DNA of 64,000 bases, from positions 9,802-73,801 of the IMG/VR virus record IMGVR_UViG_3300030117_003378. One strand, given 5' to 3'. The notes beneath the pieces are model-generated. The model worked only from the letters and a program-made list of their open reading frames with translations, was not told where the DNA came from and did no database searches. Positions 1-64,000 of the stretch are shown one piece after another. How positions within the stretch are numbered: the first letter of the stretch is position 1; every line of letters starts with the position of its first letter. A program made the translations under genes and the position numbers. The stretch is from a virus.

Positions 1-1399
1 TTGTGCAGTTTTCATTGTTAGAACTACTCTGTGGCTCTACCGTAGCCATCCATCCCTTCATCTGCGTTGGTGTGAAGTTTGCAGATGTGACGTTGTTGTT
101 TTTGAGTGTGTAGTAGCCACTAGATTCCGAACCACCTAAAGCATTTGTGCCTGTGACCTGTGTACCATTACAGAACACACGGTATCGGTTGTTGGTGTAA
201 TCTAGTACGAAATCCATATCAATCCACAAGTCGTCATTGTCATAAGTTTGCTTCGTCGTACCACCGGCTTCCGTGTATAGTTGCCTCAAGAAATCGTAGT
301 TCAATCCCGACTTTAGACCTTCGTTATCTGCGAAATCCATTGTCCATTCAATCGCGGCAGTGTTGGTGTTGCTTGAGTAACCTAACTCATCCGTAGCAGA
401 TAGTGTGTCGGAATAACCCACATATAGACTCACTATCGGCGCTCTGCCCGAAGTAGAGCCACCACTACTTGAAACATGACCATTGAACCCACGGACTGCA
501 AATCTGACTGTAAATATGTCGCCATCATCACGGCTGTTGAGTGTACCGTTGTATGCGATTGCAGGTCTTTTGTGTGTACCTCCACTGTTGTTGATGTGTG
601 CTTCGTGTGAATTATTGTGAGTAGTATTATTGTTGCTATCTCCGTGGTAGGATGTGATTTGTAGGAATGGTTTTCCAGCAGGGGATTTCACGGGAACCCA
701 AACCGCGTTGGGTGATTCATCTACCCCTCCGGCTACATCGTGAAATGTTGGTGCGCCTAGGGAGCGAGCCTCAAGTCTTTCTCCCATCCAACAACCCGTA
801 AGGTGAGCGAACTGTTGATAATCTACTCTTTCTTCGTTAGAGCCGGAATATGTGATTGCACCCGAGTAGTTGGCGTTGTGGTTGTTTTGGCTGAACGAGT
901 ATTTCAAGACTCTACCGTGCGTTGAATCTTGGTCGCCGTTCGGCACAATGTAATCTGCCGCTGTCCTAAAGCCATTTACGAATCTCTGAAATCCACCGAC
1001 GTTGGTTCCAATTGAGTCAGTATCATCGAATCGCATACGGTTTGGGTTGGCAATACCGTCAGGATATTGTAGTTGCGCCATACCCTCCCATCCCGTGTGC
1101 CCGTTGCGTATATCGTCATGCCTAAGCCACTTGTACTCTGCGAGGTTGGCTATGAACTTGGTAGTGGATGTCGTAAGCAATCTGCTTGTTACCGCAGCCC
1201 TCTCGTTGTAAGACCAACGGAAGCGCGGGTTGAGAGTAGCCTCTCCGTTCATCGGGTTGCCGTGGTGGGATGTAACGTGGCTGTATGTGGCCGTGAGACT
1301 AGGGGAGTTACCATCGTCGGCGATTGCTCGCGCCCCCGTGAAATCGTCGTAATAACCTGCAAGCCAAAACTGATATAGACTATCTACCGCTCTTACCAT
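1..1399 (-). CDS. Large virion/tail protein, N-terminal part (runs off the left edge)
   Basis: ATG at 1399 preceded by GTGAGAGTG; frame is open to position 1 (MVRAVDSLYQFWLAGYYDDF...); lies directly downstream of the tape measure gene; absent from the ORF track because there is no stop in the window. Confidence 0.7.
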   Translation of the reverse strand, partial: MVRAVDSLYQFWLAGYYDDFTGARAIADDGNSPSLTATYSHVTSHHGNPMNGEATLNPRFRWSYNERAAVTSRLLTTSTTKFIANLAEYKWLRHDDIRNGHTGWEGMAQLQYPDGIANPNRMRFDDTDSIGTNVGGFQRFVNGFRTAADYIVPNGDQDSTHGRVLKYSFSQNNHNANYSGAITYSGSNEERVDYQQFAHLTGCWMGERLEARSLGAPTFHDVAGGVDESPNAVWVPVKSPAGKPFLQITSYHGDSNNNTTHNNSHEAHINNSGGTHKRPAIAYNGTLNSRDDGDIFTVRFAVRGFNGHVSSSGGSTSGRAPIVSLYVGYSDTLSATDELGYSSNTNTAAIEWTMDFADNEGLKSGLNYDFLRQLYTEAGGTTKQTYDNDDLWIDMDFVLDYTNNRYRVFCNGTQVTGTNALGGSESSGYYTLKNNNVTSANFTPTQMKGWMATVEPQSSSNNENCT

Positions 1400-1412
1400 T
1401 TTTACACTCTCA

Positions 1413-4400
1413 CTATCTGCTGTCGGAGATGTTGATTCCTCGCAACCCCGCCTCTTCCTCTATCAAATCCATGATTTCCTTCGCAACTTGGTCCGTCGTC
1501 ATTCCATTAAATACGTTGGTTTGGATGACCTCTGTTTGGTTAATCAAATTTTCTACTCCTTCATTGATAACCTGCTTCATTAGGTCGCCCGTCAGATTTG
1601 CTGAAGAGAATCCAAAGAACAGTTCTTCTCTTTGGTTGTTAAAATCGAACAACTGCTCGCTGAAGGTAGTCAAGTGTTCTGTCGCACTTTTAATCGGGTC
1701 AACAACCCCTTCATCAAAAACAACACCCATAGTCCGCAAGAACGTCAAAACATCATCGGTACTTTTGAACCCTTGTGTACGCATGAAGTTGAAAAAGTCT
1801 TTTTGCGCCTGACCACCGTTTTTGAAAGACTGTTCCATGAGTGTCATTTCACCGGACAATTCAGAAAGGGGTTTTTCCAAAGGATGAGCAGCGATGAAAT
1901 CAGGCATCAAATCAATACCAAAGAATCCAGCATCCGAAACCCCCTTTTCAAAATCATCAATTTCCTTTTGGAAATCATCTATTTGGAAGTAAGCACGGAT
2001 GTCTCCTTCGTCTAATTGTCCTTCCGTGAATAGGTCGGCAATTGTTTTTGATTGGAGAGTTTGGAAGTTACCCAAAGATTCATTCACCGTGTTTAATTGA
2101 GTGTTCAGCAAGGATGCAGTAGCCCCATCAGCGCCTTCAATCGCCTCTGTCAATTCTCCATATTCTTGCTGCAATCTCTGGATATTTGTTGTTATTTGAC
2201 TCATTGGCATATCTTCGTTTGCCTTAGCGAAGTCAATCGTATCTTGAGTAACAGTTCCCACGATATGACCGTATGATTCGACAGAATCACCAGCGTCGTC
2301 GAAAACACCCGCTGCTTCAAGACCAAAAGAAATAGCCAAACCCGCAAGCACTGCCACTGCACCTAAACCCGTACTAATCAATGCAGCCCTGAAAGCCTTG
2401 GCAGCAGCCGCGCCTCTAAGCATAGAGGCGTTTGCTACATTTTGTGCTGCGGCTTGTCCTTGTAACCCTGTGGTAACAGCACCTATCTGTACCACCATTG
2501 GTATCATAGATGCGGTCATCAGAATGATGCTGGCGCGAGCAGCGTGTTTGCTATCGCCAAACATCATGGTAGCCATAGAAGCCATACCCAAAACCATACT
2601 AAATTTATTAGCGCTCATGGTGAGTCTGTCTAGTTTAGGTGCTGTGGTTTCAGCACCAGCGGCAACGGCTGGCATTCTTCCCGCCAAAAACCCTAGACCA
2701 CCGGCTGCTTGTAGTGCTTCAACGCCTTGGTCGTGTATATGGAAATTCAACTCTCTCATAGCGTTGGTAAGTGCCTCTTCGACAAGTAGCAACGTTTGCT
2801 TCTGCCCCTCGGTGCCACTCAAAGCGGCCTGTAACTCTTTTTCTAGTGTAACCGACACCGACTTTAGTCTGTGCATTTCTGCCTCGTCATTGGCGCGCTG
2901 CGCTTCTATCTGCTGCCTCTTTATTTCTCTTTGGATGTAAGTATCTTGTGTGAGAATGTATTCCTGTTCCTTTGCGATTAGTTTTTCTAATCCAGCCAAC
3001 CTTCTAAATCCTACTTGACCATACTTTTGTTCGACTTTGACTTGAGCGGATATTTCCAATCCGGTTAATCTATTTATAGCGACTTCTCTATTCTTAATTG
3101 CTGTTTCCTGTGATAAGTTTCGCCTCATCCTCTTCCCGTCTAAATCTGTGGCCTTATCACCCATCTTCATCATAAGGGCGATTTCAGCCTGTAAATTTGC
3201 TTTTTTCTTTGCGTGAAGATTACCTGCACTGTTGAATTCCTCAATAAAATCCTGTTGCTTTTCCATGCTCATCATATCGAACTGCCTACGCAAATCGCTC
3301 GCATCCGTGATGTTTTTCCTGTGAAGCACCATAGAGTTAGCAAAGTTGACTCTAAATGCCATTTGTTGCTCTGTGGTCAAAGCGCGCATAGTGTCTCTTT
3401 CGGCCATGACCATACTTAATCGCATTTGGGCAGAAGTCTTGCCTTCTTGTTCTCCCTGTATCAACATATCTTGGACAGCCAAACGCTCTTTCACTTCGTT
3501 AGTCAATCTTTCATTAGACAATACCTGCTCTTGAAGTGAATCCACAGCAATAGCGTTAGAGAAGGTGATGTTTTGATTTAAAGCCGCCCTCATTTTTTCC
3601 AATATGAAAATTTGGCTCTGCAACATTTGTTGCTGATTCAATCTTCCTGTCAAAGCACCTGTGATTTCGTTTGTTCTCCCATAAACCTGTTTACGCACTA
3701 ACTCTGTACCCAACATACTCTTAGTGATTGCTTGTTGCGTCATCAGCGCTACTTTCAGTTGCATCAAGTTGATGAACATATCAAAGGGGCCAGCAGCCAA
3801 CTTACCGAACTGTTGAGCCATGATGACGAATTGCGCGGTTGCACCCCCTACGTTGGTGCCTACGAAATCATTCAAGGCACTTGTGAGTCTACCCTGTGCC
3901 TCTGTAACGTGTGTAAGGGCCGGAAGTAACTCGTTGCCCATTTCCGCTCGATAATTTTTCAGTTGCGCCTCGGCCTTTCTAAACGCAGTTACGTTTTCTT
4001 CAAGTCTCTTATCTACTTCATCCTGTGCCTTCGCTTGGTCGAGAAGTGATTGAATCTGCAATTCCTGTGCGCGGTCAACATTTTCTGCCAACTTCAAGAA
4101 TCGAACATAGTGGTTGTTACCTGCAACAGCCTGTGCGATTGCTTGCTTCTGCGAATCCTCAAGAGTGTCGTAGATACCACTCAAGTCTTTGAGGATGTGG
4201 CTTAGGGCACGCAGGTTGCCCGAAGAATCGTGTGTCGCTACACCGAAGTTCTGCAAAGTAGTTGCCGCACCGTTTGTGTCGGCACCAAGACGAGCATAAA
4301 TCATCTTGAGGGCTCGACCGGCCTTACCCTGTTCTTCACCGGCCTCAATCATAACCGCCGATTGGGCAGCCATCGCCCCTATCGACTCGCCGGTCATATC

Positions 4401-5162
4401 CGCTTGCGAAGCGAACTGATTCATAACGAATGTTATTTGGCTCATCGTCGCTGCGCTACGATTCTCAATAGTGTTCAGTTGGTCAAGAATAGCCATGCTG
4501 TTGCGACGAACGGTGTTGGATTGCTCTTGGGCGTCTAACAGTAGGTACTGCTGACGAGTCAAGTCGCCATACATGAATCCTGTTTGCTGTTGTAAGTTGA
4601 TAAGGCGTGTCATGGCTGCTTCTGTTTCCATGCCACCAATCAGAGCAAACTTAATACCCACTTCTGTTGCGGCACCCATAGCACCGGTTCCGACGATACC
4701 CGACAACTGCGCCATACGCGCACCTGCCGCTAGGGATGCGTCGGCAGCGAATCCATACGTTTCACCCATTCTGACGATTTCATCGGTAACTTTTGCTAAA
4801 TTTTCTCCTTCCTGTACGAATTTTTCAAACTCAATTCGGGCATCTGCGACTTCTATGGTCACTTCCTTAAACGAATCAACGAACATCTGTACGTTGTCGC
4901 CTAGCATCTGAAATGACTCTTGTATGCCCGAAAGACCGTCAAGCATAATAGCGTTGAATGCGGCCTGTTTAGCGCCCGCATCCTGAAGCATTCTGTCTGC
5001 TTGGAATGTACCCACAATGTCGAAGAAAACACGCGACGCACCACCACGAAGTTGCATCATGGGGAATAGCGATAGAATAGCGAGAATGACCCAAAGCAGG
5101 TCAATCCATGAATCGCCCCACGACCATGTGGGAATCATCAAATCAGGGGTTGGGAAATCCAT
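1413..5162 (-). CDS. Tail tape measure protein
   Basis: 1249 aa, Ala/Gln-rich and helical; phage TMP core (GEEQGKAGRALKMIYARL...DSSGNLRALSHILKDL); hydrophobic C-terminal segments; follows tail tube and chaperones. Confidence 0.88.
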   Translation of the reverse strand: MDFPTPDLMIPTWSWGDSWIDLLWVILAILSLFPMMQLRGGASRVFFDIVGTFQADRMLQDAGAKQAAFNAIMLDGLSGIQESFQMLGDNVQMFVDSFKEVTIEVADARIEFEKFVQEGENLAKVTDEIVRMGETYGFAADASLAAGARMAQLSGIVGTGAMGAATEVGIKFALIGGMETEAAMTRLINLQQQTGFMYGDLTRQQYLLLDAQEQSNTVRRNSMAILDQLNTIENRSAATMSQITFVMNQFASQADMTGESIGAMAAQSAVMIEAGEEQGKAGRALKMIYARLGADTNGAATTLQNFGVATHDSSGNLRALSHILKDLSGIYDTLEDSQKQAIAQAVAGNNHYVRFLKLAENVDRAQELQIQSLLDQAKAQDEVDKRLEENVTAFRKAEAQLKNYRAEMGNELLPALTHVTEAQGRLTSALNDFVGTNVGGATAQFVIMAQQFGKLAAGPFDMFINLMQLKVALMTQQAITKSMLGTELVRKQVYGRTNEITGALTGRLNQQQMLQSQIFILEKMRAALNQNITFSNAIAVDSLQEQVLSNERLTNEVKERLAVQDMLIQGEQEGKTSAQMRLSMVMAERDTMRALTTEQQMAFRVNFANSMVLHRKNITDASDLRRQFDMMSMEKQQDFIEEFNSAGNLHAKKKANLQAEIALMMKMGDKATDLDGKRMRRNLSQETAIKNREVAINRLTGLEISAQVKVEQKYGQVGFRRLAGLEKLIAKEQEYILTQDTYIQREIKRQQIEAQRANDEAEMHRLKSVSVTLEKELQAALSGTEGQKQTLLLVEEALTNAMRELNFHIHDQGVEALQAAGGLGFLAGRMPAVAAGAETTAPKLDRLTMSANKFSMVLGMASMATMMFGDSKHAARASIILMTASMIPMVVQIGAVTTGLQGQAAAQNVANASMLRGAAAAKAFRAALISTGLGAVAVLAGLAISFGLEAAGVFDDAGDSVESYGHIVGTVTQDTIDFAKANEDMPMSQITTNIQRLQQEYGELTEAIEGADGATASLLNTQLNTVNESLGNFQTLQSKTIADLFTEGQLDEGDIRAYFQIDDFQKEIDDFEKGVSDAGFFGIDLMPDFIAAHPLEKPLSELSGEMTLMEQSFKNGGQAQKDFFNFMRTQGFKSTDDVLTFLRTMGVVFDEGVVDPIKSATEHLTTFSEQLFDFNNQREELFFGFSSANLTGDLMKQVINEGVENLINQTEVIQTNVFNGMTTDQVAKEIMDLIEEEAGLRGINISDSR

Positions 5163-5171
5163 TACTCAACA

Positions 5172-5462
5172 CTACTCGCTATCATCGTCGAACCCGACTC
5201 GCTCAATTGGCATACCTGCCGCTCTGATAGCATCTAGCATATCAGTGTTGGATAAACCTTCCCTCGCTTCACGCTTTCTGTTGCGTCTTGCGACTGCGCC
5301 CTTGGCGTTGCCAGCCGATTTCTTCTTGGCCGCATTCGTAGCCTCTCGGGTCTGTTCCGATATTTCTGCCGCGACCAACAGGTCTAGGTTCATTCGGTGT
5401 GTACCGCCTTCGCAATCGTAGCGGTCCCACAGTTCCGAGGGCAGCGTTCCCTTGAACGCCAT
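5172..5462 (-). CDS. Tail assembly chaperone extension (lambda gpT-like), probably made as a -1 frameshift fusion
   Basis: Between chaperone and TMP; in the -1 frame of 5477..5836 and open back through the slippery site. Confidence 0.7.
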   Translation of the reverse strand: MAFKGTLPSELWDRYDCEGGTHRMNLDLLVAAEISEQTREATNAAKKKSAGNAKGAVARRNRKREAREGLSNTDMLDAIRAAGMPIERVGFDDDSE

Positions 5463-5476
5463 GCAAAGATTCGGGG

Positions 5477-5836
5477 CTACTCGGAAGAAGAGGCCAAAGG
5501 GATTGCGCCCTCCAAATCATCACCACGGATGAAGTAGAGGATGTCACGGCACTCTTCGGATGTCAACGATTCAACGTCAAAATCTTTGTCCATGATGCAC
5601 TTTGGAATCCACTGCTGCATCTGCTGTTCGATTCCACACCCTGCCTCGTCAATCGCCTGTGCAAACTCTTCGTTCTGCTTTGGCGACCACTCGTTCGGGT
5701 CTAAACCAAAGTGTCTAAAATCTCTAAACACTCGGGCCTGTGCCGTTTCAATCTTGAGTTTGTCCATGCCGGAGGCTTGGCGCACCCAAATCTTTGTTCC
5801 ATCATTCAATTCAATTTCTTTTTTCAATACGGGCAT
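5477..5836 (-). CDS. Tail assembly chaperone (lambda gpG-like)
   Basis: 119 aa acidic protein between tail tube and TMP, with an in-frame slippery heptamer near its 3' end. Confidence 0.75.
   Translation of the reverse strand: MPVLKKEIELNDGTKIWVRQASGMDKLKIETAQARVFRDFRHFGLDPNEWSPKQNEEFAQAIDEAGCGIEQQMQQWIPKCIMDKDFDVESLTSEECRDILYFIRGDDLEGAIPLASSSE
5495..5501 (-). other. -1 programmed ribosomal frameshift site C CCT TTG
   Basis: X XXY YYZ heptamer in the correct codon phase (ATC CCT TTG); the -1 frame reads GLFFRVAPNLC into MAFKGTL of 5172..5462. Confidence 0.75.
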
Positions 5837-5884
5837 ATTTTCATCCTCTTCTCTACACTATCTTTCTCTAAAATCTAATCACTA

Positions 5885-6082
5885 TCAAGCAACGTCATAC
5901 CATACTACTGTCAAGGTTATGTCGTTGCTATCTTTCTTTCTGCTCGTATCGCAAGAAATGATAACATCATTGTTTGCGATTGCGGCCCTAAATGCCGTCT
6001 GCACAGCCGACGCTGTTCCTGTGAATTGGTTGACTTTCAGTTTGGTCTTGTCCGTAATGACAGTTCCACCGTTGTTAGCCAA
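5885..6082 (-). CDS. Small hypothetical protein of the tail module
   Basis: TTG start after GAGGTGA RBS; 65 aa. Confidence 0.65.
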   Translation of the reverse strand: MANNGGTVITDKTKLKVNQFTGTASAVQTAFRAAIANNDVIISCDTSRKKDSNDITLTVVWYDVA

Positions 6083-6091
6083 TCAATCACC

Positions 6092-7144
6092 TCAATATGT
6101 GGAGGTTCGCTGTGCGCCTTTGGTCTTTACAGACATACAGTTGTTACTGTTGTTGATGTCTGCGAGTGCTACGAAGTTTACAGTCATGGTCTGCGTATCG
6201 CGACCACTGACACTTGCTTCAGGTGCTTCAAACCGAAGGTGGAAGAATTTGACCTCGACGTAGTTTGTTCCGGCCTCATCTTTGAAGTTGAGTACCATAG
6301 CGGGCGTCGAGGTTGATTGGTTGATGCTGTGACCGTCTGCTGCAATCAAGTTATCGTATGTTGGCTCGTTGGTGCTACTTGCCGCACTGTGGATAACTTG
6401 GTTGAACTCGATTGTGCCCGTAACCTCTCGCATCTGCACGGGTGGTGCGCGAGTGTATGTCGGGCTACCGATTCCACAGGCGTTGTCTGTATCACGGTTG
6501 AGATTGATTTCAAAGTTTACAGCCTTGACCTTTGCGGTTGCTGTTCCATCAGATGCTTGACCCAAGAACACTGTTCCGTCTGCAAAGTGTAGAGCATCAA
6601 CGGTGTGGAAGGCTACATCGGATGCACCCAAACAGGCGTTTGAGTTGTCGATGGCTAGAGTACCGGATTCTGACTTGCCAACGAAGTCAACGCTCATCAT
6701 AACGTACTCGTTTACTGATGCGCTTAGACTCATTCTGTTCGCACACATTCCGGTGTACTTGTGTTCCTTGTCCTCACGACCCACACGGATTGTGAAGGAT
6801 GGGTATGCGTGCGCGGTTGTCGTATCTCCCTCATCGAAAGTGTGAGCGGAGGAACCGTATGTGTTGTTAGGGAAGAATCCCAAGAAGCACATATTGACGA
6901 AATCGTCAGGTTGTAGTGCCATGTTGACGCCACCTTCGGAAAATTCCTTTCCGGTTACAGATTTTGCTGCGATTGCTCGGCTCATATCAGAGCGAGTCAG
7001 TAGGTCGAATTTGTGTGCGAACGATTCGTCGTCACACTCGCCGTAAAAATACGCTGACGAAGGCGTTGCTTGCGGGTCTGTGCCGTATGTTGATTCCTTT
7101 GCGATTGCCACATAGCGCAGGTCGAATTCACTTGATTGAGCCAT
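6092..7144 (-). CDS. Major tail tube protein
   Basis: 350 aa; starts with YVAIAKESTYGT and has the beta-rich, Ser/Thr-rich pattern of siphovirus tail tubes; synteny. Confidence 0.8.
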   Translation of the reverse strand: MAQSSEFDLRYVAIAKESTYGTDPQATPSSAYFYGECDDESFAHKFDLLTRSDMSRAIAAKSVTGKEFSEGGVNMALQPDDFVNMCFLGFFPNNTYGSSAHTFDEGDTTTAHAYPSFTIRVGREDKEHKYTGMCANRMSLSASVNEYVMMSVDFVGKSESGTLAIDNSNACLGASDVAFHTVDALHFADGTVFLGQASDGTATAKVKAVNFEINLNRDTDNACGIGSPTYTRAPPVQMREVTGTIEFNQVIHSAASSTNEPTYDNLIAADGHSINQSTSTPAMVLNFKDEAGTNYVEVKFFHLRFEAPEASVSGRDTQTMTVNFVALADINNSNNCMSVKTKGAQRTSTY

Positions 7145-7184
7145 AGAGAGTTACACCTCTTATGTGTCACCATCCATTGAGTGT

Positions 7185-7198
7185 CTTATCAACGTTTG
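7185..7198 (-). promoter_or_regulatory. Putative late promoter CAAACGTTGATAAG upstream of the tail tube gene
   Basis: Intergenic, TATA-like TTGATAAG about 40 nt upstream of the ATG; exact 14-bp copy at 15321-15334. Confidence 0.6.
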
Positions 7199-7211
7199 TA
7201 TAATGTTCGCT

Positions 7212-8291
7212 TTACCGCGTTCTCATGTTGATTCGGCGCATATAGCGCATGGTCAATGTATGCACGCAGACTGTTTCATCATCGTCGCGTTTGGTGTCTA
7301 AATCAGCAGCATAACTGACGATACTGTCAGTGTTGGCGCTCAATCCCGTTTTCGTGTAAAGTTCGTCAAAAACCTCACCAACAATGTTTAGGCAAGAGCG
7401 GTAGGCATCAGAATAATTAGTGCCGCGTGTGGTCACAAAAATAAGCACATCATACTCTTGGATGATTCGACCACCACCTAATGCGTCAAAGGATGGTGAT
7501 TCGATGCCTTTGACAAGAACGTGTATAGCCGGTGCTGAAATACGATTGACCATTTCGGATGAAATGTCATATCCATATACGATACTACTGTCCTCGACCT
7601 GTGTTTTGAGGTAAAGGCGGTTACAATCTCTCAACCTTTCTACGATTGATAGCCCCATGCGCGCAAGGGTGTCCTGTGCAAAGTCGGAAGTCATCAACTC
7701 TTCAGGACTGAAAGCGCCGTGCGTAGAGGCGTACACAGAGCCCCATTTTACAGAACCGTTAGCGTTACCCCACAAGATGCTTTTTGATGACCCTGACGCC
7801 CCTGTAACGGACAGGAAATGGGTAGCCCCGTCGTCATCCTCGATGATTTCACGCATATACAGTTTGGCAGCACCGCCATCCTCAAGAGTCAAGCGAAGAA
7901 TCAGAGTAGTTGGCTCATCTTCAGCCAAACCCAAATCTAAGTCGTGTGTTGTGACTGTGCTTGCGCCTACTAGGTCTAATTTAGAGCGGTTGCCCTTCGA
8001 CCTAACCTCAACCTTATGGGTGCCGTTATCAAGGCTTAGAAGCACCGTACCGTTGCTCGGTATGCTGCTTCCATTGTCCATGTAGAGTGCTGCAACGATT
8101 GTGTATGAATTTGTGGTCGGTGTAATCGAAAAGGTCTGATTGGAGGTGATAGTCCAATAACCATCAGTAGTAGCGGAACCACCTGTTCCGCTTTTTGTCC
8201 AAACCTGATTGTTGATGTCGCTAGTCGGTGATTCAGGATTGTCGCCGTTCAAACGACTTGTCCAATACTGCGTCTTATCTGCGATAGCCAT
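7212..8291 (-). CDS. Tail terminator/completion-like protein with an N-terminal beta-sandwich domain
   Basis: C-terminal ~150 aa (PAIHVLV...EYDVLIFV...TLTMRY) fits the tail terminator pattern; immediately upstream of the tail tube. Confidence 0.55.
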   Translation of the reverse strand: MAIADKTQYWTSRLNGDNPESPTSDINNQVWTKSGTGGSATTDGYWTITSNQTFSITPTTNSYTIVAALYMDNGSSIPSNGTVLLSLDNGTHKVEVRSKGNRSKLDLVGASTVTTHDLDLGLAEDEPTTLILRLTLEDGGAAKLYMREIIEDDDGATHFLSVTGASGSSKSILWGNANGSVKWGSVYASTHGAFSPEELMTSDFAQDTLARMGLSIVERLRDCNRLYLKTQVEDSSIVYGYDISSEMVNRISAPAIHVLVKGIESPSFDALGGGRIIQEYDVLIFVTTRGTNYSDAYRSCLNIVGEVFDELYTKTGLSANTDSIVSYAADLDTKRDDDETVCVHTLTMRYMRRINMRTR

Positions 8292-8908
8292 TAGTACCCC
8301 ATCCCCTTGTTCTTTGCGTGTTTGACAAACTCTTTCGCTAGAATTCTAGGTATTTTATCAGACAGTAGTTTTTCTACAATCCTGTCTGCGGTTTTTGACA
8401 GCCAATCTGTTCTCGGGAATCCGGGGTGTCTGTGCATTGTTTCACCGGGCAAGTAACCCATTTTGCCGCCAAGAAGTCTCTTGAAAGTACCTGATGCTTC
8501 AATCTCTTTACCCTTTTCATAAGCAGCACTAGATTTGAAGGCGTACACAAATGGGCTCATACCATCTTCTAGCATTTCAGCAAGGTTGATACCGCGAGAA
8601 CCCAAAACACCCGTTACTGTACCATCCTCGGCAACCGATGCGATGAAGGTTTCTGAATCAGTATCATCTACTATTTGCCCGACCTGCAAAGATTGAGCCA
8701 CGGCATCTCCCTGCTCACCGTGCCGTTTCAATCGGGCTTGGGCGTTGCGTTTTTCATCTTGAAATACTTTTTTGATTTCACGGGCCACCAATACACCAGC
8801 CCTTCTTTTGAAGGTTCTAAGCAGTTCATTGACTTTTTCTTGTGGGTAACTTACCTCAAATCTAAGGAAATCACCTGCGTTGCCAATCTTTGTAAATTCG
8901 GTTGCCAC
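8291..8908 (-). CDS. Neck/tail completion protein (HK97 gp10-like)
   Basis: Likely GTG start at 8908 after GGTGA; basic, with LEDG and HPG...W motifs; position. Confidence 0.5.
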   Translation of the reverse strand: MATEFTKIGNAGDFLRFEVSYPQEKVNELLRTFKRRAGVLVAREIKKVFQDEKRNAQARLKRHGEQGDAVAQSLQVGQIVDDTDSETFIASVAEDGTVTGVLGSRGINLAEMLEDGMSPFVYAFKSSAAYEKGKEIEASGTFKRLLGGKMGYLPGETMHRHPGFPRTDWLSKTADRIVEKLLSDKIPRILAKEFVKHAKNKGMGY

Positions 8909-8918
8909 AATATCACCT

Positions 8919-9455
8919 TCAGTCAACAGAACCAAGGTGTGCAAGTCTGCGGAGATTCTGCGTTCCGCGTTCGCGAAGTCGATGTGCGCGACCGGTGCCC
9001 TCTGTGCCGGAAGTTTGGAATGTAGCCTCATCTTCGATGTAGTAAGCCGCAGCCAAATCCGCACAGATTTCTCTTAGAACGTGGGCAAACTCTCCCTGTT
9101 GTACGGTTACATTATCAGCATGGTCTGCCGATAGTCCTGTGACGCCTGTAAGTTGGTTTGTAGATTTACCTGACCATGCAAACGAGTCTCCGTCAATGTT
9201 ACCGTTGCCGGAAGTGGAAAAGGCTGTACCGGAAGTTAGATTAACCGTTGTTGCTCCCGCAGCGGTCGCGCCGTCGAGCGTAGTCTCTGCGGTTTCTCGG
9301 CTAGGTGTATCTCTGCCGTAGTCTAGGAACTCTTGGTCGATGTCGATGGTTGCACGGCGAATAGCGCTGTTTAGGCGCGTAGTCGCTTTGTCACGCTGCG
9401 CGCTGTTGAGCCCCAATCGGCTTCCAACGTCGGCGTTCGTGCAATAGTATGCCAT
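8919..9455 (-). CDS. Head-tail adaptor-like protein with an inserted beta domain
   Basis: MAYYCTNADV...AIRRATIDID...LREICADLAAAY pattern of helical connector proteins, interrupted by a Thr/Gly-rich insert. Confidence 0.55.
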   Translation of the reverse strand: MAYYCTNADVGSRLGLNSAQRDKATTRLNSAIRRATIDIDQEFLDYGRDTPSRETAETTLDGATAAGATTVNLTSGTAFSTSGNGNIDGDSFAWSGKSTNQLTGVTGLSADHADNVTVQQGEFAHVLREICADLAAAYYIEDEATFQTSGTEGTGRAHRLRERGTQNLRRLAHLGSVD

Positions 9456-9459
9456 CTAA

Positions 9460-9648
9460 TCACTCCTTGATTTCTTTGACTTCCTTTTTCGTTTCTTTTG
9501 CCTTGTCTGCAACATCTTCAACAGTGTCAATCAGTTCGTCAAGGGTAATCTTGCCATCAGCCATAACCGACTGATACTTCTTTATTCCCCAAACGGCTAC
9601 ACCGATACCTAGCACTGCTAATGCACCATACATCTCAATATCCATCAT
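9460..9648 (-). CDS. Small single-TM membrane protein
   Basis: Hydrophobic GALAVLGIGVAVWGI followed by a charged tail. Confidence 0.6.
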   Translation of the reverse strand: MMDIEMYGALAVLGIGVAVWGIKKYQSVMADGKITLDELIDTVEDVADKAKETKKEVKEIKE

Positions 9649-9833
9649 CTATCACCTTCTCTATTATACAGAACCTCTTTGACTGCTGAATGCGGAATCA
9701 CCGTAAACGGCCTGTCGTGACCTGCCCTGTAAATCTTATAACCATGAGGTGTTACTTCAATATACACGTTGGTATAACACTTCTCGGGTGGAACATACAC
9801 AATTTTACCTAGTCTCTTTTCTTCTTTGCTCAT
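9645..9833 (-). CDS. Hypothetical protein
   Basis: Tightly packed ORF; likely start MSKEEKR at 9833. Confidence 0.55.
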   Translation of the reverse strand: MSKEEKRLGKIVYVPPEKCYTNVYIEVTPHGYKIYRAGHDRPFTVIPHSAVKEVLYNREGDR

Positions 9834-9834
9834 T

Positions 9835-10008
9835 TTACTCACTCATCCATGTTTCTAGTTGTTCATCTGTGGGTGCTTCGCCCCACTCTGCGGGCCAATT
9901 TTGCCTTTTGAAATATACACCGTCGCCTTTATCTTCTACTAGATTAACCCATAGTGGGTCAAAATCAGGATAGTTTTCCATCAATACTTGTTCCATACTT
10001 TTACTCAT
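9835..10008 (-). CDS. Small acidic protein, possibly an XkdW-like fibre partner (57 aa)
   Basis: Not in the ORF track; MSKSMEQVLMENYP...WGEAPTDEQLETW; start overlaps the stop of the fibre gene. Confidence 0.55.
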   Translation of the reverse strand: MSKSMEQVLMENYPDFDPLWVNLVEDKGDGVYFKRQNWPAEWGEAPTDEQLETWMSE

Positions 10009-11927
10009 TACAATACCTCCATAATACTCAAAAATGTTTGGTTAACACCTACATTATCACCAATAAGATTTTTACCTGAACCTCCATTGTGATAACAAAA
10101 TAACTGAAGATAATCACCTGCGGATAATTGTAACAAAAGAGTCCCATTAGAAATCCATGATGAGTCTTTACCATAGTTTCCTCGATAAAGACCTGTTGTG
10201 TCTCCATTTTTTTGTAATTGGACAATTACTGAATGAGAAGAAGTTACATATCTGACTGTTGCGCCCATCGCCACAAGATACACACCGTCGCGTGGGACTA
10301 CCCATTTACGATTTGTATTATCCCATGCGCTTGCAGTATCAAAAGCGACAGTATCAAGTGGACATAAAGTGTAAGCCGCACTTGTAGCAAAGTTTGTTAC
10401 ACTTGTTCCGAGAGAGATATGTGCAACATGGGGCGAAGTAACAACAAAATCCATATTGCCGTTAGCATCGTCGTAAGTCACCGTTATGCCCGTTTTTGTA
10501 CCTCCGGTCGCCACCAAAGCCCCTGCGTAGTCCTCAACCTGTTCTTGAGAAAGTTGTGTGTTTGTATCGGCAGAAGAAATTGTAACAACACCACCGGCCT
10601 CTGCTAAAGTAATGTTTGTACCTTTTTTCAGCATTAGAGTTTCGCTTGAGCCCAATGTGTTGTCGGCACTTCCGTCGCCATCTGTATCAACTGTTACCGT
10701 TCTTACCGAGCCGCCACCACCGGATGCCGCAGCCCACTCAATATCGTTACCACCACTGTTGACGGTAAGAACCTGATTCGCAGAACCTAAAGCAAGAGTT
10801 GACATTGAAACGTTACCGTTGCCGATAAGCAAAGACTTAGACACTACATTATTCAACCCTGTTCCACCTTGAGACACGGGGAGGGTGCCTTTGGCATCAA
10901 GAGAGCGATAAATACCATCTGCGACCTGTTTGAAGTTCCAAGAGCCATTTATTTTTGGGCGGTTCAGCAAGTGTATTTCAGAGCCGGGGTTTGCGTTCGG
11001 ACCGTATAATCTTCCACCGCTGGCTATTTCCAACTTGTCGCATTCAAGAACGGCACCTGAAGTAATCGCGCAATAATGGCTAGCCGTTGTTGCTCCCGGT
11101 TCAATGACGACTGACCTGTAAGATGCAGTAAATGAGGTTCCGTAACCGGCCCCCGTAACAGGTAGATTAAACGGACCCGCACTACCGTAGAAATGTACGG
11201 TGGATTTACCCCAATCGTGTAGAGCAGTAGAGGAAGAGGCAAATGTACCGTTAATTTTGAATATGGCTGAATAGTCAGCCTCGACTGTTACAACACCGCT
11301 AGGAGTCAAACTAACATTGTTGCTAGATATGTTGAGGTTTAGCATTTCTACACCCCTGTCTATGTTAGCATTTTGTAATGTCGTGTTAAATGCGGGCGAC
11401 CATTTCTGTCCCGATGAGCCAGCAGTAACATCTACATTTGGGTACGTTCCTGAAGGCAAAACCATTCTACCCGAAGCATCAGAGCCAATCACTGTAAACT
11501 TAAATGTTGTCCTTGAACGAGATGTAGAGTCGTCGAATATACCATTGTCCAACAGAGACAAGGATTCAGTAACGGAATCTGTTGACCCGGCAAATTTTAC
11601 AAAACTGTTGGAGTAATCGTAAGCGCTATCTGAAAAGTTAAACACCAATGTTCCCGAGACAGTCAAAAAATTGCCGCGCTCAAATAGGGCACTTTTCAAA
11701 TTGATTGTACCTGCGGAAATAGTAACAGAAGCATTTCCTCCTTTGAAATCTTCCATGACTCTAATATCATCGACAGTGCCATTTGTTGCTGGATTCCAAA
11801 CACAAGGGTTTCCCGGCTCTCCCATAAAAACTACTGTGTCACCGGAACCGGGAACTGCACCCGTGTCCCAATTCGCGGCGGTGTTGTATGCGTTAGATGC
11901 CACGCCAAGCCAAACTGTAACTGCCAT
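10008..11927 (-). CDS. Fibre/receptor-binding-type virion protein with a C-terminal C1q/TNF-like domain
   Basis: 639 aa, Gly/Ser/Thr-rich; TLPVSQGGTG fibre motif; C-terminal WVVPRDGVYLV...LLQLSAGDYLQL typical of C1q-like heads. Confidence 0.7.
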   Translation of the reverse strand: MAVTVWLGVASNAYNTAANWDTGAVPGSGDTVVFMGEPGNPCVWNPATNGTVDDIRVMEDFKGGNASVTISAGTINLKSALFERGNFLTVSGTLVFNFSDSAYDYSNSFVKFAGSTDSVTESLSLLDNGIFDDSTSRSRTTFKFTVIGSDASGRMVLPSGTYPNVDVTAGSSGQKWSPAFNTTLQNANIDRGVEMLNLNISSNNVSLTPSGVVTVEADYSAIFKINGTFASSSTALHDWGKSTVHFYGSAGPFNLPVTGAGYGTSFTASYRSVVIEPGATTASHYCAITSGAVLECDKLEIASGGRLYGPNANPGSEIHLLNRPKINGSWNFKQVADGIYRSLDAKGTLPVSQGGTGLNNVVSKSLLIGNGNVSMSTLALGSANQVLTVNSGGNDIEWAAASGGGGSVRTVTVDTDGDGSADNTLGSSETLMLKKGTNITLAEAGGVVTISSADTNTQLSQEQVEDYAGALVATGGTKTGITVTYDDANGNMDFVVTSPHVAHISLGTSVTNFATSAAYTLCPLDTVAFDTASAWDNTNRKWVVPRDGVYLVAMGATVRYVTSSHSVIVQLQKNGDTTGLYRGNYGKDSSWISNGTLLLQLSAGDYLQLFCYHNGGSGKNLIGDNVGVNQTFLSIMEVL

Positions 11928-11945
11928 GCTTTCCTCTCACTATCA

Positions 11946-12410
11946 CTAATCACTCAACACACCTGACAAATCATCAGACGAGTCGTGTGTTGTCGTAATG
12001 ATAGTTTTGGAAGAAGGTGTCGCGCCTGTCTCAAGTCGCGTGTCTGTTTTGCCCGAATAGAATGCACTGCCTCCTTTCTCTTCGATAGTTCGCAGTGCCT
12101 CCAACGCTTGCTTTTCAAAAGATTTAAGTTGTTGGTTGTAACGAATATCCTGTGTACCTTGTTCCTTTTCAGGAACCCATGCTGGAACGGTGTCAATCAA
12201 GACACGCAAGCAGTCGCAGCATACTAGGAGTTTGACAGCACTTTCTTTGAGAGCGGTAGTAGGTGCGTTATCAACTACACCAAAGTTAGCGCCACGCGCT
12301 TTCTTGGTAACTTCTGCGTCACGGATTGTAATGTATTCGTTGATTGTACCGTCGTTTAGTCCACGCGGTCTATTCAACAAATCACGAATCTGCGCTACCG
12401 TCACTGCCAT
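11946..12410 (-). CDS. Head-tail connector-like protein
   Basis: Likely start MAVTVAQIRDLL at 12410; helical connector pattern; downstream of capsid genes. Confidence 0.55.
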   Translation of the reverse strand: MAVTVAQIRDLLNRPRGLNDGTINEYITIRDAEVTKKARGANFGVVDNAPTTALKESAVKLLVCCDCLRVLIDTVPAWVPEKEQGTQDIRYNQQLKSFEKQALEALRTIEEKGGSAFYSGKTDTRLETGATPSSKTIITTTHDSSDDLSGVLSD

Positions 12411-12738
12411 TGTTCCAAGCCTCCGGGTAATCCTTTGGTATTTCAAGATGAGTAGTGTCGGATAAGGGTTGTGGCTCTCTACCCAAAACAAACACAAGTT
12501 TGCTTTCGATAATATGCTGTGCGAAGGTACTATTGGCTACCCAATAAGTAGTGTTTGGCTCCATCAAAACAACGGGATTCCAAGGTTTGCGAGAAGCAGG
12601 GCGTGCAAGTCTAAGTAAAAACCCATCACCGGGCAAGTAAACGTCAAGCCTGTGTTGTAATTCTTCAACAGTGGCACCCTTTGGAACGGGAATGCCGCGT
12701 GCTTTCAGTTCTTTAACCAATGCTGCCTTTGATGCCAT
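12382..12738 (-). CDS. HeH/SAP-like domain protein
   Basis: N-terminal KAALVKELKARGIPVPKGATVEELQHRL. Confidence 0.55.
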   Translation of the reverse strand: MASKAALVKELKARGIPVPKGATVEELQHRLDVYLPGDGFLLRLARPASRKPWNPVVLMEPNTTYWVANSTFAQHIIESKLVFVLGREPQPLSDTTHLEIPKDYPEAWNNGSDGSADS

Positions 12739-12742
12739 CTAC

Positions 12743-12901
12743 TCACTCTTTCTTCGCTTTACTCTTCTTCGCTTTACTCTTCTTAGCAGGTTTTGCGCTT
12801 CCAACGCAGACCCAATGCTTACCATCAATTTCAACGGTAATACCTGATGGCTCACTAGCCATCTGATACAGTTTGCCTTCGTGTTCCATTTCTTCAGTCA
12901 C
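12743..12901 (-). CDS. Small Lys-rich protein (52 aa)
   Basis: GTG start after GAGGTG; ends PAKKSKAKKSKAKKE, encoded by a 15-bp tandem duplication at 12751-12780. Confidence 0.6.
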   Translation of the reverse strand: MTEEMEHEGKLYQMASEPSGITVEIDGKHWVCVGSAKPAKKSKAKKSKAKKE

Positions 12902-12911
12902 TTAGACCACC

Positions 12912-13370
12912 TCAAGCAGCCTTGTAACCTTGGACAATGACAATCATTGGCTCCAAATCCGAGCCGGAGTTGTCGGAGGTAGTAACTCGTAGTGTGCCAC
13001 CTGCCGCGATTGTAACGTTTGCGGTTGTTAGGTTGGCTGCGCGAACAATGTCACCTGCGCTACCTGATACATCAAGAGCGGCGGTAATGTGGTTGCTACC
13101 TGTTCCGTTGGTTACACGGACTGTATCGCTTGACGCACCTGCACCTGCCATGATAACATGAACATCTGTAACGGTCATTTTTTCTTGAATCTCGGTATCA
13201 AGGTTTGCGCTTGCACCTGCGGCAGTTACAATCTCAAGCATAATGGGGATGTATTGCACACCACTTGTGGTAACTGCTGTGCGAGGCTTGATAGCCGCCT
13301 CAAGCAACAGCGAATCGTCTTTGAGGTATTTGTCCTCAACAAAGTCTTGGAATTTTCGGTTTTGTGCCAT
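12912..13370 (-). CDS. Putative minor capsid/decoration protein
   Basis: Beta-rich, Ala/Thr/Gly-rich; directly downstream of the MCP. Confidence 0.5.
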   Translation of the reverse strand: MAQNRKFQDFVEDKYLKDDSLLLEAAIKPRTAVTTSGVQYIPIMLEIVTAAGASANLDTEIQEKMTVTDVHVIMAGAGASSDTVRVTNGTGSNHITAALDVSGSAGDIVRAANLTTANVTIAAGGTLRVTTSDNSGSDLEPMIVIVQGYKAA

Positions 13371-13409
13371 GATTGTCACTCTCCTATATTTTTACCTCGG
13401 AGAACAACC

Positions 13410-14330
13410 TCACGAACGGACACCGGTAATCTTCACAATTCGGTTGTTTTTGCCACTTGCTGCACCATCTTGGTGTTCGTGGATAACAGTTCCCATGTAT
13501 GAAGTGAGTAACCAATCGAATCCAACACCGGGTAGTCGTGTCAATTCAGTCTCTTGGAATCCTTCTCCGTTGTATTGGAAGAACTCTGCGGTTTCTGCAC
13601 CGGGGATTAGCAATAGTGCATCGTTACCTAGTGCGCTGCTGGTTCCGTAGTCACGGGAGTAGTAGATTCGCAAGTTTGCGATTCGACCCATGTGGTCTGC
13701 GAGTGACTCAACAACGTTTCCGAAGAGTTGTGTGTTGAGCATAGCACTGCGCTTGTCAGCAGGTAGAACAAGAGCCATTGGCTCGTCACCGCTAACACGG
13801 GCGTTTGCGAAAATCAAGTCCATAGCAGCCAAGAGGTCTGCTTCTTCGTCAGCAGTTGCGCTACCGAATACTGCGGTTGCTGCTTGTGTCTGACCTGCAC
13901 CTGCGACCAACGTGGTTAGAATGTGGTTGTCAATCTTGTCTGCGCGAGCGCGGATAATTCCGAGTTGCTGGCGGTCGATGTTTTCAAAGGACTCGCCTCG
14001 TAGTCGAACAGCGTCTAGGAAGACACAGCGGCCTTGTCCCTTCTCCAACTTAACGGAGTAGTTTGCAGTTCCGACCTTGGTTGGGTCAGTGACAGCAACA
14101 TCGTCTAGTGGGTAACTGAAAGTACCGTTGACTCCGGTGTACCACTTGAATTCAAGCCATCCGACTGTGCGGTTTCCAACAAGGTCTGTACCGATAGCGA
14201 TGGTAGTGGACTGAAGTTGGATAAAGTCACGAAGGGTCTGCTCAAGAACAGCGTCGCCGACCGAGAATGGCCCTGCTGCTGCCTCGACGTTCAAAATTTG
14301 CTCTAGTGAATCATTTGCCATATTTTTCAT
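13410..14330 (-). CDS. Major capsid protein (HK97 fold inferred)
   Basis: 306 aa after protease/scaffold and cement genes; AAGGAG RBS; size and order match the HK97-type head module. Confidence 0.8.
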   Translation of the reverse strand: MKNMANDSLEQILNVEAAAGPFSVGDAVLEQTLRDFIQLQSTTIAIGTDLVGNRTVGWLEFKWYTGVNGTFSYPLDDVAVTDPTKVGTANYSVKLEKGQGRCVFLDAVRLRGESFENIDRQQLGIIRARADKIDNHILTTLVAGAGQTQAATAVFGSATADEEADLLAAMDLIFANARVSGDEPMALVLPADKRSAMLNTQLFGNVVESLADHMGRIANLRIYYSRDYGTSSALGNDALLLIPGAETAEFFQYNGEGFQETELTRLPGVGFDWLLTSYMGTVIHEHQDGAASGKNNRIVKITGVRS

Positions 14331-14355
14331 CTCCTTTATTCATTTAGGTCTGCCC

Positions 14356-14772
14356 TCAAGCAGTTGCGGCCCCCGCCGTCATAACCGGAATCATATCTCC
14401 GGCTGTGGTGCTTGACGCACCTTCGCCGACATATACACCGAGAACCTTGCTTGTGTGGTCGTTGCTGTCAATTACTTGACCGCTTGCACCGACGTAAACC
14501 AAAAGTCCGGTTGTGTAAGTTTGTGATGCCTCGGACTGAACCATTAGGACACCGCCCAATGGGTAGTAAGCGACTGTTGCACCTGAAGTTTCAAGTGTTC
14601 CGTCTGCATCGCGTGAGGACTCTGCTGCACTGATACCAATGCAAATTTCTCCATCTGCACATAGGTCAAGTGTGTTGTTTGTTGAGTCATTCACCAAACA
14701 CAAACCCGGACCGCTAACGGTTGTGCTTGCCTTTAGTGTTGCATTTCGTGGGTCTGCTCCTTCTCCATACAT
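14356..14772 (-). CDS. Capsid cement/decoration protein
   Basis: 138 aa small-residue-rich protein between scaffold and MCP (GLLVYVGASGQV, KVLGVYV). Confidence 0.65.
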   Translation of the reverse strand: MYGEGADPRNATLKASTTVSGPGLCLVNDSTNNTLDLCADGEICIGISAAESSRDADGTLETSGATVAYYPLGGVLMVQSEASQTYTTGLLVYVGASGQVIDSNDHTSKVLGVYVGEGASSTTAGDMIPVMTAGAATA

Positions 14773-14773
14773 C

Positions 14774-15277
14774 TTAGTTCATCTCCTTTAGTTCATTGTA
14801 AGTTTTTGCGCGCATCTTGACATCGTTGCGCTCGTCGATTGTGAGTGTTTGGTTCCAAGCCTTTGCCCATGCGTTGTATGCCTTTGAGTAAAGACTCTCG
14901 GGGGTTTCGACCATCTTGCCGTTGAGGTAGTTTGCTACAACCGCTTCGGATTGTGGCTCGCTTGCTACAACGGGTTCTGATGGACTCTCAGTTGAAGCGA
15001 CCACAGGGGCCATATCAACGGGTTCCGGTGCTGGGTTTGCTTCTTCCCATGATGCAATTAGATTCTCGACAACCTCAGTGGACAAATCTTCGTGTCCTCT
15101 AAGTCCGATTTCAGTTGCTCGCTGAACAACCTCTTGACGTGAAGCCTCCATTCGTGCTTCCTCGCTTGCCTTAAATGAATCAATCTCCGCATTCTTCAAG
15201 ACCATTTCAGCCTTTAGGGATTCGATTTCTGAAAGCAGTTCTTGCTGCTCATCCATATTTTTCTGTTCTTCTGCCAT
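14774..15277 (-). CDS. Nested in-frame scaffolding protein (167 aa)
   Basis: In-frame ATG (MAEEQKNMD) with GAGG RBS and an upstream promoter-like motif at 15321-15334. Confidence 0.6.
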   Translation of the reverse strand: MAEEQKNMDEQQELLSEIESLKAEMVLKNAEIDSFKASEEARMEASRQEVVQRATEIGLRGHEDLSTEVVENLIASWEEANPAPEPVDMAPVVASTESPSEPVVASEPQSEAVVANYLNGKMVETPESLYSKAYNAWAKAWNQTLTIDERNDVKMRAKTYNELKEMN

Positions 15278-17233
15278 GACGATTGCCTCGCTTTGCTGAA
15301 CCGACGAAGAATAAGAGTGACTTATCAACGTTTGCTCACTCTTGTCAAAGTCACTTTGCGTTGCGGCTACTTTTTCGGCGGTTTCGATATTTGCACGTTC
15401 ATACGCCGGTCGATGCACAATAGCAAGATGGTCGAATTTGAAATCGTGGTCGAACAACATACCATTTTCATCTGCGACGGTTGGAACGCCTGTTCCTCCG
15501 ATTGATACGCCGTAACCATCACGAAGCCACAATCCTGACTCAAGAGCCTCAAAGAGTTCGGGCCTATACACACGCGCAGTATAACGTACATTCCATTTGC
15601 CATTTCCTAAGTCCTGTATTTCTGCGGCTGTAATAACACCAACAACTGCTTCATTTACATCACCTGCCATGTTTCTACTAAATCCAAAATCATCAGGAGA
15701 AGGGTGATTTAGTGTAACGTCAGCACCAATCATTTGTGGTAGAATCATTTCTACTGCTTGGCGTGTTACTTCCCACTTGTTTCTATTCATGCCTTCGTGG
15801 AATGCTATGCCTGTAATCTCAATCATGGTTTTTCCGGTCGATGCTTCTACGATACTTTGTGTACTCTCTACACTTAGTTCCAAGTTGACACTAACAGGTT
15901 GACAGGAACCATTTATCCATTCTTCACCGATTGGGCAGATGCCATCATCTTCGGCTTCTAGGATTTCGTAATCATCTTCGCAACCACAACCACAGGAGTC
16001 AATAGATGCTTTTTTGCTTTTGCGTGGGTGTCCCTTTGGTAGAAGGTCGTTGTCTTGAGTGTATTTTGGGTTGGAAGGTTTACCGCTTCTGACTAACTTT
16101 AGGAAAGCATTTACACGGGCCATAGACCATGCTGCTCGCGATACACCGGGTCGGTGAGAAGTAGAGTAGGCACCAGCGCCACGACGATAGACTGCTTTGA
16201 GCATACCGAGCGTAACTTTTCTGTCGTGCTTTTCGTTGTGTTCTTTGACTTTGTTCTTGAGAGAATTAGTCACTGATTCTGAAAAGGTAACTTTGCCGCC
16301 GGGAGTAGCAGAGCCGGGTTTGTTTTTCTTTGAGCCCTTTCTTCGGTCCTTTGGTGGGGCAGGGGTGTCGGGGTCACTTGCAGTCATAGATTCCATACAG
16401 TGACCTGCTTGCATACAGTATTCTTTGTCGCCACATTGGGCGCACATGGAAAGTTCAGCCTCAACCTTGCTACCTCCGCGCCACTGTCGGCAAGACCAAT
16501 AGCGAGCCTTGTATTTTGGTCCGGGGTTGTCGCAGTTATGTCTGTCGCGGAAAGCCTTTCTTCTTTTTGGGTCATCCCGTTTGATTTCCATGTTAGGGTC
16601 GCCAAACCTAACAATAACGACGTTGCCATTTGGCCCCATCGTGTAAACGCCAAACTTTTTGTTAGCGCCGGGAGTTCTAAATGGTTTGTTTAGTGTGACC
16701 TTTCTACCTTGGTATTCTGCGGCAGTAACATCTTCTTCATCCCATTCTTCATAGGCAACAACTGCGCCTTTACATCCACAACCACAATCCTCCGAGGCAT
16801 ACTTTTTCTTTTTGTGTTCCTCATCATCATCGTGGTAGCCCTCTACTTCTACGTCACGACCTTGATTCTTACTCATGTATTCTTCGTGTGTTTTGCATGG
16901 CATAAATACTGTTCGCCCATCTTCGTCATGCTGGTGTATTTCATCGCACCCCATTTCTTTTGCGCGATTCATAGCCTCGCCGGGATTGTCGAAGACATCT
17001 CGCCTAATCATGCGTGCTTCAACAGGCTCGCCACTAGAACCACAGTCACAACCCATGTTGTCATCCGTGCTGTTTAATGATTTATCAACATTGGCCTTTG
17101 CCTTCTTTTCAAAGTAAGAATTGCACACTGCCGCCCTTTGTTGTGGGTTTCCGAACTCGCTGTTCATTTTTGAGTCACCCATACACCTATCCATAAAGTC
17201 ATCTCTCGACTCTCCTTTTTTTGGGTCAGGCAT
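14774..17233 (-). CDS. Multidomain prohead protease-scaffold polyprotein
   Basis: Protease core (ITGIAFHEGMNRN, LNHP, YGVSIGG, HLAIVHRPAY), C-terminal acidic coiled coil, and several small N-terminal accessory domains. Confidence 0.8.
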   Translation of the reverse strand: MPDPKKGESRDDFMDRCMGDSKMNSEFGNPQQRAAVCNSYFEKKAKANVDKSLNSTDDNMGCDCGSSGEPVEARMIRRDVFDNPGEAMNRAKEMGCDEIHQHDEDGRTVFMPCKTHEEYMSKNQGRDVEVEGYHDDDEEHKKKKYASEDCGCGCKGAVVAYEEWDEEDVTAAEYQGRKVTLNKPFRTPGANKKFGVYTMGPNGNVVIVRFGDPNMEIKRDDPKRRKAFRDRHNCDNPGPKYKARYWSCRQWRGGSKVEAELSMCAQCGDKEYCMQAGHCMESMTASDPDTPAPPKDRRKGSKKNKPGSATPGGKVTFSESVTNSLKNKVKEHNEKHDRKVTLGMLKAVYRRGAGAYSTSHRPGVSRAAWSMARVNAFLKLVRSGKPSNPKYTQDNDLLPKGHPRKSKKASIDSCGCGCEDDYEILEAEDDGICPIGEEWINGSCQPVSVNLELSVESTQSIVEASTGKTMIEITGIAFHEGMNRNKWEVTRQAVEMILPQMIGADVTLNHPSPDDFGFSRNMAGDVNEAVVGVITAAEIQDLGNGKWNVRYTARVYRPELFEALESGLWLRDGYGVSIGGTGVPTVADENGMLFDHDFKFDHLAIVHRPAYERANIETAEKVAATQSDFDKSEQTLISHSYSSSVQQSEAIVMAEEQKNMDEQQELLSEIESLKAEMVLKNAEIDSFKASEEARMEASRQEVVQRATEIGLRGHEDLSTEVVENLIASWEEANPAPEPVDMAPVVASTESPSEPVVASEPQSEAVVANYLNGKMVETPESLYSKAYNAWAKAWNQTLTIDERNDVKMRAKTYNELKEMN
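15321..15334 (-). promoter_or_regulatory. Putative internal late promoter CAAACGTTGATAAG
   Basis: Identical to 7185-7198; 44 nt upstream of the internal scaffold start. Confidence 0.6.
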
Positions 17234-17553
17234 TATTTGTTACCTCCCTTAAGTTTGACGCGCTTTAGGTCATCTTCAGTCTTTGAAATACGACGCATAG
17301 CCTCAACACGTTCCTCTTGCTCTGCATTCCACCTGTCAAAGAATCGAGAGATAGCCATGTACGATGGGCCGCTCAAAATACCAAGAACCGCGATGTAAGA
17401 TTCAATATCTTCTCTTACTTGCGGATTTACGAACGCTTGGTTGATAAGTTGATACGATAGAATAAAGAAGATAAAAACCATTGGTAGCGACACCACGGCT
17501 ACGAAAATATCGTTTAGCGTAACTCGTATTTCCCATGCGCCATTGTCTTTCAT
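17233..17553 (-). CDS. Two-TM membrane protein
   Basis: Hydrophobic IFVAVVSLPMVFIFFILSY and YIAVLGILSG segments. Confidence 0.65.
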   Translation of the reverse strand: MKDNGAWEIRVTLNDIFVAVVSLPMVFIFFILSYQLINQAFVNPQVREDIESYIAVLGILSGPSYMAISRFFDRWNAEQEERVEAMRRISKTEDDLKRVKLKGGNK

Positions 17554-17557
17554 CTAA

Positions 17558-17977
17558 TCACCTATACACAAACATTGGAAGTGCGGATAGCACCTCATAG
17601 ACTTCACGCGCCATAATATCAGACACCTCATCGTAAGTATCGACCGCAACGCCGCCTTGCTTTGCCACCTGTTGTTCTAATATTTCAAGGGTCGTATCTT
17701 CAATTGGATTTGCGAGCGTGATTTTGGGTTTGTCGTGCAAGTATTCGTTGCGCTCGGATAACAAACGGCTATACAGACCATGCCCTCTATGCGCGGGTGT
17801 AATGTAAGTGTTGCCCACGAAATAGAAATCGCCCATATCGGAAAACGATGTGTAGCCGACCATGTGGGGGTAGCAACAGCCAATTAAATATGTGATTGGT
17901 TCAATGATAGAAGGGTAGCCCTTTTGTGAAGGTGTGGATTCATCAATCCAATTTTTTTTGGAGGCAAATGTAATCAT
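17558..17977 (-). CDS. GNAT-family acetyltransferase
   Basis: Motif A YITPAHRGHGLYSRL. Confidence 0.65.
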   Translation of the reverse strand: MITFASKKNWIDESTPSQKGYPSIIEPITYLIGCCYPHMVGYTSFSDMGDFYFVGNTYITPAHRGHGLYSRLLSERNEYLHDKPKITLANPIEDTTLEILEQQVAKQGGVAVDTYDEVSDIMAREVYEVLSALPMFVYR

Positions 17978-18119
17978 TTCAAATCCTCCGGTCCGTAGTG
18001 CGGTGCGTCAGGGCAATAATGAGGGTCATAAGGAAGAGGGTTCAATAGCATATCAGAAATAGTGTGAAGCATCAATAGCCCAAAACATAGACCACCAATA
18101 ACCCAACACGCGATGTCCA

Positions 18120-19247
18120 TTATTCATCCCTTGCCTTCATTTCTACATCAAGCCATTTGTCTTCCTTAATCATTTGCCCTTCTTCGTTAATCAAGTAAGC
18201 ATAAATATCGTATGACCCATTTTCAAAATTACTTAGGAACACAGTTCGACTGTCCCAATCTTGGTAGGTTGTGTTGTAAGTATCAGTGGTGTAGTTGTAA
18301 GGTGCTTCTCCGTGACCGCTACCGTTGACGTATGCTAGGAATTGGATTGTGACTTCCTGTTCCTCGTCACACGAAATATCCACGTCATAAGTAAATTGTA
18401 ATCCTGTTGTATTGTTATCGGTATAGCCCACATAGTAGTCGTAGTATTCCGGTTCACAATCCGGTTCAGGTTCAGGTTCAGGCTCGGGTTCAGGTTCGTC
18501 GTTCTGTAAGATAATAGCGGGGAATGTTTCATCATCCATCAGTTCTCCTTCGGGGTAGTACGCACGGATTCGCACAACCCATTCACCATCTTCTAAGTCA
18601 CTCCAATACTCTTCAACGTGTCCTGTATCACCGGGGTACTCTTCGGTATGTCGGTCGTATTCAGGTCTTTGTTCACCATCATGTTGTACTGCCCACCATA
18701 ATCCGATGTCGTCTTCAAAGTGACCTTCAACGACTAGATACATCTCCATCTTCATATCACCATCAGGCGTAAGGGATGACTCTATCTGTGTAATATCTAC
18801 GCTCGGTTCAACGTGGTGCGGATAGTCACAAGACCCATCATCCACCTCTGCCGTTTCATCGTAGTTTAGTGCGTTGTAATCTGTGCATCCCAAACGAGGT
18901 ATATGTGGATAGTGGGGGTCATTATTATCTTGCCAAAACCATTCGTCGTCGTCACCATCACCTGCGGGTGTAACGTCGATAACACCACCGAGTTCCAAAC
19001 CGCTACCTGCAATAAGAACAAGGATTGGGATAATAGCAGTCAGGAGTTTCTGTAACTTCTGTGCGGTTTCTGTGGCCCGTTCGATAACGTCTTGAGTTTC
19101 ACCGTTGGACTCAATAAGTCGTTCCGTGGAGCCAAGAAGGTGACTGTTGTTTAGCAGACCATCGTCCGCAAGGTCTTTGGCGATGTCTTCGTGACTACGA
19201 CCGGACGCCAAAGCACGTTTGATTGCTTCCTCATTACCATCACTCAT
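18120..19247 (-). CDS. Membrane-anchored acidic surface protein with a GCTD repeat and EP linker
   Basis: One TM (LLTAIIPILVLIAG), GCTDYNALNYDETAEVDDGSC repeat, (EP)n linker, Ig-like beta domains; likely start 19247. Confidence 0.7.
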   Translation of the reverse strand: MSDGNEEAIKRALASGRSHEDIAKDLADDGLLNNSHLLGSTERLIESNGETQDVIERATETAQKLQKLLTAIIPILVLIAGSGLELGGVIDVTPAGDGDDDEWFWQDNNDPHYPHIPRLGCTDYNALNYDETAEVDDGSCDYPHHVEPSVDITQIESSLTPDGDMKMEMYLVVEGHFEDDIGLWWAVQHDGEQRPEYDRHTEEYPGDTGHVEEYWSDLEDGEWVVRIRAYYPEGELMDDETFPAIILQNDEPEPEPEPEPEPDCEPEYYDYYVGYTDNNTTGLQFTYDVDISCDEEQEVTIQFLAYVNGSGHGEAPYNYTTDTYNTTYQDWDSRTVFLSNFENGSYDIYAYLINEEGQMIKEDKWLDVEMKARDE

Positions 19248-20622
19248 TGCCACCACCCGAACTGTTATTCTCATTCTCATTCTTAGGCTTATCGGTTACA
19301 TTATCCTCTTGTTCGTTCTGTCGAGGCATTTGTCCTTGGTCGGCATTTCCTTCAGACTTTCTTTCCTCTCCTTCTTTTCCGATAGACGGCATATCAAGAA
19401 TGTCAAGTGCTTGGTTTAGCGTAATAACACCAGAGTCGTAACCCATAGTAGCGCGACGCATCTTGTCGAATCGAGATTCATCTTCAATTGGGTGGAACAT
19501 AAGCCGTGGAATTTGTCGTGGCTCAACGCTAATTCCTTGTAAAGCAAGGTGTCGCATAAACAATTCTTGTATTCCTTGTTCTACTACGCCTTGCAGTCTT
19601 TTCATTGCTGATACTGACCACATATTTGCGTTGAAGGTTGCGGCAAACGTAGAACCGCGTTCCTGACCTGCCGCTACACGCGGGACGTTAAGAACCGCCG
19701 CAATATCGGCGTTCACACTGTCAAGGAACCCTGAGTTGTCAGGAATTGTATTCTTGAGGTCAACGTGGTGCATTTCAACATAGTGTGGAAGAATTGGGAT
19801 TTGGTCACCGCGTAGCCCACCGAGTAGCGAAGCGACTTCGTCCATAATGTACACAAGTCGGTCACGTTGTTCGTTAGGGTCTGTAATGTGTTCTACCGCA
19901 TCTGAACCAATCGTGATAAACTGCTTTGTCAAACTGTCTTCAAGCGCGGTTCTGTTGTTGATACTGTTGTACTTTGCGCGGATTGGTTGCTTTAGACTGC
20001 TGAATCGAGATGCGCCCCAAATACCGTAAGTCCACCGCAATTTCTTGTCCTTGTACCAATTGGAACGGTAGTCAATCTTAACGTGAAGGATTTCGTTTGC
20101 AGGGAATGTCATTGGGTCGCGTTTTTCTTCCCGCAGGATGTAATAATTTGCTTTCATAACGGGATTGTCTTTATCAGCCGCAAAGGGTGGCTTGCGCTCG
20201 TCAACAATAGTAATTTGTGAGATAGGTAGACTTTGTACCGCCGTGATACCGACACCGGCCTTACCGACTAATTTGTTTATGTCGTTTCCATATACCATCA
20301 TGTTACGCATAGCGTTGATAAGAACGTCGTCAAAGTCAATTGTATCAACGAGGTCACGAATACTGTTTCGGATTCGGGCATTTTTACCGGGGCGGTAGTC
20401 GATTTCCCAATTATTGGCCGTCAAACTCACGGAACGGACTGCACCGTTCAACTCGGGGTCAAATCGAACCATATCGTCGTAAAGGTCAAACACCGTATCG
20501 TAATGTGCGTCCTTTCGCATATCTTCTGTGTCGTCAACGATAGAAGGAATGCCTGTGGCCGCTTGGAAGGCATTTTTTGGTCTGTTTGTAGCAGTCGCAA
20601 CGCGATACTGTTTCTTGCTCAT
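19240..20622 (-). CDS. Portal protein
   Basis: About 460 aa directly after the terminase; EILHVK, YGIWGAS, IAAVLNVP and GVITLNQA portal-type motifs. Confidence 0.85.
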   Translation of the reverse strand: MSKKQYRVATATNRPKNAFQAATGIPSIVDDTEDMRKDAHYDTVFDLYDDMVRFDPELNGAVRSVSLTANNWEIDYRPGKNARIRNSIRDLVDTIDFDDVLINAMRNMMVYGNDINKLVGKAGVGITAVQSLPISQITIVDERKPPFAADKDNPVMKANYYILREEKRDPMTFPANEILHVKIDYRSNWYKDKKLRWTYGIWGASRFSSLKQPIRAKYNSINNRTALEDSLTKQFITIGSDAVEHITDPNEQRDRLVYIMDEVASLLGGLRGDQIPILPHYVEMHHVDLKNTIPDNSGFLDSVNADIAAVLNVPRVAAGQERGSTFAATFNANMWSVSAMKRLQGVVEQGIQELFMRHLALQGISVEPRQIPRLMFHPIEDESRFDKMRRATMGYDSGVITLNQALDILDMPSIGKEGEERKSEGNADQGQMPRQNEQEDNVTDKPKNENENNSSGGGNE

Positions 20623-20652
20623 GGTGTTGTGATAAAGCAAGTGGTATTTAAC

Positions 20653-22143
20653 CTATCCGCCGAAAGTAACAAATTTTCCTCGACTTGAAGAAGATTTTTT
20701 CTTTTTTTCGCCTTTTCCCCAATTATTCATCGTTGTTGTGCCGGTTGAAAAAGCCGCAAAGTTATCTTGGAAAGAAAATTGGTCAACGGCGTGAGCCAAA
20801 GCCATCGTTGTATCGTTGTGTCGGCCTATGTCTGTAATTTCACCGGCCTTCCACACATGATTTTCTAATTCTTCAAGCACAATTTCCATTTGCTTACGGG
20901 TATTATCGTCTCCGTACGGAAATTGAATTTTATCTTGCTCAAACCATACGCGCAAACGATTTAACAGGCTTTGTTTCAAACCCTTGTTGCTTACTTTGCT
21001 TGGTTTGAAATCTACTGCGCCATTTTTTTGATTGATTAGTGATTCGTACAGTCTTTGGAAGCCAACCTCTTCACAAGCAAACACAGGCATCTTGAAAGCA
21101 TGATTCCAACGAAGAATTTCGTCAACTTGCTTTGACGGTGGGAAATCATTACGACGCCACATATTTACAACGTGCAAAATACCTTCTTCGTCCTGCCTAA
21201 CAACAATCATTACAGAATAGTCCTGTTTTAAACCGTGTGCGGGGTCAAACCCGATAGCATATTTTCCGGGGTGTCTTTTTTCTGTTTCTAGTACAGATTC
21301 CATCTTTAGGTGCTTACGAATTACACCACGGGGATAAACCTGCGCGTCGTCATCGACTACTTTGCACAGGTACTCTTGGATAAACGCCAAATCACCCATA
21401 GCCTGTCGTTGTTCCATGATAAATTTTTCAGAACGGTGTTCCGGCCATAAACATTGCAGTTTTACGCCGTCAGGATTCGATTTCCACTCATCCCAATTCG
21501 GAAAGGCCGACCATGTGCCGGATTTCCATGTATCGTTCTTCAACATTTCTGTATGGTAAATATCTGTCTTTGACATCGGGGTTCCGACAACGTAAAAGTC
21601 GGTTCCGGGCGACAACATTGGTGTTACGACCTTTCGCATCCATTGTTGAACGGTGTCCATTGATGTATCGCCTAAATCAACAAGTACGTCGTCAAAAGCA
21701 ATGCAAGCAGGGTGTTCACCACGAATAGCGGAGCCAACAGAGGTGGCCTTAATCCACGCGCCGTTTGTAAAGCGCAATTCCATCTTTCCGCCCCGCCTTT
21801 CGTCAATCATTTTCCGCAAATCGGGATGCCTTGTTAAATCGGCACGAATTTCTGCTAATCTGTTGGACGCCGTGTCCTTTGAAGCCGAAAATAACCAAAC
21901 TGTATAAGGTTTGTTGCGCCATTTTCGGAACAGGCAGTTGTGGGCGAGGACAATACGAAGGGTCGTTGACTTTGAGTGGTCACGCGGTGCGATAATACAC
22001 ACACGGTGGACTTCAGAGTCACCACGTTCACGGTATAAGTCCATCCATTCGCCTATATGGTTTCCCCATGAGTAACCGAGCCATTCGTAGAAGTGTCTAA
22101 CGTCTTTCCGCGACCTCTGAAAGTGGAACGCGGACATATCCAT
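20653..22143 (-). CDS. terL: Terminase large subunit
   Basis: Walker A variant APRDHSKST, Walker B IAFDDVL, VVGTP, RNase H-like IGFDPA and HNDTTMALA; likely ATG 22143 after GGTGA. Confidence 0.92.
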   Translation of the reverse strand: MDMSAFHFQRSRKDVRHFYEWLGYSWGNHIGEWMDLYRERGDSEVHRVCIIAPRDHSKSTTLRIVLAHNCLFRKWRNKPYTVWLFSASKDTASNRLAEIRADLTRHPDLRKMIDERRGGKMELRFTNGAWIKATSVGSAIRGEHPACIAFDDVLVDLGDTSMDTVQQWMRKVVTPMLSPGTDFYVVGTPMSKTDIYHTEMLKNDTWKSGTWSAFPNWDEWKSNPDGVKLQCLWPEHRSEKFIMEQRQAMGDLAFIQEYLCKVVDDDAQVYPRGVIRKHLKMESVLETEKRHPGKYAIGFDPAHGLKQDYSVMIVVRQDEEGILHVVNMWRRNDFPPSKQVDEILRWNHAFKMPVFACEEVGFQRLYESLINQKNGAVDFKPSKVSNKGLKQSLLNRLRVWFEQDKIQFPYGDDNTRKQMEIVLEELENHVWKAGEITDIGRHNDTTMALAHAVDQFSFQDNFAAFSTGTTTMNNWGKGEKKKKSSSSRGKFVTFGG

Positions 22144-22147
22144 AGTA

Positions 22148-22288
22148 TCACCCGTAAATCCAAGGAACAAGTTTCTTTTGACCGCAAAATGGACAAATGC
22201 GAGTAGACGCGGTCTTGATGCCAAGGTATTTTGTTGCCCAACCACAGGATGTGCATTTTACGGCTTGTCTGTCGTGTGGGTCTTCCAT
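22148..22288 (-). CDS. Small zinc-ribbon protein (46 aa)
   Basis: CTSCG...CPFCG; fills the gap between flanking genes. Confidence 0.6.
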   Translation of the reverse strand: MEDPHDRQAVKCTSCGWATKYLGIKTASTRICPFCGQKKLVPWIYG

Positions 22289-23496
22289 TACTCATCACCG
22301 TTAAGGATTTTCAACGTTCGGACGCCTTGTCTTAGGTCTGTAAACACCTGAATCTCTCTTGTTTCGGGATTGAGAATAGCCAACGGACAAGTTGGTCGGT
22401 CTGAAGCAAACCCAATCATTTCTGCAAATTTGTCAATGACTTTGTAAGAGCCGGGGCGAATAGCCCAACGCTCAACTCCGTGTCGTGTAAATGGGGCGGT
22501 AATCGGAACGTGGTTGTGACACACGACACCGATGTCGAAATCTGACTCTCCATCTTCCCACATTTTCTTTACTACACGCGCGGGGTCAATTTGTGAATTA
22601 CCGCGACGCTTGTGGCGCACAGCAATATGATATGGTTGCTTTCCAAGGAAAACACGCACGTTTAATTCGTCTGTTTGATATAGCATATCGCGGTCTTCCA
22701 TAATATCGGCTAATGGGTCAATACCGGCATACTTTTTTGTCCATTGGTCGTGGTTACCCGCAACAACGGCTAAAATGTCACCATCGAACATATCAATGTA
22801 ATGTTCCATCAACTGCCATTGTTTATCGGGAAGAATAGTGGCTTTTGCGGCGGGGAATGCTTTGTCAGCAGGAAGGAAATTGTCAATAAAGTCCCCACCC
22901 ATAATCGCGTAGCAATTTGGTGTTGCGGCGACCATTTCTGCGTCTTCGCGCATACGCTTCATATCACAGAACGTACTTCCGATGTGTTGGTCGGCGGCAA
23001 ATGCAATACCGATGTATTTTTTACCGTCGAAGTGAATATCGGCCCATCGCTCATTTTCATGGTTGGAAATAGCACGGGTCGTTCTTAATTCGATTTCGTT
23101 CCACAGGTCTTCGGTGGTAATCTTTGGTCCTTTGAGGTGTGTTACAATAAAATCGTTGTGTGCTTTACGAACCAATTTTCCATTTAGTCTCGCTTGATAT
23201 ACACGGTCTTGCCATCCATGAACTGAAATATCGGGTCTTTTGTCGTGGAGAATTCTTGCAAGGTCAGTCCACGACCCCCCTTCCCATTCGTCGGGAATCA
23301 ATTCGTTCGGGTCGTCTTTTTCTATTACAGGCATTTCATCAGGAAATTCTGCTTTGAATCGTTGAATTGCCAAACGCCATGAGTTTGGATTCTTTTCACC
23401 GGTTCTCTCAAAGAGAAGCCGTCCATATTCAGTGTCGTTTCCTGTCCATTCGTGGATGAAGGCCCTGACTACATCGTGTGCGGTCTTTGGTTCCAT
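22288..23496 (-). CDS. Calcineurin-like metallophosphoesterase with N-terminal helical repeats
   Basis: DQH, GDFID, GNHD, RH and CHNH motifs in canonical order. Confidence 0.85.
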   Translation of the reverse strand: MEPKTAHDVVRAFIHEWTGNDTEYGRLLFERTGEKNPNSWRLAIQRFKAEFPDEMPVIEKDDPNELIPDEWEGGSWTDLARILHDKRPDISVHGWQDRVYQARLNGKLVRKAHNDFIVTHLKGPKITTEDLWNEIELRTTRAISNHENERWADIHFDGKKYIGIAFAADQHIGSTFCDMKRMREDAEMVAATPNCYAIMGGDFIDNFLPADKAFPAAKATILPDKQWQLMEHYIDMFDGDILAVVAGNHDQWTKKYAGIDPLADIMEDRDMLYQTDELNVRVFLGKQPYHIAVRHKRRGNSQIDPARVVKKMWEDGESDFDIGVVCHNHVPITAPFTRHGVERWAIRPGSYKVIDKFAEMIGFASDRPTCPLAILNPETREIQVFTDLRQGVRTLKILNGDE

Positions 23497-23584
23497 TGAT
23501 TAATACGAAAAGCGGTTGCCCTTTAAGTGTTGTGGGGCAAATAGACGGAATTGTTATCACTCGCGCTCACATTTTAACATTCCA

Positions 23585-23854
23585 ATGACTGACACAGTAG
23601 AAGGGACTGATTGGGGTTCGCTTTGGGATGCGGTCACGAAGCCGGACCCTTTCACGGTGTGTTTTGACGATTTTTGCTACGATGTTCCGGGGTGGGGTTC
23701 GCCATACTTGCTTGCTTTGGGCATTTTTGAAATCCTGTGGTGGTTATTCGTTTCTGCGTGGTTAGGGAGAAAACTTAAGAGAGTCTTGTTGCGTCGTAAG
23801 GCTCGGAGGGAACGGCGTGAGCAAACAGACGGATTTGATAATGACCCGTATTGA
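23585..23854 (+). CDS. Single-TM membrane protein
   Basis: LLALGIFEILWWLFVSAWLG followed by an Arg-rich tail. Confidence 0.6.
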   Translation: MTDTVEGTDWGSLWDAVTKPDPFTVCFDDFCYDVPGWGSPYLLALGIFEILWWLFVSAWLGRKLKRVLLRRKARRERREQTDGFDNDPY

Positions 23855-24134
23855 CATTATCAATGACAAGGTCGGAGATGTCCGCGAAGACTTGCGCCGC
23901 CATGAGACACGCCTCGTCCGATTGGAAGATATGAATGCAGACCATGAGGCGGCGACAGAACGAATCTCCTCATTGGTTGAAATGGTGGCATTGGATGTAC
24001 GGGAAATTAAGAACGGCCCTGTCTATTCCCTCGACAAGTTTATCACGAAGCGTGTAGCCCAAATCGTGAGCGCATGGACGGGCGGCGTTGGCATCTTCCT
24101 ATTTTTCGTGTTCAAATTTTTTGAAGTAATATAA
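23817..24134 (+). CDS. Coiled-coil protein with a C-terminal membrane anchor
   Basis: Heptad region, then GGVGIFLFFVFKFF. Confidence 0.6.
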   Translation: MSKQTDLIMTRIDIINDKVGDVREDLRRHETRLVRLEDMNADHEAATERISSLVEMVALDVREIKNGPVYSLDKFITKRVAQIVSAWTGGVGIFLFFVFKFFEVI

Positions 24135-24170
24135 TTTTTTTTTTGAAAAAATTTTATTGTGTATTTTGTG
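24110..24170 (+). terminator. T-rich tract, putative archaeal-type terminator and left boundary of the island
   Basis: ATAATTTTTTTTTTGAAAAAATTTTATT directly at the stop of 23817..24134. Confidence 0.55.
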
Positions 24171-24282
24171 CGAAGGTTGCCCCAGTGAATATACAAGATG
24201 GCCGGATTTATGGCAAAATCGCCGTTTTTGGGCTGGAATCGACGATTTTAGAGGTAGTCAAGTATATATGTAACCACTAACA

Positions 24283-24302
24283 TGGGTCACCATGGTGACC
24301 CA
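24283..24302. promoter_or_regulatory. Perfect 20-bp palindrome TGGGTCACCATGGTGACCCA over a start codon
   Basis: Seen directly; about 20 nt downstream of TATATAT at 24263. Confidence 0.6.
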
Positions 24303-25233
24303 CCTGAGCCGGAATCGGAAGGCGATAGCCTCACGCGTAGCACTGTGTGACATGGTCGGATTTGGTGATATCGCCGAATTGAAGTACGAGGCCACAGAAT
24401 CAACTCAAGGCATGGGCCGGTTCAAAGAGTCCAACGGTGGACACCTAACCAAATTCGGCAAAGAGATGGTTCTAAGCATGGAACAGGCCGGATATGCTGG
24501 CAAGGGTATTAGTCGAGGCGGGTTCATCGTCGATGCCAGCGAAGAGGGATGGCAATACGCCGCCGATGTCCTAGGAGGTAACCCATGGCACCGATTAGAC
24601 GACGGGCAAGTTATCCAATACGGTGACATCAGACAAAGCGACAACCCATTGACTAACAACTACTACCACGTTCTACAAGGCGTATTCGATATGGCAGAGG
24701 GTGACCGTGACCTTGAGCGACTTATCGCCCTCCTTCATACAAAGGTCCGATTCAAGACCACATTTGACGAGGCACAAGGTAACTACGACACAGGCCCAAG
24801 CACCCGAACCCTATGGACAAAGGCACGTTCATGGGTTCAATTCATCCGTAAGAAGGAGAAGCAAGCCGGATTCATGCCCATTCTACTCAAGGACGCCGGA
24901 CATTATGACCGCATCAAGCACCTTATCGTCAAGCCGTCCGATGTTATTCACCTATCCGGCAAGCGTGCCGGAGATGTCAAGCAGTCATGGCTTGACGCAG
25001 TAAAGCGACGCCGTAAGAACGCGGACAGTCGCAACAACAAACGTTCAAACCGTAGCCGTTCCCGCCGCAAGACAGCGGGAGAGAAGGCTAAGCGGTCAGC
25101 CCGGAAGAACCGCCGGGGTGCTACGCGGGAAACCCCCACACAGCGTAGCGAGGCAGGACGCGCCTACGAAAGCGTCAGTGCAAAGCACAGCAGGGACATT
25201 GCACCTGTGACCCGCAAGGGATTCACTAAGTAA
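24292..25233 (+). CDS. Hypothetical protein with an Arg/Lys-rich C-terminal tail
   Basis: 313 aa; KRRRKNADSRNNKRSNRSRSRRK...; probably leaderless (TATA about 28 nt upstream). Confidence 0.75.
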   Translation: MVTHLSRNRKAIASRVALCDMVGFGDIAELKYEATESTQGMGRFKESNGGHLTKFGKEMVLSMEQAGYAGKGISRGGFIVDASEEGWQYAADVLGGNPWHRLDDGQVIQYGDIRQSDNPLTNNYYHVLQGVFDMAEGDRDLERLIALLHTKVRFKTTFDEAQGNYDTGPSTRTLWTKARSWVQFIRKKEKQAGFMPILLKDAGHYDRIKHLIVKPSDVIHLSGKRAGDVKQSWLDAVKRRRKNADSRNNKRSNRSRSRRKTAGEKAKRSARKNRRGATRETPTQRSEAGRAYESVSAKHSRDIAPVTRKGFTK

Positions 25234-25236
25234 TGC

Positions 25237-25791
25237 TGGCTCCGCCTTCGGGCGTCGAGCAATTCCCTGACCCCCTAACAGGGGGTGGCCCTCAAAGGGC
25301 GACCCATTAGGCGGAGCCATGGACGGCGTAGCATACCGTTCCATTGTTCTGAACCGGTGGGTTGCAAAGGTACCTATGTCCCGGCTTGTGACCCCAAGCC
25401 CGACAGAGAGCCACCCCCGAATAGGATTCCAAGAAAGGACAGAATATCAGGGCCGAACACGGGCAACTGTGGTGAGGAAGAAAAAGGGGGTGGCTTGGCT
25501 TAACCTTATCAAGTCTCTCATTTCACCTTGACAGGAAACAGTTGCCGTGCGGCGATATAACCAAAAACTGTTTTCATTGTCTTGGTGGTGAGATAAAATA
25601 CTGTGTGTTTATACCGTTAGAGTTTGGTTGCTTTCTCTATCCGACAAATACAGCAACAAATACACACAAGGCGCTATCCGTAGTCTGAGTAGTTAACAGA
25701 TTGCGAACAACGTAAGAGAGAGGTTGTGGGGTGACTCCCCTCTCCGCCTATCCGTAAATCAGCCGTAGCCGGTCACAAGCCCGGTTTAGAA
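25237..25791 (+). ncRNA. Large structured non-coding RNA or UTR element 1 (about 555 nt)
   Basis: 11-bp helices 25237-47/25309-19, 25347-57/25781-91, 25383-93/25771-81 and 25408-18/25486-96, plus many local hairpins with G-U pairs and UUCG/GCAA loops. Confidence 0.7.
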
Positions 25792-25838
25792 ATGATGAGT
25801 GCGGAAACCCGACCGAAGAGGGATAAGGAGTGAGAAAA

Positions 25839-26411
25839 ATGAATGGAACAGAAGCAGTCGTTCTGCTTTTCTTCATGGGCGTATTTGCCGTAACGGCAAA
25901 AATCGCACACGGAGTTAAGAAGGGCGATATTGTGATGGTGAAGCCAACGCTTTCCGCAATCGCGGAAGGTCTTGGTCTAAAGGTGGAAACGGAATATGAT
26001 GCGCCATATTGGTTGCAGATTGTCCACGCGCATGGGTTTGAAAAAGCCTTACGCGGCGTGGTCAATACGCTGAAACATGGTGGTCAACTTGTTGCAGAAG
26101 TAAACGTGTTTGCTTTGTACAACAAGGGAGTTCGTGAGATGAACGCAATACCGTGGAGAATTGGAAAAGAGTTGGCAAAACTCAACACGCAATTTGAGTG
26201 TGGTTGTACCGAAAAACTAGATGATGGTGTTGCGTCATGCACCGAGATATTGGAGATGGCAATTAAGTCGTTGGTTGAAGAACATTATCGGCACAATGCT
26301 TTAGCGCGGTTAAACAAATTCTATCTTGACCGCCTCGCTTCGGATGCTGAAATCGAAGCGGACAATGCCTCTCGATGGGGAACGCACATACCCGTTAAAG
26401 GTATGGATTGA
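25839..26411 (+). CDS. Hypothetical protein with a hydrophobic N-terminus
   Basis: GGAGTGA RBS before ATG 25839; 190 aa. Confidence 0.7.
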   Translation: MNGTEAVVLLFFMGVFAVTAKIAHGVKKGDIVMVKPTLSAIAEGLGLKVETEYDAPYWLQIVHAHGFEKALRGVVNTLKHGGQLVAEVNVFALYNKGVREMNAIPWRIGKELAKLNTQFECGCTEKLDDGVASCTEILEMAIKSLVEEHYRHNALARLNKFYLDRLASDAEIEADNASRWGTHIPVKGMD

Positions 26412-27020
26412 CCGGGCTTAGGCCCCGATTGTGAGTCCGGGGGGGTACATCCCCCTCGGCTCCGACGGGAAAGCCGAAAGGCAGGAGGTGAAAACTGAAA
26501 TGGCACAATTGTTAGTGAGACTTGAGTTCCCAAAAGAAGGATGCGTTTTTGAGGAATACAAAGTAGCATGAACACCACAGAACACGGAGACAGGGTGAGT
26601 CGGTACGTCCGGCCCCTGCTCCAAAGTGTCACTGTGACACTCGGTAAACCACAGTTAGCAAGTTGTAGCGTTAGTAAGCAAACGAGCAAAGGGTTGGAAT
26701 GACAGAGGTGCGCGGAAAGGCATTGCGCCGGACCCCTGCTGTCATAAACAACAAAGAAGCCATGTGATAACGGGACAGTCTGTAAGCATTAAAGAAGCGA
26801 TACCTGCCAAACATGAAGGATTAGACCTCCTATCATTGAGGTACAAAAAATCGCAATACGCAAGCAGATTGACACCCACACGATATGAAGGCGATAGCAC
26901 AAAGCGAACACAATACAACGAACTGACTGACATAACCGCATTAAAGGCATGAGGAGTTCGACGCCAGAGTTACTCATGGCCCACCATTTACCGGTGGGTA
27001 CTCGGATGGCGCAAAATAAC
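26412..27020 (+). ncRNA. Structured non-coding RNA or UTR element 2 (contains a micro-ORF)
   Basis: Hairpins 26433-26462, GCC-GAAA-GGC 26473-82, 26586-26622, 26699-26745, 26776-82/26865-71, 26948-78 and 26980-98. Confidence 0.6.
26500..26571 (+). CDS. 23-aa micropeptide MAQLLVRLEFPKEGCVFEEYKVA
   Basis: Perfect GGAGGTGA RBS at 26484-26491, the same as for the two downstream genes. Confidence 0.5.
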   Translation: MAQLLVRLEFPKEGCVFEEYKVA

Positions 27021-27033
27021 GGAGGTGACATTT

Positions 27034-30000
27034 ATGACAAACAACATGAATGTAACTAACGGTCTACGGGTCGTCTTCGTTGTCATGGCACTTGCTTTCG
27101 TTGGCCTCGCGGCTAGCGGAGCAGTTGTCACAGACAGCGCAGACACCCACGGGGTTGTAACAAACCCCACACACATGGGAGTCGGTGGAAACACTGACCA
27201 CATGGAGGTGCTTGAGTTGCACCATCGTCCGCGAAACAGCGCCCAACGTCGTCGTTGGCGTCTTGCCAAAACATCATGGCAACGTCGACGCGCTCGTTGG
27301 CTCTCGCTGAATAGCCTTCAGGCTTTGCGAGACGCATGGGACAAACTTGCCCCAAGAACACAGTTTAGAATTAAGCACGGCTTCGCCAAAGCAAAATTCG
27401 TGGGTGTTATTGGGCTGATGGCTATGATGACTTACTACGTCATCGGACTGCCATTGGCCTTCCTTGTGGGCAAAACCAACCGACGGTGGTACAAGCCCGG
27501 TGTCTATGTGGCGGCGGATTACCTCGTTGCAAAACTCAAATCCGATAAAGAGGATAGAGAACTTGTAGCGCAGGAAAAACGTCAACTGCATCGGGACATG
27601 GATGAGGTTCAGGACGAGTTGAACATTGCGACTGAAGAACACGAAAAAGCGGTTGACCATCACCGTGAACTAGAATTGTTGCATAAGGACGACCCTGTAC
27701 TGTTTGGTGAGGACGAACTGAAGCAAGCAATTGCTGATGTAGAAGACACCAAGGAATGGGTCAACGAAGCCACTGAGTCATTGCAGTCTGTTCTCGACAG
27801 AGTGGAACAATTCTACTCTGTCAAGATTGATATGCGGCTTGGTAAGTACGGTGAGAATGTAGCCGAGAAATACGGCAGTAGGTTCGCTGAAGTTGACACA
27901 AGTCTGTTGGAACTTAACCCTGACAACTGGACAGTTGCACCTGAGCATGAAGCAAAGGTTCTGAACATTAGCGACGAACCTAAAGATGGCTTGCGACAAA
28001 TGATGCGAACCAATCTACGGGAAGTGTCAAAGGAGTTTGGTGTGCAAACACCTGTGTTCCGCAACGGTCCGCGTTCGTACACCATCAAGGGCGACGGTTC
28101 AGTGCATGACTATGTCAGAGACGCTGACAGGTCAACCGATACGGTAGCACCCGATACCCGTGCCTATGGCTTTGAGACAAATTTCCCTGTCTCAAACCTA
28201 ACTGCGATGATGCGTCACTTGGACATCTACTACACGGCGCAACAACGGTTCCATTGGCCCGGACACTCAAAGCCCGGACAACCGTCAATGATTGTTGATG
28301 TAGAGTGTGGTTGGCACCTCCACATATCGGTTGCCGCTGGACTTGAGGGCGCGAAGGACAACATCAAAAGAATTCGCAAACTTGGTACTGGCAACGCAAC
28401 ACACGATGTGTGGGTTGACTGGCAAGCCGCATTTACCATTAACTATCATGGTAACATTGAGCAGTTCAATGGGATGATGGGCAGAAGCCGCGACCACAAC
28501 AACAGTAACAACACTGGCTATGCGAAGCCTCAGTTTAGTCGTATCAACCATTTGCGTAAGGCAAAGGCACTGTACGAACTTGCGAAGCCTCGCGTGACAG
28601 AAACGGCGCAGGAAGCAAAAGACCGCTTCACTTCGCTCGCTGTTGAGTGGCGAAAGTTTGACGGACCCCATGCGGTTGGACACGAAACACTGGAACAACT
28701 GGAAAAGTGGGACGGCGTGTCTGCCGTTCCTACGCGAGTTGCTAACCGGTTGCTTAAGAATGCTCGTAAGAAGTATCACGAAGCATTTTGGGCTATGGTC
28801 GACGAAGGTCGTAGCGACTACTGGATGGTTAACTTCGGTGGTTATACGGAACACGGCACAGTAGAGGTCAGACACATGGGCGGATTGAACAACTGGTTCA
28901 CTTCCTGCCTATGGATGATTACCATACAAAAGTTGATGATTGATTCAATGGATGGCAAAGAGTTCTTCATTGCATCACAACACAACAATGGTAGCCAAAA
29001 GGACCCACGCCGCGATGCGTCACAGGCACACGCCTTTGCACAATGGTTGTGTAACGGCTACGAGTGGCCGAAGCCGGTACAGGTTTTCTTGGATGTCTAC
29101 GGCATCACGGAATTCGCAAGTCTGAATGCGGACGCTGTCAACAAGAGTCACCTTGAAGGACAAAGTGTCTTTGTCGAGTCAATCTTGGCATTCAAGGAAT
29201 TTGACGATTGGCAACCATCTGCTGATTTCGTGGACATGAGCGACAAGCGATTAGCCAAGTGGCGACAAAAGTCGTATGCCATGATGGGTGAGACATACAT
29301 CGAACCCGGCAGTACCAACCCGTACAACGCAAGTCTGTTCGGTGTCGGCCTAATCGGTGCTATTGTCGCAGGTACGTCACCAGTGCTAATTGCGCTCGCG
29401 TGCGTAGCGTGTGGCATCGGCGGTTGGATTAACATGAACGTCGATGACGATGGCAAGCCGACAAAGCCAAGTCGTGGTGAGTGGAAGGGGATTCTCAGAA
29501 TCCTCGCCGAACTGTCCTCGCGTGGCTCAGAAGCCTGTGGTGTTGCTTACAGCAGAGGTGACGGTAAGGTACACGGTGCATGGGAAGTAGAACCCGAGTC
29601 CAAGAAGAAGGACAAGTGGGGCTACTACTCATCAGGTATCAACGTACCCAAGATGGTCGGCAGTCTGATTATGAAGAAGATTGCCAAGGGCCTCGGTCGA
29701 ATGGGCTTCCGCATGAAGTGGGTTATGACGCACACCCGTCATAGCACAGGCGGTGCTAACAACCGACGCAATGCACATCCAATCAAGGTTGGACCGAACG
29801 ATAACCAAAATGCCGGTATAGTGCTAACGCACAACGGCATGATTTCGTTCAACGCAGAGCGCAAGGTCGAGGACACGCTACCCGAAGAATACTTCGTATC
29901 GCGTAGCAAGGACATTCGTGGTCTTGAGTTAGATACACGTTGCATCGTGTACTGCTTGGACTACTATGGTTCGACCAACGACGGCATCGACAAGATGGCG

Positions 30001-30732
30001 GCACTGTGTGACTTCGACGGTAGAGCGTCCATGCGTCTCGTATGGGTCGACAAGTCAGAATCGCGTGACGGGTTCCCCGAGCGCGTTCACTTGTGGGCTA
30101 ACTGCGACGACCTATGGGTTGCACAGACAGTCAAGGGTAACTGGGTGTATGCTTCAACGCAAAACATCTTGAAGCGTACCTTCGGTAACGTGCTTATAGA
30201 CAGCACTATCCGACACCTAAACCTTGACGCGCACTATGTCATTGATTGGCAACATGGCCTAATCAACCTTGGCAAGTGTGGCAACAAGCACATCGTAGAG
30301 CCTGTCAAGCGTGACTCAAACGCATGGAAGACTGGTCGTAGCACAACTAACAAGCCCGCGACTGTCAACTTAGATGCTTTGGTGTCACCCAAGACAGTAC
30401 CGCCTGTCAAGAACATCATGGATGACGGCTTCTACGAATGCCGCAACTGTGAAAACGGACACTGGTTGACGTTTGACAACAACTGGAATATGTGCCAAAT
30501 CTGCGGTCGTTCAGCAGACGATGTGGTTGACTCTTGCAGTAGCCCATCGTGTGAGACTGACACATTGTGGGACACCTTGCCCGAAGAGGTCAAGACAACT
30601 GTTCCACCTGTTGGTAGTCCTGACTTGAAGGGATTTGTCGACGAGGTAAATGCCAAGGCAAAGGTTGACGCTAACCTGCGACCGGTCAAGGGCGCACTCA
30701 TGGCGCACGACGAAGACACGCGACAGGCCTGA
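27034..30732 (+). CDS. Membrane-associated COOH-NH2 ligase (amidoligase type 2) / class II glutamine amidotransferase polyprotein with a C-terminal Zn ribbon
   Basis: Ligase motifs GDGS, GFETNFP, CGWHLHIS, YWMVNF and HGTVEVRH; Ntn motifs CGIGG, RGSEACG, HTRHST, NAHP and HNGMI; three hydrophobic segments; GGAGGTGA RBS before ATG 27034. Confidence 0.8.
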   Translation: MTNNMNVTNGLRVVFVVMALAFVGLAASGAVVTDSADTHGVVTNPTHMGVGGNTDHMEVLELHHRPRNSAQRRRWRLAKTSWQRRRARWLSLNSLQALRDAWDKLAPRTQFRIKHGFAKAKFVGVIGLMAMMTYYVIGLPLAFLVGKTNRRWYKPGVYVAADYLVAKLKSDKEDRELVAQEKRQLHRDMDEVQDELNIATEEHEKAVDHHRELELLHKDDPVLFGEDELKQAIADVEDTKEWVNEATESLQSVLDRVEQFYSVKIDMRLGKYGENVAEKYGSRFAEVDTSLLELNPDNWTVAPEHEAKVLNISDEPKDGLRQMMRTNLREVSKEFGVQTPVFRNGPRSYTIKGDGSVHDYVRDADRSTDTVAPDTRAYGFETNFPVSNLTAMMRHLDIYYTAQQRFHWPGHSKPGQPSMIVDVECGWHLHISVAAGLEGAKDNIKRIRKLGTGNATHDVWVDWQAAFTINYHGNIEQFNGMMGRSRDHNNSNNTGYAKPQFSRINHLRKAKALYELAKPRVTETAQEAKDRFTSLAVEWRKFDGPHAVGHETLEQLEKWDGVSAVPTRVANRLLKNARKKYHEAFWAMVDEGRSDYWMVNFGGYTEHGTVEVRHMGGLNNWFTSCLWMITIQKLMIDSMDGKEFFIASQHNNGSQKDPRRDASQAHAFAQWLCNGYEWPKPVQVFLDVYGITEFASLNADAVNKSHLEGQSVFVESILAFKEFDDWQPSADFVDMSDKRLAKWRQKSYAMMGETYIEPGSTNPYNASLFGVGLIGAIVAGTSPVLIALACVACGIGGWINMNVDDDGKPTKPSRGEWKGILRILAELSSRGSEACGVAYSRGDGKVHGAWEVEPESKKKDKWGYYSSGINVPKMVGSLIMKKIAKGLGRMGFRMKWVMTHTRHSTGGANNRRNAHPIKVGPNDNQNAGIVLTHNGMISFNAERKVEDTLPEEYFVSRSKDIRGLELDTRCIVYCLDYYGSTNDGIDKMAALCDFDGRASMRLVWVDKSESRDGFPERVHLWANCDDLWVAQTVKGNWVYASTQNILKRTFGNVLIDSTIRHLNLDAHYVIDWQHGLINLGKCGNKHIVEPVKRDSNAWKTGRSTTNKPATVNLDALVSPKTVPPVKNIMDDGFYECRNCENGHWLTFDNNWNMCQICGRSADDVVDSCSSPSCETDTLWDTLPEEVKTTVPPVGSPDLKGFVDEVNAKAKVDANLRPVKGALMAHDEDTRQA

Positions 30733-30748
30733 GCCTGACCCAACGATT

Positions 30749-30774
30749 GAGGGGGGGCAGTAATGCCCCCTCTC
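30749..30774 (+). other. GNRA-capped hairpin upstream of the GNAT RBS
   Basis: GAGGGGGGGCA-GTAA-TGCCCCCTCTC. Confidence 0.65.
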
Positions 30775-30796
30775 TCTCTAAGGGAGGTGAAATAAT

Positions 30797-31291
30797 ATGG
30801 AGAAAACAATCAAGAAGATTGAAGCCCATTTGGCTCTTTGGATTGAGATGGTTGCGGTATTGTGGATTGATGGCAATGCCCACTATCTACTTTTCAATGA
30901 ATACCAAATATCCATGTTCCGAAGTGGACGAACACTACACTTTGGTTTGGTCGTAAACGGTGAAACGGTTGCCAAGTCTCAAATGTCATGGATGCCCGGT
31001 TGTTCAGCAATTTGGTTTGCACATGGCCTTTGGGTACATGAAGACTACCGGTCAAAGGGGAAGCACTCAGGTTGCGGTGCATTATACATTATTCGCCAAT
31101 GGCAGAGAAGACTCTTGTTGGATATGGAAGCGAGCCGTGTTTACATCACGGTGCCAGCAGATAATCCAGCAGGGTTGAGAGCGGCTGAAAAGGCGGGTTA
31201 TGTAAGAATGCCCGACCCACACGATGTGGTTAGCGAGCGACACGGATTCGGACGAGCAATCATGTTCGTTTGGGACCCAATCGGCGCTTGA
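30797..31291 (+). CDS. GNAT-family acetyltransferase
   Basis: LWVHEDYRSKG (motif A) and NPAGLRAAEKAGY (motif B); GGAGGTGA RBS. Confidence 0.8.
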   Translation: MEKTIKKIEAHLALWIEMVAVLWIDGNAHYLLFNEYQISMFRSGRTLHFGLVVNGETVAKSQMSWMPGCSAIWFAHGLWVHEDYRSKGKHSGCGALYIIRQWQRRLLLDMEASRVYITVPADNPAGLRAAEKAGYVRMPDPHDVVSERHGFGRAIMFVWDPIGA

Positions 31292-31314
31292 ATACGTCGC
31301 AAGATAACACACCG

Positions 31315-31476
31315 GTTGGTCAAGGGGGCTTAGGTTCCCTTGGCTGACTTAGACACAGAGTCGGTTCCGGGGTTGACCCCGCCGACTCATCTTTCACACA
31401 CCACCTTCGGGTGAGGGTGCAAACGCACAGTAAAAAAGCCCGCTTACAGGCGGGAGTAAATCACGACCACTGGTCG
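31315..31476 (+). ncRNA. Structured 3' element 3 (series of hairpins)
   Basis: 14-bp stem 31315-28/31335-48, 31358-65/31381-88, CACC-TTCG-GGTG 31402-13, 31439-43/31450-54. Confidence 0.55.
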
Positions 31477-31529
31477 GTTAACGCATGAGCATTAGCCTTG
31501 GGTGCATTGACCCCCCAAAAACGCGGTAT

Positions 31530-31628
31530 AAAATCGTGCTAAAATCTAACAAAAAGAAATGTTCAAAAAAGATACAAATAAAATAACAAATAAAATGTAA
31601 CAAATCACAAATCAAAATTCACAAATCA
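31530..31628 (-). terminator. A-rich (+) / T-rich (-) low-complexity tract, right boundary of the island
   Basis: Repeated ACAAAT/AAAAT units; T-rich on the strand of the convergent gene 31619..31948. Confidence 0.5.
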
Positions 31629-31948
31629 GACTCCGCGACGATTCCTACCAAATCCAAAATGTCATCCTCCTCAAATCCAACCTCGCCCGAAAAACGAACG
31701 AGTTGAGCGGTGAATCGACGCTTGCCATCGACGCGGCCACGGGCGGTGTCCACGAAGGCATCGAATGATGAACGGTCAGTCGCTACGCGCAGGTCACGCA
31801 TGACGCGAAGGCCGACGGGCTTCAAGTCCCGATTGAGTAGTATGGCGCGTACTCGGTCGTCGCCGATGGTCTGAAGTCCACCACGATGTGCGCGCGCGTG
31901 CGCGATGAGGCGGGGCATCTCGGTCAGGTCTGCGGGTATGTCGTCCAT
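31619..31948 (-). CDS. Hypothetical protein (solitary minus-strand gene)
   Basis: 109 aa ORF with TATA-like TTCATAAG about 25 nt upstream and a T-rich tract downstream. Confidence 0.55.
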   Translation of the reverse strand: MDDIPADLTEMPRLIAHARAHRGGLQTIGDDRVRAILLNRDLKPVGLRVMRDLRVATDRSSFDAFVDTARGRVDGKRRFTAQLVRFSGEVGFEEDDILDLVGIVAESDL

Positions 31949-31991
31949 GAACCACCCTAGCGACGTAACCTTATGAACCTATCGCTTGGCA

Positions 31992-32058
31992 CAAGGTTTA
32001 TAGGCTCCCCGCCCTTTGAACATGGGTGCGGCGTGGGTATTCGCAAGGTTTATAGGCT
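31992..32058 (+). promoter_or_regulatory. Tandem promoter-like repeats CAAGGTTTATAGGCT
   Basis: Exact copies at 31992-32006 and 32044-32058; third near-copy at 32499-32512. Confidence 0.7.
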
Positions 32059-32566
32059 TCTACCCCGTGTGACATGGGCTTGGGGCCTAGTTTACTTTCT
32101 ACACCTAGTGTATTTGTTAAATCTGACCCGTTCATTGATAATCCAGCCCCTCCTTTGACTGAACAGGCTCGCAGTCATGCGTTTTGGGGATTTTTTTGGC
32201 ATTTTCGCTCCGAATCTAGCCTATTTGGCTGATATTCGTTTATATTCCCCAATTCGTGGTACTGCGAGGCCGAAAATTGAGGAGGGTGTATGATGAGGTA
32301 GGGTTTCATACCACTTTTCCACCCGCACTAAGTGTAATTTGTACACCACCCCTTCAAGTAACACCACCTGTCCCCGAACACACTTACTTTACTTTCTACA
32401 CCGCTCCTACGCGTAAGTACGTTCGCGTGTACGCGTATAGCATGACGAATCGTATGAATCTCATACTGTTAAATATCAGGTCCTAATTCTAACAATGCCA
32501 AGGTTTATAGGCATCCATCGGTAGCATCAATTTGTGGGAGGGGCCGACCCCCCACAGGATGATAAC

Positions 32567-32848
32567 ATGGAACCCAAGCCAGCAACCCGAATTGCAGGTC
32601 GCCACAAGCAAGCCTTGTTGGCCGCAATCTCGGAAATGAAGCCTGAACTGCACTACACGGCAGGAGATATGACATACCACGCGGCGAAGCACAGTAAGAC
32701 TTCCGCCCGATACCTGAAGCCAAAGAATGCGTCCCGTATTCTATGTGCGCTTCAGCGAGAAGGTGCGCCGATTCAAATGCACCCACGCGGCGTCGAAGAT
32801 GAGAATGGGAAGGTCACGACCCAACGCACATTTACGGTGATAGCATGA
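32567..32848 (+). CDS. Putative winged-helix DNA-binding protein
   Basis: Helical pattern followed by a beta hairpin; promoter at 32499. Confidence 0.5.
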   Translation: MEPKPATRIAGRHKQALLAAISEMKPELHYTAGDMTYHAAKHSKTSARYLKPKNASRILCALQREGAPIQMHPRGVEDENGKVTTQRTFTVIA

Positions 32849-33264
32849 AGATTTGGAACGAAGCGTGTATTTGGTTCATGCGGACTAATGGATATTGCAG
32901 TAAGTGTGGTTGTGTTCACAAGAGCATGGACGAAGATTTGTGGAAGGTGGTTGAATGAGTTACCGGACAAAGTACAGACTGATTCAGCGATTCAAGGGGG
33001 CATTCCAATTCCTCATGTTCTGTCTTCACGCAACCCTTATACCGTTCCTTTTGGTGGGAGTATTGACGGGGGTGCTGAAGTGATGGAAACCGTTCAATGT
33101 TGCCTCCGCCGAATCCCTCGGACTCACATTTTCTATGGTCGCTCGATTCAGACCGGAATTGACAAGTCGTGGTGCTTCGATTGCGCCGCCCCATGCGGTT
33201 ATCAAAACGGTGACCATTGGGAAGAAGACGGTTATGCTGATGAAAATGCACGGTGGGTGATTGA

Positions 33265-33660
33265 ATGACCCGACCACAATATCACAATCACCCCGATGGG
33301 TGGACTGCGGTTTTGACTCCGCATTTCATCGAAACGTGGCGCAAGCGGACCGAAGGTCGGACTTCACTTTCGATGATGGAGTGGGTGTCGAAGGTCGGAC
33401 GCAAGTTTGACCAAATCGGCGACGATGTGCCGAGCGGCGGAGAGATTCTCAATTCCGCATTCGGTGGCCCCGTTGTCGCCTTCGGATATTTCAACCGCAG
33501 ATTCAACAAGAGGCGAGGCCGATGGGAATTGGAGATGATTGACGTTGCCCCACCAAACCGATTCAACACGAAGGGTCGCTCAAGTCATGGCAATTCTCAC
33601 GAAGACACCGTGTTCATGGACGTAAATGACAACGTTTATAGGGTAACAAAGGAGGAATAA
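33265..33660 (+). CDS. Hypothetical early protein
   Basis: 131 aa; ATGA-coupled to the upstream small ORF. Confidence 0.65.
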   Translation: MTRPQYHNHPDGWTAVLTPHFIETWRKRTEGRTSLSMMEWVSKVGRKFDQIGDDVPSGGEILNSAFGGPVVAFGYFNRRFNKRRGRWELEMIDVAPPNRFNTKGRSSHGNSHEDTVFMDVNDNVYRVTKEE

Positions 33661-33663
33661 ATT

Positions 33664-34167
33664 ATGACAAAGCACTTACAGACTGACGAGGGCTATGGGC
33701 GATACAACAAGATTGATATGACCCTCCACGTTTGTCGGACAGGAGCCAAGGAGCAATTCTACACCTTGTATCAAGAGGGTGTGTGTTGGAGCAAGTACGG
33801 CGCGACATACTACTGCAATTTCATTCAGAATCTCTCTCATAGCAGGGCCGATGCTGAAGAGAAGGCCCATGCCTATGCCGAGAAGCGCAACCTGCGCGAA
33901 ATCTGCCACCACCTCGACATTGAGATTCACGATACACCACGACCAATCTATCTTCGACACGAAGCCTTTGGCGTCGAGATGAAGATGAATAAGAAGCGCA
34001 CCGTTTGGTTCGGCAATATCGGCTCGGAATTTTGGGACGAGTGGAGAGAAAACAAGGCCGAAATCAAGGCGGCGGGATATTGGGTAATGAAGGGTGACGG
34101 CGGTTCATGGCTACTCTTCAAGCGCATTGAGCAAGACGAGAGGCAATACGCCGACGAGGAGGAATGA
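33664..34167 (+). CDS. Hypothetical early protein
   Basis: 167 aa directly after a promoter cassette. Confidence 0.75.
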   Translation: MTKHLQTDEGYGRYNKIDMTLHVCRTGAKEQFYTLYQEGVCWSKYGATYYCNFIQNLSHSRADAEEKAHAYAEKRNLREICHHLDIEIHDTPRPIYLRHEAFGVEMKMNKKRTVWFGNIGSEFWDEWRENKAEIKAAGYWVMKGDGGSWLLFKRIEQDERQYADEEE

Positions 34168-34475
34168 AAATGATTGACACAGAAAAGTACGAAGACATAA
34201 CACCTGAGCGGTGGACAGTAGATGAGGAAGACCCATACCGTGTGGTAGATGTACAGGACTGCACCATAGCAAGGACTGACTTTATCGACATCGAGGAAGA
34301 AAGAGAGTGGCAGTTAGCCAACGCACAACTGATAGCAGACGCCCCACTACTACTCGCAGAAGTCCAGCGGTTGCGCGAGATAGAGCGTGAGTGGAAGCAG
34401 ATGTGGTCTAAGTTAGAGGACTACCCTGAAATTTGTGTTGAATTAATCTACTTTATGGAGGGGATGATTGAATGA
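34164..34475 (+). CDS. Hypothetical early protein
   Basis: ANAQLIADAPLLL motif common in small phage proteins; ATGA overlap. Confidence 0.7.
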   Translation: MKMIDTEKYEDITPERWTVDEEDPYRVVDVQDCTIARTDFIDIEEEREWQLANAQLIADAPLLLAEVQRLREIEREWKQMWSKLEDYPEICVELIYFMEGMIE

Positions 34476-34710
34476 AGAATTGTTACCATTGTCACGGAGA
34501 AATGAAGGCAGAATCTATACTATACAATTTGAAGCGACTGATTCGTGAGCAAAATGCGGTGAATGGCGACTACGACGATTTGTATTTCGGCATCAAGGAT
34601 TTGATTCAGGCAATCGAGGAGAGGATTTGATGGATTGTGAGATTTGCGGTCACCTTCTCGATGACGACGGAAAGTGCGGTTGTATGGAGGCACTTTGGGG
34701 CTGATTTCAC

Positions 34711-34783
34711 GGTTCCCGTTCTCCCGTGCGTCGACGGCCCTTCGCGGGCGACAGCGACCACGGGGGCGGGACCACATTTTTTT
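34711..34783 (+). terminator. GC-rich long hairpin followed by T7
   Basis: GGTTCCCGTTCTCCCGTG pairs with CACGGGGGCGGGACC; inner GCCC/GGGC stem; TTTTTTT at 34777-83. Confidence 0.55.
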
Positions 34784-35222
34784 CGGCCATCTGTGAACAA
34801 TAAGGTTTATAGGGTAACCGGATATATGTTACCCACTAATTTTAGGGCGCGGATAGGTTTATAGTCTAACAATGTAAGGGATATTTACAGGAGAGGAAAG
34901 CATGGTTGAAAGATGTTGGTTTGATTCGCAGGGATTTGGGACTTGGGCTTGTCGCGTATGTGGGCGTCAAGTCATTCAAGACCCGATGGGTTACACTTAC
35001 TCATGTGAGGTGGGAGAATGAGAATGAAGAAGATACAAAACGCACTTTACGACATTCACGAATACGCAGACATTCTGCTCAAGAATAACAAGAGTCACAT
35101 TGCCGTTAATGAATTGGCTGAATTGATTTTGGAGAGAGTCGATTTCATTCGTTTGCACTTAGGGATTGATGAATAACCTTTATAGGGTAACAAGAATAGG
35201 ATAATTTAGAGGAGAGGAAAAC

Positions 35223-36185
35223 ATGGCAAAGACAGGAAGAGCAGAAGCCGCGCTGAAGCGCGACCAAATGAGAAACATGGTGGTTGAAACCATCATCAAG
35301 CAAATGGAGAGTGGAAGCACCGATTGGTTGCGACCGTGGACAAAGTCGGGTGGTTCAGAATTGCCCGTCAGCAACGTCGGTCGCTCATACCGAGGCATCA
35401 ATGTATGGTGGCTTTGGGCCAACGCATCTCAAAACGGATGGGGCAACGAATGGGGGACTTTCGCTTCATGGAAGAAGGCCGGAGAAGCACACGCTAACTC
35501 AATCGGAAGTGACGAGTATTTCGGTGTTCAGAAGGGCATGAAGTCTACACCGGTTTTCTTCTACAAGATGCTCAAGATTAAGGACAAGGACAACGAAGAC
35601 GAGGAGAAGATGATTCCCCTGCTCAAGTGGTTCTATGTGTTCAACCGAGCGCAGACCAACCTGCCGGACAAGGTATATGTTGATGACGAAACTCACGAAG
35701 TCAGCGAGGAGGCCGCAGAATTGGAGGCGTTGGCACTGTACGACAAGCACAATGTGGATTTGCGGTACGGTGGAGGTCGAGCATTCTATCGGGTGTCGAC
35801 AGACCACATTCAAATGCCGAATCGAGAGCATTTCCGTGACTCGACAGGGTTCACGGCAACACTACTACACGAATTGACTCATTGGACAGGTCACCCGTCA
35901 CGACTCAATCGGAAGTTGGAAAACTCATTCGGAGGCAACGAGTACGCCTTTGAGGAATTGATTGCAGAGATGGGTGCGGCAATGGTTTGCGCCGAGGTCG
36001 GCGTGGACAATGACCACCTGATGATTGACAACCACGCGGCATACGTCACATCGTGGCTCAAGGGACTCAAGACGGACGGTGGCGCACAAGCCCTATGGCG
36101 AGCCGCCGCCCATGCACAGAAGGCCGCAGATTGGATTCTCGGCACAGGCTACGACGGAAAGGAGGACGAGAAGAATGAATCATAA
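35223..36185 (+). CDS. ardC: ArdC-like antirestriction protein (ssDNA-binding domain plus zincin-like domain)
   Basis: WLRPW, YRGIN, W..F..W, VFN..Q, AFY...D.I.MP, HELTHWTGH..RL.R and YAFEELIAE. Confidence 0.9.
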   Translation: MAKTGRAEAALKRDQMRNMVVETIIKQMESGSTDWLRPWTKSGGSELPVSNVGRSYRGINVWWLWANASQNGWGNEWGTFASWKKAGEAHANSIGSDEYFGVQKGMKSTPVFFYKMLKIKDKDNEDEEKMIPLLKWFYVFNRAQTNLPDKVYVDDETHEVSEEAAELEALALYDKHNVDLRYGGGRAFYRVSTDHIQMPNREHFRDSTGFTATLLHELTHWTGHPSRLNRKLENSFGGNEYAFEELIAEMGAAMVCAEVGVDNDHLMIDNHAAYVTSWLKGLKTDGGAQALWRAAAHAQKAADWILGTGYDGKEDEKNES

Positions 36186-36808
36186 TTGTTGGTCTTGTAA
36201 TCAAGACATTGTATGCGAGTGCGAAGTCGGTAAGGAGGGACAAGAAGAATGACGAGTGGGACGATGGATTTGACACCGACGCCGCGAGCAGTAGCGATTA
36301 TATGCCTTGAGATTCTCAAGAATGCCCACAAGATTGATACACCGCACGACATTCAGTGGGCCGAAGAGCAGATTCTCAAGATGATTATTGAGGATTGGCC
36401 GGATGACAAGTATTCAAAGGCAAAGCGCGAGCAATGGGGGGAATTGTAAATGAATGAAACAGACAGAGAAGTAATAGAAGAGATGTTGGACAGTATAGCA
36501 CATCTCGCAATCATGCAATACGGCACGTTTGCGAGAAACATGGTTGATAAACTACAAATACACATAAACGACCACGTTCATGCCGGAGATTGGATGGATG
36601 GATTCGTGACCGGCCTTGAATGGGTGCTTGAAGAATTAGACGGCGTGAGGGTGGTCTGAATGCCGCGCAAGGGTCAAAGAGCAGGTAACCGATGGCGTTG
36701 GAATCAGCGTCGCTCAGTGCGCGAATTGAAGGCATTGCGAATCCCGCACAAGCCACCACGAATGGGTGCGGCACATACCTTTATAGGGTCACAAGAGGAG
36801 GAGTAATT

Positions 36809-37027
36809 ATGACAGAAGAGAAGCCCTGCGAATACTGCGACGACGGTGACGATTTGGATATGGAATGGGCAACCGAATATCAATGTATCGACCTATCCGA
36901 CGCCATGTTTGAAATCGAAGATGGCTCAATCGTAATCAGCGTCAATGAAACGATTGACTGCGAGGAATGCGGAAGGTCTAAGACCTTAACCGGCTACGCA
37001 AAGATACACACATGGGAGGTCGAGTGA
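36809..37027 (+). CDS. Small acidic zinc-finger protein
   Basis: CEYC...CEECG; ATG follows the cassette at 36776. Confidence 0.6.
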   Translation: MTEEKPCEYCDDGDDLDMEWATEYQCIDLSDAMFEIEDGSIVISVNETIDCEECGRSKTLTGYAKIHTWEVE

Positions 37028-37345
37028 ATGGCGTGTTATGTTTTCTCAAGCGGCGATAGATATGGCGGCACAGTATATCACGACACATTAACTGATATGT
37101 TCTTCATGCTCAATGACGATGGCGAAGAAGTGAGGTTGTTCTAATGGCATATCTTGGTGGATGCGACGAATTCTATTGTGAAGGGTGCGAGCAAGACATA
37201 CCCGCAGATGAATTCGGTTACCATGAGTTGTGTCGTGAATGTATGCAAGCGGCCAAGGAACAAGCAGACTATCGAGCATGGGTCGTGCGTGGTGGATAAG
37301 GTTTATAGGGTAACAAGGATAGGGAAAATTACAGGAGGAATAGAA

Positions 37346-38521
37346 ATGACTACTACACAGCAAACAAGGAAGCCGTTGCCAAAGCGCAACACAGGAGAAA
37401 TTAGAGGGTTCGGTAAGCAGGTAAAGACTGAAGGTCGCGTCCGGTGGATGAGCCACAACAACCACGCCGCGAATCTGTTCAATTGGTATGATGCCGAGCA
37501 TCGACTGACAAGAGCAGAAACGAGTGACTACTTCAACGCTTACAATTTGAGTTGCTCGGTGCCACGACTCGTAACAATCGACTATGAGATGGAAGATTAT
37601 GAGGTAACCACAGGGACCGGCGATAACGTAGCCAATGTAACAAGGCAACGACCGGTAAAGGATGATGAGGGTTGGCCTATCGTCAAGAGTATTTCACTCA
37701 TCAGTCCGACGGAGTGGTTCTCAACACTAATGAAGATGCACCGAGTGATTGGTAAGAGCCGTAAGGTAGAGGTCAAGGACGAAGAGGGTAACACCGTAAT
37801 GTTGACCACTCACACCGGCAAGCAAGTACCAAAGACCACATACGAGTATTACAACGAATACAAGCCTGTGACTATTCACGAAATTGTCGGGATTGGTCGA
37901 AACGGCGGTGTGCAGAGAATTTTAGACGACTTGAGTGTTATGGTAACGGGTCGTCAGGGTTACCCATTCGTGAATTACATCACGACGGGACGACGAGGCT
38001 CCGCCAATTGTGGGGCGTATGGGGCAAGGACACCGTGGACACAGATTCAGGGTGGCGACTTCAACCGTAACTACCAATACAATGTTCACTACTACAAGCG
38101 CAACAATCAGCGACAGGTCACAGGCGAATTGGACGAGGAATTCATGCGTGTCTACGGTGAGTGGAAGGCGTTATTCGCTGACCTAACTGCACTGAAGACG
38201 GTGGCCGACACCAAGCAAATCAACGAAACGGTCGAGAATGCAAGAAAGAGTGTCGCAAAGTTAGAGGGTGACTTGACAAAGATTCAGGAGAAGTGGACCG
38301 AAGAATACATGATGCAATTCGCTCGCAACGAGAGGGATAAGCAACTCAAGCAAGTAGAGCAGAATCTCAAGTACCGCAAGGAAAATTTAGAGCGTTACGA
38401 GAAGAGGCAAGCACATCTAAAGACACAGGACACGACATCAGTGACCGCCTTCCAAAAGAAGCACTTCGGGAAGGTCTTCAAGAAGGCAAACGTGGAGGGG
38501 TTGGGAGATGCCGATAATTGA
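37346..38521 (+). CDS. Hypothetical early protein with a C-terminal coiled coil
   Basis: ATG 37346 follows the cassette at 37298; 391 aa. Confidence 0.75.
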   Translation: MTTTQQTRKPLPKRNTGEIRGFGKQVKTEGRVRWMSHNNHAANLFNWYDAEHRLTRAETSDYFNAYNLSCSVPRLVTIDYEMEDYEVTTGTGDNVANVTRQRPVKDDEGWPIVKSISLISPTEWFSTLMKMHRVIGKSRKVEVKDEEGNTVMLTTHTGKQVPKTTYEYYNEYKPVTIHEIVGIGRNGGVQRILDDLSVMVTGRQGYPFVNYITTGRRGSANCGAYGARTPWTQIQGGDFNRNYQYNVHYYKRNNQRQVTGELDEEFMRVYGEWKALFADLTALKTVADTKQINETVENARKSVAKLEGDLTKIQEKWTEEYMMQFARNERDKQLKQVEQNLKYRKENLERYEKRQAHLKTQDTTSVTAFQKKHFGKVFKKANVEGLGDADN

Positions 38522-41006
38522 GGGCGTATTGAGAGAATGGGCATTGGAGGAGATGGCCGCCGAAAAGGCGACCCTCCTCCGGCTCGTCTCCGCCATCATT
38601 GACGGACAAGTAACGGTCATATCAGACACGCCGCACAACGAAGACCACAACGAAATGACATTGGTTTACCGGAGGGACAATTGATGCTCTGTTCAAACTG
38701 TGATATGTCATTCTTGTCGAAGGAGTGGTCGGTGCTGAGTATCAAGCGCAAGCCACAGTACGAGAAGGGAAGTGAAATCACACTTGCTTGCCCTAGTTGC
38801 GGGGCCATGTGGTCAGTGACAGGATATGCGGAGTGGACACTATGACGCATCCGTATTGTCGCATTTGTGGTGAGTACAGTCTCACCGAATTTAGCACCGA
38901 CTTCACATTTAGTGAAATCAAGTTCGGGGAACATTTTACTCACTACGTCAAGGTATGTAACTCTTGCATCAAGGAAGCGGTAAAGCAACGATTGGAGATT
39001 CTTGGGAGAATCTAAAGGTTTATAGGGTAACAAGACTACGATAATTTACAGGAGAGATGAAAATGAGTTACAGAAACATGACAAGATTGGCTTGTTTTAT
39101 AGCAGACCGATATGTAGCAGAATATGACCGAGAGATGATTGGGGAATTGGTTCTCAAGTTCGGCGGAGAAGCCGTCGAGGACTTCTACGAAATATATGGC
39201 CGAATATACGGTGCAGATGTTCACCAAATCCTGAATTGGATTTACGAAATGGAGGATTGAAAATGGCAGTACCATACGATTTAGGACAATTGTCGGTGGC
39301 CGACATTCAGCGAAAGGTCGGCGGGTTTAACAAGGAATACAAGGTGGTTACACCTAATCTTGGCAACCGATTTACCGTGCAATGCGGAAAGGGCAAGAGT
39401 GCTATTTTCTATGTGTGGCATTACTACGAGGAAGAAAACAAGATTTACCCCGAATATCAATTCGATACGAAGCACGAAGCCCGTGACTACATCTTTGAGA
39501 AGTGGGCGGAAGTACGACGCAAGGTCTACGAAGAGCATTGTGACTATTGGTACTTTGATGACGAGGTTTATGACCCTGAAGGGGAGGAATGAATATGAGG
39601 ACGATGACAATAATTGATAGCGAGTTTGAAGATATGTTGGGTTACATCGAGTTTTTGGAAGACAAGTTTGGTAACCATTGGGAAGAGTTTGTACAAGCCG
39701 GACTATCGGTGCGGGAAGCATCTGACGAAGAAGCAAAGCATTGGGAGGAATGAATATGACAAAGGAAGGCACACATTATTTGGTTTTGAGCGTGAAGGAT
39801 TTGAGGGCGTTGCTTTCAATGGCGGAAAAGGGCGCAAGCCTAACCGAGTCGAAGATTGACACATGGACACCGGAAATGCACACTATCGTCATGCGGTTCA
39901 ATGAAAACGCCAAGTACGAGGGACAATTGAATGCAATAACAGTGAATGATAAGACCATGAATGAAATACGCAGGGGCGATTTCTGAATATAAAGGTTTAT
40001 AGTGTAACAAGGGTAGCAAAATTTAGCGGAGGAATGAAAATGACAAGACAAACAATAAAGGTAAAGGTAAAGATAGAATTAGAAGAGGAGATGGAGATTA
40101 ACGCGGAAAATTTACGCGATATGAGTATCGAAGAATATATCCACGAAAACTTTGAGTACGAGATTGGCGATATAGTTGACTACATCGAGCATTGGGTGGT
40201 CTGAATGGGTGAAAGGTTGATGATTTACTCAGCCGAGGAATTGCGCTCTAAGCCACTCAGTCAGGTCAAGCAATACGAGGCGTATTTGTGGGAGCAATGG
40301 CGTATCGCAGAAACGGTAAAGAAGTACATGGAGATGTTGTCCGATGAGTGACGTAACCATCCTTGTCTATTCGTACCGAAACAAGAGCAACAAGACACGA
40401 TGGGCCGTCAAGGAGCAATGGAATCAGGAGATTCTAAGCAACGGTCGGAAGATGACAGGGTTCGATTACCACGCGGCAAGACAAGAAGCACAGGTTTGGA
40501 AGCGCGAGTTATTGGCTTACGGTATGGATGCGGTAGTGTCTTACAACTACGAGACACCGAAGAGTAACGTCACACCTATCAATTGGGAAGAGCGACTGAT
40601 GTCACAAGACCATGACGAGCAAGACCGATTTGGTGCATTACTATGATTGACTACCGAATCAGCATTCAGGTGCTTGAGCCGCCTATTGGCTCGCGAAATA
40701 TCCGTTGGGAAATCAAGGATGGCATCGGCATGATTCGTTACGGTTGGACTATGGTCGAATTGATTGAGACACTTGAGGAAATTAATAAGTCAATCAGTCA
40801 GCCTTGAATGTTGTGAAGGAATACTTTTGAGAGATGATGAGAATGGCTAAGGAGATGAGAATGCGTCAGCGTATCGACAATTGGGTCGAGGACCGTTGTG
40901 ATTGGTGGGAAGCCAATTGGGATGTAATCACACCGTGGTTCATGGTCGTAATCGGCGCAGGAATTCTATCCGTAACGTTTATAGTGTAAGGTTGTTAGGG
41001 ATTTCT

Positions 41007-41432
41007 ATGGAAGGAATATCTATGGACGGTGTGGTCGAAATCGGCCACGACAGTATTTTGAAGATTGCCCACGGTCATGCGTCTTTGGCGACGACGAGGG
41101 CGGATAATCTACTGTTGACACTTTTCGGTGGCACCGAAAACACAATCGTTTGGAGGTTGCGTGAAAACACATGGATGATGTGGAATGTGACACAGCGACA
41201 TATAGACGGACCCAACCACCGAGCAATTCGGATTGCCGTAGACCAAAGCGACTTGGTATTCAATGACGAAATTGCCGACCTCATGGACACAATCGGCGGT
41301 TATGTCGTCGTTATGAACGAGGAAGAAGCAAGTATCATATTGGATTGTGTCATCTTTGAAGAGACGATTCACATACCATACCTGTTCCTCCTGCGTAGCA
41401 GGAGAAATGGTGGAGTCGGGGTGTTAGCATAG
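41007..41432 (+). CDS. Hypothetical early protein
   Basis: ATG follows the cassette at 40974. Confidence 0.6.
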   Translation: MEGISMDGVVEIGHDSILKIAHGHASLATTRADNLLLTLFGGTENTIVWRLRENTWMMWNVTQRHIDGPNHRAIRIAVDQSDLVFNDEIADLMDTIGGYVVVMNEEEASIILDCVIFEETIHIPYLFLLRSRRNGGVGVLA

Positions 41433-41728
41433 GCCGACGAACGAATGGCGGGAGGACAAGGAGGATTCTCCGAACCTGTATTTGGAACGGGCATCTCGAC
41501 GAATGGATTTCCGCCAAGGAGTTGTCTCTTATCATAGCCAAAGAGTACGACACAGATAGTGAAGGAAGGCCGCTCTTGTGGGCGGACGTGACTACCATGA
41601 AAGTAGCAACCGTACTCGGCCAATTAGAGCGATACGGCGAAGTCGAACAGAACCGGAAAGCAGGGAAAATCTCCCTGTGGCGAAAGGTTTAAAGGGTAAT
41701 ACACTACCCAAGTTTGGAGGCAAAATAA

Positions 41729-42004
41729 ATGAAGCAGAAAAGACTAAGAGCGGCGATTGCGAGAGTCCTGTTGGACTCGATTGAGCGAGGAGAAGGAGGT
41801 ATCACGGTAGGTCAGGTCGCTGACCGATTGTTGAATAACGGGTACAAGGATGTACCGTCGGGGCGACGCCTCGGACAGATTATGCGTTCGACCCGTGGAT
41901 TTGAGCGCAACGAGCGACAGTATATTTACGACAGTGACCGAGGTGGCTCAGTGCTACTCTCACTGTGGACTATCAACGAGACAACGGTGCGTGAATGGTT
42001 ATGA
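41729..42004 (+). CDS. Putative winged-helix protein
   Basis: ITVGQVADRL...PSGRRLGQIMR...LW pattern. Confidence 0.6.
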   Translation: MKQKRLRAAIARVLLDSIERGEGGITVGQVADRLLNNGYKDVPSGRRLGQIMRSTRGFERNERQYIYDSDRGGSVLLSLWTINETTVREWL

Positions 42005-42053
42005 ATATAAACCTTTATAGTGTAACAATGGTAACAATTTTTGAGGAGAGAGC

Positions 42054-42569
42054 ATGAATATATTTGTATTGCACACAAGCCCGACATTAGCGGCACGATA
42101 CCACGACGACGTTCGACTACCCAAGATGGTAGTAGAATTATACCAACAGTTAGGCTCTGCCGTTCGACGCCACGGTGCGACCGACGAGCAGATGCCATTG
42201 ACACAGAAAGGCACACCACTCAAGGGTGGTTATCACAATCACCCCTGCACCCGATGGGTCGGCGACTCAATAGCCAATTTCTTTTGGGCGCATCGCCACG
42301 CGGTTGCCCTATGTGCTGAGTACACCAAGCGCTTCGGCAAAGTACATTCTTGTCGAGCAGGTATCGTAAAGTTACTCGACCTATCCGTACTCATACCTTC
42401 AGGCACCCTTACACCGTTCGCACAGGCCATGCCTGACGAATACCGTGACGACAACGCCGTCGCCGCTTACCGCCGCTACTACCACAGTAAGGCAGATAGT
42501 AAGGGCGGCGTTCGTTGGGACAAGTACGTCGAAGTACACGGTCGTTTGCCGGGATGGTGGATGCTATGA
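42054..42569 (+). CDS. denV: Pyrimidine-dimer DNA glycosylase (T4 endonuclease V-like family)
   Basis: MNIFVL, KMVVE..Q.L, HNHPCTRW, LCAEY..RFGKVH, AMPDEY and AYRRYY. Confidence 0.8.
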   Translation: MNIFVLHTSPTLAARYHDDVRLPKMVVELYQQLGSAVRRHGATDEQMPLTQKGTPLKGGYHNHPCTRWVGDSIANFFWAHRHAVALCAEYTKRFGKVHSCRAGIVKLLDLSVLIPSGTLTPFAQAMPDEYRDDNAVAAYRRYYHSKADSKGGVRWDKYVEVHGRLPGWWML

Positions 42570-43468
42570 AGAATAACGTCATCTTAGACACATCGAAGAT
42601 TGAGATTGAGGAGGTCTACCCGTACACACGGTCAGGCAAGAATCCCGTAATGCAACCGACAATCGTCCTGAGAGATACCGAGACGAAGGAGTATTACTAT
42701 TTGTGCGGCATGAAGGTTCTGTACTCACTGATGAATCAGTTAACACGGCACTACTACCGCACGACAATCAAAGACTATCTATACAACGGACCGACCGAAG
42801 AATTCATTACCCTGTTATCCCACGACATCCTTAGTTACAAGGGTGTCCTGTCTTTCAATCTATGTAACCCCAAACAATACATTCAATCATACGGTCGCAA
42901 GGCTATGGTAAATACACGGACACCGGCTAACGATAGTCACAACATCGTGCAGACCGTGTCCTCGGTCTATCAGGATTCAACGGTAGACCATATTATGTCC
43001 GTAGCCAAGGAATACGACGTACATTGGGAGTTCGTCGGCACAAGTACGCCCAACGACGGTTACGTCAAGGCCACCACAAACAAGCGTTCATATCCTGACA
43101 GAGTGTGTTACAAATTCCAAAGACATGGTCCGCTGTATAATAAGGGCCAAATCAACATCACACTTTCCCCGACGGGTACTATGATGGCTGAGGTTTGGTT
43201 CAAGCATCCCATTATGGGTTACGAGATTTCGCCCTTTGATTCTCTACTGAAGATGACTGAGCAGGATGCAAGGTGGTTAGGGCCGTGGCTTCAGAAGATA
43301 GACGAGGCACTTGAATACGCATACAGACGACATGAGCCAACATTAGCGAAGGAGACTTGGGATAGGGAAGTCAGAAAGTTTGAGGGTACTGCATCGGAAA
43401 TTGGTTCGACACGCCGTATGTTGTGGCGCAACAAGGCTCTCAAGTATTCATTCGGGGGACTGCGCTAA
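42566..43468 (+). CDS. Hypothetical protein
   Basis: 300 aa; ATGA-coupled. Confidence 0.7.
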   Translation: MKNNVILDTSKIEIEEVYPYTRSGKNPVMQPTIVLRDTETKEYYYLCGMKVLYSLMNQLTRHYYRTTIKDYLYNGPTEEFITLLSHDILSYKGVLSFNLCNPKQYIQSYGRKAMVNTRTPANDSHNIVQTVSSVYQDSTVDHIMSVAKEYDVHWEFVGTSTPNDGYVKATTNKRSYPDRVCYKFQRHGPLYNKGQINITLSPTGTMMAEVWFKHPIMGYEISPFDSLLKMTEQDARWLGPWLQKIDEALEYAYRRHEPTLAKETWDREVRKFEGTASEIGSTRRMLWRNKALKYSFGGLR

Positions 43469-43745
43469 TGTTTCTATTATTTCGACGAGACTCAGAAATA
43501 ATTACAGGCTCGCAGTACAACGGTTTTAATTCATTCTTTTCTTACCCATTAGGATGTGTAAAGGAAATCACCAATACGGCACTATCCTACTACCTAGTTA
43601 GTAGAAAGGTAAATACCCTAAACGGGAATAGAAAGAATTACGGGGGGTTCGCCGCAGTAACACGGTTATTTGTTTCAGCGACTCGCAGAAAGAATAGAAA
43701 GAATGGGGTGATGGCATAGGACACAGGAATGGAGGTCAGCGTTGC

Positions 43746-44153
43746 GTGAGTGATTTCGCGTACCGTATGATAATGGAAAAGGGACGGATGACGACGAATG
43801 AGATTTGGGTGGCCGCACAAGAAAGTGAGACTCGGATTGCCCACTCAGAAAACACGAATCAGATTAGCAACAGATTGAGGGTGTCCCCACTGTTCACACA
43901 ACACGGCACTGTTCGTCAGCGTTCAGCGCGTAGCGCAATCGGTGTGAATGTTGGCAGTACGGGTCACGGAGAGGAGATATGGCAGGGACAAAGTGTACGC
44001 GCCGATGCCATTTTTCACAACAGTCCTCTATGGGATATTGCGGATTTAGACACGGTTGCCGAGAAGTACCTTGCGAAGACACACAAGGTAAAGGTTCATA
44101 GGCTTCCCGCTATCCTCCGTAATAGAATCAGGGAGTTGGTGGGCGATGAGTGA
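43746..44153 (+). CDS. Putative winged-helix protein
   Basis: MTTNEIW...NQISNRLR..P.F...LW pattern. Confidence 0.55.
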   Translation: MSDFAYRMIMEKGRMTTNEIWVAAQESETRIAHSENTNQISNRLRVSPLFTQHGTVRQRSARSAIGVNVGSTGHGEEIWQGQSVRADAIFHNSPLWDIADLDTVAEKYLAKTHKVKVHRLPAILRNRIRELVGDE

Positions 44154-44934
44154 CTATTTCGGAAAGAAGGTAGATGCAAAACGAGTTATCGTATGCGTGG
44201 ATGGAGAGACGGGACACGCGCCTTTCGTGGCGTTGTCCGCATTCATTCAGGACAAGAAGGCAATTGGTTACATTATGTCACGATTCATGCGCCAAGACCC
44301 CCTCAATACTGTCCCTGATTTCGACGGGGCGGGTTGGCCGGTCTACGATATAGGCAAGGACACTTTGGCAGTCGTAATTCGCGGGTTCCACAGTCCTGAA
44401 TCAACGGGGTTGGGGTCAAACACCATTTGGACGTACTACTACCCTGTAATGAAGGGCCTAGTCGAAGTCATGGCGCGTCACCATTTCAAGTGCAAGGAAT
44501 TGTTCTTCCTCAACACGACTTCAGTCCACCAGTTTATGCCGGACGAATTGTTTGAGCAGTTACCGAATGACAGATGTCACGTCACGTCATTTGAAGCCGG
44601 AGAGATGGTTCGGGATGATGGGATGCCGCAGATATTCTTGCACAGTCCCGCGTGGTGCATCCCGTGGTTGTTCTCGTATCTTGGTGGGGAGGCAAATATC
44701 CTCACGGTGGGCTTCGATGAGGATAACCCCGAAGCCGTCGACATTACGGCGGCACACACCCTTTCACAGAAGATTCAAGATATGACTGATATTCCCCGAG
44801 ACAACGCCCACATGGAAAAGGTCGCGGCAGAAATCAACGAGGTTGACGAGGCCGAGCAAGAAATGTTCCGAAAGGTATTTAGTGAGCAGACCGACCGCAA
44901 GGGTAACGGGGACGTTGGAGGTATGTTCGGATGA
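44146..44934 (+). CDS. PAC2-family (PbaA/PbaB-like) proteasome assembly chaperone/activator homologue
   Basis: Strand/helix order and motifs IGYIMS, VDITAAHTL...D..MEKVAAEI; C-terminal MFG resembles the HbYX tail (MYG) of archaeal PAC2 proteins. Confidence 0.55.
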   Translation: MSDYFGKKVDAKRVIVCVDGETGHAPFVALSAFIQDKKAIGYIMSRFMRQDPLNTVPDFDGAGWPVYDIGKDTLAVVIRGFHSPESTGLGSNTIWTYYYPVMKGLVEVMARHHFKCKELFFLNTTSVHQFMPDELFEQLPNDRCHVTSFEAGEMVRDDGMPQIFLHSPAWCIPWLFSYLGGEANILTVGFDEDNPEAVDITAAHTLSQKIQDMTDIPRDNAHMEKVAAEINEVDEAEQEMFRKVFSEQTDRKGNGDVGGMFG

Positions 44935-46289
44935 CTGATGAGCCAATGGATATTTTCGATTCTGTTCAGCGATATGCTGACGCCAACCACTACGTCGATG
45001 TGGCTGATAAATTACCCATCTTTATTTGCTCAATCGGCGCACACATCCTCAACACTTTGAACAAGTGTAATCAATGCCCGTTCAAGCCGGAGGACAACGA
45101 GGAGGGGTACGCCATCTTTGACTGTCCCATGCGCCATGAGCATCAATCAATTTACACACCGATGAGCCACGTCGCCGACACCCGATTGCACTTACTAATG
45201 CGAGGTGCTAAGGGGTCGGGCAAGAACGTCCTCATTGACCTCTTCCTCCGAGAAGGCACGGGTCTTCTATACAACACCAATGCGGTGACAAACGTACTCG
45301 ACGCACAACACCGAGATGCGGGGTTCCCGACGGACATTGGCCCCAACTCAATCACGGAAGCCGGTATGTTCGGCTCAGTAGATGAAGAGGGCAACATCAC
45401 AGGTCGTCCTTTGGCCCGTGATATGTGTGGTGGCTTCCTCGGCTTTGAGGAGTTTTCATCCGTGACTGATGCGAGCAAGAAAGACCACAGTATGGATATG
45501 AAGAATCAGTTGCTCACCTCCACTGACAGTGGTCGTGTCAATAAGCGAATGCGAAGTGGTATTGTCCGCTATCTCACCAAGTACACGATTTGGGCGGGGA
45601 CTCAGCCCGGTCGTTTTGAGTTGGAGTCCGGTCTTGACCGACGCTTCTTCATCATTGAGATTGGTATGTCGCCGGAGAAGGAGCGAGCATACAAGCAAGC
45701 ACAGGTTCTCAACAGTAACATGGACATCGGGACTCGGGTGAGACTCGCACAACAAAACCTTGAAATAAGGACTTGGTTCACGACACGTCTTCTCGACGCC
45801 ATCAGCAATCCACCGTCACGCCTACTGTTCGACGCCTCTCTTGAGGAGTGGTTGATGCAGGGTGACGTGCGAAGTCACGAAGCAGACTTGTTCCGTCGCC
45901 TCGCTATCGGGTATCACATGATGCAACCTGAGTGGAAGGGGGGACAATCCTTGACGGTAACCGTCGACGATAGGTTAAAGGCGTTACTCGATGCGTCGTT
46001 GTTGATGCGACGAGAAGTGATGGACGCCGACGTGCAACTCATCAAGACCACGTTTTGGGGTACTGAAATGCCCCGCAGTACGTTGCTTAAGGAAGTATCT
46101 CGCATGGTCACAATGGGTGACTACCAATCCGCAAAGCGGTGGGTTGATGACAACCTGCGCGGTCAGCGTTGGTACGAGGAATACAGGCCGGAAGGTGTGG
46201 GCCGTGGGCGCCGTGGCGTCATGGTCAAGATACAACCACCGGCACCGAAGGAGCATACAGAATTAGAATGGGGTGAATCCGATGAATAG
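44931..46289 (+). CDS. MCM-like AAA+ helicase
   Basis: HLLMRGAKGSGKN, SITEAGMFGSV, GGFLGFEEF and LDRRF; no long N-terminal OB domain. Confidence 0.75.
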   Translation: MTDEPMDIFDSVQRYADANHYVDVADKLPIFICSIGAHILNTLNKCNQCPFKPEDNEEGYAIFDCPMRHEHQSIYTPMSHVADTRLHLLMRGAKGSGKNVLIDLFLREGTGLLYNTNAVTNVLDAQHRDAGFPTDIGPNSITEAGMFGSVDEEGNITGRPLARDMCGGFLGFEEFSSVTDASKKDHSMDMKNQLLTSTDSGRVNKRMRSGIVRYLTKYTIWAGTQPGRFELESGLDRRFFIIEIGMSPEKERAYKQAQVLNSNMDIGTRVRLAQQNLEIRTWFTTRLLDAISNPPSRLLFDASLEEWLMQGDVRSHEADLFRRLAIGYHMMQPEWKGGQSLTVTVDDRLKALLDASLLMRREVMDADVQLIKTTFWGTEMPRSTLLKEVSRMVTMGDYQSAKRWVDDNLRGQRWYEEYRPEGVGRGRRGVMVKIQPPAPKEHTELEWGESDE

Positions 46290-46599
46290 GAGAGCAAGTG
46301 GAATAGAAAAATATACAGCAACGACAGGTAAGCACAAGTGGTGGCGCAACGCTACATACGAGTGGTTGAAGAAACAGGATGGGCCGAAGACCGGTGAGGA
46401 AATCATCGAGGCTTATACGACCGGTGAGATTCTAGCCCGGACGGGGATGCCGTTCTCAACCAAGTATGTTCCGCGCCGACCAAACGATGTCTCCCAACGA
46501 CTACGCCGTGACGCCCGATTCAAGAGTATCAAGGTATGGTCACGACGACCACATGGTGGTGGCTCTTATCACATTCACGCATGGACGGTGGAAGAATGA
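46282..46599 (+). CDS. Putative winged-helix protein
   Basis: PKTGEEII...VSQRLRRDARF...W pattern. Confidence 0.55.
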   Translation: MNRRASGIEKYTATTGKHKWWRNATYEWLKKQDGPKTGEEIIEAYTTGEILARTGMPFSTKYVPRRPNDVSQRLRRDARFKSIKVWSRRPHGGGSYHIHAWTVEE

Positions 46600-47231
46600 G
46601 GTCACGACGAGAAATAGAAGAGCGTATGCACTTACTCCACGCTGAAGGCAACCATGACGCTTCGGGCTTGTTGGGTTGGGTTCTTCAGGATGCAGAATGC
46701 GCTATGTGCGCCCACAAGTCCGCCCGTGAGTTTGAAATGAAACTCAACCGTGAGGAGGTTACCGCTTCCTTCCTTGAGATGAAGATGAATTGGCCTGTCG
46801 GCACGGTAGATACTCACATGAAGGAACACGTTGAGTATGACCCGACTGAGGCTTCTGCTATCGAGCAAGCCCGTACTGAGACGATTGACACGCTCAACGT
46901 GGCGGAGAATCTCATGCAACGTATGGTCGGTTGGCTTGATGAATTGGAAGAGCGACGTGAGATTGAAGGTGTGTCGTCAGATTGGATTGCTGACGCCACC
47001 AAACTAACAGGTCAGTGCCACACCGGATTGAAACTTATCGGTCAATTGAAGAAGGAGATTGGTGTTGATTCACAGTTACTTCTTGCCGACCGCAAGATGG
47101 ATGCAGTCATGGGAATCCTCGTTGACACTCTCCGTGAGGAGCCTCGGCTTCTCGACACTATCGAATTGAAATTGGCCGGTCTGAAAGCACCGAGCCACGT
47201 TATCGACGCAGACTTTGAGGTGGTTGAATGA
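46596..47231 (+). CDS. Zn-binding HTH plus helical protein (possible small terminase)
   Basis: CAMCAH...HMKEH followed by long amphipathic helices. Confidence 0.4.
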   Translation: MRSRREIEERMHLLHAEGNHDASGLLGWVLQDAECAMCAHKSAREFEMKLNREEVTASFLEMKMNWPVGTVDTHMKEHVEYDPTEASAIEQARTETIDTLNVAENLMQRMVGWLDELEERREIEGVSSDWIADATKLTGQCHTGLKLIGQLKKEIGVDSQLLLADRKMDAVMGILVDTLREEPRLLDTIELKLAGLKAPSHVIDADFEVVE

Positions 47232-47457
47232 GACGTAAGCGCACTATGTATCGCACGACCTTCACCGAGAAGGATATGGTTGAGTCCATGATGATTCTAC
47301 GAGAGGACGATGTCACATGGACCGTCCGTTCCGACCGCATTCAATTCCTAATTGGCCCCTATGCAATCACAACTGAATCGGTACGCAAGCGATTCGATTT
47401 GGGTAAGAGCCAAATGCAAAGGTTTATAGCGTTCCTGTTGAGGCAAGAGTGGTCGTA

Positions 47458-48129
47458 ATGGGCGTGGTCATATTCACACGGGATGCCGAGAGGTATCGTG
47501 AGGGCAACTATGTCGAGGACCACAGGGGTCTTGCGACGCCACCAACTGCACCGGACACCACGTTCATCGTTCACGATAATAAGATGACCGAGAAGAAGGC
47601 GAGTGAGTGGGCAGACATTGTCCCGTTCCGTATGGTTATCGTGACCGAGAAGGCAGTCAATCTCAAGGGAGATGACGAGCGAGTGTTCGCTGACAACAGT
47701 GTAAGCAACCGTAAGCAAAACTACCGGCGCAACGTCGAGTCAATCTTCCGATGGACCGACCGCGACCGCGCACACTCTATCCTTGATGGCACCCCCCTCC
47801 CACTCATCGCGTCATTTGTCCGTGTCAATCGGCCCGACGACATCGCCACGGCACGTCGTTTGGCGCAGGTTCGGTATCAATTACCCGACCAATACGCTTA
47901 TAGCGTTCTCGCTTTTTCAATAGAACCGAGAGCGAGTAAGGTTGTTTGGCCTAAGAAGCATCCGTCTTCGACGGTGGGTTCTTCCATGCCCTTCATCCGT
48001 GCTTCGGATGCCTATATCGACAACCTGCTCGCTCTCACCCCCGCCTTGCGTAATGAAGTGAGACACACTTCTAAGGAATTACCGAAGGGGGTCAAAAAGA
48101 CACAGGAACGTGTAGGAGAATGGTTTTAA
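47458..48129 (+). CDS. Hypothetical protein
   Basis: 223 aa; promoter-like AAGGTTTATAG at 47419. Confidence 0.65.
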   Translation: MGVVIFTRDAERYREGNYVEDHRGLATPPTAPDTTFIVHDNKMTEKKASEWADIVPFRMVIVTEKAVNLKGDDERVFADNSVSNRKQNYRRNVESIFRWTDRDRAHSILDGTPLPLIASFVRVNRPDDIATARRLAQVRYQLPDQYAYSVLAFSIEPRASKVVWPKKHPSSTVGSSMPFIRASDAYIDNLLALTPALRNEVRHTSKELPKGVKKTQERVGEWF

Positions 48130-48359
48130 CGACTTGTTTGTCATGGGCGTTTATCATAGGTATTTATTCCTTTATTTGGTGGCTTTTTGGATTTAAAACG
48201 ATGAACGATTACTGTTTGGATGTGGCGAGACGTAACAATTACGAAATGCACGGAGAACCTTACGAACCTTTGGAAGAACCGGAATTCGCAATGTGGTTAG
48301 ATTTGGGTGAAATGTAATGTTCCGAAATGTTAAAGTAACTTCGACGCGCACATTTAACT

Positions 48360-48758
48360 ATGAGTGCGAACAACCGCCGCATCCGGCGAGTCATCGTCGA
48401 TATTCTGTGGGAACACGGGGCGATGACCAAGCAGGAGGTAGCCGAGCATTTACAGAATCACCGTGGGGTGAGGCAAGTACCGAGTCCCCAATCACTATCT
48501 GCTCTTCTATCCAAGAATCCACAAGTCATCTGCGTGGGAATCGCCAAGGTGGAAACTGCGGCGGGGATAACTGCACGTCACATGACCTTCGGAATCGACA
48601 AGAATTTGATTCGGCGAGAGGGCGACTTAATGCTCACGCGACCGGTCAATGCAATGACACCCGCGCAACGCAAGGAAGCAGAAAAGTGCGGTGGGTGCGG
48701 TCGTATCAGATTGATGCCGAGCGAGGGGCAACCGTGCCTCCATTGTCGTCGACAGTAA
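48360..48758 (+). CDS. Winged-helix protein with a C-terminal Zn ribbon
   Basis: MTKQEVAEHL...PSPQSLSALLSK; CGGCG...CLHC. Confidence 0.65.
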   Translation: MSANNRRIRRVIVDILWEHGAMTKQEVAEHLQNHRGVRQVPSPQSLSALLSKNPQVICVGIAKVETAAGITARHMTFGIDKNLIRREGDLMLTRPVNAMTPAQRKEAEKCGGCGRIRLMPSEGQPCLHCRRQ

Positions 48759-48801
48759 GGTTTATAGGGTCATCGCTTTCCCTTCATTTGGAGGAAGCAA
48801 T

Positions 48802-49029
48802 ATGAGTAACTTTGTGACACAGGAAGAGTTTGCGGTCGTGGGTAACGCCACGTTGGAATTATTAAACAGAATGAAGATGGCGGAAGCGCGTTTAGCGAAT
48901 ATCGAAAACGCCATCATTGAGTTAGGTAATACATTGACTATTGTTGCCAACCACCTTTCGTTGGTGTCCGATGTAACGATTGATTCAGGTGCGGTCGAGG
49001 CCGCACGTCAACGGAGGGAGAATCAATGA
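48802..49029 (+). CDS. Small coiled-coil protein
   Basis: Follows the promoter cassette at 48757. Confidence 0.65.
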   Translation: MSNFVTQEEFAVVGNATLELLNRMKMAEARLANIENAIIELGNTLTIVANHLSLVSDVTIDSGAVEAARQRRENQ

Positions 49030-49955
49030 GTGTGATTTGGTGGGAGAAGCACCGGCCAAAGTGCTTCGATGATTTGGTCGGGCAGGACCACATTATCAAG
49101 CACTTCCGAGTAAAGAGTGTTGCCGAGGCGGAGGGGCGAGATACCGCCAATCTACAACACATGATTTTCCACAGTCAAGGTGCAGGGACAGGCAAGACTT
49201 CCCTCGCATATATCCTCGCTGAAAAATACAGGCTTCACCTTCAGATATTCAATGCGTCCACGCGAGAGCAACGGGGCATCGGCTTCGTTCAGGATGAAGT
49301 CATCCCACTCGCACAGTCGCACCCCAACGTCTTGATTCTTCTTGATGAGGCAGACCAACTGACGCCGGACGCACAGTCCGCGCTCAAGGGCGTCATCGAG
49401 GGTAGCGTGGCTACGTTCATTCTGACCTGCAACAACCTCAATAAGATTAGCCCGTGGCTTCAGTCACGGTGTCAAACCCATGTGTTCAATCCTATTACAC
49501 GGGACACTATGATTCAACAATTGATGAACATTGCGGCGGCAGAAAATCTTACGCTAAACTCAAGGGCTGATTTCGGGGTCATAGCAAAGGCACATGAGGG
49601 CGACCTGCGTAGCGCCATCGGTGCATTGCAGACAGTGGCACTTCTTGAGGGCAAATCCCGAGAGCGATTCATCCGGTCGTTACAAGACCCCGAATTTGAC
49701 GCCAACAAATTCCTAAGACTCACATTCAAGGAGCGAGCATTCGACGAGGCTATGGCTATGACTAAGCCTCTCGACCCCCTCACTCTCATCAACGTCGTGT
49801 TCAAGCACGGCACTAATTCTCCCGCAAGTCCACAGGCAAAACTACGCCTGATTGACGCCGCAATCACGTCACGACGTGACCTGATTATGGGTGTCGAGGA
49901 TGTATTTGTACGGCACAACTTTGTTCGCCTTCTGTGCGAACCGGAGGATTTATAG
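49026..49955 (+). CDS. rfcS: Clamp loader, RFC small subunit-like
   Basis: WEKHRP, GTGKTS, NAS, LDEAD, ILTCN and SRC motifs. Confidence 0.92.
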   Translation: MSVIWWEKHRPKCFDDLVGQDHIIKHFRVKSVAEAEGRDTANLQHMIFHSQGAGTGKTSLAYILAEKYRLHLQIFNASTREQRGIGFVQDEVIPLAQSHPNVLILLDEADQLTPDAQSALKGVIEGSVATFILTCNNLNKISPWLQSRCQTHVFNPITRDTMIQQLMNIAAAENLTLNSRADFGVIAKAHEGDLRSAIGALQTVALLEGKSRERFIRSLQDPEFDANKFLRLTFKERAFDEAMAMTKPLDPLTLINVVFKHGTNSPASPQAKLRLIDAAITSRRDLIMGVEDVFVRHNFVRLLCEPEDL

Positions 49956-50001
49956 CCAAACTGCTATGCGGAAAATGTGGGAGAAACCCGAAAAGGAGCG
50001 T

Positions 50002-51212
50002 ATGAAAATGAGTTACGAGCAAGTGATTGAGCGAGCGGCAAAGAATGTCGGCGTGGACGTGGGTGCATTGAGCAGTCGCGCAGACGCCGTTCTTGCGGAA
50101 CACCGTGAAGAGTGGTCTGCGGCAGGTCGTTCAGAAGAAGATAGCAAGATGATGGCCCTTCGTGTAGCAACACGATTGGTCAAGACAGAAACAGAGCGTG
50201 TGACAAAGTCAGGATGTGACCTCTACGAAGGTATGTTCTTGACCTGCCCGCGCTACAAGGATTGGTCAGAATTGGCGTACAACAAGATGGCGCGTACTCT
50301 CGCAAGTGGACCGGATAGCCTCATGGAGAGTTTAGTCCGAAGCGGCAAGATTGTCGCGTTCACAAAGGACGGCGATGGTTGGACAAAGCATTCCAACCCG
50401 AGCCTCGACGCAAAGGAAGCATTCGCGGAAGGTCACACGACCTCAAGCGTAAGCGACCTTCCTGACCGACACAAGTTTGTCGATGGTAGCACTACCAAGG
50501 CATTCTATCTTGTGTGGGACGCCGCAAGCCCAACGTGGCCGAGCGGTGACAACAATTTCAAGTATGGTGCGGCCCGCCCAATGAAGGAGTTACAACGTGA
50601 CTGCCTGTTCATGGGGCGCAAGCAGGGTAGTGGAGATGAGCCGTCCGTGTTCACGATTCGCTTTAGCGGACTTGAGGCACAGGCGCAACACATGACTTAC
50701 CAACCCGGCACTATCGGTATTCGCATGGGTAAGAATGGTAACATCGCCTATGCAAAGGCGGGTGTGACATCGTTCACCCCTAATTCCGATTTGGCATCCA
50801 TCTTCAGCGGCCCGCCCGTAGATATGACCGGCGACAAGGCTTCCGGCCTCGTCGTTGACAATGCTACTGCGTGGTTGGATTCGTTGGATGACATCGTGCC
50901 ATTCACCGAAACTCTCACAGACCAAAACAAGTGGGATGCGTGGGTTGCGGCGGCGGTTGAAGTGATTCACATTGACCCCCGTGACCGTGGTGGTTACATT
51001 GTCACAGTCGGTGACCTCGATTTGACTTCGATGGCATCGACCATTGACATCTATGTCCCTGCCGAGCATGAGTCTCTCGTTGACTTCGGTGTCGGTTCAA
51101 CCTTGATGGTTGCCGGTTCACCTTGGGTCAGCCGTGAAGGCGAAGGTAGGCTATCCGTAATCGGTTGGTGGTGTGTAGACGCCATCCAACCCGCAAGCGG
51201 CGGGTGGGACGA

Positions 51213-51216
<4 letters not shown>
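50002..51216 (+). CDS. Putative RPA-like ssDNA-binding protein
   Basis: N-terminal helical domain and C-terminal OB-fold-like strands; acidic-aromatic tail GGWDE; position in the replisome cluster. Confidence 0.5.
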
Positions 51217-53028
<1,812 letters not shown>

Positions 53029-53056
53029 TTTATATCCTAACTGCTATTGGTAAGGA

Positions 53057-54004
53057 ATGGTGAAAGAAATGTCATGGGCAAGTGCAAAGACAGAAGAGGC
53101 CGAACAGGCAACGACAAAATACGATGCGGATTTCTACCGCAATCTGTACGCGCAGGGGAAGACGGCACGGGGCGCATTGCGTCCGGTTCGTATGGCTCTT
53201 GTGGGTAAGGAAAACACAACGAAGACAGGTACGGCATTGGACCTTGCCCGCGCAGGTGGGAACAAGGGTACAATCCACATCTTCGACTTCGACAGTAGCG
53301 CGGAGAACACCGTGGACTATGTGTGTGACGGCGACGAAGATGTCATCGTTCACCGACTATTCGATGAGTTGGATGAGTCCATCTTCCACGAAGACAATAG
53401 TACCAATTGGGTCGCCTTGATTGACAAGGTGTCGTGGTTCGTTAGCATGGTTGCCGAGGATGTCAGGGAGACAGAAGTTGCGGCAATCATCTTTGACGGT
53501 GGTTCTACGTTTATGAAGTGGTGTGAGTTTGCTATGACAGACGCACTACTGCGCCGTGGTGTCATCAAGGAAGAGGGCGAAGGCTTCAACCAAAAGGAAT
53601 GGAGAGAGCGCAACAAACTTTTCAAGAATACGATTCAGCGTGTCAACGCACTCCCTGTATCTCGTATCTTCTTCACGTTCCACTTGAAGGATGTCAAGTC
53701 CTATGTGGACTTGGGCAATGGCTCAAAGGGCCTGATGAAGATTGGTGAGAAGGTCGATTGGGTAGATGGTACTCAGCGCCTCTTCTCGCAACAGATTTTC
53801 CTTGAGCGATATATGAAGGAAGAGGATGCGGCGGCAGGTGTGAAAGGTGACGATAGTCTCGGGCCTAATGATTGGGTTGTGAAAGGCACAATCGAGGAGA
53901 TGAAGGGTCGTTACACTGAGCATCTAGGTGAGACGCACGACGTAATCGAAGTCAGGGGCGGCAAGGTCAAGTGGAACGGGTTCCCGTTCCTTAAATGGGA
54001 CTGA
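53057..54004 (+). CDS. RecA-fold (Sak4/AAA_24-like) ATPase, putative annealing/recombination protein
   Basis: Walker A variant GKENTTKT, IFDFD, IIFDGGS and FTFHLK. Confidence 0.6.
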   Translation: MVKEMSWASAKTEEAEQATTKYDADFYRNLYAQGKTARGALRPVRMALVGKENTTKTGTALDLARAGGNKGTIHIFDFDSSAENTVDYVCDGDEDVIVHRLFDELDESIFHEDNSTNWVALIDKVSWFVSMVAEDVRETEVAAIIFDGGSTFMKWCEFAMTDALLRRGVIKEEGEGFNQKEWRERNKLFKNTIQRVNALPVSRIFFTFHLKDVKSYVDLGNGSKGLMKIGEKVDWVDGTQRLFSQQIFLERYMKEEDAAAGVKGDDSLGPNDWVVKGTIEEMKGRYTEHLGETHDVIEVRGGKVKWNGFPFLKWD

Positions 54005-54006
54005 GT

Positions 54007-54165
54007 ATGCCGATTAATCCTGTGGGCAGGAAGTGGCCTCCGTGGCCCAAATGCCCTAAATGTGATAATGGATATTTGTTATTGGTGGGTGAATACTTTG
54101 ACTGTCATTCGTGTTGGTACAAGATTCCGTACAAGGAACACGGACACGGTGGCGGTCGATTTTAG
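54007..54165 (+). CDS. Small zinc-ribbon protein (52 aa)
   Basis: CPKC...CHSC; stop codon overlaps the first base of the tRNA. Confidence 0.5.
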   Translation: MPINPVGRKWPPWPKCPKCDNGYLLLVGEYFDCHSCWYKIPYKEHGHGGGRF

Positions 54166-54240
54166 GGGGTGTAGTCTAATTGGAAGGACATCTGCTTTGC
54201 AAGCAGAAGACTCGGGGTTCAAGTCCCTGCACCTCCACCA
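54165..54240 (+). tRNA. tRNA-Ala(UGC) with encoded CCA
   Basis: Acceptor GGGGGTG/CACCTCC with G3:U70; anticodon arm TCTGC-TTTGCAA-GCAGA; T loop GTTCAAGTC; 76 nt, no intron. Confidence 0.95.
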
Positions 54241-54272
54241 CCTTTATATCCAAAATGCTATGAGGGATTAAC

Positions 54273-55109
54273 ATGGTGAAAGTAGATGGTACTGAATTGA
54301 CGTGGCTCCTCGGAGTCACGCAACGCAAGCAAAACGTGAGCGGTAAGGCACACGCACAGGTGACTTCCTGTATGCTCGATTGTGTACCGGGCGAAATGTC
54401 GACGACTACACTTGTAAAGGATGGGTTGACGAGTCTATCAGATTTCACAATTGGTTGTGAGGGCAAGGAAGGATGGACTTCTGTTGACTATCCACGAATT
54501 CCCGTGGCCGACATTGACACTCTTCTCGGTGCGCTCAAGTACCACGGTAACACCGTGACCTTGACGTATGACAAGAAGACGGAAAAGTTACTCATCAAGT
54601 CCGCGAAGAAGCAGACTACACTATCGACGAGCGCTAAGGCTCTCGCTTATACCAACGCCCGCGACACTATCGAGGCATGGTTCAAGAAAAGCACGGACCT
54701 TGCGGCCAAGTTTACCAAGGAAGGTTACGTCACCAATGACTTGGACATCATTGAACCCGCCCACACCTATGTTGTGGATGCGGTAGACTTGTTTGAGGCC
54801 CTGCGTTGCGACGCAATGAACGGGCAGAAACTTAACAGATACACATTCCTGATGAAGAAGGAGGGACTTGATGTCGTCGTTGGTGGCGAGATGAAGGGGC
54901 TGACTTCTACAACATTGATTGAGGACGACTCGGAGGCCGAATTAGAATGGGCCTTTGAGGGTGGCCTTGACAATGTACTCGTCGGACTCAAGGGTGACGT
55001 GGTCCTTGACTTCTACGATTTCAGGGAACACAACCAAGGCGTCCGCATGGTCATGTGGTTAAATGATTGCACCTCATGGGTGTATCAGGCCGGTGTTCTT
55101 AAATACTAA
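54273..55109 (+). CDS. Sliding clamp (PCNA-like)
   Basis: 278 aa, two-domain alpha/beta pattern; lies between RFC and PolB. Confidence 0.55.
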   Translation: MVKVDGTELTWLLGVTQRKQNVSGKAHAQVTSCMLDCVPGEMSTTTLVKDGLTSLSDFTIGCEGKEGWTSVDYPRIPVADIDTLLGALKYHGNTVTLTYDKKTEKLLIKSAKKQTTLSTSAKALAYTNARDTIEAWFKKSTDLAAKFTKEGYVTNDLDIIEPAHTYVVDAVDLFEALRCDAMNGQKLNRYTFLMKKEGLDVVVGGEMKGLTSTTLIEDDSEAELEWAFEGGLDNVLVGLKGDVVLDFYDFREHNQGVRMVMWLNDCTSWVYQAGVLKY

Positions 55110-55143
55110 ATCGCGTCAAGAATATAACACAGGAGCAATAGAA

Positions 55144-55437
55144 ATGAGTTTGAAGACTGTATTGAAAGAAGCCCCAAGTGTGAGCGACATTGTCGCCGCA
55201 GGTGGGAGAATGGAGATAACGAAAGGGCGTAGCACATACTTCATCGAAGTGAAGACAGGACGTGCAGACGAAGCAAAGTCATACCGTGACTTTGATTGGC
55301 TACACGCGCACTACGTTGAGAAGGATATGACCATGCAAGAGATTGCGGATATGTTCGGTGTAACCCCAATGACCATCCAAATGTGGTTGGGTAAACACGA
55401 AATCGAAACACGACCACGCGGACGACGCTCTGAGTGA
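55144..55437 (+). CDS. HTH DNA-binding protein
   Basis: WLHAHYVEKDMTMQEIADMFGVTPMTIQMWL..H.I..R. Confidence 0.75.
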   Translation: MSLKTVLKEAPSVSDIVAAGGRMEITKGRSTYFIEVKTGRADEAKSYRDFDWLHAHYVEKDMTMQEIADMFGVTPMTIQMWLGKHEIETRPRGRRSE

Positions 55438-55446
55438 GGCGTTAGT

Positions 55447-57717
55447 GTGATTGTCGACCGAGGCAAGGGCCGCAAGGTCATTGTCAGATACCGTGACCCC
55501 GAAACACGGGAGCGGAAGGTCGAGACAATCAGCAACCACTACCCTTATTACTTCGTTGACAAGGAAGAGATGCCGGTGGGTGACCCCGGTTGGGACTTGG
55601 CACGGAGTGAGGGCGTTATCGGTGTAGATGACGGAGGCGACATCGGTGTGTACGGAGAGAAACTGTTAAAGGTTACCTGTTCGTACCCCGAAGTCGTCTC
55701 CAAAACCCGCGAAGGATTCCACCGTACATGGGAGGCAAATATCCCTTGGACTGTTCGGGTTCTCGCAGATGCCGACATAGACATCCCCATGTATGAACAC
55801 CGTGTATGGACATTGGACGCCGAGTGGTTGGTGGACAGTGGTCGCATCAACATGATTACCGTTCACGATTCCTATACAGACAACCTATACACATGGTTCG
55901 TCGACTCGGAAAATGATTCCGATATGATGGTGTCCTCGATGGAATGTAAGAAGCACCCTGAAGGTGTGACGACGCTCAAGTTTGAGACGAATGCCATGCA
56001 ATGCAGGGATGAGAAGACTCTACTGACTGCGTTTGTGAAGCACATGGATAAGCACGACCCTGATGTACTGATGGGTTGGTATCTTGTCGGTGCTGACATC
56101 AAGCAGATTGCGATGAGGATGAGGGCAAACAAACTCAACCCTGCGTCGCTTTCCCCCATGCGGAGGCACACTTACGATTACGGTGATTGGGACCAACCAA
56201 TCCCCGGTCGTATTTGCTTCGACCTGATGCTTGGGTTCGTTAAACTGTGGACAGTAAAGAACGGACAGTTGCCGGGTCGAAAATTAGATGATGTGGCGTG
56301 GGAAGTATTGAGTGAGAGAAAGGTTCCCTTGGAGGACGGACACGACACATACTACACCGACCTCGCCACTTACATCGACTACAACAGACAGGACGTGAGG
56401 CTACTGCCTCGCCTCAATGATATGCTCAACTGTCTGAATCATTATCTTACCCTTATGCACTTGTGCAAGGTGGACTTCCGAGCGACACCACACGTCACCA
56501 AATTGACGACGGGGTTGCTACTCAACGATGACGAGTGGGTATATCGGATTCCGACACGCCCACAACACGAATACGAGGCGTATGATGGCGCGGACATCAT
56601 GGAACCGGAAGCCGGTGTGTATCAGAACGTGGGCATCCTTGATATTCGGGCCATGTACCACAGTAATGTAGACCTCCACAACATATCGTGGGACACGCTT
56701 GACGAATCCGGCAAGGACTGTGGCAACGGTGTTCGCTTCTCACAGGAAAAGAAGGGTACTTTGGGTCGCATGATGGGTAACTTGACCGAATTACGCAATG
56801 AATACAAGGCGAAGAAGGCACAGGCCACTGACCCATACGAAATTACCAAATATGACGCCATGCAATATGCTACGAAGTCCCTCGTCGCATCTCTATACGG
56901 GGTGTGCGGTGACAGTAAGTATTCGTTGTATCACCCAAAGGTGGCGTCGTCTATCACATTCACAAGCAGGGAGACTCTCGGACGCCTTCGTGACCTATCT
57001 GAAGAGCGTGGGTCGCGGGTCATCTATGGTCACACGGATTCCGTGTTCGTAGAGGCGGAGAGCGTTGGTATTTTGGAGGCTACCTGCAACGACATCAATG
57101 AGGTCATGCACCCCATCGTCGTCGAGTTTGAGAAGTACGCCGAGACAATGTTCATCAAGGCGAAAAACCGTTACGCAGGTAAGGTCACATGGTCGGAAGG
57201 CAAGTATCTTGAAGAGCCGGATTACTATGTCAAAGGGATTGAATTGAAACAGTCCCGCTTACCACCTGCCATGAAGACCACGATGATGACAATTCTGCGT
57301 GGTATTCTCGACGGGCAGACGCAGGACGACGTGTCCGGCTCACTGTCCTCGTTGATTGAGGACGTGGTCAACGAAAGAGTCCCGCTTGAGGACTTGATGA
57401 TTAAGGGGTCACTTTCCAAGCCCCTGAGTAAGTACGCTTCCATCTCAGGCACCGCACAGGGCGCACAGTGGGCCAACACCCACTTGAACAAGGAATACAG
57501 TGAAGGGGACTACTTTCACTGTATTCTTACGGAGTCCGGTGACTATGTGGCCTTCGACAGTCCCGATGAAATAGACGGTATGGTCGATGTTGGTTACACT
57601 GAGATGGCGAAGCGATTCATTGTCAAGAAGGCACAAGACCTGTACAACGTGGTTGGGTGGGATTACACGCCTTTGGAGAATGCCTTACATGGCAAGGGGG
57701 ATATGATGTGGCTCTGA
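55447..57717 (+). CDS. polB: Family B DNA polymerase
   Basis: Exo DAE and YNRQD; pol DIRAMYHS, KSLVASLYG, YGHTDS, KNRY and KGIE; no intein. Confidence 0.96.
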   Translation: MIVDRGKGRKVIVRYRDPETRERKVETISNHYPYYFVDKEEMPVGDPGWDLARSEGVIGVDDGGDIGVYGEKLLKVTCSYPEVVSKTREGFHRTWEANIPWTVRVLADADIDIPMYEHRVWTLDAEWLVDSGRINMITVHDSYTDNLYTWFVDSENDSDMMVSSMECKKHPEGVTTLKFETNAMQCRDEKTLLTAFVKHMDKHDPDVLMGWYLVGADIKQIAMRMRANKLNPASLSPMRRHTYDYGDWDQPIPGRICFDLMLGFVKLWTVKNGQLPGRKLDDVAWEVLSERKVPLEDGHDTYYTDLATYIDYNRQDVRLLPRLNDMLNCLNHYLTLMHLCKVDFRATPHVTKLTTGLLLNDDEWVYRIPTRPQHEYEAYDGADIMEPEAGVYQNVGILDIRAMYHSNVDLHNISWDTLDESGKDCGNGVRFSQEKKGTLGRMMGNLTELRNEYKAKKAQATDPYEITKYDAMQYATKSLVASLYGVCGDSKYSLYHPKVASSITFTSRETLGRLRDLSEERGSRVIYGHTDSVFVEAESVGILEATCNDINEVMHPIVVEFEKYAETMFIKAKNRYAGKVTWSEGKYLEEPDYYVKGIELKQSRLPPAMKTTMMTILRGILDGQTQDDVSGSLSSLIEDVVNERVPLEDLMIKGSLSKPLSKYASISGTAQGAQWANTHLNKEYSEGDYFHCILTESGDYVAFDSPDEIDGMVDVGYTEMAKRFIVKKAQDLYNVVGWDYTPLENALHGKGDMMWL

Positions 57718-57933
57718 GGAAACTTCAAGTGTCACGGAAAGAATGGAGTATCATGGGGCCGACAGAAGAGGTTAAATACGACTTCGTGTGCTACTACTGT
57801 TTGAGAGCAAAGGAGGCAAGCAGTCTTAGTCACTTCGACCCGTTAGATGTAGCAGATGAGTATAGCGAAATCGTGCCGGTATGTGTAGATTGTGTGTATA
57901 GTATGTATCTCGGAGAACAGGAGTTAGAAGAAG

Positions 57934-58260
57934 ATGAGTGATATATTGATGCCCGGACAGGGCGGGAAAAGAATCAAGCGTAATGCGACGAAAAACCAAT
58001 TGATTGAGCAAAGACTAGAGGACTTGGAAAACAACGTCGGGCAGTTTGCCCGTGCGGTAGGGAACGACCTACAAAGATTCCAAGCCCTGATTATGGCCTT
58101 GATGAAGGACTTGGACAGGGTTGAAATATACAATTGTTCCGAGTGCGATGAAAAGGGCATTTGGTTCCCGGTTCTATCGTCGCTTGAAGTCGAGCCTGAC
58201 TGCCCATCGTGCGGTGCGGCCTTGACTGAAGACGATTTGGCTTCCGATGAAGAAGAATAG
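57934..58260 (+). CDS. Coiled-coil plus Zn-ribbon protein
   Basis: CSEC...CPSCG. Confidence 0.65.
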   Translation: MSDILMPGQGGKRIKRNATKNQLIEQRLEDLENNVGQFARAVGNDLQRFQALIMALMKDLDRVEIYNCSECDEKGIWFPVLSSLEVEPDCPSCGAALTEDDLASDEEE

Positions 58261-58301
58261 GTTTAAGTAACAGAATAGATGTAGCAGGTTTAGTGATTAG
58301 T

Positions 58302-58574
58302 ATGTCCCGTGTATTGGTTGTTGGTGACGAAAAGGCTTTGGGTGCCGCTTTGAAGAAGCATGGCGCAGAGAATGTTTGGTGGGCGGTCCGCGAAGGACCG
58401 GAAACCCGACCCATTGCTTTGCGAGTAGGACTCGCACCCCACCACTATGCGGGCCTCCTTGCGAAAGGCGAATGCTCCGAAGAAGATTACGATGTAGTCC
58501 TCGGATTGGAGAAGCCCGAGCCAAAGAAGGAACCCAAACCTGCCGCGAAGAAGGCGGCGAAGAAGGATGACTGA
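58302..58574 (+). CDS. Hypothetical protein with a Lys/Pro/Ala tail
   Basis: TATA-like TTTAAG at 58262; KPEPKKEPKPAAKKAAKK. Confidence 0.6.
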   Translation: MSRVLVVGDEKALGAALKKHGAENVWWAVREGPETRPIALRVGLAPHHYAGLLAKGECSEEDYDVVLGLEKPEPKKEPKPAAKKAAKKDD

Positions 58575-59400
58575 AAAGGATTTGGATTATTACAAGGAGA
58601 AGGGGCATTACAACCCCATTGAAGCGGAAAGATTGGGCGTCCCACTCAGGGTGTCTAAATCATCATTTATGGGTTACCTGTGGTGTCCCCGACAGTTTTG
58701 GTGGTCATACGTTCAAGGCATCCGTGGTCCGGCAACACCGGAAATGGAGCGAGGCACACTCGTCCACGATAGTCTTGACGAAGCATACGACCTATGGGAA
58801 GAAGGCTCACTGGTAGACCACTTTCCTGAATCAGACGACCCCGCTTTCTCGGCCTTGGCTGAGTTAGAGGAAGCGCGTCTCAAACTATGGGGTGAAGAAT
58901 TATTCCCACCCGTAGAGCATGAGGTTCATCACGAAGTCTACGACCCTGAACACAACATTATCATGGTCGGTCGCATTGACGCCGTGTTCCGTCACCCTGA
59001 TGGTGGTTTGGTCATCGGTGAATTGAAGACGGGCAATATGGGTGACTCCAAACTGAGTAAGACACGCAAGGAATTGTGCTTCTACAAGCGCATGGCTGAA
59101 TTGCTCGGTTGGGATGAGGTGACCCACTTCTACTACATGACGCCTGACTGTGACAACGGCGACCTTGTTCAGAAACTCCTTGGGAAGAAGAGAAACAAGC
59201 CCGAAGTATTCCTCGGCACGACGCAAGGTTTATCAATAATGGAAGAGGTATCGTCCCGTTCAATAAAGGCATTTGAGAAATCCTTAAGTGTCGCAATAGA
59301 CGGTATGAGAACCCACGATTGGAGCATGAAGTGGAACGATTTCACTTGCCCCGTTTGGTGTGACTTTGCGGTATCGTGTGACGAAGAAAGACTCGGTTAA
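58567..59400 (+). CDS. Cas4/AddB-like PD-(D/E)XK exonuclease with Fe-S cysteines
   Basis: CPRQ, GTLVH, GRID, ELKTG and C-terminal C...C.F...C. Confidence 0.85.
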   Translation: MTEKDLDYYKEKGHYNPIEAERLGVPLRVSKSSFMGYLWCPRQFWWSYVQGIRGPATPEMERGTLVHDSLDEAYDLWEEGSLVDHFPESDDPAFSALAELEEARLKLWGEELFPPVEHEVHHEVYDPEHNIIMVGRIDAVFRHPDGGLVIGELKTGNMGDSKLSKTRKELCFYKRMAELLGWDEVTHFYYMTPDCDNGDLVQKLLGKKRNKPEVFLGTTQGLSIMEEVSSRSIKAFEKSLSVAIDGMRTHDWSMKWNDFTCPVWCDFAVSCDEERLG

Positions 59401-59593
59401 GTTTATATGCAAAATGCTGTGAGGGATGAATATGGAAAGCAAGATAGCGTGTGTGTGCGGTTGCACAAATTTTGAGAATGAGCGTAATGAATACATTGTA
59501 ACGAGTGATATTGACGACCCCCGTGGCGGTCTAATTCTAATCGCAGACTGCATACAGTGTGGAAGGACAATATCGTTAGTTTGAGGGATTGCT

Positions 59594-60622
59594 ATGCTTT
59601 CCTTCCCGCGAGAGATTGGCCTGAAGCGTCAGTTGTGTAGTAGTGAGACACAATACACAAGTTACGTTGCCGACCTCGGTCCACGGACGGCTTGTTACAC
59701 GTCCCTTTACCACTATGAAGACCTTCTCCCCAATCAGCGTCGTGTAGATTACAATACGGCGGTCATGGATAGGGCATGGTGGGACTTCGACGCAGGACCA
59801 CGGAGTAACATCGACGCCGTAAAGGACGATGTATTTACCCTGATTAGTCGCTTAGATGGGGACATCCGTGTGGTCGCCACAGGACGTGGTTTTCATGTCC
59901 ACCAAATGTTTGACAGTCCCGTGCAGGGATTTGAAGCCGAGCGTAACCTCGGTGAGTATTCACGACACATGGCAAAGGGACTCGACACCCTTGATGGTGT
60001 AGCCCACATGAAGAAGTTGACACGGATTCCTTCGACCTTCAATCCGAAGCGTTGGCGATGGGCCGTCAACATTGACGTGTCTGCGTTCATGGCAGACCCG
60101 CATAACTATCAAATTCCTGAGAAGCCTGACACATCCCTTGATTGGGCAGACCCATTCATCGGTGACAAGGTGTATCGTGGCTTTGACTTCACGGGTTGGA
60201 TGAGCAAGAACGCGGACCTGTTGAGGGCCGACCCTGTGCTTACCGCCTATCAGGCCGTAGAATTGCCTGTGAGTGGCCTTGGAGACGTTCCTATCCCCCC
60301 TTGCTTAGAGAACCACATCAGGCACGAAAATCCTGCTCACCACGTCCGCGTTGCGTTGGCGCAACACCTGTACGAAAACCTTCGTATGTTCGCGCCGGTC
60401 GAGGCCCTGACCACGGCGCAGAAAGACAAGATAGAAGACCAAATCGTAACGTTTATGTCGCAGTTGGGTTGGCGGGATTACAGTGAGTATCACACACGCA
60501 AGCACGTCAAGTCCTTACTAAAGACTTCACGCAGTCCGTCATGTGCATGGTTCAAGACTCGGAATATGTGTTCGGGGCCTTGTTGGCGGTATGATTATAC
60601 TATTCCTATGGGTGACTCTTAA
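59594..60622 (+). CDS. Archaeo-eukaryotic primase, PriS fused to a PriL-type Fe-S domain
   Basis: WDFD, TGRGFH and RIPSTFN; then PPC...H..R..L...PSC...C...C. Confidence 0.85.
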   Translation: MLSFPREIGLKRQLCSSETQYTSYVADLGPRTACYTSLYHYEDLLPNQRRVDYNTAVMDRAWWDFDAGPRSNIDAVKDDVFTLISRLDGDIRVVATGRGFHVHQMFDSPVQGFEAERNLGEYSRHMAKGLDTLDGVAHMKKLTRIPSTFNPKRWRWAVNIDVSAFMADPHNYQIPEKPDTSLDWADPFIGDKVYRGFDFTGWMSKNADLLRADPVLTAYQAVELPVSGLGDVPIPPCLENHIRHENPAHHVRVALAQHLYENLRMFAPVEALTTAQKDKIEDQIVTFMSQLGWRDYSEYHTRKHVKSLLKTSRSPSCAWFKTRNMCSGPCWRYDYTIPMGDS

Positions 60623-60647
60623 ATATCAGAACGTACCGGTGGACTCT

Positions 60648-60896
60648 ATGACAACTCTATCATTACAGGAGGCTTTGAAGATGCCAAGGGTCAGGGATGA
60701 AAACGAAATCCACATGATGCTTAGAGAGGCGTTGCGACTCAAGGGCGAGTGGAAGCGTTGGCTTGAAGACCCTGAGTGTAAGGCGGACAGAAAGGTATTC
60801 GCGGAGGCAGTTCGTAACTACAATGCCCTCAAAGGCGTCTGTCAGAGCCTACAATGGGTGCTACACCACCCTGCCGTAGAAGACCCACTATGGTAA
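60648..60896 (+). CDS. Hypothetical protein
   Basis: TATA-like TTAAATA at 60619; 82 aa. Confidence 0.6.
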   Translation: MTTLSLQEALKMPRVRDENEIHMMLREALRLKGEWKRWLEDPECKADRKVFAEAVRNYNALKGVCQSLQWVLHHPAVEDPLW

Positions 60897-60928
60897 GCCT
60901 TAAGCACCACTAACTTTCACGCCATATT

Positions 60929-61672
60929 ATGGTCTTGTATGTGGATGACCGAGAGAACGACATCCTCATCCACAAACTGTATGCCCGAATGGGCAACCGT
61001 GACTTCGGCCCCAACGGTCAGGTGCAGGTAAAACGTCTGCAATCTGCTGACTACATCATCGGTGATTGGGGAATCGAAGCGAAGGAAATCAATGACCTTT
61101 ACCACTCTATTCTCGGTCACGGTCGGTCGCGCACAATCGTCGGTCAGTTACAAGACCTTGAAGAATCGTTCCAAACACCCATGCTTGTTGTGTACGGTAC
61201 GGAATTGAAGCCGTTTATTCCCGGCAAAAAAATGAATCGCAAACTCTATGCTATCGAAAAGAGACGCATGGAACAAACAATCCTCAATTTCAAAATCGGA
61301 TTTCAATTGAGATTTCCAAACATAGCGTTCATGCAGTTTGACACAATGGATGAGTTTGTACACTTCCTTGCAGTCAACCACACACAAAAAACACACGTCG
61401 GCGTGAGTCAGCAGACCCACAATGCTAAAAAAACCGAGACGATTCACCCACAAGTCCTTGCTCTATCTGCACTCCCCGGAATCACTGAGGAACAGGCCGA
61501 AGATATGCTTGACCGTATGGGTGGTCTTCGTAACATTCTTCGTCTCCGCACCCGTCAAAAAGACCTTATGGAGACAAAGGGTGTCGGCAGGTCACGCGCT
61601 CGTAAAATCTTATCACTAAGAGAAGATTACAAGTCAGATACATCTGTAACAGAAGACAGCGACCCTGAATAG
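60929..61672 (+). CDS. ERCC4/XPF (Hef-like) structure-specific nuclease with (HhH)2
   Basis: VDDRE, ADYII and IEAK...DL..S; LPGI and KGVG hairpins. Confidence 0.85.
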   Translation: MVLYVDDRENDILIHKLYARMGNRDFGPNGQVQVKRLQSADYIIGDWGIEAKEINDLYHSILGHGRSRTIVGQLQDLEESFQTPMLVVYGTELKPFIPGKKMNRKLYAIEKRRMEQTILNFKIGFQLRFPNIAFMQFDTMDEFVHFLAVNHTQKTHVGVSQQTHNAKKTETIHPQVLALSALPGITEEQAEDMLDRMGGLRNILRLRTRQKDLMETKGVGRSRARKILSLREDYKSDTSVTEDSDPE

Positions 61673-64000
61673 GGTTTCATGTTATCGGATTGCGAGTTGT
61701 CATCAACAATTGATTTTCTCATGTATTGTATTTCTGTTGTGTGTAGACGCACCGAAGAATAATATGCGTTGTCGCTACCACTTGCGGGTCTTCTGATTAT
61801 TGTGATTTCAAGTCTGTTGCCCGGTGTAAAATTCATAGTGGTCGGTGCAAACAAAGTTACAAATTTGTTATCTTTTCCGGCGGTCAGCGTTACACTTTGT
61901 GTGTCGCTCAAACCGGTATCAATGCACTTAAATGTTGTTTCTAACACGGCACGTTCGTCCACGGTGCCACCCAAAGAGTAAGTAGCATAAAGACCAAAAC
62001 CGCCGTTGGTGGCGTCGTTAGGAATTCTCACAATCATAGAGTATTCGTGTTGTACAATATCTTCCCCTTCACCGCCTAAGTTACCGGGGAACACTATGCC
62101 TTCACTACTGACTACTGTGTTGCCGGAAGAAGGGCTTGTAACGGCATCTACCCCTTCAATAGAATGTGTAGACGACGGGGCCTGTGTTGGTTTTTCTTGA
62201 CCGAGGATGCCGAAATCACTTACGCTTCCAAGGTCAATCTTCTTTTTGTTCTTGGCAAAGGAAGCCTTGGTTAGCATATTTGTATTGACGGCCTTGTGTG
62301 AAAGCGCACCAATGTCACTACCCATAAACAGAGTGCTGTTTGTGTTCTTGCCTGTGTCTACACCGGACGCATACGGACTAAACGGTCTGTTGTCACCGCT
62401 TTGTTCTTCACCGACCTTTGTGTTTGGTGCGTCGGAACCGCTTCGCCCTCCTGTTTTTGAACCCTGTTGATAGCCGGGGTCACCTTCATCCACAGGTTTT
62501 TGGCTTGTGCTTGCCCCACCCTTGGGGTCTTGTCTGCCCTTTTGTGTGTCGGGGAAAATGTAAGCGGCTACATTGTCGGCAGAACGTGACTCGTCTTCAA
62601 CCAATTTAAATACTACTTGTTCAGTGTTTTCTGATACTCGGTACGTTAGGTCACGAATGACTAAAACCTTGTTTGACAATCCGAGTTTTGCATCCGTGTA
62701 AGTAACGTAAGTTGCCGGTTGGAAGTTTATATCTTCGCAAACGTGTAGTCGGGGCGCATACCATTCTGCTCGTTGGTTTGCCCAACCACCATAATTGTAT
62801 CTTCGTAATCCCAATGGGAACAGGGAACTATCTGTGGCCGAACTAAACGTAAGAGTCTGACTGCTTAGTGAACCGCCTGTGGTGGACGCAGATAACTCAA
62901 AGTGAGTAGCGTCCGTAATTGAAGCAACATAAGCACCCGCTGGTATTCCTGTTCCTGATACGTCCATTCCTACCTGAATGGCAGTCGACGAAGAGTGTGT
63001 GATTGTGGGGTCATTGTTGTAAGACGCCCCACCCACCGTGAACTCGGTATCTACGGTAGCAGAATCGTGTGCGTTTCGGCGACGCTTTCGTATGTTGTCA
63101 TTTGTCCTTCCGTTATGTCCGTTGCGATACAACATTACATCATGTAGATAATCGTAGTTTACGGATATAACCATTTTCGCCCCCCCGTGAGAAGCCCAAT
63201 ACGTTGTCGGGATGCCAACCTCGTAGAATCCGTTACCACGCACCTTGACGGACGACTCAGTATTGGTAGCGTGTGATTGTGATGCGAATTTGGGTTTGCC
63301 TGACGCCCACATAGAACCAGCGGGGTCACCGTTGCTCTTAGTGTCGTCGAACGTGTAGTCAACAAACTCGACTACAAACTCCGGGTTACTATCTGTACCG
63401 TCACCTGTAATCGCAATGTGGATTCTTAACTCCTCCCCTGTTGTTTCTGACACTAAAGGCATATCCTTGGGCAGATGTACCATTTGCATAGCGTAAGACA
63501 CGCTCTTAGCACCCCACCATGTGTAAAACGTCTGTGCGGAGTATTGTCGTGTTGTGGCCTTGTTACCGTGTTCGTAGCCGTTACCACTGTCTTGTATGGA
63601 TTCATACAAGTTTCCATCAAGAGCGTTTTGCGGACCTGTAAAAATGCACCCACCTTCTGTTTGCGTCCACTTTTCACCATAGGCACCAAACTGTCTACAA
63701 GCCACGTCTGCTACATATCCGTAACGACCGCCGTTTAGCATAAGGTCGCCTCTTTTATCGAAGCGACTACTGTCGGTATAACGTGTGATTTGTGCGTCGA
63801 TTTCTAATGCACTGGATTTATTTTTGTTATATTCTTTTTTGGCTAAAGCCAACGCTTCTTCCGATGAACGCACGGAAGAATAGTCTACAATTTTCCAACG
63901 GGTTGCGGAATTTGCACTACTCGGCCAATCTACAAACGACGTACCATCATTGTAGTACACTCGTATTCCGTCGACCTGCTTTACATTTTGGATATTCATG
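61627..64000 (-). CDS. Large virion/tail protein, C-terminal part (enters from the right edge)
   Basis: At least 790 aa open frame from the edge; Ser/Thr/Gly-rich; converges on and overlaps the ERCC4 gene by 46 bp. Confidence 0.7.
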   Translation of the reverse strand, partial: MNIQNVKQVDGIRVYYNDGTSFVDWPSSANSATRWKIVDYSSVRSSEEALALAKKEYNKNKSSALEIDAQITRYTDSSRFDKRGDLMLNGGRYGYVADVACRQFGAYGEKWTQTEGGCIFTGPQNALDGNLYESIQDSGNGYEHGNKATTRQYSAQTFYTWWGAKSVSYAMQMVHLPKDMPLVSETTGEELRIHIAITGDGTDSNPEFVVEFVDYTFDDTKSNGDPAGSMWASGKPKFASQSHATNTESSVKVRGNGFYEVGIPTTYWASHGGAKMVISVNYDYLHDVMLYRNGHNGRTNDNIRKRRRNAHDSATVDTEFTVGGASYNNDPTITHSSSTAIQVGMDVSGTGIPAGAYVASITDATHFELSASTTGGSLSSQTLTFSSATDSSLFPLGLRRYNYGGWANQRAEWYAPRLHVCEDINFQPATYVTYTDAKLGLSNKVLVIRDLTYRVSENTEQVVFKLVEDESRSADNVAAYIFPDTQKGRQDPKGGASTSQKPVDEGDPGYQQGSKTGGRSGSDAPNTKVGEEQSGDNRPFSPYASGVDTGKNTNSTLFMGSDIGALSHKAVNTNMLTKASFAKNKKKIDLGSVSDFGILGQEKPTQAPSSTHSIEGVDAVTSPSSGNTVVSSEGIVFPGNLGGEGEDIVQHEYSMIVRIPNDATNGGFGLYATYSLGGTVDERAVLETTFKCIDTGLSDTQSVTLTAGKDNKFVTLFAPTTMNFTPGNRLEITIIRRPASGSDNAYYSSVRLHTTEIQYMRKSIVDDNSQSDNMKPYSGSLSSVTDVSDL

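Follow-up and report, generated by a model that had tools for sequence, protein, structure and literature searches.

The question raised by this locus is what a viral block in which long structured RNA segments alternate with genes on the + strand does for the virus that carries it. The 7.3-kb block occupies positions 24130-31630 of the window, which is the whole 64,000-nt stretch of DNA that was analysed. The source virus is a complete 73.8-kb record of a magrovirus-like tailed virus that carries terminase, portal, tail protein, PolB and thermosome genes; thermosome genes are present in magroviruses of groups A and D (PMC5434244). The best explanation, held tentatively and at slightly short of an even chance for its two parts together, is that marine Poseidoniales archaea are the hosts of this magrovirus-like virus and that the island is a cassette operon whose unusual features work in cis through the RNA, in processing, stability and translation control.

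The + strand block of structured RNA and genes described in the original prediction was confirmed overall (Table 1). All five predicted ORFs are present in the stated order, alternating with RNA 1, RNA 2 and RNA 3. Large non-coding gaps were also found (25234-25838, 26412-27033 with the micropeptide ORF excluded, and 31292-31618), at a total of about 1.5 kb and not the 1.3 kb first given, and indels in these gaps among relatives have lengths that are not multiples of three. The T tract expected at the left edge exists, and its sequence suggests that it is likely an archaeal terminator of the 105-aa gene and the left island boundary. The A-rich tract named as the right boundary is likewise real; it is a run of T tracts on the - strand downstream of the convergent 109-aa gene, and is therefore better read as the likely terminator of that gene.

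Table 1. Features of the island and its edges, in window coordinates
Feature	Coordinates	Strand	Details
T-rich tract	24117..24160	+	After the stop of the upstream 105-aa gene; read from sequence; direct repeat D1
TATATA box	24263..24268	+	23 nt upstream of the ORF1 ATG (24292); leaderless layout
ORF1	24292..25233	+	313 aa, orphan; conserved Arg/Ser/Asn-rich basic C-terminal tail
RNA 1, 5' domain	25234..25598	+	UUCG-loop hairpin immediately 3' of the ORF1 stop; hairpins with C/G runs; variable arm on an 11-bp closing stem
Two 11-nt segments complementary to the twister core (25771-25791)	25347..25393	+	Also paired in the minimum-energy fold
RNA 1, 3' module	25599..25750	+	Upstream of the twister; recombination breakpoints recur at its left edge; includes TTTATA (25608)
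Minimal type-P1 twister	25751..25805	+	P1, P2 and P4, without P3; RF03160, 46.8 bits, E 4.6e-8
Ribosome-binding site and ORF2	25827..26411	+	GGAGTGA (25827-25833); ATG 25839; 190 aa, hydrophobic N-terminus
Intercistronic hairpin element	26412..26494	+	About 26 bp; followed by a GAAA-loop mini-hairpin and GGAGGTGA
Micropeptide ORF	26500..26571	+	23 aa; start, stop and an in-frame 6-nt indel kept
RNA 2 core and tail	26572..27020	+	About 450 nt non-coding; two related hairpin modules (26587-26623, 26702-26744)
Hairpin hiding GGAGGTGA and the AUG of the large ORF	27021..27061	+	Start of the extremely structured stretch 26940-27620
Fusion protein (large ORF)	27034..30732	+	1232 aa; N-terminal anchor, variable segment, coiled coil, Amidoligase_2-like domain, hydrophobic segment, GATase, Cys-rich tail
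G/C-run hairpin and GGAGGTGA	30749..30790	+	Hairpin 30749-30774, GGAGGTGA 30783-30790; heads the last cassette slot
GNAT-like accessory gene	30797..31291	+	164 aa; specific to this genome among relatives found
RNA 3	31292..31540	+	Motif CAAGAUAACACAC, 16-bp hairpin (31314-31349), five further hairpins
A-rich tract (T tracts on -)	31541..31618	-	Adjoins the convergent 109-aa gene (31619-31948); right island boundary

Excess folding on the + strand extends over the island. In 200-nt windows the mean z is -2.0 (n=37), compared with -0.25 in the right arm (p 2e-8) and -0.5 on the sense strand of the left arm, and the - strand of the island has a mean z of -1.07 (paired p 8e-4 vs the + strand). The gaps also beat dinucleotide shuffles with a + strand bias, which bears out the earlier claim that the folding is readable on this strand: z is -4.9 (+) and -1.4 (-) for RNA 2 and -4.1 (+) and -2.7 (-) for RNA 3. 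The most structured stretch, 26940-27620, has z of -8.25 (+) and -1.65 (-). RNA 1 folds about equally well on both strands (z -3.5 on + and -3.3 on -), which counts against an RNA-level reading; eight one-sided changes in RNA 1 retain + strand pairing through G-U. In a cis-acting operon the transcript would be heavily folded over its whole length, and the stable hairpin modules after each stop, the ~450-nt RNA 2 and the hairpin over the ribosome-binding site and AUG would serve as punctuation that protects ends, sets relative stability and gates translation of individual cistrons. These stabilising and translational roles are putative. Coding-only island windows have a mean z of -1.6, and this excess within ORFs is left unexplained by punctuation.

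RNA 1 and RNA 2 are more conserved than neutral sites. The 5' domain of RNA 1 is 87-99% identical to relatives while ORF1 third codon positions are at 74-85%, and the 3' module is at 94-98%. The RNA 2 core, with a near-invariant stretch of 373 nt, is 97.3-97.9% identical compared with 88-91% at third codon positions of the neighbouring large ORF, and the only two changes of L036 and L037 within the 186 nt of 26576-26761 form a compensatory C-G to U-A pair. RNA 3 is 95-99% identical, no higher than nearby third codon positions, which counts against the cis-acting reading; one pair in it has changed from A-U to G-C. Non-coding conservation, linkage and covariation had all been proposed as checks. 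The first is seen in the RNA 2 core, and the non-coding segments stay with the amidoligase-GATase gene in close relatives. For covariation, compensatory and G-U-preserving changes do occur, yet the relatives are few and close, so that the formal signal comprises a handful of events plus one distant relative, L035, whose long spacers are unalignable. L035 (22-34% protein identity) keeps the order of hairpin element, micropeptide, ~850 nt of folded spacer, large ORF, and 3' motif with hairpin. A 450-nt invariant spacer far exceeds the known needs of end protection or translational gating, an observation that counts against punctuation.

The near-invariance of the RNA 2 core amid drift, more than leader or spacer functions usually need, would also fit a rather improbable reading of RNA 1, RNA 2 and RNA 3 as free-standing, trans-acting structured RNAs released by a twister ribozyme and host nucleases. 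In that case they might act as scaffolds to which the basic-tailed ORF1 protein binds or as decoys that draw off host RNA-binding or defence factors, or they might represent a new class of large RNA. The ORF1 protein has no match in Pfam, PHROG or NCBIfam and only 2 hits among 1.84 billion representative proteins; its basic tail is retained in variants down to 26% identity, and the twister cut would define the 3' end of RNA 1. This is opposed by the lack of a second ribozyme or processing site for the 5' end of RNA 1 or either end of RNA 2, by the confinement of the family to one small virus clade, and by the unalignable spacers of the distant relative. An Rfam search (E <= 1-10) found no match beyond the twister for the island RNAs, so RNA 1-3 would be a new family. 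Like GOLLD and ROOL, they consist of hundreds of nucleotides of conserved, strongly folded non-coding RNA without known function in a virus genome; unlike those, they sit between operon cistrons and not beside tRNAs, have a very narrow distribution and lack an Rfam match.

Processing in cis is suggested by the twister that forms the 3' end of RNA 1, 22 nt before the ORF2 ribosome-binding site. RNA 1 had been described without a ribozyme in the original prediction. Every core element is present and only the optional P3 is missing, which places the score below the Rfam gathering cut-off. The match shares with type-P1 twisters (RF03160, Osa-1-4 form) the P1, P2 and P4 stems, the UAA cleavage loop, the GC...AAGCC pseudoknot T2, the three-pair pseudoknot T1 and a length of 55 nt without P3; the minimal P3-less twister is the solved Osa-1-4 type (PMC6154101). 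Its two departures from consensus are the T1 pair A25775-U25800, which stands in for C-G, and twister activity is kept when T1 pairs are replaced by other pairs (PMC5113685). The twister sequence is identical in L001, L036, L037 and L038, though the ORF downstream differs. At natural sites in viral contigs with the same L4 A-variant, GAGTG is found downstream in 61 of 123 and GAGGG alone in 0 of 123. Many A-variant sites sit directly before a ribosome-binding site, as here, and many twisters in viral contigs in general lie just upstream of one. This twister differs in that its host is a virus of archaea, a combination ('twister ribozyme' with 'archaeal virus') for which a literature search found no paper, and in being embedded in a ~600-nt conserved folded segment that also holds a 22-nt complement to the core. 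The complementary segments may form an alternative pairing that blocks the ribozyme fold; they are kept in L001 (one mismatch) and L036 and are missing in L037, and so are not essential.

Self-cleavage is predicted from the match to fall between U25755 and A25756, and would split the ORF1 message from the downstream message. The former would carry a folded tail of roughly 520 nt ending in a 2',3'-cyclic phosphate, and the latter would have a 5'-OH end and the compact ribozyme fold at its start. Small variable genes between conserved structured RNAs on one strand are also found in ribozyme-associated phage gene clusters (twister/hammerhead neighbourhoods, RAGATH motifs), where the suspected role is processing of polycistronic messages (PMC6765202). 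The island differs in having one recognisable ribozyme only, in other junctions made of long bulged hairpins and of conserved RNAs, 240-450 nt in length, that belong to no known family, and in a folding excess that continues through the ORFs.

The cis-acting operon would have a single transcript across the island, which would start at the TATATA promoter with leaderless ORF1 and proceed rightward. As had been claimed, this TATATA is the sole TATA-like site at the 5' end, and all 14 matches to the repeated promoter AAGGTTTATAGGC (0.9 expected by chance) lie outside the island, at or beyond 31993. The ORF1 variant in L037 has TATATA 25 nt upstream of its ATG. The perfect ribosome-binding site GGAGGTGA reported on three genes was found at three positions within the island, always 5-8 nt ahead of an ATG, and nowhere else in gene context within the 64 kb. 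Strong ribosome-binding sites solely in this block and the absence of the repeated promoter fit a polycistronic unit. TTTATA at 25608, right on the left-hand edge of the conserved twister module, is a candidate internal promoter and as such counts against a single transcript. On an unlikely though not negligible alternative, there are several transcription units, internal promoters such as this one start messages with long folded leaders, and the twister trims a ~115-nt leader from the ORF2 message without any polycistronic split. The conserved module does start at 25599, 9 nt before TTTATA, with an exact break there in three independent lineages, and L035 has a promoter-like AAGGTTATACC with an ORF-free stretch of about 1.2 kb downstream of it. 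However, the AAGG and GGC flanks seen at the 14 repeated promoters are missing from TTTATA, which falls within a predicted UGUGUGU/ACACACA stem that requires upstream RNA, and the later cistrons have strong ribosome-binding sites typical of internal positions.

Genes are exchanged in slots flanked by the conserved RNA modules, an architecture that the original prediction missed. Recombination breakpoints were placed at 24184, 25599 (in L037 and in runs X6, X11 and X14), 25752, 25762/25829, 26409-26420, 26479, 27187/27496, 30681-30814 and 31300. ORF2 is a swappable cassette whose place is taken by different ORFs in L001, L036 and L037, and the last slot is empty or holds either other sequence (219 or 566 letters) or the GNAT-like gene. 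L037 has a diverged counterpart of the RNA 1 5' domain 3' of ORF1, with hairpin order unchanged. The modules stay conserved where the intervening ORFs diverge or are exchanged, and they are therefore proposed to be fixed junctions of a gene-swapping locus as well. The coincidence of exchange breakpoints with module edges might instead mean that the conserved blocks matter as DNA, either as homology arms for exchange between co-infecting viruses or as recently homogenised sequence, with folding incidental. RNA 3 and its flanking genes do share one low level of divergence, and in L036 the hairpin element and an RNA 2-type hairpin module interchange before the same ribosome-binding site. This reading is improbable given that the excess folding is strand-specific and G-U-dependent, that one-sided changes preserve pairing on the + strand only, that a ribozyme is an RNA-level device, and that divergence in the RNA 2 core is 4-5 times lower than at synonymous sites just downstream in the same block.

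The cis-acting cassette operon would deliver a constant payload, a 21-23-aa micropeptide and a membrane-anchored Amidoligase_2/class-II GATase fusion, with the GNAT-like gene as optional cargo. The claimed amidoligase-GATase polyprotein holds: GATase_6 was matched in 7/7 homologues, and Amidoligase_2 and GATase_6 are both above Pfam cut-offs in a distant homologue. The class-II GATase has the CGIGG motif (Cys793), with the catalytic cysteine internal in the fusion, so autoproteolytic release would be needed; the variable segment (27188-27495) has two alleles. The protein probably amidates carboxylates or ligates peptides in an ATP-dependent reaction with glutamine-derived ammonia, and any substrate proposed for it is putative. 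The very early action on a host surface or defence protein envisaged in the original prediction, and the stabilised single RNA or RNP that would carry it out, are likewise putative. It shares PF12224 and PF13522 with virus-encoded systems that include those of Poseidoniales viruses (Iyer et al. 2009, as cited in PMC11706807; Vyasavirus brisbanense, PMC11706807), from which it differs in the fusion of both domains in one 1232-aa protein with hydrophobic segments and in the conserved micropeptide gene and long folded spacer 5' of the gene. An amidoligase with a GATase in Poseidoniales viruses has already been published (PMC11706807); the RNA layout is the unusual part, and the enzyme set is not.

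The micropeptide is acidic and aromatic, and its pattern is conserved as far as L035 at an ORF DNA identity of about 65%, with a length of 21-23 aa and the end motif W-[IV]-[FY]-x-E-[FY]-x-E-A. All relatives, L035 among them, keep the gene 5' of the enzyme gene, and Amidoligase_2 systems are, from the account of Iyer et al. 2009 (PMC3268129) given in PMC11706807, proposed to make peptide tags or modified metabolites. The micropeptide could thus be a RiPP-like or peptide-tag substrate or precursor of the fusion, with the folded spacer setting the peptide:enzyme ratio; this is highly improbable, being based purely on gene neighbourhood and leaving RNA 1, RNA 3 and the twister unexplained. The preceding hairpin element has three single-base bulges at 3-bp spacing in its 5' strand. 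Three sequence variants keep the fold and bulge pattern, with compensatory changes in the upper stem, and copies number 2-3 per locus in L036, L037 and L039 and are also found in L035. Motif CAAGAUAACACAC with its hairpin follows the large-ORF stop in L001 and in L035.

The proposed pairing of amide ligation with acetylation as one enzyme set fails, since no relative found carries the GNAT-like gene and its read depth is zero in four runs. Its GNAT assignment itself is consistent in 7/7 homologues, though every Pfam match is sub-threshold. Homologues at about 70% identity were found on other short marine contigs.

The virus record is 73,801 bp long, of which the window covers bases 9802–73801, and it is rated complete by CheckV. 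The left arm encodes a tail protein, portal, terminase and Mre11-like exonuclease on the minus strand, and the right arm encodes a thermosome-type chaperonin, a family-B DNA polymerase (PolB) and a tRNA-Ala on the plus strand. Tailed morphogenesis genes together with archaeal replication genes and a thermosome form the signature of magroviruses, the viruses of Marine Group II (Poseidoniales) archaea (PMC5434244). Tail morphogenesis, archaeal-type replication, a chaperonin and a marine origin are all found here, the promoters are of the archaeal TATA type, and relatives were recovered from Tara Oceans and other marine assemblies. Because tailed genes, PolB, thermosome, TATA-type promoters and marine relatives occur together, the virus is best placed as a magrovirus-like tailed virus of Poseidoniales. 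This group ranks among the most abundant viruses in surface seawater. The promoter-like motif AAGGTTTATAGGC has 14 copies against 0.9 expected, all of them in the right arm at or beyond 31993 (31993–48769). An ACATGGG motif lies approximately 19–24 nt downstream of the promoters at 31997 and 32049 and of the island TATA at 24263, a spacing that suggests leaderless starts at all three. The cumulative GC skew turns near 22–23 kb, just left of the island, where its minimum and the divergent gene switch mark a possible replication origin.

Features of the island and its borders (window positions)
Feature	Position	Strand	Remark
Possible replication origin	22000–23500		GC-skew minimum, divergent gene switch
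Two small genes	23516–24134		112 and 105 aa
T tract	24117–24160		3' of the 105-aa gene
TATATA	24263		23 nt before the ORF1 ATG
ORF1		+	313 aa
RNA 1	25234–25838	+	gap
RNA 1, 3' module	25599–25750	+
Twister ribozyme	25751–25805	+	type P1 (RF03160)
ORF2		+	190 aa
RNA 2	26412–27033	+	gap
Hairpin element	26412–26494	+	bulged, after the ORF2 stop
RNA 2 core	26573–26945	+
Micropeptide ORF		+	23 aa
Folding extreme	26940–27620	+	z -8.25
Large ORF	27034–30732	+	1232 aa, predicted amidoligase-GATase fusion
Variable segment of large ORF	27188–27495	+	alleles of 309 and 141 nt
GNAT-like gene		+	164 aa
RNA 3	31292–31540	+	gap
A-rich tract	31541–31618
109-aa gene	31619–31948	-	convergent

The island carries five ORFs in the same orientation, and the features named in the original prediction are present where it had placed them, including the T tract and the TATA box at the 5' end. 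A similar TATATA layout accompanies the diverged ORF1 of L037, a close marine relative. As had been proposed, three of the island genes have the perfect RBS GGAGGTGA; it lies 5–8 nt before each ATG and is found in gene context nowhere else in the 64 kb. The non-coding DNA is real and falls into three gaps, which total approximately 1.5 kb rather than the expected 1.3 kb. These gaps are non-coding, as the indels between relatives measure 1, 3, 4, 5, 12 and 25 nt. The A-rich tract suggested as the right boundary exists, and it is probably the terminator of the 109-aa gene, not part of a plus-strand RNA, because its minus strand reads as T tracts behind that convergent gene. All three gaps fold better than their dinucleotide shuffles, with z-scores on the plus and minus strands of -3.5 and -3.3 for RNA 1, -4.9 and -1.4 for RNA 2, and -4.1 and -2.7 for RNA 3.

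In the databases, the large protein is matched by just four homologues, with 79–93% identity. Scans provided close relatives on one IMG/VR contig (L001, with duplicates) and five marine metagenome contigs (L036–L040), and a distant lineage (L035, L041, L042) in which protein identity is 34% in one half and 22% in the other. Across these relatives, conserved blocks of the island alternate with replaced ones. ORF1 is either 54–88% identical or swapped for a relative at 26%, and the place of ORF2 is taken by one to three other small ORFs. The slot 3' of the large ORF is empty in L001, holds other sequence elsewhere and contains the GNAT-like gene only in this genome. Contigs assembled from four marine DNA runs of four studies give the same picture of exchange, with zero depth over 30907–31157 in all four. 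Their joints lie at 24184|25599, 25752, 25762|25829, 25815|26420, 26479|26574, 27187|27496 and 30681–30814|31300, with 140, 219 or 566 other letters in between.

Since the RNA modules stay fixed while their neighbours are replaced, they may double as junctions for gene exchange. Fixed blocks of this kind would also be expected if the modules acted purely as DNA, as recombination arms or by homogenisation; the plus-strand bias of their folding speaks for a role at the RNA level, and the DNA-level explanation is considered very unlikely. A search of the island for internal direct repeats brought up none of significance. Two unrelated in-frame alleles, of 309 and 141 nt, occupy the variable segment of the large ORF. 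The longer allele (window, L036, L037) is built of long RNA stems and encodes an Arg-rich stretch and an extra hydrophobic helix, which would change the predicted membrane topology; the shorter is present in L001, L039 and three of the marine runs. In L037, positions 6728–7174 encode a 148-aa cassette ORF with a C-terminal CxxC...CxxC zinc-ribbon-like motif, located between two copies of the hairpin element.

The permissive Rfam scan returned a single significant match, a type-P1 twister ribozyme (46.8 bits, E 4.6e-8), which is also the sole twister in the whole genome. The cmscan alignment spans the entire model (positions 1–68), and the stems follow the type-P1 order around the UAA loop, namely P1 (UCCG/CGGA), P2 (AUCA/UGAU) and P4 (CCG/CGG). 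P2 is followed by the GC of pseudoknot T2, and the P4 loop is GUCACAAGCC, followed by an A-rich junction and GAGUG. RNAalifold recovers this fold, which lacks only the optional P3. The score is below the Rfam gathering threshold of 67.2 bits because P3 is missing. Some 22% of twisters lack P3, and the crystallised Osa-1-4 ribozyme has the same minimal form (PMC6154101). T2 is intact, its GC pairing with the GC of AAGCC, and T1 consists of CAC with GUG in place of the consensus CCC with GGG. The two non-consensus bases (L4 C to A and L1 G to U) face each other in T1 as an A-U pair, so that the change is compensated. In the exhaustive mutagenesis of Osa-1-4, T1 pairs swapped for other pairs retained activity (PMC5113685). 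Among the viral contigs examined, 123 distinct sites carry the L4 variant CGGTCACAAGCCCG; 61 of these have GAGTG within 40 nt downstream, none has GAGGG alone, and many are directly followed by an RBS.

The cut is predicted between U25755 and A25756, and the RBS of ORF2 starts 22 nt past the ribozyme. The ribozyme is 100% identical in L001, L036, L037 and L038, and the gene behind it differs with each lineage. An upstream segment (25347–25357 and 25383–25393) is the complement of 22 core nucleotides of the ribozyme and pairs with them in the minimum-energy fold. It could hold the ribozyme off, and it is not essential since it is missing in L037. A contig of one marine run (X14) keeps the 5' third of the twister and has 73 other letters in place of the 3' two-thirds (25763–25828), which may represent a diverged twister. 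A second twister candidate on the minus strand at 25392 was rejected, as its P4 cannot pair and the site is the complement of the plus-strand core. A hint of a C/D-box sRNA (25788–25827, E 0.08–0.4) was discarded, since no D box is present and the site lies across the twister. According to reviews, twisters occur in bacteria, in eukaryotes and near phage genes (PMC6765202), and the literature searched contained no paper pairing a twister with an archaeal virus. The ribozyme adds a new member to a known class, in a host group unusual for it, and it offers a minimal twister of textbook quality at a fixed junction of a gene-exchange locus.

The other RNA modules were compared between the window and L001, L036 and L037. 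The RNA 2 core is 97.3–97.9% identical, and the RNA 1 3' module and the hairpin element are each 94–98% identical, against 88–91% at third codon positions of the adjacent large ORF, 74–85% at those of ORF1 and approximately 65% for the micropeptide ORF. The expected conservation of the non-coding segments holds for the RNA 1 3' module and the RNA 2 core; for RNA 3, the 95–99% identity is no better than the 95.5–96.4% at third positions of the neighbouring 109-aa gene and therefore shows nothing by itself.

Over 186 nt of the RNA 2 core (26576–26761), only two positions distinguish L036 and L037 from the window, and together they turn a C-G pair of the second hairpin module into U-A. The changes in the first hairpin of RNA 3 are A-U to G-C and U-G to C-G. 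Eight one-sided changes in RNA 1 leave the helices paired by way of G-U, relatives carry a clean insertion of a 25-nt hairpin, and the arm within the 11-bp stem GAGCCACCCCC/GGGGGUGGCUU varies freely. The hairpin element, about 80 nt long, is found in three sequence forms, one in the window, one as a second copy in L036, L037 and L039, and one in L035. Each folds into a single long hairpin whose 5' strand has a one-base bulge (A, U, U or C) every 3 bp. Its lower part does not vary (CCCG-A-UUG-U-GAG / CUC-CGA-CGGG), and the upper stem is altered on both sides. The motif CAAGAUAACACAC of RNA 3 also stands right after the large-ORF stop in L035, where the hairpin behind it shares its base with the window hairpin and differs at the top. 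These substitution patterns are supportive of RNA structure, short of statistical proof because independent events are few.

The RNA 1 5' part, RNA 2, RNA 3 and the hairpin element did not match any Rfam 15 family at E <= 1 over 23400–32600 or E <= 10 over 25200–27100, and the relatives likewise provided no match to known large structured RNAs or other self-cleaving ribozymes. For the element and hairpin modules, searches by eye and by script found no hammerhead core. On inspection, an HDV-like fold was rejected because P3 and P1 would not fit between P2 and P4, a kink-turn because tandem G-A pairs are lacking, and a bulge-helix-bulge because its bulges would have to be staggered on opposite strands, which they are not. 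The strict hairpin-element pattern matched only the two known contigs; loose patterns gave chance matches only in viral and genome collections, none with the flanking CC...GGG. A covariance model of the element identified no further copies in 385 kb of magrovirus relatives.

A further folding scan used windows of 200 nt, each compared with 20 dinucleotide shuffles. On the plus strand the island has a mean z of -2.0 (n = 37), lower than the -0.25 of the right arm (n = 77; Mann-Whitney p 2e-8), and the sense strand of the left arm has a mean of -0.5. On the minus strand the island mean is -1.07 (paired p 8e-4 against the plus strand). Windows lying entirely in island ORFs (24201–31401) have a mean z of -1.6 (p 4e-5 against the right arm), an unexpected plus-strand excess that reaches beyond the gaps. 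At the folding extreme the minus strand reaches only -1.65. The predicted fold there pairs the RBS and AUG of the large ORF in a hairpin and turns the variable N-terminal coding segment into a chain of long stems.

The reading we tentatively lean towards, at somewhat less than even confidence, is that the island is a cassette operon with a message cut by the twister, in which the conserved RNA modules would set end protection, relative stability and translation besides serving as exchange junctions. A cis-acting role at the RNA level is suggested because a ribozyme stands before an RBS, as in many phage contigs, folding is strand-specific, stable hairpins follow every stop, a start is sequestered and the strong RBS occurs only inside this block. 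Separate transcripts with long leaders are judged unlikely. Nothing argues more strongly for something beyond punctuation than the near-invariance of RNA 2 over 373 nt, which would suit free-standing functional RNAs or an RNP, a reading held to be distinctly unlikely. A bolder proposal, possible though doubtful, is that the RNA 2 core of approximately 450 nt, perhaps with the RNA 1 5' domain, represents a new class of large functional RNA in archaeal viruses. The twister and the bulged hairpins would release or organise it, and the basic-tailed ORF1 protein would bind it. It would be more than a spacer, for example a sensor opening the sequestered amidoligase start or a host-directed RNP or decoy, in an island selected for folding as a unit.

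Under the cassette-operon reading, the locus provides a concrete, testable case of ribozymes and stable hairpins as viral operon punctuation beyond bacteria. It also offers approximately 1 kb of non-coding RNA of no known family with conservation above synonymous sites. If the 7-kb folding excess is adaptive, it would point to selection on mRNA structure in archaeal viruses, for stability or for escape from RNA-targeting defence; we know of no earlier description of such selection. In L035, a promoter-like AAGGTTATACC is followed by approximately 1.2 kb (3726–4926) without an ORF of at least 70 aa, of which 3950–4930 folds strongly (z -4.1); an exceptionally long leader or a non-coding RNA could account for this stretch.

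All seven homologues of the large protein match GATase_6, the best being L035 (38.3 bits against a cut-off of 27), and GlmS and PurF are among the matches from the PDB and NCBIfam searches. These matches point to a class-II (Ntn) glutamine amidotransferase domain. The sequence C793-G-I-G-G is invariant and is preceded by a 25-residue hydrophobic stretch. Because this internal CGIGG matches the N-terminal nucleophile motif of class-II amidotransferases, autoproteolytic release of Cys793 may reasonably be inferred. The window protein is unmatched by Amidoligase_2 (PF12224), and the full-length L035 homologue, which aligns with its residues 64–644 (E 5e-20), reaches 26.9 bits where the Pfam cut-off is 22. 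As modelled by AlphaFold, the putative amidoligase domain has a pLDDT of 41, too low for fold comparison. Amidoligase with GATase was described in viruses by Iyer et al. (2009), as cited in PMC11706807, and is reported in a Poseidoniales virus (PMC11706807). The pair itself is thus not new; what is new is its fusion, together with the membrane segments and the micropeptide ahead of it.

The start, stop and frame of the micropeptide and its C-terminal W-[IV]-[FY]-x-E-[FY]-x-E-A are kept as far as L035, which places a conserved micropeptide beside a putative membrane amidoligase-amidotransferase. It could be the substrate of this enzyme, a suggestion that is highly improbable and compatible with the other readings. 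The combination of one twister, bulged-hairpin junctions, conserved RNAs of 240–450 nt without a family, a folding excess in ORFs and a predicted fused membrane amidoligase-GATase with a micropeptide is new as a variant, and is not shown to be a new kind of system.

ORF1 is an orphan with a conserved basic tail and two matches among 1.84 billion representatives; the protein atlas and an exhaustive HMMER search provided nothing informative for it. The GNAT-like gene matches Acetyltransf_1, _3 and _8, all below their cut-offs, in 6–7 of 7 homologues, has PDB matches at E 0.18–0.97, and shares approximately 70% identity with homologues on other short marine contigs. It had been counted as part of the enzyme set, a role that its presence at this locus in this genome alone, among the relatives found, does not bear out, and it is accessory. 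The two small genes left of the island are 96–100% identical in close relatives. The 112-aa product has a hydrophobic helix followed by a basic tail, and the 105-aa product a coiled coil that ends in a hydrophobic helix; both resemble holins or membrane anchors, with only a weak PHROG hint. No family match was found for the convergent 109-aa gene, which is 98–99% identical in close relatives and 58% in L035, and always closes the island.

Follow-up and report, generated by a model that had tools for sequence, protein, structure and literature searches.

Genomic setting of the intercistronic gap

The locus belongs to a 73.8-kb virus record in IMG/VR, part of which, a 64-kb stretch of DNA referred to here as the window, was analysed. 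Two open reading frames (ORFs) on the plus strand, at positions 24292–25233 and 25839–26411, are separated by a gap of 596–605 nt. From 5′ to 3′, the gap is made up of about 520 nt of conserved non-coding sequence, a ribozyme of the twister class (25751–25805, plus strand) and the leader of the downstream gene (25806–25838). The upstream ORF encodes a protein of 313 aa with an Arg/Lys-rich C-terminal tail, and its stop codon lies 3 nt ahead of the first RNA helix; it received no assignment in Pfam, PHROG or the protein atlas, and only three close homologues were found. The downstream ORF, 190 aa long from its ATG, has no family assignment in PHROG, Pfam and atlas searches and is a variable cassette, its place being taken in one related viral contig, L119, by an unrelated, shorter stretch. 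No viral relatives of the flanking proteins were found. The leader, which differs among the aligned relatives, contains the Shine–Dalgarno (SD) sequence AAGGAGUGA (25825–33) and the segments AACCCGACCG and GGGAUAAGG, which are able to pair with residues 25341–63 in the minimum free energy (MFE) fold. No part of the gap is copied elsewhere in the 64-kb window, and no ORF within it is kept across all variants of the locus.

The virus encodes a terminase and a portal protein, a family-B DNA polymerase (PolB), an RFC-like ATPase and a chaperonin (cpn60) of the GroEL type, and the metagenomes that carry relatives of the locus are marine. Magroviruses of groups B and C have a tailed-virus head module, their own PolB, a clamp loader and a GroEL-type chaperonin (PMC5434244). 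The gene set and the marine sources of the present virus fit this description, on which basis its hosts are probably Marine Group II archaea.

Structure of the twister ribozyme

Twisters, a class reportedly described by Roth et al. in 2014, are known from bacteria, eukaryotes and their viruses. In a preliminary description of the locus, made from the letters alone, the gap was proposed to hold a novel large non-coding RNA, ribozyme or switch that matched neither RNase P, SRP nor group I/II introns. The Rfam scans likewise gave no match to these families. A ribozyme is indeed present, but its class is known and it occupies no more than the final 55 nt: a strong match to the twister type P1 family (RF03160) covers residues 25751–25805 and leaves the upstream 520 nt without a match. 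The description had named a strong Rfam hit as the finding that would remove novelty, which applies to the ribozyme part alone. The score of 46.8 bits (E value of 7e-9 in a 1.4-kb scan and 3.2e-7 over the whole window) lies below the Rfam gathering cut-off of 67.2 bits, and the entire P3 hairpin of the model is deleted in the alignment. This match and one tRNA are the only Rfam hits in the 64 kb, and an Rfam scan of the 74-kb virus genome returned only one twister.

Twisters are defined by conserved nucleotides in L1 and L4 and by a U-A scissile step adjoining P1, whereas P3 is optional, being replaced by a short junction in approximately 20% of members, including the crystallised Oryza sativa ribozyme (PMC5408937). 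The stems of the present ribozyme follow the P1-P2-P4 order of type P1. P1 (25751–54:25802–05, UCCG:CGGA) and the A-U-rich P2 (25758–61:25793–96, AUCA:UGAU) are each formed with 4 out of 4 pairs, and P4 is composed of residues 25769–71:25782–84 (CCG:CGG). Both pseudoknots are present, T1 connecting C25774-A-C25776 with G25799-U-G25801 and T2 connecting G25762-C25763 with G25779-C25780 (GC:GC). The segments U^AA, GC, GGUC(A)CAAGCCC, AAA and GAG(U)G align with the consensus of the conserved L1 and L4 nucleotides, and the sole departures from it are a covarying pair of changes, CCC to CAC together with GGG to GUG, by which T1 reads CAC:GUG in place of CCC:GGG. The U-A scissile step adjoins P1 and places the predicted cut at U25755^A25756, 83 nt ahead of the next start codon. 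The linker from P4 to P2 is 8 nt long, 3 nt more than in the consensus.

The 16-nt loop sequence of this ribozyme occurs 130 times in viral contigs, approximately 110 of these occurrences having the hallmarks of a twister. In about 110 of the 130, the CAC loop is accompanied by GAGUG, located downstream in type P1 and upstream in the permuted types. The type-P1 viral examples that were parsed show covariation in P1 and P2, and residues 25751–25805 fit the register of the P3-less members. Other P3-less twisters are found in viral contigs, as are members with 8–9-nt linkers, and many viral twisters with this loop sit just upstream of an SD sequence and start codon, as the present one does. The ribozyme is 100% identical in all variants of the locus. 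By alignment and stem register, 25751–25805 is a type-P1 twister without P3, a member of a known ribozyme class for which self-cleavage is predicted.

Further candidates in the gap were considered and rejected. A second twister on the opposite strand, as well as one built on the L4-like sequence GACCCCAAGCCCG (25391–403), would have neither P4 nor GAGUG, and neither gave an Rfam hit. A match to the C/D-box RNA sR32 (E value of 0.06–0.23) was taken as noise, as it overlaps the AUGAUGA of the ribozyme and lacks proper D boxes.

Domains of the upstream 520 nt

The 520 nt ahead of the ribozyme matched no Rfam family at E values up to 10 (scan of 24800–26200), and in the relatives L122 and L124, which contain an extra hairpin, no match for this RNA was obtained at E values up to 1. 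Covariance models of GOLLD, ROOL, RNase P, SRP, group I/II introns and riboswitches gave no match at the gap, and no tRNA or tmRNA was found in the 520 nt. Comparison with shuffled sequences, put forward in the preliminary description as a check on the structure, turned out favourably for the whole gap (z-score of −3.5 on the plus strand) and, among its five sub-domains, for D1 and D3 only; unfavourably, the minus strand of the gap folds nearly as well (−3.3), and the stability of D2, D4 and D5 does not exceed that of shuffles (z not significant).

D1 (25234–25321) is a three-way junction, closed in the MFE fold by an 11-bp helix (25237–47/25309–19) and containing the hairpins ACCCCCU-AAC-AGGGGGU (25270–86) and GCCCU-CAA-AGGGC (25288–300). 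Its z-score is −5.1, with values of about −5 on both strands. D2 (25408–25496) is defined by a conserved 11-bp helix (25408–18/25486–96) that encloses a hypervariable tip (25424–79); the tip includes a CACGG-GCAA-CUGUG hairpin (25458–71) that is absent in L119 and L123. D3 (25498–25594) consists of a short hairpin (25498–516) and a long irregular hairpin (approximately 25517–25594), and folds markedly better on the plus strand (z-score of −4.6 for 25496–25596) than on the minus strand (−2.3). D4 (25602–25668) is closed by UGUGUGU (25602–08) and ACACACA (25662–68), with GUUGCU/AGCAAC inside. D5 (25669–25749), closed by AGGCG/CGCCU, adjoins the ribozyme and contains the hairpins CGUAGUCUG (25679–87)/CAGAUUGCG (25697–705) and GAGAG..GGGG-UGACU-CCCC..CUCUC (25716–44). 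All five domains are given in the plus-strand sense.

The local helices that the preliminary description had listed are all among these: 25237–47/25309–19, 25408–18/25486–96, the hairpin at 25458–71, a stem at approximately 25516–25594, UGUGUGU/ACACACA with GUUGCU/AGCAAC, and CGUAGUCUG/CAGAUUGCG. The alternative pairings that it had pointed out, GGCUUG at 25383 with CAAGCC at 25395 and a CGCC-UUCG-GGCG hairpin, are real as well.

Conservation and variation among relatives

Relatives of the locus comprise one viral contig (L119) and four metagenome contigs (L121–L124), which together with the window amount to about four distinct variants, all more than 90% identical and with a mean identity of 94% over the alignment. 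Homologues were found neither in the phage collection nor in genome contigs, and four DNA patterns taken from the 520-nt tail, when scanned in viral contigs, recovered only the contig of L119. A 2.3-kb query that includes the gap shares about one quarter of its words with approximately 19 marine DNA runs from 9 studies, a figure that refers to the whole query and not to the gap alone.

The upstream 520 nt are the best-conserved part of the locus, with 98.6–98.8% identity in L121, L122 and L124. The flanks in these relatives are more variable: the upstream ORF retains 89–92% nucleotide identity (L121 and L122), and the downstream ORF does not exceed about 88%, while in L119 the gap is 90% identical next to an upstream ORF that is 19–80% identical or unalignable and a downstream ORF that has been replaced. 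Such high conservation beside variable ORFs could stem from recent recombination rather than from selection on an RNA.

Differences among the variants are distributed over all five domains. In D1, a compensatory change from U-A to C-G is seen at 25292:25296 in L119 and L123, within the hairpin 25288–300, and a 12-nt insertion in contigs X3 and X7 folds as an extra GGCC-AAUU-GGCC hairpin with the closing helix kept. In the D2 helix, C25418U retains the pair as G-U. D3 has pair-preserving changes in L121 and L122 at 25514 (G-U to G-C) and 25591 (U-A to U-G). In D4, every relative has an extra 25-nt hairpin at 25660/61, which the window lacks. In D5, A25682G keeps a G-U pair, and L119 and L124 show a register shift and have lost the GUUGU bulge. 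Of the stem transitions that lie outside the hypervariable patches, six leave the pair intact through G-U in the plus-strand sense and one disrupts it, whereas changes on both sides of a pair are found in only 2 of the 190 predicted pairs, one of the two lying in flanking sequence.

This variation, composed of hairpin-sized insertions and deletions and of mostly pair-preserving changes, is RNA-like, and its pattern supports a structured plus-strand RNA for D1, D3 and several helices. As only about four near-identical variants are available, the structure is not proven, and the evidence is too little for a single 555-nt architecture. What the preliminary description had called a novel large non-coding RNA is therefore borne out for the upstream 520 nt in so far as they have no Rfam match, no ORF that is kept, conservation above that of the flanks and RNA-like variation; it falls short in that the structured part is limited to two sub-domains and the both-sided changes to the two mentioned, one of them in the flank.

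A small protein gene filling part of the gap is highly improbable. The window, L121, L122 and L124 contain open frames of 70–72 aa (25285–25503 or 25319–25531), but these frames are broken by insertions and deletions in L119 and L123, contain a hypervariable patch with non-triplet insertions and deletions, have poorly spaced SD sequences and match nothing in PHROG or Pfam.

Possible pairing of the upstream region with the ribozyme core

Two long-range complementarities connect the upstream region to the ribozyme, 25347–57/25781–91 (with one G-U pair) and 25383–93/25771–81 (perfect, and extending to 14 nt at 93% in an inverted-repeat search). The preliminary description had taken them for stacked helices that close a domain of about 400 nt. 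The helices exist at these positions, but as closing elements they are not borne out: they are absent from the MFE fold of any variant, forcing them costs 2–6 kcal/mol in the four variants, and they show no covariation. Their 3′ arms (25771–25791) are the P4, L4 and P4-to-P2 linker of the twister, so that the closing-helix fold excludes an active ribozyme. That these arms belong to a twister core had been overlooked.

The upstream segment that pairs with the ribozyme core comprises residues 25336–25393. Arm A (25336–25357) pairs with 25782–25804 over about 20 bp, including G-U pairs and bulges, in the alifold consensus and in forced folds; its core is 25347–57/25781–91, and its alternative partner is the leader, at 25806–28. 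Arm B, GGCUUGUGACC (25383–25393), is a perfect complement of the ribozyme loop L4 at 25771–81 and is invariant in all variants. It is followed by a local mimic of L4, CAAGCC (25395–25400), that can sequester the GGCUUG of arm B. A local hairpin, AUGGACGG/CCGUUCCAU (25322–25345), which is present in the MFE fold and invariant in all variants, overlaps arm A with its 3′ arm. All of these elements lie on the plus strand. In the alifold consensus the pairing extends to approximately 32 bp (25336–56/25782–25804 and 25383–93/25771–81), covering L4, the 3′ strands of P4, P2 and P1, and the T1 partner of the ribozyme. The upstream 500 nt are complementary to the ribozyme to a degree (−46.7 kcal/mol, compared with −37.4 ± 3.1 for shuffles, 6 of 1,000 shuffles being as good) that is unusual, not extreme.

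The unconstrained MFE fold of every variant keeps the twister hairpins and is closed instead by 25341–63/25806–28, a pairing that reaches the first G residues of the SD sequence. In the predicted ensemble, the anti-twister fold has a share of 0.95 when the 3′ end of the transcript is at 25791–25815, and the twister fold a share of 0.91–0.93 when it is at 25829 or beyond. The variants' alignment provides no covariation for either long-range helix, as the arms vary only at G25356A, a change in L119 and L123 that breaks the pair of arm A with either partner and is uncompensated.

These pairings could make up a regulated ribozyme, in which 25336–25393 would act as an internal antisense keeping the twister inactive, in competition with the local hairpins (25322–45 and GGCUUG/CAAGCC at 25383–400) or with the leader at 25806–28, and in which the folding order, a bound factor or the length of the transcript would set cleavage and the fate of the downstream message. 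Such a switch, already suggested in the preliminary description, is a legitimate and plausible reading of mutually exclusive pairings, although it is unsupported by covariation, and it is on the whole unlikely. The approximately 32 bp of complementarity spanning the ribozyme core and surpassing 994 of 1,000 shuffles, the classic three-segment layout of a perfect 11-nt L4 complement adjoining a local L4 mimic, the difference of only 2–6 kcal/mol between the two states in all four variants, the flip of the modelled ensemble with transcript length and the invariance of the arms apart from G25356A all speak for it. Weighed against this, the sole change in the arms breaks a pair, and all nearby sequence is equally invariant. 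The energy models leave out two things that favour cleavage, the tertiary pseudoknots of the twister and fast co-transcriptional folding. Across the folds, at least three different partners are available to the upstream arm, as would be expected if a long, GC-balanced RNA paired opportunistically. Rfam scans detected no riboswitch aptamer, and an anti-twister arm sought at 108 other twister loci was found at none of them, the few 10–11-mers in coding sequence being at chance level.

A metatranscriptome contig ending near the predicted cut

One metatranscriptome run contains a 391-nt contig of an L119-like variant that covers 25461–25752 and then joins back to 25561–25633. The contig does not enter the invariant ribozyme, stopping 3 nt short of the predicted cut. 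Only this one contig, of depth 6, is available, from a library that may contain DNA. Its end, the only indirect hint of self-cleavage, fits processing near the twister site, though the join does not fall at the predicted cut but 3 nt upstream; the back-join may reflect either a circle or a tandem copy.

RtcB joins 2′,3′-cyclic-phosphate ends to 5′-OH ends, and engineered cassettes flanked by twisters have been circularised in this way. A circular RNA could arise here if the 2′,3′-cyclic-phosphate product of the twister were joined, for example by a host RtcB ligase, to a 5′-OH near 25561; the circle would measure 192 nt (approximately 218 nt in relatives) and contain D4, D5 and half of D3. The 192-nt back-join of the contig within 3 nt of the predicted cut, and its absence from three DNA runs and five DNA loci, lend this some credit, yet the chance that such a circle exists appears slim. 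The join is at 25752/53 and not at 25755, and it is known from one contig of low depth in one run whose library may contain DNA. At the 5′ junction Rfam identifies no ribozyme, nor is a bulge-helix-bulge motif present (0 of 4 central pairs); this junction lies in the loop of the conserved D3 hairpin, and a cut here would divide that hairpin. Nothing stands out in the fold of the putative circle (z-score of 0.2 in the window and −2.1 in L119), and other DNA contigs show the region rearranged between viruses. A C insertion at 25618 is present in the first pass of the contig and missing in the second, and because the passes differ, two copies or strains, or a tandem duplication, fit better than one circle.

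Proposed processing of the operon transcript

The reading that we favour, at somewhat better than even chance, is that the gap is the intercistronic RNA of a plus-strand operon in a magrovirus-like marine virus and ends in a twister. What the analysis shows is which ribozyme is present, by its sequence and structure features, how well the region is conserved, that no ORF is kept and how the variants differ; cleavage, transcription as a single unit and a function of the tail are inferred. Most probably, the ribozyme serves to cut the operon transcript 83 nt ahead of the following start codon. The twister would cut between U25755 and A25756, freeing an upstream message made up of ORF 24292–25233 and a structured tail of about 520 nt that would end in a 2′,3′-cyclic phosphate; the downstream message would be left with a 5′-OH, the folded ribozyme, the 33-nt leader with its SD sequence, and ORF 25839–26411. 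The tail would be a conserved, partly structured non-coding RNA composed of D1, D3 and helices with exchangeable tips, and the simplest guess as to its role is that it helps to protect and process the two messages or else serves as a platform for protein binding. Pairing of 25336–25393 with the ribozyme would be populated only while the transcript ends at approximately 25791–25815.

A competing reading is an element acting chiefly at the DNA level, which we regard as improbable. The gap would then be, like a second gap at 26412–27024, a conserved linker that promotes the exchange of the variable ORF cassette among related viruses, or else a protein-binding or replication site, and the twister would be its only functional RNA. 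Two conserved non-coding blocks do flank the ORF that is replaced in L119, L122 has the start of the second block duplicated around an extra insert, and the motif GGGGGUGGC occurs twice in direct and once in inverted orientation. Break points of metagenome contigs lie at 25599, 25663/64 and 25835: in some contigs the match begins only at 25599, and one has 222 other letters in place of 25664–25834. The absence of a significant fold in D2, D4 and D5 and the folding of the reverse strand also sit well with DNA. They are countered by stem substitutions that keep pairs through G-U in the plus-strand sense only, by the much better folding of D3 on the plus strand and by insertions and deletions that are whole hairpins. 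In addition, the contig from the RNA library covers part of the region and not the flanks, and 500–600 nt would be long for a recombination linker.

A more ambitious reading unites the 520-nt tail and the twister in one device, in which the antisense, the local decoys and the leader with its SD sequence would time the firing of the ribozyme, and the released RNA, possibly circularised by the archaeal RtcB ligase, would be a stable viral non-coding RNA. We consider this decidedly unlikely. Were it true, the locus would hold a naturally occurring twister under conformational control, and its product would be the first RNA species of an archaeal virus to be described as made by a ribozyme.

Comparison with known ribozymes and large viral RNAs

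In its P1-P2-P4 order, U-A scissile step beside P1, L1 and L4 nucleotides and two pseudoknots, the ribozyme resembles twisters of type P1 (RF03160); it also shares with them the short junction in place of P3, as in the O. sativa ribozyme, and the position just upstream of a viral gene. It differs in scoring below the cut-off, in its 8-nt P4-to-P2 linker, in its probably archaeal virus, and in being preceded by 520 nt of conserved non-coding sequence with antisense to its core. Three things are unusual here: a conserved, partly structured tail of 520 nt, the antisense to the ribozyme within that tail, and a virus that is probably archaeal. A literature search found no paper on ribozymes in magroviruses or on twisters in archaeal viruses.

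Type II hammerheads and twisters have been described as punctuation of phage polycistronic messages (PMC3088659, PMC6765202), the processing of such messages being the role usually proposed for phage twisters (PMC6765202). The present locus is like these in lying between a stop codon and the next SD sequence and start codon, on the coding strand of an operon; the phage ribozymes, as judged by their flanks only, mostly lie near the next SD sequence and start codon and seem to occupy short gaps, whereas here the ribozyme ends a conserved gap of 600 nt. The biological roles of twisters are still largely guesswork (PMC5408937, PMC6765202), and the locus offers a concrete, testable case: a single, 100% conserved twister at the end of the best-conserved non-coding segment, which upstream sequence could mask. 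If cleavage and masking both prove true, the locus would show a virus timing the separation of two messages or making a stable non-coding RNA, and twisters would be extended to the biology of archaeal viruses; if not, it would be one more phage-type intergenic twister beside a conserved spacer.

Mutually exclusive pairings that toggle a ribozyme are also a feature of the glmS ribozyme, the c-di-GMP-controlled group I intron and engineered twister switches (PMC5052635), but no ligand domain is recognised here, the off-state is without covariation, and regulation would be hypothetical. GOLLD and ROOL, large ornate RNAs of phages and prophages, are comparable in size (approximately 500–800 nt), multi-domain organisation and presence in viruses; unlike them, the element has no Rfam match, its structure is supported for two sub-domains only, and it is found in a handful of near-identical marine viral contigs. 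The HDV-like ‘theta’ ribozymes near phage tRNAs belong to another class, and the upstream RNA here is no tRNA and may be a 3′ untranslated region instead of a separate gene. As in those ribozymes, the predicted cut falls at the ribozyme's own 5′ edge and would define precisely where the upstream RNA ends.

Conservation and apparent exchange around the twister ribozyme

In long DNA contigs from other samples (sequencing runs X3 and X16), the match to the window starts only at position 25599 (25599–25691) and is preceded by unrelated sequence, and in one DNA contig from these runs 222 other nucleotides replace 25664–25834, the twister included. Together, the partial matches and the swapped segment indicate that the element is modular among marine viruses.

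The ORF served by the ribozyme (25839–26411) is a variable cassette. In L119, a related viral contig (compared at 3046–3473), and in the related metagenome contig L123, a shorter stretch of unrelated sequence stands in place of the ORF, with the non-coding blocks on both sides retained. Downstream of this ORF lies a second non-coding gap of approximately 610 nt (26412–27024), which is likewise strongly conserved (92.5% in L119) and has no match in Rfam. The first ~90 nt of the gap are present twice in L122, another related metagenome contig, as copies with identities of 76% and 95.5% located approximately 450 nt apart (2083–2165 and 2611–2697). The second gap and its duplicated start in L122 look like the result of cassette exchange between conserved linkers.

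Some viral contigs contain two to five twisters with the same CAC loop variant, spaced ~540–950 nt apart (L011:2735–5405; also L026, L030, L014, L035, L052 and L066). The majority of these twisters are of permuted types, several stand before an SD, and the contigs look like arrays of small genes punctuated by ribozymes.

A contig from the RNA library of run X20 joins 25461–25752 back to 25561–25633. This back-join, 25752>25561, could represent a circular RNA or a chimera, or a related virus could carry the segment as a tandem duplication.

Additional signals in and beside the gap

In other strains (runs X3 and X7), the upstream ORF has an in-frame 12-nt deletion at 25127, within its Arg/Lys-rich tail; in L119 this tail is the half of the ORF that is better conserved. 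Positions 25788–25827 weakly match sR32, an archaeal C/D-box sRNA (E 0.06–0.23); this match is driven by AUGAUGA within the 3′ strand of the twister and is probably noise. A TTTATA motif (25607–25612) is located inside D4, a sub-domain of the conserved non-coding tail, and a sigma-70-like motif, TTTTCA-17-TAAAAT, occupies 25571–25599. The downstream gene may have an internal promoter here.

Follow-up and report, generated by a model that had tools for sequence, protein, structure and literature searches.

According to passages in PMC3890496, PMC5498523 and PMC10580990, Iyer et al. 2009 used computational analysis to predict a phage cassette of an Amidoligase_2 ligase and a class II glutaminase, which occurs in phiEco32-like, LUZ24-like, Laroyevirus and other phages. 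This pair of separate amidoligase and GATase genes is already known, and it is usually accompanied by ATP-grasp and COOH-NH2_lig ligases and a gamma-glutamyl cyclotransferase. Passages on marine viruses describe Vyasavirus brisbanense, predicted to be a virus of Poseidoniales (PMC11706807), and the OM43 phages MEP401/402 (PMC10580990) as carrying auxiliary genes named 'amidoligase' and 'GATase'. In Staphylococcus aureus, the ATP-dependent ligase and glutaminase MurT-GatD amidates a carboxylate of membrane-bound lipid II at the cytoplasmic face (PMC3267633). By inference, a glutamine-dependent amidoligase tethered to the membrane would find its nearest functional counterpart in MurT-GatD, although for that complex the folds are unrelated (a Mur ligase and a class I triad glutaminase) and the proteins are separate, soluble and not self-cleaving.

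Class II glutaminases offer two further points of comparison. In Bacillus subtilis PurF (11 residues) and in the large subunit of glutamate synthase, an N-terminal propeptide is removed to expose Cys1. EgtA/EgtC of ergothioneine synthesis combine a GCL-type ligase with a class II Ntn hydrolase that removes a gamma-glutamyl group; they are separate cytosolic bacterial enzymes, and EgtC starts Met-Cys.

We analysed a window of 64,000 nucleotides (the whole stretch IMGVR_UViG_3300030117_003378:9802-73801) in which one viral protein joins an ATP-driven amide-bond ligase to a glutaminase via a hydrophobic segment. Similar to the phage cassette, the locus is viral, lies in an early or replication arm and combines the same two enzyme families in the order ligase then glutaminase, with a function that is predicted. 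In the cassette, however, the enzymes are soluble products of separate genes with a Met-Cys glutaminase (Arthrobacter phage Wheelbite and Escherichia phage LAMP checked), whereas here they form one chain with N-terminal anchors, an internal Cys and a hydrophobic linker abutting that Cys. Pfam and PHROG searches of most ORFs of at least 100 aa between 24.3 and 38.5 kb, which can miss small or divergent genes, found no gene for an ATP-grasp enzyme, a further amidoligase or a gamma-glutamyl cyclotransferase. Across 23 loci the fused gene has no conserved family of neighbours on its flanks, and no ergothioneine-type pathway partners were found in the window. Like V. brisbanense and MEP401/402 as their passages describe them, the virus is marine and carries the trio of metallophosphoesterase, amidoligase and GATase; it also encodes PolB, GroEL and an RFC-like loader, a set that has been described in magrovirus-like viruses. 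Those passages give the enzymes by Pfam name and mention no fusion, linker or internal Cys, and the window protein is set apart from them by description only. A membrane-linked fused precursor appears to be undescribed so far.

Gene layout and the two catalytic domains

The features of the locus, all on the + strand, are as follows.

27021..27028, +: Shine-Dalgarno sequence GGAGGTGA, 5 nt 5' of ATG 27034, read directly
27034..30732, +: whole ORF, precursor of amidoligase, hydrophobic linker and class II glutaminase; 1232 aa plus stop, 138.9 kDa
27070..27132, +: N-terminal hydrophobic segment, residues 13-33, hydropathy 2.5; signal-peptide-like or membrane anchor
27391..27471, +: second hydrophobic segment, residues 120-146; its C-terminal half contains a Pro
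27910..29190, +: glutamine-synthetase/GCL-like carboxylate-amine ligase domain, residues ~293-719 (AF2, structure comparison, hhalign)
29329..29409, +: hydrophobic linker, residues 766-792, ending Ala-Cys-Val-Ala, with a conserved Ser-Pro 10-11 residues before Cys793
29410..29412, +: TGT codon of Cys793, the predicted Ntn nucleophile, invariant in every alignment; predicted scissile bond between Ala792 and Cys793
29410..30288, +: class II (Ntn) glutamine amidotransferase domain, residues 793-1085 (fold search, weak Pfam match, PHROG)
30439..30552, +: C-terminal Cys-rich stretch, residues 1136-1173, zinc-ribbon-like (CxxC...CxxC), then CxxxxC

On recomputation, the frame was open throughout, and each motif named in the preliminary description fell where it had been placed. 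Ligase motifs CGWHLHIS and HGTVEVRH start at residues 425 (nt 28306) and 607 (nt 28852). The glutaminase start motif CGIGG begins at residue 793 (nt 29410), directly after hydrophobic residues 766-792 and with no Met codon at the junction; it is followed by RGSEACG (830-836), HTRHST (900), NAHP (913) and HNG (933). Kyte-Doolittle windows delimit three hydrophobic segments, at residues 5-36, 120-146 and 766-792. GTG 27025, which the ORF finder lists, falls within the Shine-Dalgarno sequence.

The ligase domain was modelled by AF2 with pLDDT mostly 75-90. VIA comparisons spanning model residues 14-440 matched it to glutamine synthetases (Z 13.3, rmsd 5.2, 253 aligned, down to Z 12.0), YbdK 1tt4 (Z 12.9, rmsd 4.5, 263 aligned), GCL 2gwc (Z 12.4, rmsd 4.7, 251 aligned) and PafA/Dop (Z 10-11). 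Together with this GS/GCL-type fold we found the motif set E-x-E, G-x-H-x-H, S-R, N and G-T-x-E-x-R; the individual motifs (EHE ~302-304, FE ~382, CGWHLHIS 425, SR ~481, VNF ~598, HGTVEVRH 607) align with those of Pfam-positive Amidoligase_2 relatives. Pfam Amidoligase_2 (PF12224) has no match on the window protein or its genome; its 22-bit cut-off is passed by relatives P0007 (44.7), P0008 (29.3), P0013 (40.7) and P0014 (47.2), and hhalign joins the window clade to the Pfam-positive clade over the ligase region (probability 100%, E 2.5e-45). By these alignments, the ligase is homologous to proteins that pass Amidoligase_2. The preliminary description also had a hydrophobic segment preceding the ligase, which is directly so in shorter relatives; here, the core starts at ~295, some 150 residues after the second hydrophobic segment.

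The glutaminase domain was modelled with pLDDT 80-96 as a four-layer alpha-beta-beta-alpha Ntn fold. Foldseek matched it to GlmS 1xff (E 3e-9, TM(target) 0.67-0.70), and VIA gave Z 16.5-23 to PurF, GFAT, EgtC, AsnB and GltS, with GlmS 1xff (Z 22.0, rmsd 2.8, 222 aa) and EgtC 4zfj (Z 20.5, rmsd 2.6, 214 aa) among the best fold matches. Also among the matches are 1ao0, 1gph and 6s6s, which we take to be structures of propeptide-bearing class II amidotransferases (PurF or glutamate synthase); the window domain shares their Ntn fold and superposes from its Cys onward. Cys793 (model residue 514) falls on residue 1 of the GlmS, AsnB and GltS chains and, in VIA, on residue 2 of the PurF and EgtC chains, with Foldseek in agreement. 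Residues C793, G794, R830, G831, H900, R902, T905, N913, H915, P916, H933, N934, G935 and D967 are invariant down to ~20% identity, so that the catalytic Cys, the Arg (R830), the Asn-Gly oxyanion hole (N934-G935) and the glutamine-site Asp (D967) are all in place. This invariance argues for a working glutaminase.

Both domain calls of the preliminary description, an Ntn glutaminase fold with Cys793 at the Cys1 site and a GS-like amidoligase fold, are upheld. In Pfam, relatives pass GATase_6 and Amidoligase_2; the window protein itself lies below the GATase_6 cut-off (22.3 against 27 bits) and lacks an Amidoligase_2 match. The GATase_6 cut-off is passed by P0009, P0012, P0013 and P0014 (44-60 bits), hhalign links the window clade to the Pfam-positive clade at probability 100%, and PHROG 4736 matches the window's glutaminase domain at 7.5e-7.

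Conservation of the fusion and its junction

The fusion is common to ~45 independent metagenomic sequences of 21-93% identity. Close relatives at 79-93% identity share the whole layout, and the fused form with a conserved junction recurs in 4 close relatives, in 3 long relatives at 33-34% identity, in 26 proteins of 756-953 aa, and in 20 IMG/VR loci and 8 metagenome loci. In a tree of relatives, all 32 fused forms lie on one side of one branch (support 95/86), which is compatible with a single origin. Cultured phages have both enzymes as adjacent separate genes, as in Wheelbite gp93/gp94 and LAMP gp84/gp83, where the glutaminase has a Met-Cys start, and the fused form is absent among 50,697 GenBank phage records; such pairs might suggest that the fusion is an artefact of assembly or gene calling, a concern the preliminary description had raised itself. 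We consider the chance of this negligible. One uninterrupted frame spans both domains in the window. The same holds for loci L001, L002 and L005-L024, for 7 of the 8 loci L089-L096 and for ~35 protein clusters, which come from separate projects (JGI, ENA, Tara, Logan) independent of one another; frames uninterrupted across 21-96% identity refute the artefact reading. The two-gene Met-Cys form belongs to distant relatives, and the fused form, as a separate and deeply conserved clade, is not an assembly fusion but genuine; on present sequences, an entire lineage of uncultured viruses keeps this layout. Its nearest viral relatives of the stand-alone type begin Met-Cys-Gly-Ile, so that in separate genes this Cys is always N-terminal.

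Aligning homologues confirmed that a hydrophobic linker and a junction of a small residue followed by Cys-Gly are conserved in all fused relatives. In each, a hydrophobic segment of 25-30 aa ends at the catalytic Cys, with a Pro ~11 residues upstream. Such a segment directly precedes the Cys in 34 of 34 fused relatives and in 0 of ~44 stand-alone Met-Cys relatives, a pattern beyond chance; because the sequences are related, we place weight on conservation down to ~20% identity and not on the count. The residue at -1 is Gly, Ala or Asn, the Asn being seen in one subclade, and that at -3 is mostly Leu or Ile in relatives and Cys in the window protein. The segment lies ~450-790 residues from the N-terminus among fused forms. 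Mean hydropathy over the 20 residues before the Cys is ~1.8-2.5, within an uncharged stretch of 25-30 residues. AF2 gave the linker a pLDDT of ~30-50, and that of relative P0013 was modelled, with low confidence, as two short helices broken at the Pro.

Flanking charges differ between clades. Members of the shorter clade have an acidic flank N-terminal to the first anchor and 2-6 Lys/Arg (4-6 in most) after it, the upstream flank of their linker is acidic with 0-2 Lys/Arg in nearly all cases, and the 25 residues from the Cys onward hold 4-7 Lys/Arg and almost no acidic residues. Net charge after the Cys in this clade is +5.5 in fused and +0.7 in Met-Cys forms (Mann-Whitney p 2e-11, uncorrected for relatedness). 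From these flanks, both catalytic domains would read as cytoplasmic. The window clade is without the basic cluster (net charge 0 to +1 after the Cys), and its own flank charges give no clean topology. The N-terminal hydrophobic segment is present in all full-length fused relatives; in the window protein it has one basic residue upstream and an acidic flank downstream, and in the window clade, with basic residues ahead of it and acidic ones behind, it looks like a signal peptide that can be cleaved. The second segment is missing in P0003-P0005 (79-87% identical) and in P0006/L092; as it comes and goes among close relatives, the domains downstream probably keep their topology with or without it. 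A linker acting as a plain membrane span would put the two domains on opposite sides of the membrane, an arrangement ill-suited to ammonia transfer.

Proposed cleavage at the junction and competing readings

In Ntn glutaminases, the free alpha-amino group of Cys1 is the general base. Since this amine is needed, the Ala792-Cys793 bond would have to break for activity, and the glutaminase Cys, buried mid-chain, must almost certainly be freed by cutting the protein, a prediction that follows solely from established Ntn enzymology. The junction DNA (GCG CTC GCG TGC GTA GCG / TGT GGC ATC GGC GGT) contains neither a start codon nor a Shine-Dalgarno sequence before the Cys793 codon, so Cys1 cannot be supplied by internal initiation.

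We lean, by a modest degree, towards a single-chain, self-cleaving precursor of two enzymes whose halves cooperate at the membrane. The gene would then encode a machine of two enzymes that an uncultured marine tailed virus makes early in infection. Residues 1-792 would supply one or two hydrophobic anchors, a helical spacer and a GS-like ATP-dependent carboxylate-amine ligase, and residues 793-1232 a class II Ntn glutaminase followed by a zinc-ribbon-like tail; the putative helix-Pro-helix joining them, 25-30 residues long, hydrophobic and conserved, would end exactly at the catalytic Cys. The likeliest route is intramolecular Ntn-type self-cleavage, in which Cys793 would attack the preceding carbonyl (an N-to-S acyl shift) and the thioester would then be hydrolysed, yielding an 89.9-kDa ligase fragment with a hydrophobic C-terminal end and a 49.0-kDa glutaminase. 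At the cytoplasmic membrane face, the halves may cooperate by passing ammonia from glutamine to an ATP-activated carboxylate (amidation, as in MurT-GatD or asparagine synthetase); alternatively, the ligase may add and the Ntn domain remove a gamma-glutamyl group (as in EgtA/EgtC). Ntn hydrolases generally self-activate by nucleophile-driven cleavage chemistry, and here the nucleophile stands right after the predicted scissile bond, with Gly, Ala or Asn before it. Against this, the propeptides of PurF and glutamate synthase are short and soluble, whereas one of ~790 residues with membrane-type segments and a whole partner enzyme lies, to our knowledge, far beyond precedent among class II amidotransferases.

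Several other readings compete with self-cleavage. The chain might stay uncut, the hydrophobic segment serving as an anchor between domains and the Ntn-like domain working without a free N-terminus, either as a module for glutamine/gamma-glutamyl binding or for regulation, or as a thiol enzyme that uses a different general base. Fusions to partner enzymes are common, and the linker is modelled as disordered or weakly helical and not packed into the active site. We nevertheless find this doubtful: the full glutaminase catalytic set is invariant over deep divergence, stand-alone relatives keep the Cys at residue 2 after Met, and the junction, where in every member the hydrophobic segment runs right up to the Cys and -1 is Gly, Ala or Asn, looks constrained and unlike a free linker; moreover, we know of no class II amidotransferase that is active with a blocked Cys1 amine. 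Cutting by a host membrane peptidase at an internal signal (signal peptidase I, a lipoprotein-type enzyme after Cys lipidation, or an intramembrane protease), which the preliminary description had entertained for a segment that it called signal-like, has been weakened and is very unlikely. Sec and lipoprotein signal peptides are N-terminal and need a basic n-region, followed by a cleavage motif (A-x-A or lipobox). This segment is internal, following a folded zinc-binding ATP-dependent domain, and nearly all members of the shorter clade have an acidic flank ahead of it. The window's Cys-Val-Ala before the Cys does obey the small -3/-1 rule of signal peptidase I, but the Leu or Ile at -3 in most members is unfavourable for it. 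Likewise, the Leu/Ile-Val/Ile-Gly-Cys of many relatives matches the lipobox [LVI][ASTVI][GAS]C, yet the window's C-V-A-C fails it at -3 and one subclade has Asn at -1, so that the motif alone is ambiguous. Lipidation of the thiol would also destroy an otherwise invariant nucleophile, and an exported glutaminase would be without glutamine and its ATP-dependent partner. Because the segment is internal and usually has no basic n-region, and because lipidation would block the thiol, self-cleavage fits the data better than a host signal peptidase.

The segment might also not be membrane-embedded, but serve in a soluble precursor, self-cleaving or not, as a plug buried within the molecule, as a propeptide or as a helix for oligomerisation. 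AF2 builds no confident long helix, the conserved Pro splits the segment into stretches of ~10-14 residues that are each too short for a bilayer, and the second hydrophobic segment comes and goes among relatives about 80-90% identical with nothing else changed. Its hydropathy and uncharged length are, however, typical of membrane segments, every full-length fused member has an N-terminal hydrophobic anchor as well, and the basic cluster after the Cys, which within the shorter clade only the fused forms have, would suit an acidic lipid surface; we judge this reading unlikely.

A bolder version of the self-cleavage model, which we think improbable, would make the cut before the Cys a one-shot switch that at once unmasks the nucleophile and frees the hydrophobic C-terminal end of the ligase half. 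Only then could the freed segment insert as a tail anchor, or it could be passed from the thioester intermediate to another acceptor. Such a switch would explain how a membrane-type segment can join two enzymes that are both cytoplasmic, otherwise a topological paradox, and it would represent a new viral route to a membrane-bound glutamine-dependent amidating enzyme that remodels a lipid-linked precursor of the host envelope.

Beyond the glutaminase domain, the Cys-rich stretch gave a weak uS14 zinc-ribbon-like match (E 0.5) and was modelled by AF2 with low confidence. In relatives, additional Cys-rich modules are inserted beyond this stretch, in the region from ~residue 1214 to the C-terminus.

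Architecture of the window protein

The window protein is encoded on the + strand by an uninterrupted frame that begins with ATG 27034 and has its stop at 30732 (1232 residues). Recomputed on this protein, the motif positions quoted in the preliminary description were all confirmed, as follows.

27021-27028, + strand: Shine-Dalgarno sequence GGAGGTGA, preceding ATG 27034
28306 (residue 425), + strand: CGWHLHIS
28852 (residue 607), + strand: HGTVEVRH
29410 (residue 793), + strand: CGIGG
Downstream of CGIGG, + strand: RGSEACG, HTRHST, NAHP and HNG

Hydropathy analysis revealed three hydrophobic stretches, at residues 5-36, 120-146 and 766-792, the last of which terminates in Ala-Cys-Val-Ala and abuts Cys793. 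That description had also held that no Met stands in front of this cysteine, and indeed we found neither a start codon nor a ribosome-binding site ahead of Cys793, ruling out an internal translation start as the source of an N-terminal cysteine.

Its identification of an amidoligase joined to a glutaminase stood on fold and on relatives, but not on the Pfam scores of the window protein itself: GATase_6 scored 22.3 bits, under the 27-bit cut-off, and Amidoligase_2 matched nothing in the window's genome, even with E values up to 10 allowed. The protein matched a GlmS-like family in PHROGs (7.5e-7); phmmer against PDB sequences, using the whole protein and residues 760-1125, returned nothing useful, and only fold comparison was informative there. 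Relatives found by exhaustive phmmer and profile searches pass Pfam for both families, and in profile-profile comparison the clade of the window protein (the window clade) aligned to this Pfam-positive clade through ligase, linker and glutaminase as one stretch (probability 100%, E 2.5e-45).

An AlphaFold2 model of residues 280-1130 contains two confident domains and a linker of low confidence. The C-terminal domain resembles the glutaminase domain of GlmS (Foldseek E 3e-9; VIA Z 22.0, rmsd 2.8 over 222 residues), as well as PurF, GFAT-1, EgtC (Z 20.5), AsnB and glutamate synthase; Cys793 (model residue 514) superposes on residue 1 or 2 of all these chains. By VIA, the N-terminal domain resembles glutamine synthetases (Z 13.3, rmsd 5.2 over 253 aligned residues, down to Z 12.0), YbdK (Z 12.9, rmsd 4.5 over 263), glutamate-cysteine ligase (Z 12.4, rmsd 4.7 over 251) and PafA/Dop (Z 10-11). 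Cys793, Arg830, Asn934-Gly935, Asp967 and the HTR and NAHP motifs are invariant in every alignment.

Two further regions vary among relatives. The hydrophobic segment at residues 120-146 (27391-27471), 27 residues long and preceded by residues ~67-119, which are very rich in Arg, occurs in the window protein and its homologue P0002; in homologues P0003-P0005 (79-87% identical) a short non-hydrophobic stretch stands in its place, and P0006/L092 also lacks the segment. We read this as an indel polymorphism affecting a putative membrane element. Near the C-terminus, between about residue 1214 of the window protein and its end, P0002-P0005 have one or two additional modules rich in Cys and His (for example C-N-Q-x-C...H-P-H-E...D-C-L-D-C), none of which occurs in the window protein; the tail of the family appears to be modular.

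Conservation and distribution of the fused form

The fused proteins share a common layout: an N-terminal hydrophobic anchor, the ligase, often Cys-rich zinc-ribbon modules, 25-30 uncharged hydrophobic residues and then Cys-Gly-Ile-Gly. This layout is shared by four relatives whose identity is 79-93%, by three long relatives with 33-34% identity, by a set of 26 fused proteins 756-953 aa in length, and by 20 IMG/VR loci and eight metagenome loci. The IMG/VR loci were recovered with clade-specific alignments as queries; single-protein scans of IMG/VR with P0013, a shorter relative, and with the homologue P0012 gave no matches. Judged from these sequences, the fusion is real and old.

Homologue alignment bore out the expectation that the hydrophobic linker and a small residue before Cys-Gly would be kept in fused relatives. 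The 20 residues preceding the cysteine have a mean hydropathy of about 1.8-2.5 in 34/34 fused sequences examined, and nearly all fused sequences place a Pro 11 residues upstream of it. Position -1 is Gly, with Ala in the window subclade and Asn in one other. In this Asn subclade (L002/L095, residues 784-785; P0008, residues 771-772) the cysteine follows Leu-Ile-Asn, Asn replacing Gly or Ala. Asn-Cys is the arrangement of intein C-terminal junctions, and Asn cyclisation is a candidate contributor to cleavage in that subclade.

About 44 stand-alone viral glutaminases from the same searches start Met-Cys. A maximum-likelihood tree built on glutaminase domains puts all fused forms (32/32) to one side of a single branch (support 95/86), and the ESM Atlas holds two fused-architecture clusters, of 72 and 52 members, that are exclusively viral. 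Among GenBank phages (50,697 records), the window protein had no match by tblastn, and the matches of P0013 were to separate amidoligase or glutaminase genes only, never spanning at least 80% of P0013. Beside the fused clade branches P0012 (351 aa, from a 45.7 kb ENA contig), a glutaminase with 15 hydrophobic residues, M-I-L-F-A-I-V-A-A-I-G-L-M-V-G, before its cysteine; it may have a genuinely short leader, or its gene may be truncated or split. Homologue P0015 poses the same choice between a short leader and a truncated call.

Predicted cleavage, topology and chemistry

In class II amidotransferases Cys1 is the nucleophile and its free amine acts as the general base. Cys793 is internal and the remaining catalytic residues are conserved, which implies that the bond between residues 792 and 793 is cleaved, an event that would free the cysteine and split the chain into pieces of 89.9 and 49.0 kDa. 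Removal of Ntn propeptides is a known process, with precedents in PurF and glutamate synthase, and self-cleavage by the Ntn mechanism is the most likely account of how the precursor would work: it is economical because it would use residues that are already conserved, has those two propeptide precedents and fits the restricted residue at -1. A cut by host signal peptidase, for which the lipobox-like L-V-G/C (the slash marking the bond) of many relatives speaks, is less likely, since the hydrophobic segment is internal, most members of the clade of shorter fused proteins (the shorter clade) have an acidic, not a basic, flank upstream of it, and Leu or Ile at -3 suits signal peptidase I poorly. 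Moreover, the lipobox-like motif is lost in the window protein (C-V-A/C) and in the Asn subclade, and processing of the lipoprotein type would leave the thiol blocked by lipidation. Should self-cleavage be confirmed, no class II amidotransferase would be known to have a larger 'propeptide', and the protein would be an example of an Ntn precursor with its own partner enzyme as leader.

Charge patterns in the shorter clade bear on topology. The first anchor, acidic on its N-terminal flank and followed by 2-6 Lys/Arg (4-6 in most), reads as N-out/C-in, an orientation that would make the ATP-dependent ligase cytoplasmic. Starting at the cysteine, a stretch of 25 residues contains 4-7 Lys/Arg and almost no acidic residues, and net charge over residues 7-26 is +5.5, versus +0.7 in the Met-Cys forms; the glutaminase side also reads as cytoplasmic. 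Because a membrane span cannot simply join two cytoplasmic domains, the linker may be re-entrant, may be a C-terminal tail of the ligase half that inserts only after cleavage, or may not be embedded in the membrane. A re-entrant linker would fit the invariant Pro and the P0013 model, where the segment forms a pair of short helices (435-445 and 447-455). Topology is less clear in the window clade, in which the N-terminus resembles a cleavable signal peptide and the basic cluster after the cysteine is absent. The variable presence of the second hydrophobic segment among proteins 79-93% identical suggests that it has no effect on sidedness downstream.

To our knowledge, the amidoligase and glutaminase pair is among the most widespread viral enzyme sets without a tested function. 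The fused lineage couples the two enzymes physically, apparently directs them to the membrane and would make them depend on a predicted, defined proteolytic event; cleavage, localisation and glutaminase activity are all directly accessible to experiment. Two chemistries fit by analogy. An ATP-activated carboxylate could be amidated with glutamine, as by MurT-GatD on lipid II (PMC3267633) and asparagine synthetase, or a gamma-glutamyl group could be added and then removed, as by EgtA/EgtC. For the separate-gene cassette, PMC5498523 and PMC10580990, citing Iyer et al. 2009, speculate on cell-envelope modification or metabolite synthesis; the apparent tethering of the fused enzyme favours an envelope or lipid-linked target.

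Unlike the single chain of the window, Arthrobacter phage Wheelbite encodes a Met-Cys glutaminase (gp94) adjoining a separate amidoligase (gp93), and Escherichia phage LAMP has a Met-Cys glutaminase (gp83) adjoining gp84. The enzyme pair as separate genes and Ntn propeptide removal are already known. In the portions of the literature searched, a scope outside which Iyer et al. 2009 lies, and in GenBank phage records, we found no description of the fused form, which has a partner ligase and membrane-type segments ahead of the nucleophile, is conserved across a viral lineage and is absent from cultured phages; within that scope the fused form is apparently undescribed.

Genomic setting and virus type

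The window covers 64 kb of the 73.8 kb IMG/VR record, and the first of the large genes in the rightward arm is the fused one.

Leftward arm: portal, large terminase and Mre11-like metallophosphoesterase
Rightward arm, after the fused gene: ArdC-like anti-restriction protein, RFC-like loader, GroEL-type chaperonin, family B polymerase, PD-(D/E)XK and ERCC4 nucleases
49026-49955: RFC-like AAA+ loader, beside the chaperonin gene
54165-54240, + strand: tRNA-Ala (TGC), among the replication genes
55447-57717: family B polymerase, beside the chaperonin gene

In related loci, as in the window, the fused gene lies 3-5 kb past a divergent metallophosphoesterase-terminase-portal block, a position identical in 23/23 related viral loci carrying the gene; comparison of these loci revealed no other conserved neighbour. 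Viruses with the fused gene turn up repeatedly in ocean datasets, Tara and POV among them. This recurrence and the constant position make a role central to host takeover likely.

PolB and terminase are nearest to those of haloarchaeal tailed viruses (about 24% identity), and PMC11706807 reports a Poseidoniales-associated virus with metallophosphoesterase, amidoligase and GATase genes; together these suggest that the virus is likely a magrovirus-like archaeal virus. A scan of 185,579 species' genomes placed the fused gene on two MAG contigs only.

L086: CAXXDF010000003.1, 61,226 bp, binned as an Opitutales MAG
L085: NZQM01000009.1, 9 kb, binned as a Parvibaculum MAG

We set these labels aside as host clues, given that they conflict and both contigs look like mis-binned virus: L086 is probably so, being as large as related viral genomes, and L085 has the same appearance.

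Between the divergent arms, about 3.5 kb (23500-27030) holds only short ORFs that are unconserved as proteins in related loci, where a poorly coding stretch of 3-5 kb also precedes the fused gene. Directly 3' of the fused gene, an ORF at 30797-31291 (+ strand, 164 aa) has a sub-threshold match to GNAT acetyltransferases (17.4 bits, E 0.0055). We rejected it as a functional partner on its Pfam score, under the cut-off, and its absence from the same place in the 83%-identical locus L001; it probably does not accompany the fused enzyme consistently. The gene at 35223-36185 (+ strand) encodes 320 aa and hits PHROG 7245, 'anti-restriction protein', with 8e-72; it is conserved in L001, where its counterpart occupies the same relative position (11214-12176). 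The virus-encoded chaperonin, at 51439-53028 (+ strand), belongs to group I (GroEL type) and matches bacterial GroEL structures at E 1e-119.
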